Shown: positions 1 through 32,586 of the stretch, piece after piece
How positions within the stretch are numbered: the stretch's first letter is position 1
How the letters are laid out: each line of letters starts with the position of its first letter
Source of the DNA: a virus
Taxonomy: Duplodnaviria; Heunggongvirae; Uroviricota; Caudoviricetes
DNA: 32,586 nucleotides
Reading direction: 5' to 3' (one strand)
IMG/VR virus record: IMGVR_UViG_2690316104_000008
Span: 1 to 32,586 of that record
Translations under genes and position numbers: made by a program
Notes under the pieces: generated by a model
What the model was told of the DNA's origin: nothing
The model's database searches: none
Seen by the model: only the letters and a program-made list of their open reading frames with translations

Positions 1-219
1 TTACATCCACATAATTTGCTGCCCTGACGGCAACGGGTGCGGCCTTACGGCGTGGACTTCTCCCGGCTTCACGATGTATCTCTGTACCGACTCATAGGTG
101 ATGAACGTGGCGCTGCAATTCACGTTCTGGCACTGGTGATAACGCTCTTTTGTCGTGTCAGTGATATAGCGGCTTGTACGCGCATGTGCGGCATGCTGGC
201 ATAAAGGACAATGAAACAT
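1..219 (-). CDS. ogr: Ogr late-gene transcriptional activator (Cys4 zinc finger), 72 aa; the ORF-track entry 1..294 is an upstream in-frame extension
   Basis: Translation from internal Met MFHCPLCQHAAHARTSRYITDTTKERYHQCQNVNCSATF matches my recollection of P2 Ogr; 72 codons plus stop; sits after D as in P2. Confidence 0.9.
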   Translation of the reverse strand: MFHCPLCQHAAHARTSRYITDTTKERYHQCQNVNCSATFITYESVQRYIVKPGEVHAVRPHPLPSGQQIMWM

Positions 220-300
220 CGCGAGCACCTCTTCCGGTTTTGTTGATAGTGCCATTTTAGTTAATTTATCTTTATAAAACAAACAGATAAACAAAAGACA

Positions 301-1464
301 TCACTCATAATCTTCTGTTTCGTACTCCACATCAGAAAGCCTGACCTCAAGCTCCAAGGACGTCGTGAAGCCGCTATTATTCAGAAAATGTGTCACCTTA
401 GTGATTGTCCAGTCCTGCTCGTCTATGACGCGCTTAAAGCCTGACACTCTGACCGGTGTTTCCGTGTAAATATCTGCACGACCGGTAGCCAGGATGATGG
501 AGAACTCCGCAACGCCCCGTTGCAGTTTGTCCCACTTCGCCTGAGCAGCACGCATGGCCTGTGCTTTCGTGGCATATACCGTGGTCAGGGCAAAAACGTT
601 GTCAGCCTCACCGGCCATGTATTCACCTTCGCGCGCTTCCGGTACTTTTGGCGCTTTCTTCTGCCTGACCGGTTTCGCTTTCGGGTGCTCCAGTGCGCGC
701 AGGTGTTTCTCTTTCTTTTTACGTTTCAGTTTTACCTTCTGCTTTTGCGGCTTCGGGTCTTTGGTGTGTAACCACTTTGCCGTTACGCCGGTGTAGGCTC
801 CACGGTCAGCAATCGCAAAATGATGACGGTCGCCGTCGCTGCGGGTGATGGTAATCTGCGGGATTTTTTTACCGCTGGCCGTCACCCCCTGCCCCGCTTT
901 GAGAAACAACAGTTTTCCCATTTTTACCGACACCTCACCGCCGTTGCGTTCAGCAAGGCGGGTCAGGAATTTCGCATCGGACTCCTGCGACTGGTCGATG
1001 TGCGGGATTTTAATTCCGGCCAGTGACGGAGCAACACTGGCTTCCAGCTTGTTACGGGAGGCTATCGCCTCAACAATCGCACCGAGCGTGGTGTCATGCC
1101 ATGAGCCTTCCCGGCGGGAATTGAGCGTCCCGCGAAAATCTGCACTCCGGGCGCGGATGGTGACCACATCCGGCGCGCCCCGGTGTTCAACCTCATCAAC
1201 GGTGAATTTCCCTTTGCATACCAGGGCAAAACCTTTCCAGCCGATATACACCGTCAGGACAGCGCCACGAACCGGCAGCCCGACCTGCCCGTCGGCATCG
1301 TTCAGTTCAATATCAAGCTGGTCAGCCTCAAAGCCCCGGTTATCCGTCAGGGTCATGCTCATCAGACGGTCGCTGATATTGCCGGTAATATCCCTGCTGT
1401 CGAGCATCAGCATGTAATCCGGCGTCAGCGTACTGCCTGCATCAAATGTCAGCGCATCCAGCAT
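301..1464 (-). CDS. D: Tail protein D (late tail gene)
   Basis: 387 aa, same length as P2 gpD; position between ogr and U; basic KPQKQKVKLKRKKKEK linker. Confidence 0.85.
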   Translation of the reverse strand: MLDALTFDAGSTLTPDYMLMLDSRDITGNISDRLMSMTLTDNRGFEADQLDIELNDADGQVGLPVRGAVLTVYIGWKGFALVCKGKFTVDEVEHRGAPDVVTIRARSADFRGTLNSRREGSWHDTTLGAIVEAIASRNKLEASVAPSLAGIKIPHIDQSQESDAKFLTRLAERNGGEVSVKMGKLLFLKAGQGVTASGKKIPQITITRSDGDRHHFAIADRGAYTGVTAKWLHTKDPKPQKQKVKLKRKKKEKHLRALEHPKAKPVRQKKAPKVPEAREGEYMAGEADNVFALTTVYATKAQAMRAAQAKWDKLQRGVAEFSIILATGRADIYTETPVRVSGFKRVIDEQDWTITKVTHFLNNSGFTTSLELEVRLSDVEYETEDYE

Positions 1465-1943
1465 TATCCCGCCCCCGTCATACCCGTGAATTTAGTCGCC
1501 ATACTGCCAGCCTTACCGATGAGCGATTCCGCCTGTTTACCGATATCGCCATAAAGCGCGGCCAGTGATTCATCCACGCGGGTGAGCGACAGCGTAAAAT
1601 CAATTTTCCGGGGTGTGCCGTCTGCAAAGAAAATACTCCCTGTTTCACTCACCCTGCTGATGACATACATGCCGTAAATCATGCCGGAGCCATCCAGCAA
1701 CGGCCACGCCCGGCCTTCCTCTGCCATCAGTCTGAGCGTGGTCATCGTCAGCTTGCCGCCGGTCAGTTCGGGATAAAGCACACCGGCAAGCGTGATGTTT
1801 TCCTCGCCAACACCGAGAAACTGAAAGGCATCCCGTTTACCGATACGGGAATTTGACGGCCAGCGATAATCTGATTCACGCTGCATGGTCTGGTGTGGCA
1901 GCGTCTGGCGCATAAAAACAAACATACCTAACGCGAGCATCAT
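1464..1943 (-). CDS. U: Tail protein U
   Basis: 159 aa as P2 gpU; ATGA start/stop overlap with D; synteny. Confidence 0.85.
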   Translation of the reverse strand: MMLALGMFVFMRQTLPHQTMQRESDYRWPSNSRIGKRDAFQFLGVGEENITLAGVLYPELTGGKLTMTTLRLMAEEGRAWPLLDGSGMIYGMYVISRVSETGSIFFADGTPRKIDFTLSLTRVDESLAALYGDIGKQAESLIGKAGSMATKFTGMTGAG

Positions 1944-1957
1944 TTTTCGTCACCTCC

Positions 1958-4405
1958 TTAACCGTCATGCATCATGCTGGCACGGGCGCGCGCACGTTTA
2001 TCCCGCTCGTATTTTTCGAGCGCATCCTGTAACTGGCGGTCAAGCTGTGTTCCCGGCGCAGTACCGCCCGTCAGGTTGATGTGATATTCGTTTTTACTCT
2101 GGTCCACATAAGAGCGACCAGCCGGTGCCGTGACCGGCTGATAAGCCTGATAGCCTGCATAAGAGCTGGTCGCCGGAATATAACCACCGGTGCCATACGT
2201 GGCGGCATGAGTCCTTGCGGCGGTCTGATCAAGTGTGTCTGACTCTTTGTTGATAACACCGAGTTTTTCCAGTACCCAGTCAATACCGCTGCGCAGTTTG
2301 TTGAACGCATTAAGCGGCAGCATCAACGCGTCAGCCAGTGCCTTCCCGAACATGACACCCGTGTCACGGCAACGGTTCAGGGTGTCCTGGGTGGCTTTGA
2401 CGGGGGCAATCAGGTTTTTAAACCACTGCCACGCGGCCTGTAACTTTTCACCCAGCCAGTCAAACAGCGGCTTAAGTGGCGTGAACAGTTCCCCCACCGG
2501 CGCAAATGCCGCTTTCAGCCCTTCCACCACACCGCCAAAGAATGCGCTGACAGGCTCCCAGTATTTACGGATAAGCAACGCCCCGGCGACAATTGCAGCC
2601 ACCACGGCCACAACCGGCCAGCTAATCGCCCCGATGGCCGTCATAACAGCACTGCCAACCGTCGTGAAGATTGCCCCCATTGCGCCTGCTGCCGCGATGA
2701 TGGCATTGATGCCAGTGATAACCGGCCAGGCTACGAGGCCAATGGCACCGATGACAGCAGTCAGCGCCAGTGCACCACCGACAATGAGGCCGATGGTTGA
2801 CGCCAGTGATTTGTTTTTCTGGATCCAGCCGTCGAGTTTTAACACATACTTTGTGGCCGTCTGCGTGAGCTTACGCAGTGTGCCTTCCTGCTGGTCAAAC
2901 AGGTCAGTCCCCACCGCCTCATAAGCGGACTGAAACTCCTTAAAGTCGCCTCCGAGGTTATCCTGCATGATTTTAACCAGCTCTTCCGTTTTACCGTCCG
3001 AGGCTTTCAGCGTGGCGGTCAGCTTATCCAGTTTTCCGCTTGCTGCCGCTGCCAGTAAAACGTTCGCTGATTTCAGGGCTTCCTCACCAAAAATGGTTTT
3101 AAGGTATTCCCCTTTCTGAGACGTTCCCAGCTTGTGTTTATCAAAGCTGGCCTGAATCTCTTTCAGAATGGTGAACAACGGACGCATATTTCCCTTTTTG
3201 TCCGAGGTTTTAACGCCAAGCTCTTTGAGTGCATCCCATGCTTTTCCAGTCGGTGCCTGTAATCGGGTGACAACGGCGCTACTACCCGTACCCGCCATTG
3301 ACCCCCTGATGTTATTGTCATGCAGCACACCTGTCATGGCCGCTGCCTGCTCAAGACTTACACCTGCCGTCCTCGCAACAGGCCCGAGGTAAGTCAGTGC
3401 ATCACTGAGTCCCTGAAAATCAGCCGCCGACTTATTCATCGTTGCCGACAACACGTCGCCCACATGGCTGACATCATCATTTGACAGTTGAAAGGATGCC
3501 TTAGTCCCCAGCAACAGTTGAGCGTTTTCTTCCATCGACCGCTGATTCGCCAGTGCCATATTCAGCGTGACCGGCGTTGCCGCCTGAATAGCCGCAGCAT
3601 CTCCACCCGCTTTCGCAATGATAATCTGCGCACCGGCCGCATCATCCGCTGAGGCGGCGGTGTTGTCGCCGAGCTGGCGCGCCTGCTTGCGGAGTGCAGC
3701 CATTTCGGCAGAGTCTTTTGCCACACCGAGCACAGCCTGCAATTCCGAGTTTTTCTGCGCAAACTCATAACCGGGCATCAGCAGCTTAACTCCGGCCATC
3801 GTTCCCGCCGCCGCAATCCCCACACCGGCAGCGCCTACTGAGGCCATATTTCCGGCCAGTTCCTTTCCGGCCTGATAACGCTGTTTTACTGCGTTAAGTT
3901 TTGCCTGTTGCGCACTGACACGCGCCAGCGCATCACGCTGACGGTTAAGCTGGGCGGTGGTTTCACTGATACGGTTTTTCAGTCCCTGCTCATCATGTGC
4001 AAGATTGCGGGTATTAATTCCCACAGCGGCCAGTTCCCGCTGCTGGCGTTTAACTGAATCCGTCAGGCGGTTATATTTCGCCTGTAAGTCCTCCGCCGCT
4101 CGCTTTGCTGATTCCAGCACTTTCGCCTGAGCACGGGTCGGACGTTCGGTGTTTTTAAACTGTGTGGCAAGGGCTTCGGCTTCCTGCCGTGCCTTTTCAA
4201 GTGCATGACCAGTCACGGCAAGCTGTGCACTGGTCTTGCGGAATCCCTCAATACGGGATGCCTGACCGTTCAGCTCGCGCAGTGATTTTTGTGTTTCCCG
4301 GATATCCCCCGACAGCGACTTACTCGCTGTGCGGATGGATTTAAACGGGCGGGATGCCTGGTCAACAGCCCTGAGCAATACCTGTAATTTTACATTGTTA
4401 CTCAT
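1958..4405 (-). CDS. T: Tail tape measure protein T
   Basis: 815 aa from MSNNVKLQ; coiled-coil N-terminal half, Gly/Ala-rich hydrophobic centre; start overlaps E' stop; ORF-track start 4432 is an upstream extension. Confidence 0.9.
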   Translation of the reverse strand: MSNNVKLQVLLRAVDQASRPFKSIRTASKSLSGDIRETQKSLRELNGQASRIEGFRKTSAQLAVTGHALEKARQEAEALATQFKNTERPTRAQAKVLESAKRAAEDLQAKYNRLTDSVKRQQRELAAVGINTRNLAHDEQGLKNRISETTAQLNRQRDALARVSAQQAKLNAVKQRYQAGKELAGNMASVGAAGVGIAAAGTMAGVKLLMPGYEFAQKNSELQAVLGVAKDSAEMAALRKQARQLGDNTAASADDAAGAQIIIAKAGGDAAAIQAATPVTLNMALANQRSMEENAQLLLGTKASFQLSNDDVSHVGDVLSATMNKSAADFQGLSDALTYLGPVARTAGVSLEQAAAMTGVLHDNNIRGSMAGTGSSAVVTRLQAPTGKAWDALKELGVKTSDKKGNMRPLFTILKEIQASFDKHKLGTSQKGEYLKTIFGEEALKSANVLLAAAASGKLDKLTATLKASDGKTEELVKIMQDNLGGDFKEFQSAYEAVGTDLFDQQEGTLRKLTQTATKYVLKLDGWIQKNKSLASTIGLIVGGALALTAVIGAIGLVAWPVITGINAIIAAAGAMGAIFTTVGSAVMTAIGAISWPVVAVVAAIVAGALLIRKYWEPVSAFFGGVVEGLKAAFAPVGELFTPLKPLFDWLGEKLQAAWQWFKNLIAPVKATQDTLNRCRDTGVMFGKALADALMLPLNAFNKLRSGIDWVLEKLGVINKESDTLDQTAARTHAATYGTGGYIPATSSYAGYQAYQPVTAPAGRSYVDQSKNEYHINLTGGTAPGTQLDRQLQDALEKYERDKRARARASMMHDG

Positions 4406-4825
4406 TCGTGTTTCCGCTTCGCCGGAGCGCATTTTCGCGCCATGTGATGAGTTCGGTCAGGCTCATGGGATACAGTTCTGATGGCGGCCAGTGAAATATC
4501 ACTGCCACATCCGCCATCAGGTCATCGACCGAGAGATTTTTCGGAAACGTTACTGCACCGAGTTCGGCGACAAAAAACCGACCACCTTACCGGCCAGCGC
4601 CACAAGGTCAGGCAGTTCCAGTGCGGCGACTTCCTGCTCGGTCAGCATCGGTGCCGTCATGCGCGGCAGCACCTTAATCAGTGCATCGACTTCGGAATTT
4701 GCGACCGCAGCCAGACTGACACCGCGCAGCGTCCCGGCGTTAGGTTTCATCAGCGTGACCTGTTCGATAACCTGCTCACCACGTTTGACCGGATTGTCCA
4801 GGGTAATGACGTTTTCTTTGTTCAT
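4398..4825 (-). CDS. E': Tail chaperone E+E' made by programmed -1 frameshift at T_TTT_TTG (minus strand, 4571..4577)
   Basis: GGT TTT TTG heptamer in E frame; the -1 frame stays open to TAA at 4398..4400, giving 142 aa and overlapping the T start codon, as in P2. Confidence 0.75.
4550..4825 (-). CDS. E: Tail assembly chaperone E
   Basis: 91 aa as P2 gpE; directly upstream of T; contains slippery run near its 3' end. Confidence 0.9.
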   Translation of the reverse strand: MNKENVITLDNPVKRGEQVIEQVTLMKPNAGTLRGVSLAAVANSEVDALIKVLPRMTAPMLTEQEVAALELPDLVALAGKVVGFLSPNSVQ

Positions 4826-4881
4826 GGTTTTCTCACTTCTGAATCGGGGTTAACCGGTCAGCCAGGCTGACCGGATGAAAA

Positions 4882-5400
4882 TCACAGGCCGATATTGCGG
4901 CGGTGTTGCTCCAGCCGGTCGACGCCGTTCACCTTCTCAATCATGTTGATGGTGTCGATTTCGACCAGCTCCTTACCGTCCATCGTCAGCCGGAAATAGG
5001 TGCAGACCACGGAGATTTTCGACTCGGTGTCTTCTCCCTGTTTGCCCTCGCCGGTGTCGATTTCTTTCTGACGTCCACGCATGACCACCTCGACGGCCAC
5101 CGTTTCGCCGGTATCGTCGCGCTGGTAAGAGCCTGCAAAACGAATCGGTACGGCATCCACACCGGTTGCGGCGTAAAGCTCCCAGATAACCGAATCCGGG
5201 AAGCCACCGAGCGACCACTCCATTGACAGCGCATCGTCATCAAGGCCGAGGTCTACCGGTGCGCTGCCGTTCATCCCCGCACCGCGATAGTTTTCGAGCT
5301 TACGGGTCAGTTTTGGCAGCGTGACGGACTTCGCGACGCCCTGATAGCTGTAGCCGTTCAGAAAGACGTTCATTAACTTGAGTTTGCGCGGCATTGCCAT
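4882..5400 (-). CDS. FII: Tail tube protein FII
   Basis: 172 aa as P2 FII; follows FI. Confidence 0.9.
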   Translation of the reverse strand: MAMPRKLKLMNVFLNGYSYQGVAKSVTLPKLTRKLENYRGAGMNGSAPVDLGLDDDALSMEWSLGGFPDSVIWELYAATGVDAVPIRFAGSYQRDDTGETVAVEVVMRGRQKEIDTGEGKQGEDTESKISVVCTYFRLTMDGKELVEIDTINMIEKVNGVDRLEQHRRNIGL

Positions 5401-5412
5401 CGGTCAGGCTCC

Positions 5413-6603
5413 TTAATTGCTGTTAACCGAGGTGACCAGATTTGCCAGGTATTTATCGGTAATACGCTGGCGCAGGGTCAGGTTTTCAAGAGGAGGCACC
5501 GGGGTATAGTCGTAGTCGATATACAGTTTTCCGGCCTTGAGGGTTTCCGCATCGTTGGATTCTTCGCTGAACCAGCAGGTCGCATCCACGATATAGCCGT
5601 TTGTTTTCAGCTCACGGAATTTGGCATTGATGCCGTCAACGATGTCGCGAATCAGCGTTGCGGTGATGGGCTTGTCCACCGCCCACATGTGCGCCTCAGC
5701 CATCGTGTCGGCCAGCACCTGCGCGGTGCGGGTGTAGTTTTCAAAGAGGAACAGCGGGTCATCAGAGCAGGTACGGTTACCCCAGAAGCGGAAACCGTCG
5801 CGGCGAATCAGCGTAGTGACGCCTGACTCGTTAAGCAAGTCAGCATCGGTGCCGGACTCCTGCAAATCCCAGAAGACGGATGCGCTGATGCCGGTAACAC
5901 CGTTCACCCCGACATTGGACAGCGTTTTATGCCAGCCCTGCTCCTGGTCGATTTTAGCGCGCAGACCCAGCGCACGGGCGGTGGCATACGCGGTGGCGGT
6001 GGTACTGGTGACCGTATCCCATGCGAGGAAATCCGGCCAGATGACCATCAGCTCACGCTGGCTGAAATTCTGGCGGTAAGCTTTCACCTCGGAAATGGTT
6101 TTACAGCCCCATGCGCTGATATATCCGAAAGCGCGCAGCTTCTGACAGACTGATGCCAGTGCAACAGCCACCTCTTTGGTATCCAGCCCCGGCACACCGA
6201 GAATACGCGGTTTAACACCGGTTATCGACTCCGCCGCCAGCAGGGCTTTTAGTCCGGTGTACTGACCGTTTTCGTCGGTGGTGCCGATGATATTGGAAAC
6301 GGTCTGCGCGAGTTTCGTTTCCTCGTCGTCGCCGGTGCCGTCTTCCACACGCACGACAACGGTGACCGGTTTTGACTGGTCAGCGATGGCCTGCAACGAT
6401 GCAGCCAGCGTGCCTTTTTTACCGGCCTTTGCAATTGCGCTCTGCACATTGGTAATCAGCACCGGTTTATTGATGGGAAAGGTTTCCGCATCCGCATCGC
6501 TGGCCGTGCAGACCATGCCGACAATGGCAGTGGATACGGTGGAAATGACGCGGGTGCCGTCGTTAATCTCCAGCACCTGCACGCCGTGATGATAGTCACT
6601 CAT
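5413..6603 (-). CDS. FI: Contractile tail sheath protein FI
   Basis: 396 aa as P2 FI; synteny. Confidence 0.9.
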   Translation of the reverse strand: MSDYHHGVQVLEINDGTRVISTVSTAIVGMVCTASDADAETFPINKPVLITNVQSAIAKAGKKGTLAASLQAIADQSKPVTVVVRVEDGTGDDEETKLAQTVSNIIGTTDENGQYTGLKALLAAESITGVKPRILGVPGLDTKEVAVALASVCQKLRAFGYISAWGCKTISEVKAYRQNFSQRELMVIWPDFLAWDTVTSTTATAYATARALGLRAKIDQEQGWHKTLSNVGVNGVTGISASVFWDLQESGTDADLLNESGVTTLIRRDGFRFWGNRTCSDDPLFLFENYTRTAQVLADTMAEAHMWAVDKPITATLIRDIVDGINAKFRELKTNGYIVDATCWFSEESNDAETLKAGKLYIDYDYTPVPPLENLTLRQRITDKYLANLVTSVNSN

Positions 6604-6662
6604 CCGTTTAACTCCGTGGTTAATGGGTGAGTGGTATTTTCAGTTGTGCCGGAGATGTCAGG

Positions 6663-7256
6663 CTATTTGTCCCGGTTGGCTAAGGGATGACACAATTTAT
6701 TCTTTGTCGCTGATGAGGGGAATTTTTTATAGAGCGTGGACAGGCCAATATCAAAAATCAGCGCCACACGTTGACGAGATTCCCCCGCAGCCAGCAACCG
6801 TCCGACCTGCTCCCACTCACTCGCGGTGAGTTTCGGACGTCTGCCACCAATACGACCTTTGGCTCTGGCCGCTTCCAGTCCGGCGCGTGTCCGCTCGACA
6901 ATGAGTTCTCGTTCCATTTCAGCCAGGGCACCCATCACATGGAAGAAAAAACGCTCCATCGGCGTGCTGGTATCAATAGCATCCGTCAGGCTGCGAAAAT
7001 TAATGCCGCGTTCGCGCAGTTCCTCAACCAGAATGACCAGATGCCGCATACTACGCCCCAGCCTGTCCAGCTTCCAGACAACCAGAGTGTCACCTTCCGA
7101 TAATGTTCTGAGCAGTTTTTTCAGCCCCGGCCTGTCGGACTTCGTGCCGCTGATTTTATCCTCAAAAATCAGCTCACATCCTGCACACTCCAGCGCATTA
7201 CGCTGCAATTCCGTATTCTGGTCATTTGTTGATACGCGGACATAGCCAATAAGCAT
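6663..7256 (-). CDS. Site-specific DNA invertase, serine recombinase of the Hin/Gin/Cin/Pin family
   Basis: N-terminus MLIGYVRVSTNDQNTELQ with catalytic Ser; resolvase core; C-terminal HTH (GRRPKLTASEWEQVGRLLAAGESRQRVALIFDIGLSTLYKKFP); abuts inverted crossover sites. Confidence 0.9.
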   Translation of the reverse strand: MLIGYVRVSTNDQNTELQRNALECAGCELIFEDKISGTKSDRPGLKKLLRTLSEGDTLVVWKLDRLGRSMRHLVILVEELRERGINFRSLTDAIDTSTPMERFFFHVMGALAEMERELIVERTRAGLEAARAKGRIGGRRPKLTASEWEQVGRLLAAGESRQRVALIFDIGLSTLYKKFPSSATKNKLCHPLANRDK

Positions 7257-7311
7257 GATGGATCCCCTGAATAAAAACCGGGGATGATGCCAGTTATCCG
7301 TAATCTCTGCA

Positions 7312-7337
7312 TTTTCTTAAACGTTGGTTTGGGAGAA
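7312..7337. repeat. Invertase crossover site, left (hix/gix-like); perfect 14-bp arm 7324..7337
   Basis: ttggtttgggagaa at 7324..7337 is the exact reverse complement of ttctcccaaaccaa at 9176..9189. Confidence 0.65.
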
Positions 7338-7679
7338 GCAGCGAAAATGCCTGCTGCGACAGCATTAGCCAGCAGTGCAGGTAACATCACTATTCCAGTA
7401 TTAATTGGTGGAGTACAACGAACAGCATTGCTTCAGTGGAAGACGCTATCAGTGCCGCAATCTACCGACGGTAATATGGTCGTTGTTGATGGCTCATGGC
7501 CGGTTGCCTTTCCTAATGCTTGCCTTTCCATCAATCCTTCGCTGGTCAATTCTGTGATCTACGCGACTAATGGAGCCCCTTTTGTTAGCGCAGCGATTGT
7601 TGACCGGGTCAAATTCAAAGCCGCTTGCGCATACACGAAATCTAATTCAACAGTGGCAGTATGGGGAGTGGGATATTAA
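7338..7679 (+). other. Silent alternative tail-fibre C-terminal cassette (H'), expressed only after inversion
   Basis: Open frame reads through the crossover site as ...VGLGE AAKMPAATALASS..., mirroring ...LGLGE GSALPAG... at the site inside H; no independent start needed. Confidence 0.6.
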
Positions 7680-8122
7680 TGGTCGACTATGTATTCAGCC
7701 CGACGGAAAATGCTTTTTATCTTGTGGCACTGAAATATGATTATTTAACTGCTGGCACATGGCCGTCAGACGGCATCAATATAGATGCTGAAGATGCACT
7801 GGTTTTCATGGGAAACGCTCCTGAGGGTAAAATGCGTGGCATTGGTGATGATGGGTTGCCTTGCTGGGTAGATCTTCCGTCACCTACGCATAAAGAACAA
7901 CTTGCTGCGGCTGACTCAGAGAAAAAGTCGAGAATTGACCATGCCAACGAATACATGAACGGTAAGCAATGGCCTGGTAAAGCAGCTATCGGTCGTCTGA
8001 AAGGTGAGGAACTGGCACAATATAATTTGTGGCTGGATTATCTGGATGCACTGGAAATGGTCGATATTTCCAGTGCTCCAGATATTGAATGGCCTACGCC
8101 TCCGGTAGTTCAGGCCAGATGA
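7679..8122 (+). CDS. Alternative tail fibre assembly protein (Tfa', G-like), inside invertible segment
   Basis: Start overlaps H' stop (TAATG); C-terminal IEWPTPPV motif shared with the minus-strand Tfa (VIWPELPEA); Mu G-segment-like layout. Confidence 0.7.
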   Translation: MVDYVFSPTENAFYLVALKYDYLTAGTWPSDGINIDAEDALVFMGNAPEGKMRGIGDDGLPCWVDLPSPTHKEQLAAADSEKKSRIDHANEYMNGKQWPGKAAIGRLKGEELAQYNLWLDYLDALEMVDISSAPDIEWPTPPVVQAR

Positions 8123-8696
8123 CATCCGGCGCGGTGCTGGTATCTGTTGCCACCACCGCGTCAATGTAATCCAGCACAGCGTTAAGCCGGGTTGTTTCTG
8201 CCTGCGTCAGTTTACGTCCGGCCTGCAATTTCAGCTGAATCAGACTGATGGAAGCCATTGCAGCATCAATCAGTGACTGGCGCTGTGCTTCTGCCGCGTC
8301 TACTGCGGCACCGTGTTGTGCCTCAGTATCTGTCACCCATTTTTCACCATCCCATTTATCGTATGGCGTTAACGTGGCGATAGTGGTTGTTTTTTCGGGG
8401 TAATCACCCGGAGTTGTGATTTCTTTGGCGTCTCCCGTTTCGGTGTTATAGACGATTTCACCGCGATGGTCTGGCACATATTCCCATGAGTTTAAATCTA
8501 TCGAACGGCAGATAGCATAACCAGCCTTATGTGTGCCTGGCGCATCTAAACAGGAACATGCAGGGATACCGACACCCACAGCAAGATATTCATTTGAAGT
8601 GGAAATATATTCCCGGGTTTCACTATCATAGTTATACACTGTAATATTCCCTGCTTTGGTGGCGATAATCTCGCTATTTAATATGGCGTTATCCAT
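8094..8696 (-). CDS. G: Tail fibre assembly protein G (Tfa), currently expressed orientation
   Basis: 200 aa directly downstream of H with ATGA overlap; conserved Tfa C-terminus. Confidence 0.8.
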   Translation of the reverse strand: MDNAILNSEIIATKAGNITVYNYDSETREYISTSNEYLAVGVGIPACSCLDAPGTHKAGYAICRSIDLNSWEYVPDHRGEIVYNTETGDAKEITTPGDYPEKTTTIATLTPYDKWDGEKWVTDTEAQHGAAVDAAEAQRQSLIDAAMASISLIQLKLQAGRKLTQAETTRLNAVLDYIDAVVATDTSTAPDVIWPELPEA

Positions 8697-10015
8697 TATG
8701 CAGCCCTCACAATATAGTTAAATGCAATATTCCTTGGTCGAACCCTAAAACCAGCCCCTGCGCCTGCTCCAGTTGGTGGCAATTCGATAGAGGGGTATGC
8801 TGTTGCAGGGGAATATAAACCTTCACGGGAATCATAATCAGTCGTCATATAGTTAGACGTATTATCAGAAACAGTTTCTGTCGGTCTGGTAACCAGACGA
8901 TAAGAGCCAGTGGTTGATGACCTGACCAGACCAAAACTTTCAACCAGAGTAGCTTTTTGAAAGCTTAATAATCCCCGACCACTGTCAGCTCCGCGCCCAT
9001 CATCCCAGCCACGAATAAACTCACCGCGTAAATCAGGCAGTTTATTTGTCGGATAAGCCTTTGCCAGTTTAGGATATTCAACGGCAGAAAATGCCGCACC
9101 GTTGCATTTCAGCCAGCCTGTTGGCGGAGTGGCGGAAGGCCACGGAACAGGCACACCCGCGGGTAATGCCGAACCTTCTCCCAAACCAAGGTATGCGAGA
9201 AGACCGGCAATATCCTTTCCACTCAAATGAGTCAGCGTCTCATCCAGTGGCTGCTTACCTGACAGCGCATTGTTAATGGTGGTACTGAATTTCGGGTCAT
9301 TGTTAATGGCTGCGGCAATTTCTTTCAGTGTGTCCAGCGTGGCTGGCGCGCCGTTAATCAGAGCGGTAATAGCGGCCTGAACAAACTCAGTGGTCGCAAT
9401 CCGCTTGGTGTTATTTCCTGCGGCAGGCGTCGGCGCTTTTGGTTCTCCGGTAAATGTCGGATTATGTTTCTGCGCATACTGGGTATGAGGATCCTGTGCG
9501 GCAATGTGGTTTCTCATCTGGTCATCCACATACAGCCTTAATTCCAGGACTTCATCATCCACGTATTTACGGGTCGCCAGTACCACCGACGGGTCGATTT
9601 TCAGCGTAATAGCTTCGGTATTCGTGACAACCAGAATCATGCGGATAGTCTGGGTACGACCACTGCCTTCCTGCAACTGCGGTTTGTACGTTTCCGGGCA
9701 GTTCGCCACCGCAATGAGTACGCCTTCATCATCATAAAGCCCAATCTCACGGATCCAGAATCCGCCCTCGTTCTCAGGGATGATTTGCTCCGCAATAATC
9801 TGGCTCTGGTTGTTCGGGTCAACACTCAGAAGATTCAGCGGTGCAATGCGTTTCTGATTAATCAGTTTTGTCTGTGCCGGGTCTGGTGTCGGCAAGACAC
9901 CATTCGCATCACCAACGGCCATTTGCGTCAGATTCAGCTTACTGCCGAGCATCGTCGCGTTAGCCAGCCGTGCTGCGCCCTGATTAGTCAGAATGGCGTA
10001 GTATTTCACTGTCAT
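8696..10015 (-). CDS. H: Tail fibre protein H; constant N-terminal part 9190..10015 fused to variable C-terminal part 8696..9175 in this orientation
   Basis: 439 aa between I and G; crossover site lies inside the coding sequence; Gly-rich C-terminal region. Confidence 0.85.
   Translation of the reverse strand: MTVKYYAILTNQGAARLANATMLGSKLNLTQMAVGDANGVLPTPDPAQTKLINQKRIAPLNLLSVDPNNQSQIIAEQIIPENEGGFWIREIGLYDDEGVLIAVANCPETYKPQLQEGSGRTQTIRMILVVTNTEAITLKIDPSVVLATRKYVDDEVLELRLYVDDQMRNHIAAQDPHTQYAQKHNPTFTGEPKAPTPAAGNNTKRIATTEFVQAAITALINGAPATLDTLKEIAAAINNDPKFSTTINNALSGKQPLDETLTHLSGKDIAGLLAYLGLGEGSALPAGVPVPWPSATPPTGWLKCNGAAFSAVEYPKLAKAYPTNKLPDLRGEFIRGWDDGRGADSGRGLLSFQKATLVESFGLVRSSTTGSYRLVTRPTETVSDNTSNYMTTDYDSREGLYSPATAYPSIELPPTGAGAGAGFRVRPRNIAFNYIVRAA
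9176..9201. repeat. Invertase crossover site, right (inside H)
   Basis: Inverted match to 7312..7337; 14-bp perfect arm 9176..9189. Confidence 0.65.
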
Positions 10016-10623
10016 GCGTTTACTCTCAGGTTATCAATTAAATGAATGGCCGAGGCCGGGAAATAATCCCCTCCGACAATAATGGCCTCCGGGGTGTAGG
10101 GATAAACCGTCAGGGCGTCGCCGTGATAGCATCCCGCACCGGCAAAAATGTTGCCGTTTGTACTTAAACTGATAGCCAGTCCCGTCAGATGGCGGCTTGC
10201 CGGTTTTGCATCAGCAACGAGGCGCTCCAGCTCCTGATACATTTCTTCGGTAATACCCTGCTCAAGCACGCCAACAACGATACGGAACGTCCCCGGCTCC
10301 TCGTTGAGCTGCCACCACTCCCTTACCTCAATCAGATAGCCGAGCGGCTCCACCACACGCCGGATTGCGCCTATAGTGCCCTTATGGCAGTGAATGAAAT
10401 ACGCATCGCGGATAACAGCGCGTTTTGTCGCTTCCGGCCATTTATCATCCCAGCGGTCAACCGAAAATGACCACGCCAGCCACGGCAGCAGATTTGCCGG
10501 GCAGGTATCCGGGTTCCACAGCTCACGAATACTGACCGGCGTTTTTTCAATTTCCGCACAGGCTTTTGCGGCGGCAACTTCAAGCGGTGATGAGCCGGTC
10601 GGCAGCAGTCGCGAATCACTCAT
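10012..10623 (-). CDS. I: Baseplate assembly protein I
   Basis: Synteny between J and H; 203-aa ORF (P2 gpI is about 176 aa, so true start may be internal). Confidence 0.8.
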   Translation of the reverse strand: MSDSRLLPTGSSPLEVAAAKACAEIEKTPVSIRELWNPDTCPANLLPWLAWSFSVDRWDDKWPEATKRAVIRDAYFIHCHKGTIGAIRRVVEPLGYLIEVREWWQLNEEPGTFRIVVGVLEQGITEEMYQELERLVADAKPASRHLTGLAISLSTNGNIFAGAGCYHGDALTVYPYTPEAIIVGGDYFPASAIHLIDNLRVNA

Positions 10624-11524
10624 CCGAGCCTCCGGTCACGACGCGGTATTCGGTACAGAAAGACGCCTGCGTATTGTTGAGCACGATGTCGGCCAGCGGT
10701 GCAGCCAGTTCGACACGCTGCACACCTTCCACATGCAAAGCGGCATAAATGGCAGACAGACGGATGTCGCGCCCCAGCCGGTGCTGTGCCGTGATGTATG
10801 CTTCCAGTTTTTTCACGGCGGCCGCGCGGATGGGTTCGCTTTCGGGACCAGGGTAAAGGTAAAGCGTGGCGTTTATCTGGTATTCAACAATGGCGGCAGA
10901 CTGCACGGTCACGTGGTCGGCCACCGGTCTGACGTCCTCGCCATTCAGGGCGTTACGCACCACGGCCAGCAGGTCTTCGGATGCGATACCGTTATTTTCA
11001 CGTGACAGCACAGAGATGGTGACGCAGGCCGGAGACGGACTGGTGACAGAAATATCGGCGACACGCCCGTCGGCACTGCGTCCATGATACTGATAGGCTC
11101 CCACTGACCCGGCGACGCTTAAGCCCTCAAAAGCCTGCTGAATACGCAGACGATAATCGGTGTCAGATTCCATCACTGCCGGTGTCGGCGGGATAGTCGA
11201 ATCATCTGCCGGGGTGATAATCAGGCGCGTGGTGTTGTAATTGGCACCAATCACATCAAGGTCATTACCGGCGGCACAGGCCAGCATCACCGCCCGTGCG
11301 GCCTCATTCACACGCTGACGCCAGATAAGCTCACGATAAGCATTTTCCTCCAGCAGTTTGACGAGAGGCTCAGATTCCAGCGTCAGGGTACGGGCGACCG
11401 CCTCCTGCTGGTCTTCCGGGTAAAGGGAAATCAGTGTCGCCTTGCGTTCGGCAAGAATGGTTTCAAAGTCCAGCTCCTCGACCACATCCGGTGCGGGTAG
11501 CTGATTCAGGTCGATAATCGGCAT
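10616..11524 (-). CDS. J: Baseplate assembly protein J
   Basis: 302 aa as P2 gpJ; synteny. Confidence 0.9.
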   Translation of the reverse strand: MPIIDLNQLPAPDVVEELDFETILAERKATLISLYPEDQQEAVARTLTLESEPLVKLLEENAYRELIWRQRVNEAARAVMLACAAGNDLDVIGANYNTTRLIITPADDSTIPPTPAVMESDTDYRLRIQQAFEGLSVAGSVGAYQYHGRSADGRVADISVTSPSPACVTISVLSRENNGIASEDLLAVVRNALNGEDVRPVADHVTVQSAAIVEYQINATLYLYPGPESEPIRAAAVKKLEAYITAQHRLGRDIRLSAIYAALHVEGVQRVELAAPLADIVLNNTQASFCTEYRVVTGGSDE

Positions 11525-11528
11525 GGTT

Positions 11529-11876
11529 TCAACTCACAGGAATGGTTAACGAAAGTGGCTGGCCGGTGTCGTTGTGCTGACCGGTTAACGTGACCGTCAT
11601 TCGCCCGTCAAAACTGCGCGCCGTGGTGACGGATGACAGGGTGACGCGGGGTTCCCATTTCAGCACCGCCATGTAACAGGCGACCTTAATCTGCAACTCA
11701 AGCGCCGGGGTCTGCGGCTGGTCAATCATTGATGCCAGCAACGAGCCGTAATCACGACGCATCACCCGTGAGCCGACCGGTGTACGCAGGATATCGCCGA
11801 TACTCTGGCTAATATGCTCAAGGTCAGTGACAGTCAGGCCATCACTGCGATTCATTCCGAGATAACGCGCTGTCAT
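11529..11876 (-). CDS. W: Baseplate wedge protein W
   Basis: 115 aa as P2 gpW; synteny. Confidence 0.9.
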   Translation of the reverse strand: MTARYLGMNRSDGLTVTDLEHISQSIGDILRTPVGSRVMRRDYGSLLASMIDQPQTPALELQIKVACYMAVLKWEPRVTLSSVTTARSFDGRMTVTLTGQHNDTGQPLSLTIPVS

Positions 11877-12508
11877 AGAGGTCCCCCTGTTGTGCCGCCA
11901 CTGTCGCCGGGGTGTTTATGGGTATGCAGTACCTTACCGTTTGATGAGAGTTCACCGCCGGTGTGTTCAATGTTGCCGCGCATCGTCCCGCCCTTCTGCA
12001 CTTCCAGCGTGCCGGTAATCAGCCTGTTGGTGCAGACCACCTCCGGTGTGTCCAGGGTGACGCGGGTTGATGCTTTCACCATGACCACCGGCACCGTGGC
12101 AGTAACAGAATCAGAAGCCGTCACGCTGGCCGTTTTAATTCCGCTTACCGTAAGTGCACTGGTTTCGGGTTCATACTCAATCACCGCCCCGTCAGGGAAA
12201 CGGATATGCAGGGCATCCGCCGACGCAGACGGCGCGTGGTTATCGCCGGAATAAATCCCCGGCAGAACGAATGCCGTGTCGAGTTCACCGCCCACGGCCA
12301 GAATCAGCACCTGTTCCCCCACGGAAGGTGCCCACCATGTGCGCGAACGACCGGCGCGATGGGTCAGCCACTGAAGCCAGTCGGTGCACATGCCGCCGGT
12401 CTGCACACGGCAGCGACCGGCGTTAAGGTCGGTTTCGACGATAATGCCGGTGCGGATCATGTTACGCAGTGCGCGCGCGAGTTCCTGAATATTTGCGAGA
12501 GTGTTCAT
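11873..12508 (-). CDS. V: Baseplate spike/hub protein V
   Basis: 211 aa as P2 gpV; ATGA overlap with W. Confidence 0.9.
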   Translation of the reverse strand: MNTLANIQELARALRNMIRTGIIVETDLNAGRCRVQTGGMCTDWLQWLTHRAGRSRTWWAPSVGEQVLILAVGGELDTAFVLPGIYSGDNHAPSASADALHIRFPDGAVIEYEPETSALTVSGIKTASVTASDSVTATVPVVMVKASTRVTLDTPEVVCTNRLITGTLEVQKGGTMRGNIEHTGGELSSNGKVLHTHKHPGDSGGTTGGPL

Positions 12509-12574
12509 AACGGGAAGGATGCCGCCGGGTCATACCGGCGGCAATGTGACGATGAGGTGTCAGGAATGGCACAA

Positions 12575-13027
12575 CTAACGGTCGAGGTGAGCCAGGATAA
12601 TCTCTTCAATCATCTGCACATCCTCACCGGTAAAGCCGAGCAGAGGACGCGCCGGATAATCAATTTTCTTACCGTCTTTCCGGTTTTCTTCCGACAGACC
12701 GAACTGATGCACACTGGCGATTTTCGGTGACTTCCCGCCGTAAAATTCCATTGATGCCTGCTCCGGGCTGGCGCGGATATGCAAAAAACGACTGGTGATA
12801 AGTTTCGCAAACATTTTTCGCTTAACACGACCGGTCTTTTTTCTGGCGCTCTGCTGCTGGCGTGGCGCGTAGGGTGTGCCGTCCGGGGCTTTCTGAGCCA
12901 TCACCCGACGCTGCTGACTCTGTCGCAGACGTTTTGCCAGTTCGGCGCTCAGTCGCCGACGCCCTGACGGTGACAGCGACTCAATCAGTCCGGTCAGCCG
13001 GTCTTCAAAACGCTTAAACTCATTCAT
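12575..13027 (-). CDS. S: Tail completion protein S
   Basis: 150 aa as P2 gpS; synteny. Confidence 0.85.
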   Translation of the reverse strand: MNEFKRFEDRLTGLIESLSPSGRRRLSAELAKRLRQSQQRRVMAQKAPDGTPYAPRQQQSARKKTGRVKRKMFAKLITSRFLHIRASPEQASMEFYGGKSPKIASVHQFGLSEENRKDGKKIDYPARPLLGFTGEDVQMIEEIILAHLDR

Positions 13028-13487
13028 CCCACTTGCTCACCAGTTCGCCATTGATATAAAGCTCCACCGGGCGGGTGACCGGCTCCGGCGGCGGGGGTTC
13101 CGGGATATTCTTCACATGCAGTGCGCCGTCCACCTCACTGACCAGCGTGCGCTCGGTCAGCATCAGGCTGATGCTGATATCAAAGCTGCTGTCATTGTTG
13201 ATGTCTGCATAAAACGTGAATCCCTTTTTCTGGCCTGCGTCGGTGGTCATGATGTCGGGCTGATTTTCCCGCAGCCACGCCAGCACCGGCACGATGAGCA
13301 GGTCAAAATCACCGGTAAAGTCGGTCACAATCACATTGAGCGTGTAACGCTTTTCGAATGACAGCGACGTCGCCAGTGTGGAGGCAATACTCCCGTTATC
13401 CACGAATATCCGCAGCATATCGGGGTTAGTTTTCAGCACCGTGACGGCATCAGTCAGCGCCCTGCGCAGGCTGTCGGGTTTGAGCAT
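13020..13487 (-). CDS. R: Tail completion protein R
   Basis: 155 aa as P2 gpR; synteny. Confidence 0.85.
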   Translation of the reverse strand: MLKPDSLRRALTDAVTVLKTNPDMLRIFVDNGSIASTLATSLSFEKRYTLNVIVTDFTGDFDLLIVPVLAWLRENQPDIMTTDAGQKKGFTFYADINNDSSFDISISLMLTERTLVSEVDGALHVKNIPEPPPPEPVTRPVELYINGELVSKWDE

Positions 13488-13740
13488 CGTTTTCGTCCTG
13501 ACAGTGTTTAATCATTTTTACCTGGCTGGCACAGCGCGCCAGCGCGTTCTCAAGCTGCCGGATATCGGCACTTAAATCACCGTTCGTCTCCGGGTCACTG
13601 CCCGGCATCGGGCAAAGGCTCACTTTCGGGCAGGCGTTGTGGACAATCACTGGCGTCGGTGCAGGCCGGGCGCTGGTGCAACCGGCGCACAGCATCAGGC
13701 AGGTCAGCACCGTACCAGCGGCGAAAATCTTCGTTCTCAT
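13450..13740 (-). CDS. lysC: LysC, o-spanin (Rz1-like outer-membrane lipoprotein), 96 aa, overlapping lysB out of frame
   Basis: MRTKIFAAGTVLTCLMLCAGC lipobox signal; Pro-rich mature part; overlaps the lysB 3' end and extends past it. Confidence 0.7.
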   Translation of the reverse strand: MRTKIFAAGTVLTCLMLCAGCTSARPAPTPVIVHNACPKVSLCPMPGSDPETNGDLSADIRQLENALARCASQVKMIKHCQDENDAQTRQPAQGAD

Positions 13741-14020
13741 TAAGTAACCTCGTGATGGTTTTCTCGCGCTGTGCTTCACGCTTCGCGGCGTTCTCCAGTT
13801 CCTGACGCAGTGCCACCTGCGCCAGCTCGTTTTTGTCTGCCCTGGTAAGGGCAACATGAAGCTGGTTTTTCAGCATGGTGATGGTCGTCTGCTGTTCACT
13901 GGCGACGTTGTTCGCCCTGTCCAGCGAGGCGCGCAGGCTGGCGTTTTCATGCTTTGCCAGAAACAGCCCCGCCACCGCCAGCGATAACAACACGACCAGC
14001 ACAATCATCAGCTTTGACAT
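13595..14020 (-). CDS. lysB: LysB, i-spanin (Rz-like)
   Basis: 141 aa; N-terminal transmembrane helix then coiled-coil periplasmic domain; synteny. Confidence 0.8.
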   Translation of the reverse strand: MSKLMIVLVVLLSLAVAGLFLAKHENASLRASLDRANNVASEQQTTITMLKNQLHVALTRADKNELAQVALRQELENAAKREAQREKTITRLLNENEDFRRWYGADLPDAVRRLHQRPACTDASDCPQRLPESEPLPDAGQ

Positions 14021-14433
14021 AATTCCCGCCCCTCAAGACGCTGACGACAGGCTTTACGTATCAGCCGGAAGAACACCGACGCCACGAGATAAATCAGCGC
14101 GGTAAAAATCCACCCGGCGGCGACCAGCGCGATAAACGTCGCCACCATCACCACCAGAGCCGCCGCCCGTCTGCGCCACGGCACCGGCTGCAAAAACAGC
14201 GCCGTGACAATCTTCACGGCCAGCGATTCCGGCGGCAGCTCCCGCCCGTAGCGTTCCAGCACATACTCAGTGGCATACACGCCGACACCACCGGCAACCA
14301 CACAGATAACCGTCGCCAGAATCGCCCAGGCAGCGACAAAACTGACGGCCACGCTCTGCGGGTAAATCAGGGACAGTGCCAGCATCAGCGCCAGCGACAC
14401 GTTCAGCATCAGTGAAAGGGATAATTTCTTCAT
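14008..14433 (-). CDS. lysA: LysA, lysis timing membrane protein
   Basis: 141 aa, several predicted transmembrane helices; between K and lysB. Confidence 0.75.
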   Translation of the reverse strand: MKKLSLSLMLNVSLALMLALSLIYPQSVAVSFVAAWAILATVICVVAGGVGVYATEYVLERYGRELPPESLAVKIVTALFLQPVPWRRRAAALVVMVATFIALVAAGWIFTALIYLVASVFFRLIRKACRQRLEGRELCQS

Positions 14434-14447
14434 GGTGTTTACTCCGT

Positions 14448-14945
14448 TTAAGCCGGTACGCCGCCGGCGGTACGCCAGACGGTGACCAGTTTTTCCAGTG
14501 AATGCTCACGCTGACCGTAACCGGCACCCGGCAGGGACGCCCAGATATTGCGACAGCGTGAAATGGCGCGCTCAATGCGTCCCGCCCGGATGTCATCCAG
14601 TGCACCGCGTTCGCGGATCAACTGAATGGCGAGCCTGTCCTGTGACAACGGACTGAAATCCGGCAGGGCAAGCTGTTTGCGGTAATGCGGCCAGAACAGG
14701 TAAAGCTGCTGATAGCGACCGGAGGCCGTGGATTTTTCACCGCGACGGTTAAACACCTTCGCCGGTCGGCCATGCGCGAACGGGTGGTCACTGTAGTCGG
14801 TGAAAATTTCCGGCTTCCCGTCCAGTCCGGTGACTATCACGTCATAGCCCCGGTTTTTCGTCAGCGGATGATTCGCCGTCCCTTCGGACACGGCCAGCAT
14901 GTCGAGAAAGGCGGCGATATTCTGATGCGTGTTAATTACCGGCAT
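14448..14945 (-). CDS. K: Endolysin K (lysozyme-like)
   Basis: 165 aa as P2 gpK; follows holin; synteny. Confidence 0.85.
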   Translation of the reverse strand: MPVINTHQNIAAFLDMLAVSEGTANHPLTKNRGYDVIVTGLDGKPEIFTDYSDHPFAHGRPAKVFNRRGEKSTASGRYQQLYLFWPHYRKQLALPDFSPLSQDRLAIQLIRERGALDDIRAGRIERAISRCRNIWASLPGAGYGQREHSLEKLVTVWRTAGGVPA

Positions 14946-15226
14946 TACTGTTTCCCCCTGCCCTTAAAGCGGCGCTGAATGGCAATCTCAATCACCTGAT
15001 AACCGGCGATACCCAGCATGGAGCCGATGCCGCACACCGCAGGCAGTGACAGGTCAGGAAACTGCACCAGAACAACACCGGCAACCATCGAGACAAAACC
15101 ACCGAGCAACATGCGCCCGATAAACAGACGCGGGGTGATGGGTTCACCACCGGCAAGCACCTTGCCGACAACAATCAGCACCCCAATCATGAAAAGCGAC
15201 AGGACGCTTTTTTCTTCTGCTGTCAT
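14945..15226 (-). CDS. Y: Holin Y
   Basis: 93 aa, hydrophobic helices with charged C-terminus RRFKGRGKQ; synteny. Confidence 0.85.
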   Translation of the reverse strand: MTAEEKSVLSLFMIGVLIVVGKVLAGGEPITPRLFIGRMLLGGFVSMVAGVVLVQFPDLSLPAVCGIGSMLGIAGYQVIEIAIQRRFKGRGKQ

Positions 15227-15229
15227 GCG

Positions 15230-15433
15230 TTACTCCCACAGATTGACAGTTTCAGCCACGGGCGCGGTCTGAACGTCGGGCAGTTCGACGGCGGTGCCGT
15301 GTGGCAGCACCGCGCCCAGTTCAGCCAGTCCCGGATTTGCGGCGAGCACGGTCTCAACCACGCCCTCAGTGCGCCCGTAATACCGGACACAAATGGCGTC
15401 GAGCGTGTCGCCCTGTAGCGCAAAGGTCTTCAT
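15230..15433 (-). CDS. X: Tail protein X, 67 aa
   Basis: Internal start MKTFALQGDTLDAICVRYYG gives P2 gpX length; start overlaps L stop by 1 nt. Confidence 0.8.
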   Translation of the reverse strand: MKTFALQGDTLDAICVRYYGRTEGVVETVLAANPGLAELGAVLPHGTAVELPDVQTAPVAETVNLWE

Positions 15434-15942
15434 CAGATTTGACTCACGATGCAGCGCGGCTTGTCCTGGATACGCGCCACCGCCCAGCGCATATCCCGCC
15501 ACAGCTCATCAATGGTGCTGTCAATGCTGTCGGCCTTCTTGTCGCCTTTCGCACTGGCATCCACGCCGCGGTAACGCTCATAAAGCGACGCGGTCGCCAT
15601 CGCACACACGGCGCGCTCGTAGTAAAAAACTTTGATGCTTTCACCGTCGATGTCGTCCGCCGGAACGTCCACCAGACGCGTAAAACCGGCGGCAATTTTC
15701 TGTTCGCGGTACTCGTACAGCTCCGCATTCGTCTCCGCCATGCCTGACTTGATAGCCTCACGCAGACGGGCGGGGGCGACGGTCTGCTCAAGGCGCATAC
15801 GTTCCCGGACGCGCTTCGGGTCGATATCGGGAAAAAAGAACGTGTTTTTAATCACCGGCTCGTCGCCTGCCGGTTGCGGGATGACCACCGTACCCTCACC
15901 GGACACGGGAGCCTCCTTTCGCGGAATAATCAGCGTCATCAT
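15433..15942 (-). CDS. L: Head completion/stabilisation protein L, 169 aa
   Basis: From MMTLIIPRK, matching P2 gpL length; synteny. Confidence 0.85.
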   Translation of the reverse strand: MMTLIIPRKEAPVSGEGTVVIPQPAGDEPVIKNTFFFPDIDPKRVRERMRLEQTVAPARLREAIKSGMAETNAELYEYREQKIAAGFTRLVDVPADDIDGESIKVFYYERAVCAMATASLYERYRGVDASAKGDKKADSIDSTIDELWRDMRWAVARIQDKPRCIVSQI

Positions 15943-16041
15943 GACTACCTCTGAAAAGTCGGGCGGTGGACGCCGGTGCAGTGTCAGGTGATTCACCCTC
16001 ACTGACCGGCGTGCCGCCCTGGCGCGGGGCGCATTCGGTTG

Positions 16042-16785
16042 TTAACTGGCTTTCTTTTTCGGGCGTCCACGTTTTGCCGGTGTCACGCTCCGGGTCTTAC
16101 GCGGGGTACGGGTGGCCGCTTTGGGCTGCGGCTCCGGCTTCGGTTTCAGCTCCCGCTCCAGTCGTTCAATCTCTTTTTTGACGCCTGCCTGACAGTCGAG
16201 CTGTGTCGCACGTTGCAGGTGAGCCAGCGCACCGGCGGCATCACCACCGTCACGCAGAAACAGACCGGTGATTTTGTGCAGCTTTGCGCGCACTTCATCA
16301 GGCATGTCAGCCGTGGCGGTCAGTTCAAGGGTCTCCGTCAGCAGGCGGGTATCCACAGACTCACCGGCAGCGTGAGCGCGCATGGCCGCGAGCGCCACCT
16401 CCTCGGTGAACATGTACGGCGGGGTGCGGCGGTGTTTACCCGGCATGGTCAGACCGTACTTCAGGGCATAACGGGCAATCTCCAGCGCACCGGCAATATC
16501 GCCGGTATCCAGACGCCACAGCATGACCGTCATCAGAATGTCATCCTGTGCACCTTTGCCCTGCTCCAGCACGCCGTTCACCCACGGCAACCAGAACGGC
16601 AGCAGTTCGCGTTTTTTCGCTGCCTTCAGCTCTTTTGAATAAATCGCTTTCAGTGTGCGCTGGTCTGCGGCCAGCTTGACCAGCATCTGCTCATAGACAG
16701 TTGCATGTCGCAGCGGGGCGGCTTCCCGCTGCGCGGTCATCGCTGCCGAGACCCGCATCATGTGGCGCTGTGCGGGACTCGTCAT
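16042..16785 (-). CDS. M: Terminase endonuclease (small) subunit M
   Basis: 247 aa as P2 gpM; basic C-terminus; synteny. Confidence 0.9.
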   Translation of the reverse strand: MTSPAQRHMMRVSAAMTAQREAAPLRHATVYEQMLVKLAADQRTLKAIYSKELKAAKKRELLPFWLPWVNGVLEQGKGAQDDILMTVMLWRLDTGDIAGALEIARYALKYGLTMPGKHRRTPPYMFTEEVALAAMRAHAAGESVDTRLLTETLELTATADMPDEVRAKLHKITGLFLRDGGDAAGALAHLQRATQLDCQAGVKKEIERLERELKPKPEPQPKAATRTPRKTRSVTPAKRGRPKKKAS

Positions 16786-16788
16786 CGG

Positions 16789-17862
16789 TTACGCTCCCGG
16801 CTCTGCGGTCGCCTTAGCCGGTGTGGAGAAATCACCGACCTTAATTTTTTCCACCAGGCAACCGGCGGCGTAGTCTTCCACCACGTAATCAATGTTCATT
16901 GACTCGTAGTTCTCCACGCGGTCGAGTTTCGGGTTTTCCTCAATCACGCGGCGATGGCTGTCATCCATGTAGTAGATGGACAGGTTTTCCAGCTTTGTGA
17001 TGAGCATCGCATCCGCCGGGAAGTACGGTACGCGTACCGCTGGCAGGTTGCCGATGCGTTTCTGGCTGATGATGACGTCAGCGGCCAGCATTTCGCTGTT
17101 GTCCTGCTCCTTGTTAACGATGGGGAAATACTTGTCCGCCAGTAGCTGACGCCCCACAATCACCACAAGGTCAGGGTCTTCCTGATACCACGGCTCAATC
17201 AGGTTGTTGGTCGCATCCATCACCAGTGCGTCAAGGCTGGCATAATCACCGCCCTTACCCACGCGGATGACCTCAGAGGTGGTGTGCCCTTCCTCGTCAG
17301 TGACCTTGCTCATCACGCGCGCCGGGGCTTCATTGCGGTATTTCTGCAGCCAGCCGACCGCCACATCCTGCAGCATCGGATTGCTGCTGCGGTCAGAGGT
17401 TTCTGCACGCTTCACGCCGTTAAAACCGGCCATGATGAAATCAAGGGACTGGCGTTTGATAATGGCGTTACGGATACGGAGCTGGAAATCCTGATAACGC
17501 GCCCACAGGTCCAGCGTTTTGTAGCGGATATAAAAATCGAAGTTAATCTGGTCGCATTCGTACTTGTTAGACGCCAGCTTCGAGAAGTCCTTCGGCTGAC
17601 GCTCGGTGCCACCGGCGGTGTCGGTGGTGCTGGCGATGGAGCCGGTGACACCGATACCAATTTTTTCCCCTTTCATTTCGCTGACCGGCACAATGTTGAT
17701 GCGGGTCAGAAAGTCAGAGGACTCCTGCATGGTGTTCATCAGGGTCTGGGTGACCGACGGTTCAACGGTGAATTTTTTCGACACATCACCGGCGTCGATG
17801 CCGTTCAGTTCGGCAACACGGGACAGGTAGGCATTAAATTTAAAGCGGGTTTCCTGGCGCAT
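16789..17862 (-). CDS. N: Major capsid protein N
   Basis: 357 aa as P2 gpN; synteny. Confidence 0.9.
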   Translation of the reverse strand: MRQETRFKFNAYLSRVAELNGIDAGDVSKKFTVEPSVTQTLMNTMQESSDFLTRINIVPVSEMKGEKIGIGVTGSIASTTDTAGGTERQPKDFSKLASNKYECDQINFDFYIRYKTLDLWARYQDFQLRIRNAIIKRQSLDFIMAGFNGVKRAETSDRSSNPMLQDVAVGWLQKYRNEAPARVMSKVTDEEGHTTSEVIRVGKGGDYASLDALVMDATNNLIEPWYQEDPDLVVIVGRQLLADKYFPIVNKEQDNSEMLAADVIISQKRIGNLPAVRVPYFPADAMLITKLENLSIYYMDDSHRRVIEENPKLDRVENYESMNIDYVVEDYAAGCLVEKIKVGDFSTPAKATAEPGA

Positions 17863-17920
17863 AGTTTTTCCTGAAATTAAGGGTTAATCGTGAAGGTTTT
17901 CCCGGACTGGCTGACGCCGG

Positions 17921-18775
17921 TCAGCAGTTCGTCATCAGGGCGTCACCGCCACCGCCGGTGGCCTTGCTGCGGCGCTGCTGGGTCAGACTTTCGGTGTGGT
18001 CGAGACTGTTTTTCAGGCGGGTGAATGCCTGGCTGGTTTCATCCGCCCTGTCAGTCACCTCCTGCTTAAGTGCGGAAAAGGCGGTTTCCACCTCAGCGAG
18101 GCGCTGCTCAGTGGCGCTCAGTTTTTCCTGCACATGTTCAGCAACAGCGGTCACCGCTTCATGCACGTCATTCAGACGGGCGTCATCGCTGGCCTGTTTG
18201 CGGCCAAAAATGGATTTCACCTTTTCGGTCAGGGCGGTGAACACGGTTTCAGGCAGGTCTTCAAATTCCAGCTCAACAGGCGTTGCCACTGAAATCAGGT
18301 TTTCAGGGCTTAATTTGAAGCGGTTCAGAGGGTTGTGTTTTGCCGTGCGGCAGAATTCCAGGTATTCCGTGCCGAGGCTTGCCGGGTCATCGGTGACGGC
18401 CAGACCCACCAGATAACATTTGCCTGTATTGGCAAAGTTCGGCTGAATTTCCATTGAGGTATAGACCTTCTGCGCGGCCTTGTTCATCGCGATAAGGTCA
18501 TCGGTCGGGGTGATTTTCGCAAACAGCGCCCATTTGCCTTTCAGCGCCGAATCATCGTCAATCTTTTCGGCCTTCAGTTCGGCCACATCGCCATAACGTT
18601 TAAAAATACCGTCAGGCAGGATGCCGCGCAGATGTTCCAGGTTAATGCGGCAACCATAGACACGCGGGTCAAAGGTTTCGGCCATTTCCTGAATATCCTG
18701 CGCACTGATGACACGCCCGTCACAGGTGTCACCCTCAACGCCGATACGAAAGAATTTTGAGACTTTTTTTGCCAT
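17921..18775 (-). CDS. O: Capsid scaffolding protein O, 284 aa
   Basis: From MAKKVSKFFRIG, matching P2 gpO length; synteny; ORF-track start 18841 is an extension. Confidence 0.85.
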   Translation of the reverse strand: MAKKVSKFFRIGVEGDTCDGRVISAQDIQEMAETFDPRVYGCRINLEHLRGILPDGIFKRYGDVAELKAEKIDDDSALKGKWALFAKITPTDDLIAMNKAAQKVYTSMEIQPNFANTGKCYLVGLAVTDDPASLGTEYLEFCRTAKHNPLNRFKLSPENLISVATPVELEFEDLPETVFTALTEKVKSIFGRKQASDDARLNDVHEAVTAVAEHVQEKLSATEQRLAEVETAFSALKQEVTDRADETSQAFTRLKNSLDHTESLTQQRRSKATGGGGDALMTNC

Positions 18776-18948
18776 TGTCAGGAGTCCTGAATAGTGATTA
18801 GAGGAGTCACATGTCGGCATCAGTTTCCCGACGATGCGCATCCTCCGCCATCAGTCCCGGATGGCTTATCACTGACACAACAGCACCTTAGCGAATCGCG
18901 GGGCGCGACTCAGTAGCCTTGCCGTGTATTCATCACGGCGAGGTATTC
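18776..18948. promoter_or_regulatory. Divergent late promoter region for the O-to-L and P-Q operons (expected Ogr-dependent)
   Basis: Intergenic between divergent O and P starts; inferred from P2 organisation, motifs not confirmed. Confidence 0.4.
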
Positions 18949-20721
18949 ATGACCATCACCACAGACACCACTCTTTTACACGACCCGCGTCGTCAGGCGG
19001 CGCTGCTGTACTGGCAGGGGTTTTCCGTGCCGCAGATTGCCGCCATGTTGCAGATGAAACGCCCGACGGTGCAGAGCTGGAAACAGCGCGACGGCTGGGA
19101 CAGTGTTGCCCCCATCAGCCGTGTCGAAATGAGCCTGGAAGCGCGGCTGACCCAGCTCATCATCAAACCGCAGAAAACCGGCGGTGACTTCAAGGAAATT
19201 GACCTGCTCGGACGCCAGATTGAACGACTGGCACGGGTAAACCGCTACAGTCAGACCGGCAACGAGGCAGACCTTAATCCGAACGTCGCTAACCGCAACA
19301 AAGGCGGGCGTCGCAAACCGAAAAAGAATTTTTTCAGTGACGAGGCCATCGAAAAGCTGGAGCAGATTTTCTTTGAGCAGTCTTTCGAATATCAGTTGCA
19401 CTGGTATCGCGCCGGGCTTGAGCACCGCATCCGCGATATCCTGAAATCCCGCCAGATTGGCGCGACGTTTTATTTTTCCCGCGAGGCGCTGCTGCGCGCC
19501 CTGAAAACCGGCCATAACCAGATTTTTCTGTCGGCCAGTAAAACGCAGGCGTATGTGTTCCGCGAATACATCATTGCCTTTGCCCGGCTGGTTGACGTTG
19601 ACCTGACCGGTGACCCGATTGTCCTGGGCAATAACGGTGCAAAACTGATTTTTCTCGGCACCAACTCCAACACCGCACAGAGCCATAACGGCGACCTGTA
19701 CGTCGACGAGATTTTCTGGATCCCGAATTTTCAGGTACTGCGTAAGGTAGCATCAGGTATGGCCTCACAGAGTCACCTGCGCTCGACCTATTTCTCCACC
19801 CCGTCCACGCTGGCGCACGACGCCTACCCGTTCTGGTCAGGTGAACTGTTCAACCGGGGACGCGCCAGCGCCGCCGAACGCGTGGAAATCGACGTCAGTC
19901 ATAACGCCCTTGCCGGTGGTCTTCTCTGTGCGGACGGCCAGTGGCGGCAGATTGTCACCATTGAGGATGCCCTGAAAGGTGGCTGCACACTGTTCGACAT
20001 TGAGCAGCTCAAACGTGAAAACAGCGCCGACGATTTTAAAAACCTGTTCATGTGTGAATTTGTTGACGACAAGGCGTCGGTGTTCCCGTTCGAGGAGCTG
20101 CAACGCTGCATGGTCGACACGCTGGAAGAATGGGAAGACTATGCGCCGTTTGCCGCCAATCCGTTCGGCTCACGTCCGGTATGGATTGGTTACGACCCGT
20201 CACACCGTGGCGACAGTGCCGGATGCGTGGTGCTGGCACCGCCGGTGGTGGCCGGTGGCAAATTCAGAATACTTGAGCGTCACCAGTGGAAAGGCATGGA
20301 CTTTGCCACCCAGGCTGAATCCATCCGCAAACTCACCGAAAAATACAACGTCGAATACATCGGAATTGATGCCACCGGCCTCGGTGTCGGCGTGTTCCAG
20401 CTCGTTCGCTCGTTCTATCCCGCCGCGCGCGATATCCGCTACACGCCGGAAATGAAAACCGCAATGGTGCTCAAGGCAAAAGACGTTATTCGCCGTGGCT
20501 GTCTGGAATATGACGTCAGCGCCACCGACATCACCAGCTCGTTTATGGCTATCCGCAAGACCATGACCAGCAGCGGACGCAGCGCCACCTATGAGGCCAG
20601 CCGCAGCGAGGAAGCCAGCCACGCCGACCTCGCCTGGGCGACCATGCACGCCCTGTTAAATGAGCCACTCACCGCCGGTATCAGCACCCCGCTGACATCC
20701 ACCATTCTGGAGTTTTACTGA
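18949..20721 (+). CDS. P: Terminase large (ATPase) subunit P, 590 aa
   Basis: From MTITTDTT with GAGGT ribosome-binding site; length as P2 gpP; synteny. Confidence 0.9.
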   Translation: MTITTDTTLLHDPRRQAALLYWQGFSVPQIAAMLQMKRPTVQSWKQRDGWDSVAPISRVEMSLEARLTQLIIKPQKTGGDFKEIDLLGRQIERLARVNRYSQTGNEADLNPNVANRNKGGRRKPKKNFFSDEAIEKLEQIFFEQSFEYQLHWYRAGLEHRIRDILKSRQIGATFYFSREALLRALKTGHNQIFLSASKTQAYVFREYIIAFARLVDVDLTGDPIVLGNNGAKLIFLGTNSNTAQSHNGDLYVDEIFWIPNFQVLRKVASGMASQSHLRSTYFSTPSTLAHDAYPFWSGELFNRGRASAAERVEIDVSHNALAGGLLCADGQWRQIVTIEDALKGGCTLFDIEQLKRENSADDFKNLFMCEFVDDKASVFPFEELQRCMVDTLEEWEDYAPFAANPFGSRPVWIGYDPSHRGDSAGCVVLAPPVVAGGKFRILERHQWKGMDFATQAESIRKLTEKYNVEYIGIDATGLGVGVFQLVRSFYPAARDIRYTPEMKTAMVLKAKDVIRRGCLEYDVSATDITSSFMAIRKTMTSSGRSATYEASRSEEASHADLAWATMHALLNEPLTAGISTPLTSTILEFY

Positions 20722-21755
20722 TGAGCAAGAAAAAAGGGAAAACACCGCAACCTGCGGCAAAAAAAATGACCGCCAGCGCCCCGAAAATGGAGGCATTCAC
20801 CTTTGGTGAACCGGTGCCGGTACTCGACCGCCGTGACATTCTGGATTACGTCGAGTGCATCAGTAACGGCAGATGGTATGAGCCACCGGTCAGCTTTACC
20901 GGTCTGGCAAAAAGTCTGCGTGCTGCCGTACATCACAGCTCACCGATTTACGTCAAACGTAATATTCTGGCTTCAACGTTTATTCCGCACCCGTGGCTTT
21001 CCCAGCAGGATTTCAGCCGCTTTGTGCTGGATTTTCTGGTATTTGGTAATGCGTTTCTGGAAAAGCGTTACAGCACCACCGGTAAGGTCATCAGACTGGA
21101 AACCTCACCGGCAAAATATACCCGCCGTGGCGTGGAGGAGGATGTTTACTGGTGGGTGCCGTCCTTCAACGAGCCGACAGCCTTCGCGCCCGGCTCCGTG
21201 TTTCACCTGCTGGAGCCGGATATCAATCAGGAGCTGTACGGCCTGCCGGAATATCTCAGCGCCCTTAACTCTGCCTGGCTGAATGAGTCGGCCACGCTGT
21301 TCCGCCGCAAGTATTACGAAAACGGCGCACATGCCGGATACATCATGTACGTCACTGATGCCGTGCAGGATCGCAACGATATCGAAATGCTCCGCGAAAA
21401 CATGGTGAAGTCGAAAGGCCGCAATAACTTTAAAAACCTGTTTCTCTATGCCCCACAGGGAAAAGCCGACGGCATTAAAATTATCCCGCTCAGTGAAGTG
21501 GCCACGAAGGACGATTTTTTTAATATCAAAAAAGCCAGCGCCGCTGACCTGCTGGACGCGCACCGCATCCCCTTTCAGTTGATGGGCGGCAAGCCGGAAA
21601 ACGTCGGGTCGCTGGGCGATATTGAGAAAGTGGCAAAGGTCTTTGTCCGCAATGAACTTATCCCGTTACAGGACAGGATTCGGGAAATAAACGGCTGGCT
21701 CGGTCAGGAGGTCATCCGCTTTAAAAACTACTCACTGGACACTGACAACGGCTGA
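20721..21755 (+). CDS. Q: Portal protein Q
   Basis: 344 aa as P2 gpQ; TGATG overlap with P. Confidence 0.9.
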   Translation: MSKKKGKTPQPAAKKMTASAPKMEAFTFGEPVPVLDRRDILDYVECISNGRWYEPPVSFTGLAKSLRAAVHHSSPIYVKRNILASTFIPHPWLSQQDFSRFVLDFLVFGNAFLEKRYSTTGKVIRLETSPAKYTRRGVEEDVYWWVPSFNEPTAFAPGSVFHLLEPDINQELYGLPEYLSALNSAWLNESATLFRRKYYENGAHAGYIMYVTDAVQDRNDIEMLRENMVKSKGRNNFKNLFLYAPQGKADGIKIIPLSEVATKDDFFNIKKASAADLLDAHRIPFQLMGGKPENVGSLGDIEKVAKVFVRNELIPLQDRIREINGWLGQEVIRFKNYSLDTDNG

Positions 21756-21760
21756 ACATC

Positions 21761-21782
21761 GCCGCCTGCGGGCGGCTTTTTT
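21761..21782 (+). terminator. Rho-independent terminator after Q
   Basis: gccgcc-tgcg-ggcggc hairpin followed by tttttt. Confidence 0.6.
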
Positions 21783-21924
21783 ACACCCCGTCATCACGCC
21801 CTCACACGCTCATCACCGCACAAAAAATCCCGCAGACACACCAACGCCCCAGCAGGCCAAGTAAACGCCTTCACGACGCGCTCAGACGCTGAAAAAATAA
21901 AATCAGCACCACCGCCAGCGCGCA

Positions 21925-21943
21925 GTGCTTTCCCCGCCTCGCC
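21925..21943. other. cos cohesive-end site (19 nt)
   Basis: gtgctttccccgcctcgcc is the reverse complement of the P2 cohesive end GGCGAGGCGGGGAAAGCAC as I recall it; adjacent to Q as expected. Confidence 0.75.
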
Positions 21944-22171
21944 CGCCCGCTTCATGGGGCGGTTTTAATGCAGTTGCATCAGGAAATCAGAGCTCTACCA
22001 ACACTGGCACGCCACCACATGCTTTGAAATAAAAGCGAATGCAAACTCATGCACCAGTTAGATGCATTAGCACAAAGCTGAAAATCATAAAATAAGCGGC
22101 ATAATCCCCCTCATGCTACCAAGAAACTCTCAAGATGTTGTGCTAAACATCGATGATCTGTACCTTGTTTT

Positions 22172-23638
22172 ATGGTAAACATATCTATAAGTAATCACAC
22201 AGATGGAACTAAAATAACTATGGCAAACGATATCATCGAAGCTTTTCCTGCAAAACGTTTCTTTGTAGAAATGTTAACCAGGGATATCGAACTCCAAGAT
22301 GCTATTCTTGACTTATTAGACAACTGTCTTGATGGCGCTCTTCGTTCCATTTCATCATCGAATGAAGAAATAAACGAAGAAAATAAATACCACGGTTTTT
22401 ACTCAAAAATAAATTTTAATGAAGATGGTTTTACAATTGAAGATAATTGTGGCGGAATTTCGGGAAGCTTAGCAACAAGCTATGCTTTCCGAATGGGAAG
22501 ACCAAATGAAAGAGACATAGATAATATCCCAACCATTGGTGTTTATGGGATAGGTATGAAGCGAGCTATTTTTAAGTTGGGCACTTCATCGCAAGTATTA
22601 AGTAAAACAAAAGACGAGGAATTTAAAGTTACAATTTCTCCAGAATGGTTATCCAATGATAAAAACTGGAAACTAGATCTCGAACGTGGTAATGTCGATT
22701 TAAAAACAACGGGCGTAAAAATTATAGTTAACGATCTCAGAGACGATGTAAAAAACCATTTCAAAGTTGATCGTGATTTTCAACAAAAATTAATCAATTC
22801 TGTTTCAAACCATTATAGCCTAATTCTTAATAAAGGTTTCAAGGTCTATATTAATGATATAGAAGTCAAGCCAAATCTGACATCATTAATTATCGATACC
22901 GAAGCTCTTGTGTCAGCGAAAAAAGGTGGTATCACGCCTTATTTTTACAGAGGTGAAACTAATGGAGTTTCAATAAAGATCGCAGTTGGATTCTATAGAG
23001 ATTTTGTGACAGAAGATGAGGAAAATTCATTCCTTACTGGACGTAACACTTCCGAGAAAGCCGGATGGACTATTATCTGCAATGATCGTGTTGTTGTTCA
23101 TGCGGACAAGACACGTCTTACCGGATGGGGTGAAGCAGGAGTTCCACAATATCATACACAATTTGTTGGAATTGCAGGCGTAGCTATTTTTACATCTAAT
23201 GAAGCTGAAAAATTACCTATTACTACTACCAAGAGAGGCATTGATGGTAATTCTGATATCTATTTGGCTACTAAAGATTTCATGCGTGAAGGCTTGAAAA
23301 TATTTACAGATTTTACTAACAGATGGAAAAGTAACTCTCCAGAACGCCAGCAAATGTTTAGTTCCACATCTAAAACAATTCCTCTTACAAACGACAAACT
23401 AGATAGCATAGTACCTGAAGATAAATGGTCTCGGGTGCATAGATCCATTGGTGGGAATAGTTTCAAACCAACATTGCCAATACCTAAAGAAACAGACCCT
23501 TTAAAGCAAATAAAATTTAGTAGAAGATTGAGTGAGATAAAAACTGTTGCCACTTTCATTTTCGATGATGATTCTGTTCCTCCGACAGAAATTGGTAATT
23601 ATTGCTTTGAAGATTTTTTAGAGAGGGCAAAAAAATGA
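22172..23638 (+). CDS. MORC-like GHKL-superfamily ATPase (Bergerat fold) with about 300-aa C-terminal region of unknown function; alternative start at 22220
   Basis: N box DLLDNCLDGAL, G1 box EDNCGGISG, G2 box IGVYGIGMKRAIFKLG (MORC-type G-YG-G-K); AT-rich. Confidence 0.6.
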   Translation: MVNISISNHTDGTKITMANDIIEAFPAKRFFVEMLTRDIELQDAILDLLDNCLDGALRSISSSNEEINEENKYHGFYSKINFNEDGFTIEDNCGGISGSLATSYAFRMGRPNERDIDNIPTIGVYGIGMKRAIFKLGTSSQVLSKTKDEEFKVTISPEWLSNDKNWKLDLERGNVDLKTTGVKIIVNDLRDDVKNHFKVDRDFQQKLINSVSNHYSLILNKGFKVYINDIEVKPNLTSLIIDTEALVSAKKGGITPYFYRGETNGVSIKIAVGFYRDFVTEDEENSFLTGRNTSEKAGWTIICNDRVVVHADKTRLTGWGEAGVPQYHTQFVGIAGVAIFTSNEAEKLPITTTKRGIDGNSDIYLATKDFMREGLKIFTDFTNRWKSNSPERQQMFSSTSKTIPLTNDKLDSIVPEDKWSRVHRSIGGNSFKPTLPIPKETDPLKQIKFSRRLSEIKTVATFIFDDDSVPPTEIGNYCFEDFLERAKK

Positions 23639-24627
23639 GTACTGGGGGAAGTATTCCTTATCATCTTCGACAACACAAAGCTGTCGAAAGAAATCTATTC
23701 ATTGAGTTGCTCAGAAAACTCAACAACTATGTAAACATATCCGATTATGTTTATATCGGGTTTGGTGGCCCTTTTCTAGAAGACTTCAAACAACTGCATA
23801 ATGCTTTAAAAATCAATAACATGATCTCTCTAGAGGTAGATGCTAACGTTCATAAACGACAAAAATTTAACAAACCTATATCATGTATTGATTTAGGAGA
23901 AGAACCTTTAAGTAGCAGTGAATTTATTACTCAAAGCGACTTCGCTGCACCTTCTCTAATTTGGCTTGACTATGCCATACCAAGCCAAATATATGAGCAA
24001 ATGAATGACATTGCTCAATTGGTAAGTAAGTTAAAGCCAAAAGATATATTTAAAATAACTTTAAATGCAACTCCTGAAACTTTAGGAAGAGATTTTCAAG
24101 AAAGAGACCCTAGGCGTTTTCGATTAAAAAAAATACAATCTTTACTTACTCAAGATTATTGCCCAGTGAATCTAACTGTTGATGATGTCACTTTTAAAAG
24201 GTACCCACACCTTTTAATAAAAGCAGCTCAACGTGCCATAAGTATTGGATTAACAGGTAGACTAGATATAATGATCCATCCTTTATGTAATTTTATTTAC
24301 AAAGATGGTCAGCAAATGCTTACCTTTACTGCCATTGTTCTCGAAAACAGTGATATGCAATTAGATAGCTTCCTTCAAAATTCTCGAATTAATTTTTGGC
24401 CCTTTTATTCTGGAGACTGGGGCACCGTCAAAAACATTAGTGTTCCCACGATGTCTTTACGTGAGAGAATCTTTATTGAGGAACGACTTCCTACAAAAGA
24501 CCATGAAGAAATTACCAACGACCTCGGCTTTTACATTGGAGATGATGAAGCCGAGGCTAATAGTAACCTTAAAAACTTTATTGAGTATTACAAAGTAATT
24601 CCGTGGTATTCGAAAGTTCTTCTTTAG
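23635..24627 (+). CDS. Hypothetical protein, 330 aa, translationally coupled partner of the GHKL ATPase
   Basis: ATGA overlap with upstream gene; AT-rich; no motif I can recognise. Confidence 0.5.
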   Translation: MSTGGSIPYHLRQHKAVERNLFIELLRKLNNYVNISDYVYIGFGGPFLEDFKQLHNALKINNMISLEVDANVHKRQKFNKPISCIDLGEEPLSSSEFITQSDFAAPSLIWLDYAIPSQIYEQMNDIAQLVSKLKPKDIFKITLNATPETLGRDFQERDPRRFRLKKIQSLLTQDYCPVNLTVDDVTFKRYPHLLIKAAQRAISIGLTGRLDIMIHPLCNFIYKDGQQMLTFTAIVLENSDMQLDSFLQNSRINFWPFYSGDWGTVKNISVPTMSLRERIFIEERLPTKDHEEITNDLGFYIGDDEAEANSNLKNFIEYYKVIPWYSKVLL

Positions 24628-25729
24628 AAAACTGACATAATTTATATAACGGTAATAGCATAGCTTCAGCTACTAATGGGCTAACGCTATTACCGATTTG
24701 CCTGAAACTATGCCACTTAGTAGGGTGAAACCTAAACCAATCAGGAAAACCTTGTAATCGAGCAGCCTCACGTGGAGTAATAACTCTAGCCTGCGTTGGA
24801 TGGATCGGCCTAACTGCTTGATAACTGCCCTTATCGCTGCCAGTTCCAGCCCTTAGCGTCGGACAGAAACCATTTGGATTTAACCTCTGAGATCGTGAAA
24901 TTTTATCAGTTTCGCCAAAAGAGAGTTTTTTATATCTATTAATAACCTCATCTGTATGTATTGTTCCCAAGAAACCGGAGACCAACCCTTTTTTTAATTT
25001 TTCTAAAGATTCCGGATCACCAACATTATTCGGAACATTACTCCAAAGTCTATCAAAAAAATATCCTTGCCTATCCATCTTAACTTCACGCCAGCCTTGT
25101 TCCTCTTGCTGCCATTCTTTTCTTATAACACGAGGAATACCGTATAAAGCATCTTTAACTAAGGTTTGCTCAATATCTTGCACAGGAAAGAAATCAGATT
25201 CTTTTAAACAATTAGCTAATTCCTTTTTGAATCCGATAAAAAAAATCCTAGTTCTAGTTGTAGGAGCTCCATAATTAGACGCATTCACTTTTATTGGGCT
25301 CAATATTACATATCGGTCTTTTACTAATGAGAATGCTTTTTCTCTAACTGCATCATATTTTTCATTCATTATCCCAGGAACATTCTCTGCCAAGAAACAA
25401 ACAGGTGATAACTCGCTCACCAACCTAAAAAAATGAATATACAATTCATTTCTGACGTCATTAGCCATCCCTTTACCAATTGTACTAAATCCCTGACAAG
25501 GTGGTCCACCGATGACACAATCAATATTACTAACATTACAAGCTGTTAGAATATCATGAGCAGAAAGTTTGCTAACATCTTTATGTAAATGTGTTGAATT
25601 TGGGAAATTAAGAGCATGGGAAAATATTGCATGCTTATCCAACTCAACGGCACCAACCAAGTTAAAGCCTGCCCGTGATGCTCCCAAGCTTAAACCACCT
25701 ACCCCTGAGTATAAATCAACCACATTCAT
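24578..25729 (-). CDS. DNA (cytosine-5)-methyltransferase
   Basis: Motif I DLYSGVGG, motif IV GGPPCQGFS, motif VI ENV, C-terminal GNSV. Confidence 0.9.
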   Translation of the reverse strand: MNVVDLYSGVGGLSLGASRAGFNLVGAVELDKHAIFSHALNFPNSTHLHKDVSKLSAHDILTACNVSNIDCVIGGPPCQGFSTIGKGMANDVRNELYIHFFRLVSELSPVCFLAENVPGIMNEKYDAVREKAFSLVKDRYVILSPIKVNASNYGAPTTRTRIFFIGFKKELANCLKESDFFPVQDIEQTLVKDALYGIPRVIRKEWQQEEQGWREVKMDRQGYFFDRLWSNVPNNVGDPESLEKLKKGLVSGFLGTIHTDEVINRYKKLSFGETDKISRSQRLNPNGFCPTLRAGTGSDKGSYQAVRPIHPTQARVITPREAARLQGFPDWFRFHPTKWHSFRQIGNSVSPLVAEAMLLPLYKLCQFSKEELSNTTELLCNTQ

Positions 25730-25779
25730 GTTCAGTTAACCATATATGTATATTTAGACAACAATATTTAATTCTACCA

Positions 25780-28080
25780 TTACTTGAGCTCTTTGCTGAA
25801 GTACTCATTACTAAAACCCTGCCACTCATCGACATTACTTGCCACATACTTATATTTTTTATCATCGAATATCACCATCGCACCACGCGCCAGCGCCTCA
25901 AGCTCCCATCGCTGTGGCCTGATACCGTTCTGAGCAAGGTCAACGCGGATACGGGTAATTTGCATTCGTTCCGACCGGGTCAGTCTGGCCGATGGCGCTA
26001 TTTCATGCGGTTTTAACGGGCTTCCGTTTCTTTGCTGACGGTTTGGTCTTCTCAGACCGTGTTTTAATGCACCTCTGAGCGCCCTCACGACCTCCTGGTC
26101 ATTCCATTTGATAACACCGCCATCTACCAGATTAAGCACTGCTACGGCGTGTTCAGAAGGCGTGGGAGCCGGTGACGAAGTATCACCACCGGTGAGCTTT
26201 CCACAGTTATTGACAGGACTCCGAGGCGCGGCGATGCCGCTTTTTAAAGTCAAAGGCTCCACGACCGGAACTTTCGGAACAATGCGCCAGTCCGTCGTTC
26301 TGGTGATATGAATATGACGCGCGCCGAGATGCGGCGCGTAAATGCCGACCACTCTCTCGACTTCTTCCTCGTACTCGTTAACTTCATCCGACGGGCTACG
26401 GGCAACCCTGACAGTCTGACAATCGCGCGGAACATTTGCCCCACCCTGCGCGCTGATATACAACGCAAAATCACCACTGTCTGCGGCAGCGCGAGCAGCC
26501 TCGACGCGTTCGTCAAACTCATCAGCAATACTGACGCCGCGAGGCAATTTGCGTAGTTCACGGTAAGCCCCCATTGTCGGCAGGCCAACCGTTTTAAATT
26601 GTGGAATGCGCCACGTTGACGCCCATGCGGTAACAGCCGCGGCAGTGTCTTTCAGCGGCCTGCCGGTATCGTTATCGAGCTGACCATCCAGTGCATAGCC
26701 GTCGATGTTTTTTGAAATGTATTTCGCGATATATCCCGCAGCACCGCCCCGGTTAAGGTGTTTTGCCTGAAAACGGTTTCGCGCAGCTCCTCTTTCGTCA
26801 CCATCCTCTTTGAGCGCATAGCGACGCATGATTTCGATAATCTGATTACGCTGGCGTGGATTACAAAAAAGCATCATATGCCAGTGCGGCGTTCCGTCGT
26901 GGTGTGGCTCGACGACACGCAAACCGTAGACCTGTAAATCATTATCCTTGAATGCCGTGCGCATCAGGCTCCAGATGCGGCAGAGATAACGCTGCGCATC
27001 CTTTGGATTAAATGCCTCATCGTTCCAGCCGTGATTTAGCTGGACGGTTTTACTTTCGCCTTTTCCGACCTGACGTGTCGGGTGATACTTTGACGGCGCG
27101 GTCAGCGTGATAAACATCCCCACATCACCCTCTGCGGCGGCGTAACGCTCAATACCGGCAATGGTGTTCATCAGCTCCATCCGGCGAATTTCAGGATTAG
27201 AAATACTTCCCATCACCTTACTGATAAGGTCGATGCGCTCGCCGGTTTCCCTGTTTTCAAGGTCACACGATTTAAGAAATTCCAGATTTGCCTGGCGGCG
27301 CGCACGCACATCACGAATGGCATGTTTACTGGCATAAGGAGAACGGTCTTTATTGACCTCCCCGACAGCAATCAGTAACGCTTCATGCCAGCGCATACGT
27401 TGACCTTTAAGCTGATGAGTCCACCACTCATCGTTAAACAGGCGGGCAATGGCAGAATATGCCTGCCTCGTGGTCATCTGTCCTTTACGGTATTTTTTCC
27501 AGTAAAGCGGGGAAATATTGAAAGCACGTGCAGCGCCAGCAACATGACCATACAGGTGAGCCTGAGCCTCATCCGTAAACAGTGATTCTTTTTCGCCATG
27601 CGCATCCACCCAGGCATCGCTGAGTTCCTCATACATCATGAAAAGCTGCGATGAGATACGGGCGGCAAACTTTTTCAGCTCCTTGTCATTCATCCCCGGC
27701 AGACGCGCATAATGGTCACGCTCTGCCAGAAACAGCAACGACGCGTCGGTGTTCATTTCATGGCGCTGATTCACACGTTCAATGCGCGGCCATAAACGAC
27801 GCTGAAAAGTGGATGTGAGGAAATAAAACCCGTGTACCGGGCTTTTATTGCGCCGGATGTAGTCATAGCGTGAAGTAAACAGCGAGCGCAAAAAGTAAGG
27901 CAGGCGGTTAATCGTGGATAAAACACCTTGCACCTGACGCATCTCGTCACGTGTAAGGGGTCTTTCGCGCCCGACAGCCTCGCGTGGCGCGTTCCATGCA
28001 TAAGCACCGGTAAACGCCTTACCGGTGCCTGCGGCAAATGCTGATGGAGGGACAAAACGCCCGGAGGCTTTAACGGCCAT
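25780..28080 (-). CDS. A: Replication initiation protein A (rolling-circle nickase)
   Basis: From MAVKASGRFVPPSAF, matching remembered P2 gpA N-terminus; HUH-type region EPHHDGTPHWHMMLF; ORF-track start 28122 is an extension. Confidence 0.9.
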   Translation of the reverse strand: MAVKASGRFVPPSAFAAGTGKAFTGAYAWNAPREAVGRERPLTRDEMRQVQGVLSTINRLPYFLRSLFTSRYDYIRRNKSPVHGFYFLTSTFQRRLWPRIERVNQRHEMNTDASLLFLAERDHYARLPGMNDKELKKFAARISSQLFMMYEELSDAWVDAHGEKESLFTDEAQAHLYGHVAGAARAFNISPLYWKKYRKGQMTTRQAYSAIARLFNDEWWTHQLKGQRMRWHEALLIAVGEVNKDRSPYASKHAIRDVRARRQANLEFLKSCDLENRETGERIDLISKVMGSISNPEIRRMELMNTIAGIERYAAAEGDVGMFITLTAPSKYHPTRQVGKGESKTVQLNHGWNDEAFNPKDAQRYLCRIWSLMRTAFKDNDLQVYGLRVVEPHHDGTPHWHMMLFCNPRQRNQIIEIMRRYALKEDGDERGAARNRFQAKHLNRGGAAGYIAKYISKNIDGYALDGQLDNDTGRPLKDTAAAVTAWASTWRIPQFKTVGLPTMGAYRELRKLPRGVSIADEFDERVEAARAAADSGDFALYISAQGGANVPRDCQTVRVARSPSDEVNEYEEEVERVVGIYAPHLGARHIHITRTTDWRIVPKVPVVEPLTLKSGIAAPRSPVNNCGKLTGGDTSSPAPTPSEHAVAVLNLVDGGVIKWNDQEVVRALRGALKHGLRRPNRQQRNGSPLKPHEIAPSARLTRSERMQITRIRVDLAQNGIRPQRWELEALARGAMVIFDDKKYKYVASNVDEWQGFSNEYFSKELK

Positions 28081-28345
28081 ATGAGCCAAAAGCCTCTGAA
28101 CAACGCTTGCTGAGTTGCTCAACCTGCGCGTTTAAATCAGCAAAAGACTTTGCGCTTCCGGTCAGAATATCGTGATGCATCATGCCGGAAACGAGCTGGC
28201 TTAATTTCGGGTAATAACCAACCACCGACAGCCATTCCTGACCGGCGTTTTTACCGCTTTCCGCTCTCTTTTTCTCGTGGAGAATAAACTGAAAGCTGTC
28301 ACTGGTAACGACATAACGTTCGCCAATTTCAATACGAATACTCAT
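28070..28345 (-). CDS. Hypothetical early protein (P2 orf83 position)
   Basis: 91-aa ORF between the zinc-finger ORF and A; synteny only. Confidence 0.55.
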   Translation of the reverse strand: MSIRIEIGERYVVTSDSFQFILHEKKRAESGKNAGQEWLSVVGYYPKLSQLVSGMMHHDILTGSAKSFADLNAQVEQLSKRCSEAFGSYGR

Positions 28346-28566
28346 GCCGTTCTCCGGTAATGTTTGTTTTTTGCTTCAAAGACTGACTGACAGGAAACAC
28401 AACGCGTGGCTGACGGATAAGCCGCACGACGGGCAGCAGGTATTGGCACGTCACACTCTTCGCAAACCAGCGCAGAAACACCGCAATGTTTTACCCTTGC
28501 CGCGTTAATCTGGCGCTCCAGTAATTCAGCCTGTTGTTCCTGAATGAAATCTACGTTGTCCGGCAT
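28342..28566 (-). CDS. TraR/DksA-family C4 zinc-finger protein (P2 orf82 position)
   Basis: CEECDVPIPAARR...CVSCQ motif; ATGA overlaps on both sides. Confidence 0.7.
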   Translation of the reverse strand: MPDNVDFIQEQQAELLERQINAARVKHCGVSALVCEECDVPIPAARRAAYPSATRCVSCQSVFEAKNKHYRRTA

Positions 28567-28568
28567 TA

Positions 28569-28871
28569 CTAGTTCCTTTTGTCGTTCAGTTTCTTAAATT
28601 CATCAGCGCAATAGCTGACGATTTCTGTCGTTAATTTTGTCAGTTCATCCACGGAGGAAATTTGCTTGTGGAATACAGCGCGTTTAACAAGTAAATTGAC
28701 CACATCAGACAGGAGGTTTAATTCATTCTGATAAATCGCGATAACAGATTCAGTTATGTCGCGTTTTTCTTTATCAAGACAAAGTTGAATAAGAGATAAA
28801 TCACCATTTTCCATAACGGCGATTTTTAAGGCGTTATTCAGTAATACAACTGAATGAGAACAGGACATCAA
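28569..28871 (-). CDS. Hypothetical early protein (P2 orf81 position)
   Basis: 100-aa ORF, coupled to neighbours; synteny only. Confidence 0.5.
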
Positions 28872-29092
28872 AGCACCTCCCCGCGAGACAATCCGATATT
28901 GTGAAATTTTTCCGACTCCTGACTGAGCAGCTCGACTATCTCCACGCGGGATAACTCCGCCTTTGTGATATGGCGAATCATGGCGTCAAGATGAGAAGAA
29001 AAGCGCGTCGCAGCGTCGGCCTGTGCTTCGGTTCTGGCCTGTTGCAGCAGTAATGCGTATTTACCGCACTGATTTTCAGAAACTGTATGCAT
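28868..29092 (-). CDS. Hypothetical early protein (P2 orf80 position)
   Basis: 74-aa ORF downstream of B; synteny only. Confidence 0.5.
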
Positions 29093-29155
29093 GACTTTCT
29101 CCAGGCAAAAAGAAGCCCCGCACGATTAAGTGCGTTAAAAACTCTGGTTAATTAT

Positions 29156-29656
29156 TTAATGCAGATATTGCTCTGGTTTTACCGACGTCAGAATTGTCGG
29201 TGCATACTCAAACAGGCTGAATAATTCACGTAATGCACGGAATAAGGCATCACGCCAGTAACATGATTCTTCATTAATTCGCCAGTATGGCTGGTTGAAT
29301 TCTTTTTCAGTCAATCCGGCATGCATAAATAAAGTACGGCGCTGACTGACAGTTAAAAAGCTAATATATGCATACTCACTTGCACCGACCTGACGGCGTT
29401 TTGAGAATGCCCCACGCAGTTCATCAATTGCACAAACCAGCCGTTCACGTTCGACGTCGTTCATTTCTTCAAAACGCATCGTTGCGTGACGCTGTTTTAA
29501 CTGCGCATGGAAGCAAACCGTTAGCCGTTCGCGTTCCATCATCTGATTATAATAATCGCATGTCTCCTGCCAGCGAGGGACGGCCAGATGCTTACCAATT
29601 ATCCGGCGCATAGCTGCTGGCTGTTTTTCAACGAGATTGAGCGTCATCACTGTCAT
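29156..29656 (-). CDS. B: Replication protein B (helicase-loading)
   Basis: 166 aa starting MTVMTLNLVEKQPAAMRR, matching remembered P2 gpB. Confidence 0.85.
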   Translation of the reverse strand: MTVMTLNLVEKQPAAMRRIIGKHLAVPRWQETCDYYNQMMERERLTVCFHAQLKQRHATMRFEEMNDVERERLVCAIDELRGAFSKRRQVGASEYAYISFLTVSQRRTLFMHAGLTEKEFNQPYWRINEESCYWRDALFRALRELFSLFEYAPTILTSVKPEQYLH

Positions 29657-29901
29657 TTCCAGACCCTCCGGCTTTTCAGAAAGGTCAGAGCCTTTTTTAA
29701 CGGACTCTGTTTTTTGGTGCGGATAATGATTCCCTTGCGTCCCTTCCCGTGGGTGATGGTGAAGTCAATCGCCCTGGGGCTTTCGTTACGCAATAACTGA
29801 GCAATACAACGAGGTTCCGGCATAACTCCTCCTGAAACAGAGCCGGTTTTTAGCCATGTCCGGCACATGGTCTTGTGGTAAGATCGAATCGCCAAAAACA
29901 A
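29653..29901 (-). CDS. Hypothetical small protein upstream of B (possible P2 orf78 equivalent)
   Basis: 82-aa ORF with ATGA overlap onto B; basic, low complexity; weak support. Confidence 0.35.
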   Translation of the reverse strand: MFLAIRSYHKTMCRTWLKTGSVSGGVMPEPRCIAQLLRNESPRAIDFTITHGKGRKGIIIRTKKQSPLKKALTFLKSRRVWK

Positions 29902-29922
29902 CCAACCACAAAAGGTGTAAAA

Positions 29923-30129
29923 ATGGACAAAAAAACTGTTACTGTATTTCCAGACAAAATCACTATCGATGGTATTGTCAGTGAGGGTAAGATGAGACTA
30001 CTCGCACACCTTCATACCGACTTAAACCTAAAAAGCGATAATGTTCTTGCAATTAGTATTCAACTCGAGCAATTAAAAAATCTTCATGCTACTATCGGCG
30101 AATACTTAGAGCTAAATAAAGAAAAATAA
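29923..30129 (+). CDS. Hypothetical small protein (68 aa), opposite strand to the early operon
   Basis: ATG preceded by aaggtg; stop 2 nt from the stop of the convergent 198-aa gene; AT-rich. Confidence 0.3.
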   Translation: MDKKTVTVFPDKITIDGIVSEGKMRLLAHLHTDLNLKSDNVLAISIQLEQLKNLHATIGEYLELNKEK

Positions 30130-30131
30130 TT

Positions 30132-30728
30132 TCAATCTACTTTGCGCCATGAGTATTTTTGCATTCCTGGCGCATATTTTTCTACAGCATTAATAATACT
30201 CAGCGCATCAAATTCGCTATAACCTTTTTCGTCATCCGATAACTTTGATACTCCGTAGTACACATGACCGATAAACCTGTCATTTTCATAACAAGCTCTA
30301 CAGTATAGAGTCACATAGTTGCGTAATGGGGTTAGCTCGCAACCAATAATAGAAAGATCACCAAAACGCAAAATCTCAAATTTACTTGATTTGCTTCTTT
30401 TTGTTTTAGTTGGGGCTTGTTGATTCTGGCTGATTAACGCAAATGACTCTTGTAAATTATTTATAATCTCATTACGTTCATCTCTTTTGTTATTTTCCAG
30501 CCTGACACATCCACATTTAATTAAATGCGTCAAAGTCTCAATTTCTGCAGCTCTTACAGGTAAAGCCAGAAAATTAACTTCTTCTTCTAATTTTTTCGCT
30601 TCAATTTCTATGTCATCAACTATGGCTGATACGTTAGATTGCCCTTCAATCGACAAAAGTCTCGTGCGCAGCTCGATGATCAACGATTGAATTTTTTTAG
30701 CTGCCGCGTTTCCTACTATAGTGTTCAT
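30132..30728 (-). CDS. Hypothetical protein, 198 aa, AT-rich cargo gene inserted between cox and B
   Basis: Long ORF with atypically low GC; no P2 counterpart at this position as far as I recall. Confidence 0.55.
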   Translation of the reverse strand: MNTIVGNAAAKKIQSLIIELRTRLLSIEGQSNVSAIVDDIEIEAKKLEEEVNFLALPVRAAEIETLTHLIKCGCVRLENNKRDERNEIINNLQESFALISQNQQAPTKTKRSKSSKFEILRFGDLSIIGCELTPLRNYVTLYCRACYENDRFIGHVYYGVSKLSDDEKGYSEFDALSIINAVEKYAPGMQKYSWRKVD

Positions 30729-30737
30729 AACATGCCC

Positions 30738-31094
30738 TCACACCATACGCCCTAATTTCGACTTGCTATAACTAATGCGGTTCTTCCAGTCATGCCACTC
30801 TGTCGGAGCTTCATCGACTAGTTGAGCTGCATACTTGTCCCACTCACGTCGATTAATCCATAACTCAGCGTGACCGCCCGGCTTTAACGGGTCTGTCATA
30901 TAGAATGCTGGCAGCTTTCCAGCTCGTGCCATTTCAGCCACCGCACGAGGAGTCTTACCGATGTAAAGAGCAAAACCCTCTTTCGACAGTAAATCTGACG
31001 GATCCGCAGCCAAATTAATGGAATCACGCTTGTTTTTTTTAAGAGCAGAAACTTCTTGTCTTTTCTCGTCACAAATTTCAGATCCGACATTCAT
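30738..31094 (-). CDS. cox: Cox-like excisionase / early-operon repressor
   Basis: First gene divergent from C; ALYIGKTPRAVAEMARAGKLPAFYMTDP resembles the P2 Cox DNA-binding region. Confidence 0.6.
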   Translation of the reverse strand: MNVGSEICDEKRQEVSALKKNKRDSINLAADPSDLLSKEGFALYIGKTPRAVAEMARAGKLPAFYMTDPLKPGGHAELWINRREWDKYAAQLVDEAPTEWHDWKNRISYSKSKLGRMV

Positions 31095-31120
31095 TTTGCT
31101 ATCCTCACATTGATGTCAGC

Positions 31121-31150
31121 GATCTAGAGCGATTTAGAGTCGTTAGATGC
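31121..31150. promoter_or_regulatory. Candidate operator: three TTAGA-type direct repeats at about 10-bp spacing in the C/cox switch region
   Basis: gatcTAGAGc gatTTAGAGt cgTTAGATgc between the divergent cox and C starts. Confidence 0.4.
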
Positions 31151-31197
31151 TGATAAATCATATCAACTATGCAAAAGAATACGAGGTTAGAGAATTT

Positions 31198-31497
31198 ATG
31201 TCAACTGACACTAGCGAACGTTTGAAGCTTATCCGTGAGTCTGAACGTCTGAAAATGAAGGAGGTAGCTGAACTAGCTGGCATCAACTACACCACATATG
31301 CAGGTTATGAATCAGGTAAAGCTATGATGTCCCTAGAAAATGCTAAGAAGTTTTTTAAAGTAGAAAGGTTCAGAAAATACCGTGACTGGTTCATGTTTGA
31401 TGAAACTGATCCAGCAGCTGGACAAATAGCCCCGGCTCTCGCACACATTGGGCAAGACTCAACAATCTTGCACCACTCAGACCAAAAGACTGGCTGA
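31198..31497 (+). CDS. C: Immunity repressor C, 99 aa
   Basis: C-terminus GQIAPALAHIGQDSTILHHSDQKTG matches remembered P2 C; GAGGT ribosome-binding site; followed by int. Confidence 0.85.
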   Translation: MSTDTSERLKLIRESERLKMKEVAELAGINYTTYAGYESGKAMMSLENAKKFFKVERFRKYRDWFMFDETDPAAGQIAPALAHIGQDSTILHHSDQKTG

Positions 31498-31590
31498 CGA
31501 TTTATTCAGCATATGTGTGCAGTAAATGTACGATAGAAAATTGCATTAATTTTCAAGTAGTAGAAGTAAACAGCGTCATCGGAGGGCTTT

Positions 31591-32586
31591 ATGTCTATTA
31601 AAAAGCTCGATGATGGTCGTTATGAAGTGGACGTCAGACCGCAGGGTGCAGATGGAAAACGTATCAGGCGGAAATTTAAAACTAAAGGTGAAGCTCAGGC
31701 ATTCGAACGTCATGTGCTGGTTAACTACCACAACAAAGAGTGGTTAGAGAAGCCAGCCGACCGCCGAACTCTTACAGAGTTGTTAGGCAGATGGTGGATC
31801 TATCACGGAAAATCACATGAGCGTGGAGATATTGAACGAGGGCGTTTAACGACAATAATCGCCAAATTTGCAGAAATGGGAGTGTCCAGAGCAGACCAGC
31901 TAACAAAGAAAACGATAACTGATTATCGCGTTGTAATGATGAACGATGGTCTAAAACCAGCCAGCGTAAATCGGCATCTGGCAATAATGAGCGGGATGTT
32001 CACCAAGTTAATTGACGCCGGTGAATACCACTCTCACAACCCGTTCCGTGAGGTGAAGCGGTTACGTGAAGCTGTTACGGAAATGGCTTTTTTGTCCAGT
32101 GAAGAGATTACGCGGCTGTTATCCATGCTTGATGGCGATGAATTAAATGCAACGCTGGTCTGCCTTTCTACTGGTGGACGCTGGAGTGAAGTGTCTAATT
32201 TAAAAGCTGAACACATCATTAACCAGATGGTTACGTTTATGAAAACTAAAAACGGAAAGCGCAGGACAATTCCCGTTTCGCAGGATCTGATTAAACGGAT
32301 CAAGACCAAAAATTCAGGCAGGCTTTTTAATGCCAGTTACTACAAAGTGCGTAACGCTCTCCGGGAAGTAAAACCCGATTTACCTGACGGACAAGCAGTA
32401 CATGTTTTGAGGCATACATTTGCCACACATTTTATAATGAATGGAGGTAACATAATCACATTGCAGCGCATCCTGGGTCATTCTAACATTCAGCAAACTA
32501 TGACCTACGCACACTTTGCACCGGATTTCTTACAAGATGCTGTGACTCTTAACCCGGTGTCAGGAATGTCCATAATGCGTCCATAA
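31591..32586 (+). CDS. int: Tyrosine integrase
   Basis: 331 aa; R...HxLRHTFATH...Y catalytic signature (VHVLRHTFATHF, TMTYAHFAP); ends at the window edge. Confidence 0.9.
   Translation: MSIKKLDDGRYEVDVRPQGADGKRIRRKFKTKGEAQAFERHVLVNYHNKEWLEKPADRRTLTELLGRWWIYHGKSHERGDIERGRLTTIIAKFAEMGVSRADQLTKKTITDYRVVMMNDGLKPASVNRHLAIMSGMFTKLIDAGEYHSHNPFREVKRLREAVTEMAFLSSEEITRLLSMLDGDELNATLVCLSTGGRWSEVSNLKAEHIINQMVTFMKTKNGKRRTIPVSQDLIKRIKTKNSGRLFNASYYKVRNALREVKPDLPDGQAVHVLRHTFATHFIMNGGNIITLQRILGHSNIQQTMTYAHFAPDFLQDAVTLNPVSGMSIMRP

Follow-up and report, generated by a model that had tools for sequence, protein, structure and literature searches.

Does the DNA lying between the tail-fibre genes and FI of this P2-like prophage constitute a switch of host range, and is such a switch still in operation? 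The locus was examined in the window, namely, the whole stretch of 32,586 nucleotides that was analysed, and its features are collected in Table 1. We read it as a tail-fibre (host-range) switch that has two states and is driven by an invertase, of the same type as Mu G, P1 C, and e14 P and carried by a P2-like prophage, and would put the probability of this reading at roughly 0.87. An earlier note on this DNA had implied novelty, but the same arrangement is widespread among prophages of E. coli, has already been published (PMC4272514; bioRxiv 10.1101/2024.10.15.618418), and hence is not new.

Position of the module in a P2-like genome

The phage is P2-like, as was proposed in the earlier note: in the genome alignment, P2 and the window are collinear over most of the length at 94–98% identity, and the window segments 1–6683, 10187–12508, 12573–21943, and 25880–29817 are 94.6–97.6% identical to P2. 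The cargo is flanked by the tail-fibre genes and FI (5413–6603) in the collinear gene order of P2, which places it in the Z/fun hotspot of P2-like phages (Peduovirus); this hotspot often encodes a DNA invertase, with the adjacent genes inverted (bioRxiv 10.1101/2024.10.15.618418). The invertase indeed sits in the P2 Z/fun slot, as the note had stated, and the start codon of FI is located 59 bp beyond its stop codon, but the replacement is wider than that slot; namely, P2 12630–17571, which comprises the 3′ end of gene I together with H, G, and Z/fun, is swapped for window 6684–10186. In P2 itself, H (669 aa) and G are single and fixed, Z/fun is on the opposite strand, and neither an invertase nor crossover sites are present, whereas FI and its promoter pF are kept in the window and the remaining genome is collinear.

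By alignment with P2 pF, the equivalent of the Ogr activator site is positioned at 6672–6700 and that of the transcription start at around 6627–6629. The last ~12 codons of the invertase gene fall within this region, the homology to P2 being back from window 6683; judging from the annotation of P2, the region would be expected to function as pF in the window as well.

Table 1. Features of the invertible tail-fibre locus (positions in the window)
Feature	Position	Strand	Basis
Serine DNA invertase, Gin/Pin/Hin/Cin type, 197 aa	6663..7256	-	Pfam, PDB, comparison with e14 PinE and Mu Gin
Putative P2-type late promoter pF for FI operon	6627..6700	-	Alignment with annotated P2 pF region
Candidate Fis-dependent recombinational enhancer, inside 5′ end of invertase gene	7172..7235	-	Two G-N13-C Fis-like cores
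Left (invertase-proximal) 26-bp crossover site, TTTTCTTAAACG-TT-GGTTTGGGAGAA	7312..7337	.	Repeat search, consensus scan
Alternative tip H′c, 113 aa + stop, silent in present orientation	7338..7679	+	In-silico inversion
Tfa′ chaperone for H′c, 147 aa	7679..8122	+	Caudo_TAP, 2.3e-29
Tfa chaperone for Hc, 200 aa	8094..8696	-	Caudo_TAP, 1.5e-30
Variable tip Hc, present orientation, 159 aa + stop	8696..9175	-	Collar domain PF07484, 1.5e-14
Right 26-bp crossover site, TTCTCCCAAACC-AA-GGTATGCGAGAA, within gene H	9176..9201	.	Repeat search, consensus scan
Constant N-terminal part of H, 280 aa	9176..10015	-	Phage_tail_fib N-terminal domain, 1.6e-62; shared prefix of both products

Invertase, crossover sites, and candidate enhancer

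The invertase gene is placed outside the invertible segment. Its product contains the Resolvase (PF00239, 1.1e-51, residues 3–135) and HTH_7 (PF02796, 5e-13, residues 138–181) domains, matches the crystal structures of Mu Gin (3uj3/4m6f) at 6e-93, and is 77% identical to Mu Gin, which agrees with its previous assignment to the Hin/Gin family; the identity is 85% to e14 PinE and 98% to the counterpart in an O157 P2-like prophage. The active-site residues Y5, R7, S9, R42, D64, R65, and R68 are present and align with those of Gin. For comparison with Hin, we assume that the residue number in the window protein equals the Hin number minus 1, an offset cross-checked against Gin. On that basis, the invertase-specific residues that touch Fis and the enhancer in Hin (K47, K/R48, K/R51; Q151, R154, L155; PMC3798978) are in place as K46/K47/R50 and Q150/R153/L154. 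The protein thus combines the two-domain layout of ~180–200 aa, the catalytic residues, and the Fis-contact residues of the Fis/enhancer-dependent “Din” family. Furthermore, changes at positions 106 and 114 render Gin/Hin Fis-independent; the invertase agrees with wild-type Gin at both (H106 and M114; crystallised Gin 3uj3 has V at 114), and this argues for its dependence on Fis.

The longest inverted repeat in 5000–11000 is formed by the arms 7312–7338 and 9175–9201 (27 nt, 81% complementary), which hold two 26-bp, imperfectly palindromic sites with the same central dinucleotide in inverted orientation, TT in the left and AA in the right. The sites agree at 21 of 26 positions, and the inner 14 bp is perfect, as described previously, or 15 bp when 7338/9175 is included. 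When the whole window was scanned for the hix-type consensus TTCTCNNAAACCAAGGTTTNNGAGAA with three or fewer mismatches, only the two sites proposed in the earlier note were hit, compared with none in 100 shuffles; a third crossover site, which would make the locus shufflon-like as in EPEC or p15B Min, was not found in the window at this threshold. The right site, which codes for ...LLAYLGLGE within H, has a single mismatch to the consensus, and the left site has two, namely, C for G beside the core and GAAAA for GAGAA. These deviations of the left site are also present in the sites of e14 and O157, which do invert; indeed, the pinE-proximal site of e14 is identical to the left site at 25 of 26 positions. 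The segment thus bounded measures 1,864 bp between the cores, 1,838 bp when the sites are left out, and 1,890 bp when they are included, in line with the previous estimate of about 1.87 kb.

Two Fis-like cores, which are simple matches to the motif G-N13-C, were located early in the coding sequence of the invertase at 7221–7235 (+29) and 7172–7186 (+78) and might constitute the enhancer. Both cores are kept in Mu gin and e14 pinE, with which this stretch is collinear. The Fis sites in hin are spaced by 48 bp; no Fis sites with exactly this spacing were found, the distance between the cores being 49 bp in each of the window, e14, and Mu, so that the register of the motif is uncertain. The candidate spans 64 bp, its proximal core is separated from the left-site centre by 96.5 bp, and it is comparable to the enhancer of Hin, which is 65 bp long, has a Fis site at each end, and is located ~100 bp from hixL (PMC3798978). 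The conservation of the cores among the window, Mu gin, and e14 pinE is also explicable by coding constraint alone.

A constant part of H and two alternative tips

In the present orientation, H (8696–10015, minus strand) is a protein of 439 aa. Because the right site is inside H, the constant part of 280 aa is joined to either tip, and the in-silico inversion indeed gave an in-frame H of 393 aa, in which the first 280 residues were unchanged and followed by a tip of 113 aa. A close relative, E. coli MS20653, encodes this flipped H of 393 aa with 387 identical residues. The tips share no sequence relationship and are assigned to separate Pfam families, Collar for Hc and Gp53-like_C (PF21882) for H′c, the latter being a weak match (3.8e-05) just below the curated cut-off; Hc is 58% identical to e14 StfE. 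Each chaperone begins at the stop codon of its own tip, and the start codon of Tfa′ overlaps the stop codon of H′c (TAATG). The tfa and tfa′ genes converge with a 29-bp overlap, between which no terminator was found, and Tfa and Tfa′ are 89.5% and 49% identical to e14 TfaE and TfaP, respectively. A crossover site inside the fibre gene with in-frame alternative tips, each with its own chaperone, is what is expected of a tail-fibre switch; the previous description of H as a constant region leading into two C-termini, both of which are followed by their own Tfa, was therefore correct.

Mechanistically, dimers of the 197-aa invertase would bind both 26-bp sites, and host Fis, bound to an enhancer that the invertase gene carries in its first ~100 bp, would allow an invertasome to form on supercoiled DNA. 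The resulting tetramer would cleave both sites at the central AA/TT, turn by 180 degrees, and religate the strands, leaving 1,864 bp inverted. The constant part of H is presumably responsible for attachment to the baseplate; it would carry the StfE-like collar tip of 159 aa in the present orientation, with Tfa being co-transcribed, and the gp53-like tip of 113 aa, with Tfa′, in the flipped one. As H can be joined to either tip, the virions released from a population of lysogens would carry either of the two receptor-binding tips. The host range is expected to differ between the orientations, and the phage could hedge between two receptors, as is known for Mu, P1, and other P2-like prophages. 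Also, the invertase may act in trans on further invertible segments of the host.

All parts of the Mu G-like arrangement proposed in the earlier note are present. Indeed, Mu G/Gin and P1 C/Cin likewise have a constant N-terminus of the fibre (Sc), alternative C-termini (Sv/Sv′), and chaperones (U/U′), with the invertase just outside the segment and the enhancer in its own 5′ end (a candidate in the window). In terms of sequence, however, the module is most closely related to the e14 P segment with PinE rather than to Mu G with Gin, given the identity of the invertase (85% versus 77%), that of TfaE (89.5%), and the left site (25/26). The fibre and chaperone proteins in the window have no similarity to Mu S/U at E below 1e-3, and the segment of Mu/P1 is longer (3 kb); also, the core of gix in Mu is not AA, and the hix-type scan hence gives no site in Mu. 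The e14 element, a cryptic prophage of E. coli K-12 (stfP/tfaP/tfaE/stfE/pinE), shares with the window the gene order and logic as well as the convergent tfa genes with the same 29-bp overlap, but it is a lambdoid relic and not a P2-like phage and has another constant part of the fibre and another second cassette, with StfP being 29% identical to the alternative fusion in the window. Loci in the same place between I/H and FI are found in P2-like prophages of E. coli (O157:H7, pro483, 500465-1, KC618326, and EPEC E2348/69) and are annotated alike as a tail protein, two tail fibre assembly proteins, and a recombinase; three sites are present in one of the EPEC prophages, which is shufflon-like, as opposed to two in the locus of the window. 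In Salmonella, Fels-2 with Fin is another invertible tail-fibre locus of a P2-like prophage.

Orientation in relatives and activity of the switch

In the window itself, one assembled orientation is seen, and the orientation in relatives was assessed from the full-length matches listed and from a direct comparison of O157:H7 strains TW14359 and EC4115. The flanks of these two strains are 100% identical, and the segment is 99.95% identical in inverted orientation; their difference is an inversion of exactly the segment homologous to that in the window, where the direct and inverted alignments overlap by 15–18 bp at the sites, corresponding to window 7324–7338. Among the matches listed, at least 33 O157-type genomes have the orientation of the window and at least 22 have the flipped one. 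Experimentally, e14 flips in K-12 cultures, and the P2-like prophages of EPEC E2348/69 were shown to undergo phase variation by inversion (PMC4272514). As a side note, the counts obtained with 251-bp junction queries across complete E. coli genomes are unreadable as an orientation ratio, because the StfE-like cassette occurs in many unrelated prophages including e14 and because partial matches share the same identity bands.

Could such differences among genomes be caused not by the invertase but by RecA-dependent homologous recombination at the inverted repeats or by misassembly? Homologous recombination also inverts DNA between inverted repeats, and assemblers can be misled by short ones; nonetheless, the perfect shared stretch is just 15 bp, which is much shorter than RecA needs for efficient recombination. 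The breakpoints, furthermore, fall on 26-bp sites of the hix/pix consensus with identical cores, and both orientations are recurrent in dozens of independent complete genomes. Inversion at such loci has also been confirmed by PCR and sequencing (PMC4272514), and we consider this explanation very improbable. It is less far-fetched, albeit still unlikely, that the parts are intact but inversion no longer proceeds at a meaningful rate, for example, owing to weak expression of the invertase or the suboptimal left site, in which case the StfE-like tip would always be made. The single orientation in the window and the two consensus mismatches in the left site would fit this situation; also, no strong sigma-70 promoter was predicted 5′ of the invertase, with promoter and terminator scans over 6400–10200 giving nothing reliable above background, and decay does occur in the lineage, as the invertase of the related phage KC618326 is frameshifted (164 aa). 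The invertase ORF in the window is, in contrast, of full length with all of the catalytic and Fis-contact residues, the ORFs of both the silent cassette and its chaperone are intact, and the same left site is present in elements found in both orientations. To us, the switch is probably active in this phage.

A further proposal, which we regard as improbable, concerns wiring and cargo; namely, expression of the invertase and hence switching might be tied to the late transcription of P2, and the 113-aa tip might be a rare receptor-binding module. As the 3′ end of the invertase ORF extends into the Ogr-dependent pF and no terminator is found between the tfa genes, switching could follow this late transcription, and pF could conversely be modulated when the invertase is transcribed. 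Parts of the module are present in thousands of E. coli genomes. H′c beside the invertase, counted where 80% or more of the junction query was covered, was found in only 12 complete genomes of E. coli, and H′c differs from the cassette in O157. Even if this proposal is true, the classification of the element as an invertase-driven tail-fibre switch would be unchanged.

With respect to annotation, H is best marked as phase-variable, and the “hypothetical” ORF at 7284–7679 would represent a silent tail-fibre tip and not a separate gene. Such fragments are labelled “hypothetical” or “gp53-like” by PGAP, or H is labelled as a pseudogene in flipped genomes.

Structure of the invertible segment

An invertase-driven tail-fibre switch had been proposed in the earlier note at the place of P2 Z/fun (6663-9201), and all of its features were found at the positions assigned to them (table). 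In a repeat search of 5000-11000, the longest inverted repeat had arms of 27 nt (7312-7338 and 9175-9201; 81% complementary), which hold the two 26-bp crossover sites. These sites agree at 21 of the 26 positions, with the same central dinucleotide and in inverted orientation, and the perfect 14-bp arm that had been noticed is indeed their inner 14 bp (15 bp with the next base). When the whole 32.6-kb window was searched with a hix-type consensus allowing up to 3 mismatches, only these two sites matched, and zero matches were obtained in 100 shuffles. The core-to-core distance is 1,864 bp.

Features of the switch module, the P2-like backbone and the old/tin hotspot
Feature	Position	Strand	Details
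P2 backbone, ogr to FI	1-6683		P2 24254-17572; 94.6% identity
Serine invertase	6663-7256	-	197 aa; resolvase catalytic domain 1.1e-51, HTH_7 domain 5e-13
Candidate Fis-like G-N13-C core, distal	7172-7186		GTGCAGGATGTGAGC
Candidate Fis-like G-N13-C core, proximal	7221-7235		GTATCAACAAATGAC
Left 26-bp site	7312-7337		TTTTCTTAAACG-TT-GGTTTGGGAGAA
Tfa' chaperone	7679-8122	+	Caudo_TAP 2.3e-29
Tfa chaperone	8094-8696	-	Caudo_TAP 1.5e-30
Gene H	8696-10015	-	439 aa; P2-type N-terminal fibre domain 1.6e-62, C-terminal collar domain
Right 26-bp site	9176-9201		TTCTCCCAAACC-AA-GGTATGCGAGAA
P2 backbone, I to V	10187-12508		P2 12629-10308; 94.9% identity
P2 backbone	12573-21943		P2 9369-1; 97.6% identity
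GHKL-type ATPase	22172-23638	+	PF13589 1e-09
Methyltransf_35 protein	23635-24627	+	PF20553 3e-84
C5 cytosine DNA methylase	24578-25729	-	PF00145 8.6e-58; PADLOC MTase_II 8e-95
P2 backbone	25880-29817		P2 30234-26297; 96.6% identity

The right site lies within gene H, where it encodes ...LLAYLGLGE. The constant region of H was expected to read into either of two C-termini, and inverting 7325-9188 in silico left H open over 393 aa, with the first 280 residues kept and the last 113 supplied by the plus-strand ORF 7338-7679. Each C-terminus is also followed by its own chaperone, and in both cases the tip's stop codon and the chaperone's ATG share bases (TAATG); the tfa and tfa' genes are convergent with a 29-bp overlap.

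Natural inversion in related prophages

While the window itself represents a single orientation, Escherichia coli O157:H7 TW14359 and EC4115 share a prophage at one chromosomal location, with flanks that are 100% identical (2,235 and 2,341 bp) and a middle piece of 1,908 bp that is inverted (99.95% identical). Where direct and inverted alignments meet, they have 15 and 18 bp in common; the left one of these stretches corresponds to the perfect arm (window 7324-7338). Identical protein accessions are annotated on opposite strands in the two strains. When complete E. coli genomes were searched with the window and with its in-silico flipped sequence, the O157-type sets were disjoint; among the O157-type matches listed, at least 33 were oriented as in the window and at least 22 were flipped. 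Nearest to the window are 2023CK-01509, a strain that shares its orientation, and MS20653, a flipped strain whose H (393 aa) is identical to the predicted flipped product at 387 of 393 residues. Inverted relatives with breakpoints at the sites are thus known, and inversion at these sites therefore recurs naturally in this family of elements. As for the window copy, its intact parts suggest that it may itself be active.

In flipped genomes such as EC4115 (locus positions 3752-4951), PGAP splits H into a truncated pseudogene and a distinct "gp53-like domain-containing protein", but from the H start codon the frame continues without a stop over 399 aa, and the call seems to be an artefact that arises in annotating invertible fibre genes. 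The silent cassette of the window (7348-7844) finds no counterpart at the DNA level in the O157 P2-like prophage, whereas the flanks and the other cassette match; among complete E. coli genomes, this cassette adjoins the invertase in only 12, counting matches over at least 80% of the junction query. Crossover sites of such elements are known as joints for cassette exchange, and the difference fits an exchange of this kind.

Invertase and candidate enhancer

The assignment to the Hin/Gin family was borne out by the domains and by matches to the Mu Gin crystal structures 3uj3 and 4m6f (6e-93, residues 1-182). Identity of the invertase is 77% with Gin, 85% with e14 PinE and 98% with its counterpart in the O157:H7 P2-like prophage, and all of the active-site residues (Y5, R7, S9, R42, D64, R65, and R68) are there. 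Gin and Hin become Fis-independent through changes at positions 106 and 114; the window invertase has the wild-type Gin residues H106 and M114, while the crystallised Gin 3uj3 has V at 114, and a need for Fis would therefore be expected. Furthermore, Hin K47, K/R48, K/R51, Q151, R154, and L155, which Fis/enhancer-dependent invertases conserve and resolvases do not (McLean et al., PMC3798978), have the counterparts K46, K47, R50, Q150, R153, and L154.

Over its first 100 bp, the invertase gene can be aligned gap-free to Mu gin and e14 pinE, and both Fis-like G-N13-C cores are kept in all three. The two cores span 64 bp with a spacing of 49 bp by the motif used, and the proximal one is 96.5 bp away from the left site, measured to its centre; the Hin enhancer is 65 bp with Fis sites at both ends and lies about 100 bp from hixL (PMC3798978). 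This is consistent with, albeit not proof of, an enhancer in the 5' stretch of the gene, which is coding sequence.

At its other end, homology to P2 restarts at 6683 within the invertase ORF, and the last ~12 codons (KLCHPLANRDK; 6666-6700) lie over the stretch equivalent to the Ogr activator site in P2 pF, with a half-site-like TTGTG and a TTAGCCAACC stretch retained at the P2 spacing. The invertase is 13 residues longer than PinE because the ORF end runs into this P2-like pF region; its stop codon is only 59 bp ahead of the FI start codon, flush with the FI operon.

Known switches and the P2-like backbone

The earlier observation is confirmed and its interpretation supported; the module is an ordinary representative of the invertible tail-fibre switches, of a kind described before. 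By sequence comparison its nearest known counterpart is the e14 P segment: identity is 89.5% between Tfa and TfaE, 58% between the expressed tip and StfE and 49% between Tfa' and TfaP, the left site agrees at 25 of 26 positions, and tfaP and tfaE converge with exactly the same 29-bp overlap. Mu G and P1 C resemble the module in mode of action; no similarity to Mu was detectable in the fibres and chaperones. In Salmonella, the P2-like prophage Fels-2 has the Fin invertase, which is reportedly active and able even to drive hin inversion (Kutsukake et al. 2006). Many records of P2-like phages annotate this architecture at the corresponding position of the genome (among others, KC618326, pro483, 500465-1/-2, Salmonella phage MET_P1_103_31, and Klebsiella phages), and parts of the module were matched in 3,303 of the 5,426 complete E. 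coli genomes. Two P2-like prophages of EPEC E2348/69, as well as e14, were found to phase-vary reproducibly by inversion, which was read as alternation of tail-fibre C-termini (Goldberg et al., PMC4272514). Also, the P2 Z/fun hotspot often encodes a DNA invertase with adjacent genes inverted (2024 phage-hotspot preprint, 10.1101/2024.10.15.618418). In the related phage KC618326, the invertase (3155-3649 of its locus; 164 aa) diverges in the C-terminal part, probably from a frameshift, and the crossover sites (3721-3746 and 5582-5607) are identical to each other; that switch may be decayed or fixed.

As a P2-like prophage, the window runs opposite to the P2 map, and alignment to P2 left four blocks without homology, namely 6684-10186, 12509-12572, 21973-25879, and 29818-32586. 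The switch module sits in the first, where 3.5 kb stands in place of 4.9 kb of P2 (12630-17571). The proposed Z/fun position hence holds in that the block covers Z/fun, but the replaced stretch also takes the 3' end of gene I, H, and G. At 12509-12572, only 64 bp is present in place of the slot that holds orf30 in P2, between S and V (9370-10307 of P2). The early, immunity and integrase end (29818-32586) resembles P2 in short patches only, at 67-70% identity; the immunity and integrase module therefore differs from that of P2, as presumably does the attachment site. At the old/tin hotspot (21973-25879), the GHKL-type ATPase and the Methyltransf_35 protein had no match in PADLOC; together with the C5 methylase, these genes could be methylase-associated defence or restriction-like cargo.

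Follow-up and report, generated by a model that had tools for sequence, protein, structure and literature searches.

The right end of the analysed DNA (the window, meaning the whole stretch of 32,586 nucleotides) carries the immunity and early region of a P2-like (Peduovirus) prophage (Table 1). Two convergent genes, here named X and Y, lie there between cox and a homologue of orf78. What this pair is, whether its two genes belong together and when their products would be made were the questions raised by the locus.

X and Y were arranged tail to tail, with 2 nt (30130–30131) separating their stop codons. Both had a low GC content (0.365 and 0.343, respectively), compared with 0.50 for cox, 0.47 for orf78 together with B and 0.512 for the whole window. 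The GC content dipped to 0.33–0.37 over positions 29900–30700 and was approximately 0.50 on either side. The genes of the orf78–B flank were recognised in a PHROG search (phrog_273, E = 2e-39, and phrog_235, E = 1.5e-104). Since orf78 comes 10 nt after cox in P2 (NC_001895), the entire X–Y block is an insertion relative to P2. The initial annotation of this DNA had described a lower-GC insertion with a 198-aa gene lacking a P2 counterpart and, on the opposite strand, a 68-aa ORF ending 2 nt from the stop of that gene, all of which was confirmed. It had placed the beginning of the feature at position 29875, which is the GTG of an alternative 84-aa reading of Y (29875–30129). The ORF itself is real, but its start is the ATG at position 29923, based on the annotation of Y from this ATG by NCBI PGAP in near-identical E. 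coli prophages, the methionine of all homologues and the location of the GTG inside a predicted −10 region.

Table 1. Features of the immunity and early region at the right end of the window, listed from right to left.
Feature	Position	Strand	Remarks
Integrase, truncated by the window end	31591–32586	+	
Repressor C	31147–31497	+	A later ATG is probably the true start, giving 99 aa, as in relatives
Early promoter Pe	31204–31176	−	TTGACA-17-TATTCT (promoter scan)
cox, 118 aa, upstream flank of the cassette	30738–31094	−	Pfam Phage_Cox, E = 1.6e-28
cox–X junction, 9 nt, GGGCATGTT	30729..30737	−	GAGGG Shine-Dalgarno sequence overlapping the cox stop codon
Gene X, 198 aa	30132–30728	−	ORF; location shared by its five distant relatives
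Terminator-like hairpin of Y, GCGCCATGAGT...ATTCCTGGCGC, then ATATTTTTCT	30144..30185	+	dG −15 kcal/mol
Gene Y, 68 aa, 207 nt	29923–30129	+	ORF; PGAP CDS WP_024240189
Predicted 5' UTR of Y, CA-rich leader, CGAATCGCCAAAAACAACCAACCACAAAAGG	29885..29922	+	Shine-Dalgarno sequence AAGGTG at 29912–29917
Conserved non-coding element upstream of Y	29840..29884	+	Approximately 45 nt; comparative evidence
orf78 homologue, 56 aa, downstream flank of the cassette	29653..29823	−	
Gene B, next after the orf78 homologue	29156–29656	−	
orf80–83 homologues	between B and A	−	
Gene A	25780–28122	−	

Paired inheritance of X and Y

Near-identical copies of X and Y (at least 99%) were found in 9–10 of 5,426 complete E. 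coli genomes, all of them in a P2-like prophage adjoining pflA; orf78 was present in 1,669 of the same 5,426 genomes. A tblastn search of 50,697 phage records gave no match to X or its relatives. With its deviant GC content and its absence from P2 and from these records, the tail-to-tail pair is compositionally foreign, as the initial annotation had proposed. Alignment-based locus searches detected no related loci in species-representative genomes; in IMG/VR and metagenomes, the copies found were all near-identical. A word-indexed protein search returned only the own 90% cluster of each protein and, when repeated with a family profile, two further relatives, both already known. The relatives were obtained from an exhaustive phmmer search of 1.84 billion representatives, which yielded five distant X proteins (206–284 aa, 25–41% identity) and only seven cluster representatives for X in total.

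All five distant relatives were encoded directly after cox in a P2-like prophage, followed by a convergent gene of 67–68 aa, orf78 and B. These prophages had differing integration sites and Cox proteins of 88–137 aa, and the six lineages with this type of pair (type A, see below) differed in their cox and integrase types. The Y homologues (67–68 aa) were 28–66% identical to Y of the window and aligned in 68 columns without internal gaps. X was absent from P2 and from the phage records searched and was found in only 9–10 of the 5,426 E. coli genomes, so it is not a conserved early-operon component of P2-like phages; Y, with a homologue beside each of the five X relatives, is not an unconserved small ORF. 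Both of these possibilities had been raised in the initial annotation as counter-evidence to its interpretation.

Synonymous sites were saturated between lineages (pS 0.6–0.9, compared with a pN of 0.17–0.49). Where dS could be estimated, dN/dS of Y was approximately 0.14–0.55, and for the closest pair, the window and locus L010, it was 0.14 for Y and 0.37 for X. Y was consistently better conserved than X. The saturation of synonymous differences together with the much lower non-synonymous differences indicates that X and Y are protein-coding, under purifying selection and inherited together as a module. Their joint inheritance while diverging to approximately 25–40% identity further points to a cognate pair. 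On this comparative evidence, the X–Y pair is not a chance arrangement.

If X and Y were instead two unrelated hitchhiking genes, without interaction and possibly without benefit to phage or host, the rarity of the pair in E. coli (9–10 of 5,426 genomes) would be expected, as would copies with an indel or deletion in X or an IS element beside Y. Such copies were observed: X was disrupted by an indel or deletion in two independent cases (L028/L016 and L020), and an IS3 element was located within the Y leader in two E. coli strains. With only two independent disruptions of X, the pattern of decay indicates neither toxicity nor dispensability. We consider hitchhiking distinctly improbable, given that six lineages differing in their cox and integrase types kept the pair through synonymous saturation and that the same two-gene architecture recurred with unrelated sequences.

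The cassette family at the cox–orf78 site

The recurrence of this architecture was traced through the conserved element upstream of Y (Table 1). The element was scanned for in IMG/VR, and its matches in E. coli and phages were then inspected. It was present in 78 of the 5,426 E. coli genomes, corresponding to approximately 4–5% of the orf78 carriers, and absent from the other approximately 96% and from P2. The element was nearly invariant in 14 distinct contexts despite differing cargo, and was far better conserved than the coding sequences of X and Y. The cassettes had sizes of approximately 0.4–1.1 kb and were assigned to six types (Table 2). Type C was the commonest cassette in E. coli, and its proteins belonged to PHROGs of unknown function. 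The core of the element was also found beside convergent ORFs in another P2-related prophage lineage (L044, L045).

Table 2. Types of convergent gene pairs associated with the conserved element.
Type	Y (aa)	X (aa)	Occurrence	Remarks
A	67–68	198–284	Window, L005–L013	
B	64	154	L022, L031, L033, L035 and E. albertii L042	
B2	63	139	L032, L039, L043	Diverged from type B; identity to it 67% (Y) and 32% (X)
C	58	62	Yersinia phages vB_YpM_115/117, L023 and others	
D	62	199	L027, L037	186-type phages, X after cII
F	60	approximately 75–101	L029	Element present twice, at a distance of 536 nt

No relationship was detectable among the Y families with hhalign. The X proteins of types A and D shared an N-terminal helical module of approximately 50 residues (hhalign probability 87%, E = 4e-6), and beyond this A–D link no relationship was found among the other X families. 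The cassette proteins received no assignment from Pfam, PADLOC or PHROG functions. Type D gave weak PADLOC matches of X to JAB (E = 0.0014) and of Y to a cyclase (E = 0.0042), and PADLOC-DB 2.0 had no match for X, Y or three of the distant X relatives. An interpretation of X as the analogue of CII of phage 186 was rejected, as X is present alongside cII itself in the 186-type loci.

The occurrence of one element before unrelated convergent pairs indicates that the cox–orf78 site holds exchangeable cassettes. Since unrelated X and Y proteins were paired behind a common element, the specificity of each pair should reside in X and Y themselves. The site is, as judged from these comparisons, a new early-operon cassette site with a conserved predicted promoter element and at least five or six mostly unrelated convergent pairs. 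Neither the site nor the convergent-pair design was described in the P2 hotspot literature examined, and a literature search on the RefSeq accessions and on the cox–orf78 site found nothing. The broader generalisation would be that the cox–orf78 junction of P2- and 186-like phages is an undescribed site for interchangeable modules, each made up of a lytic protein of the early operon and a small lysogenic partner, behind one conserved and probably regulated promoter. In this full form the generalisation is possible, if on the unlikely side. The design, in which a variable early gene and a variable small convergent gene share one conserved predicted promoter, is unusual and repeatable, and P2-like prophages are present in approximately 30% of complete E. 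coli genomes.

Predicted transcription and roles of the pair

The gap between cox and X was 9–65 nt across all six type-A lineages. In the window, the Shine-Dalgarno sequence of X overlaps the cox stop codon, which couples X to cox, and a promoter scan of the same strand gave no other match between Pe and the start of X. A position 9 nt after cox without a promoter match of its own probably places X in the C-repressed early operon, and X should be transcribed only as part of it.

The element upstream of Y contained a GC-rich hairpin (GCCGG...CCGGC, 29842–29864), a palindrome across the −35/spacer region (CCATGT-CCGGC-ACATGG, 29854–29870) and an extended −10 motif (TGgTAAGAT, 29876–29884, pattern TGnTAnnAT). 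The −10 hexamer occurred as TAAGAT, TAGGAT, TAGCAT, TACTAT or TAGGTT. T-12, A-11 and T-7 as well as the upstream TG were kept in 12 of the 14 contexts, and the two loci of the other prophage lineage (L044 and L045) had T at the −11 position. This conservation is the pattern expected of an extended −10 sigma-70 promoter, which we predict for Y, and the palindrome lies where a regulator would act. The predicted promoter was not flagged by the consensus promoter scan due to its weak −35 region. We also considered whether the element encodes additional N-terminal residues of orf78 (M-[CR]-R-[TA]-W-[LIV]-K). This was rejected because the variation fell on first codon positions with the third positions invariant, which indicates that the element is non-coding on the operon strand. 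Types A, B, B2 and D shared a conserved leader between the element and Y, in contrast to type C.

The terminator-like hairpin of Y falls within the final codons of X. In four of the six type-A lineages, a hairpin of −12 to −16 kcal/mol was followed by a TTTT ending 46–48 nt past the Y stop codon, and both hairpin and T-run were present irrespective of whether the 5' arm was coding or intergenic. Before reaching this terminator, the predicted transcript of Y would cover approximately 45 nt at the 3' end of X. On the operon strand no T-run follows the hairpin, so transcripts from Pe should pass, as is required by the downstream location of B and A. Rfam had no credible match at the locus. Y is thus a predicted self-contained transcription unit lying antisense within the early operon, and transcription from Pe would meet it head-on. 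The reading of the locus as a moron pair in the initial annotation is supported by its deviant composition and its absence from P2. In the strict sense of a unit with its own promoter and terminator, the term would suit Y, for which both are predicted, but not X, which is embedded in the Pe operon and for which neither signal was found. Likewise, the suggested expression in the lysogen is probable for Y based on its predicted promoter, and unlikely for X, situated 9 nt after cox without a promoter match. Taken together, the locus as a mobile two-gene accessory cassette with predicted phase-opposed wiring and cognate partners is well supported by the comparative data.

The wiring could also be read as a brake at the level of RNA or transcription. 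The conserved promoter and its transcript would then act on the early operon by collision with transcription from Pe and as antisense to the cox–X–orf78 mRNA, stabilising lysogeny or tuning the expression of B and A, and the Y peptide would be secondary. Conservation of the promoter element while the cargo changes fits this reading, as does its orientation, since the element faces Pe and must be crossed by every Pe transcript. The 3' end of the predicted Y transcript overlaps that of X, and P2 and 186 use convergent promoters as their lysis–lysogeny switch (genome annotations). We nevertheless regard an RNA-level brake as improbable. As a protein, Y is subject to purifying selection and has kept its length, the element is missing from P2 and from approximately 96% of the E. 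coli genomes with orf78, Rfam gave no match, and the presence of a specific X alongside each Y would be left unexplained.

X was predicted to be a soluble and mildly acidic protein (pI 6.2, GRAVY −0.32; pI 4.9–5.7 in its relatives). The AF2 model consisted of four N-terminal helices (residues ~8–102), a low-confidence, basic and disordered linker, and a C-terminal part with a beta-hairpin (139–161) and a helix (172–185). Its confidence was low, with a pLDDT of 51 without alignment and a pLDDT of 60 and pTM of 0.28 with a six-sequence alignment. A C-terminal motif, R-x2-Y-x2-(N/G)-x3-G-x-[IV]-x-Y-G, was recognised. The invariant residues (I17, L20, R21, L54, G73, L77, F122, P134, R144, Y147, G154, Y158, G159, E172 and A186) were mostly hydrophobic, aromatic, glycine or proline, with R21, R144 and E172 in addition. 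No catalytic-looking or enzyme-like motif was present in the alignment of type-A relatives, and by this absence X might fit a binding protein better than an enzyme. The secondary structure of Y, assessed by eye, was strand-rich in the N-terminal half and helical in the C-terminal part, with the motifs V-x-V-[FY]-P-x-x-I-T and H-L-H-T-D-L-x-L-K. Across cassette types, the Y proteins were of 58–68 aa, soluble and without membrane segment or enzymatic motif.

Homology and structure searches of both proteins had been proposed in the initial annotation. Pfam, PHROGs, NCBIfam and PADLOC returned only sub-threshold noise for X and Y (e.g., Ezh2_MCSS, Med3). Against PDB sequences, the family profile of X gave nothing and that of Y only noise (E > 0.3). 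Structure searches with the low-confidence AF2 models of X retrieved only generic helical matches, so no fold was assigned to X. Membership in toxin–antitoxin (TA), superinfection-exclusion or abortive-infection families, which had been suggested for the pair, found no counterpart in these searches, as neither X nor Y had family homology.

We tentatively propose, and give somewhat less than an even chance to, the following roles: X would be an early-lytic effector and Y its lysogen-expressed cognate antagonist, with the logic of a TA pair and without belonging to a TA family. The term TA-like applies here only to that logic of a cognate, antagonistic pair. Coupled to cox and without a promoter match of its own, X would be silent as long as repressor C shuts Pe and would be produced as soon as the early operon is switched on. 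Y, with its predicted promoter and terminator-like hairpin, could be made in the lysogen. During lytic growth, read-through from Pe across Y would counteract Y through colliding polymerases and antisense pairing. X would act on a component of the host or of a competitor by binding and not by catalysis, and Y, as its specific antagonist, would render leaky X harmless in the lysogen. The expression phases, the physical interaction of X with Y and the target of X are what we infer in this proposal. In its favour, X occupies a slot analogous to that of fil and dhr in phage 186, after cII. Two properties of the proteins count against it. The X proteins are acidic (pI 4.9–6.2), and most TA toxins are not. 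Y is also the more conserved partner, the opposite of the usual pattern for toxins and antitoxins.

The last two properties somewhat favour a reversal of the roles. Y would then be an exclusion or defence factor of the lysogen, or a modulator, directed against incoming phages or P4-type satellites, and X an early protein for self-immunity or counter-defence. With X produced first, from Pe, a phage with the matching cassette would escape Y. Y has a predicted promoter and terminator of its own, as lysogenic-conversion genes do, and is the better conserved partner; X is acidic and non-catalytic-looking, like many phage inhibitor proteins. Several unrelated alleles at one site suggest lock-and-key diversification, and 8% of the P2 defence systems that can be recognised are located between int and gpA (PMC13586616). 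The small size of Y (58–68 aa), its solubility and its lack of a membrane segment or enzymatic motif argue against a defence factor, as does the lack of a PADLOC match for X or Y of type A. We consider reversed roles unlikely, though with a real chance of being correct.

A conventional TA addiction module stabilising the prophage, either of type II or of type I/III with an antisense RNA, would agree with a small, foreign and tightly paired two-gene module in a prophage, and the convergent overlap resembles some type I systems. The genes are convergent and do not form a co-directional, autoregulated operon, and no toxin or antitoxin family was matched in Pfam, NCBIfam, PHROG or PADLOC or, with family profiles, in PDB sequences. 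X has no promoter match that would be active in the lysogen, so no toxin made beforehand would be left to act once the prophage is lost. Furthermore, X is a hydrophilic and acidic protein of 198 aa, unlike the small hydrophobic toxins of type I. An addiction module thus appears very improbable.

Should the generalisation to interchangeable modules at the cox–orf78 junction hold, the cassettes would represent a novel sort of phase-switched effector/antagonist system, such as one for anti-defence or host takeover with safety for the lysogen, and type-A X would be a new orphan effector at the fold level. If the predicted design proves right, a new class of phage effector/antagonist pairs would be gained along with a new regulated promoter; otherwise, the locus would be a minor moron site.

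Comparison with known systems

Convergent type I TA loci are known from prophages, such as RalR/RalA (rac), TxpA/RatA and BsrG/SR4. These are likewise tail-to-tail units with overlapping 3' ends and one constitutive partner, as predicted for X and Y. They differ from the present pair in that Y encodes a conserved protein under purifying selection and X is a soluble protein of 198 aa with predicted transcription from a repressor-controlled operon, and the X–Y locus had no Rfam match.

In P22, sieB is an abortive-infection gene of the prophage, and esc from the same phage is its early-lytic antidote. This combination of a lysogen product with a cognate early-lytic antagonist resembles the reading of X and Y with reversed roles. 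The product of esc is an in-frame internal product of sieB and SieB is membrane-associated; unlike X and Y, esc is not a convergent gene.

The closest positional analogues were fil, encoding a cell-division inhibitor, and dhr, encoding an inhibitor of host replication, in phage 186. According to the annotation, these non-essential genes lie, like X, between the switch and the replication genes and are under the control of the early lytic promoter. In contrast to the X–Y site, that position in phage 186 lacks a convergent partner, and the conserved element was not matched in this phage. When the X and Y proteins of all types were compared with Fil, Dhr, CII and Orf78 by BLASTP, nothing significant emerged; the sole match was X with Fil over 22 residues (E = 0.14).

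The accessory cargo of P2-like phages (old, tin and Z/fun, in the gpA–gpQ and tail hotspots) is foreign, AT-rich, non-essential and exchanged between near-identical prophages (PMC9122126, PMC9519451). No homology of X or Y to old, tin, fun or PADLOC models was found. The described sites of such cargo in P2 are gpA–gpQ, the tail (Z/fun) and tail-to-CI, and a 2026 survey, with approximately 8,000 P2-like prophages, placed 8% of the recognisable defence systems somewhere between integrase and primase (PMC13586616). Many new defence systems have come to light at the two known P2 hotspots, and the cox–orf78 junction adds a further variable site, in the essential early operon. X and Y resemble the old, tin and Z/fun cargo in being foreign, AT-rich and swapped as a cassette. 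They differ from the hotspot cargo in their location between cox and orf78, inside the essential early operon, and in forming a fixed convergent pair behind one conserved predicted promoter.

Hairpins and wider distribution of the conserved element

Within the conserved element, the non-coding block with a predicted extended −10 promoter upstream of Y (the convergent 68-aa gene), two hairpins were found at 29842–29870. The hairpins, GCCGG(N)...(N)CCGGC and CCATGT-CCGGC-ACATGG, overlapped and were mutually exclusive. The first contained a compensatory change (GCCGAG/CTCGGC) in one lineage (L013). The hairpin region may serve as a palindrome for protein binding or as a signal at the level of DNA; alternatively, it may work as an RNA element in the transcript of the C-repressed early promoter (Pe), where it directly precedes orf78.

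The core of the element (hairpin and TTGTGGTA) was also present in two E. coli loci (L044 and L045; STEC316, G1/2) belonging to a different P2-related prophage lineage, with DUF4761 and DUF4754 genes as neighbours. In L044, the core was again located upstream of a convergent ORF pair, with a plus-strand ORF of 155 aa, and the arrangement in L045 differed from this. A GC-rich IMG/VR phage contig (L029), with a phage context unlike that of E. coli P2, contained the conserved element twice (2865–2888 and 3401–3424, 536 nt apart), each copy followed by ORFs on both strands. The paired copies suggest that tandem stacking of cassettes is possible.

Variant and disrupted cassettes, and a probable assembly artefact

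In two 186-type loci (L024 and L030), the cassette, which in the window consists of Y and the 198-aa gene X, was of a different kind. By eye, an 87-aa plus-strand ORF located about 280–545 nt after the conserved element in these loci looks DUF1508/YegP-like.

In E. coli 2013C-4830 (L003), an IS3-family element (1682–2910) had integrated downstream of the predicted −10/transcription start and ahead of the start codon of Y, cutting off the predicted conserved promoter from this gene; cox was also frameshifted in this locus. The IS3 insertion was also observed in E. coli 2012C-4227, the equivalent position in the window being ~29897–29902. X was disrupted and Y intact in one IMG/VR prophage (L028/L016), with a 1-nt indel within the cassette and no remaining X ORF of at least 40 aa, and in one metagenome contig (L020), with an internal deletion of about 144 nt in X. 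Since the decay of X was represented by these two cases, no statement on selection was derived from it.

In the E. coli TUM11352 assembly, one prophage end together with its pflA flank from the chromosome occurred in two places (L004 and L041): an 88-kb 'plasmid' record and the chromosome itself, where the copy had many frameshifts. This double occurrence probably arose as an artefact of assembly or polishing.

Other AT-rich and low-GC genes of the window

The remaining low-GC stretch of the early operon encoded a DUF5405 protein. Since the gene that takes the position of P2 orf81 in related prophages is assigned to DUF5405 by PGAP, this gene was considered a normal early gene in the form of a divergent allele, and not an insertion.

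The classic gpA–gpQ hotspot contained another AT-rich block, larger than the first (21800–25730, GC about 0.34–0.39), with three ORFs. Its content looks like restriction-modification-like or methylase-linked defence cargo.

Features of the gpA–gpQ hotspot block and the low-GC early operon stretch
Feature	Position	Strand	Location	Remarks
488-aa ORF	22172–23638	+	gpA–gpQ hotspot block	HATPase_c_3
330-aa ORF	23635–24627	+	gpA–gpQ hotspot block	PF20553 Methyltransf_35
383-aa ORF	24578–25729	-	gpA–gpQ hotspot block	C5 cytosine DNA methylase; PADLOC MTase_II, E = 8e-95
100-aa protein	28569–28871	-	early operon	DUF5405; GC about 0.37
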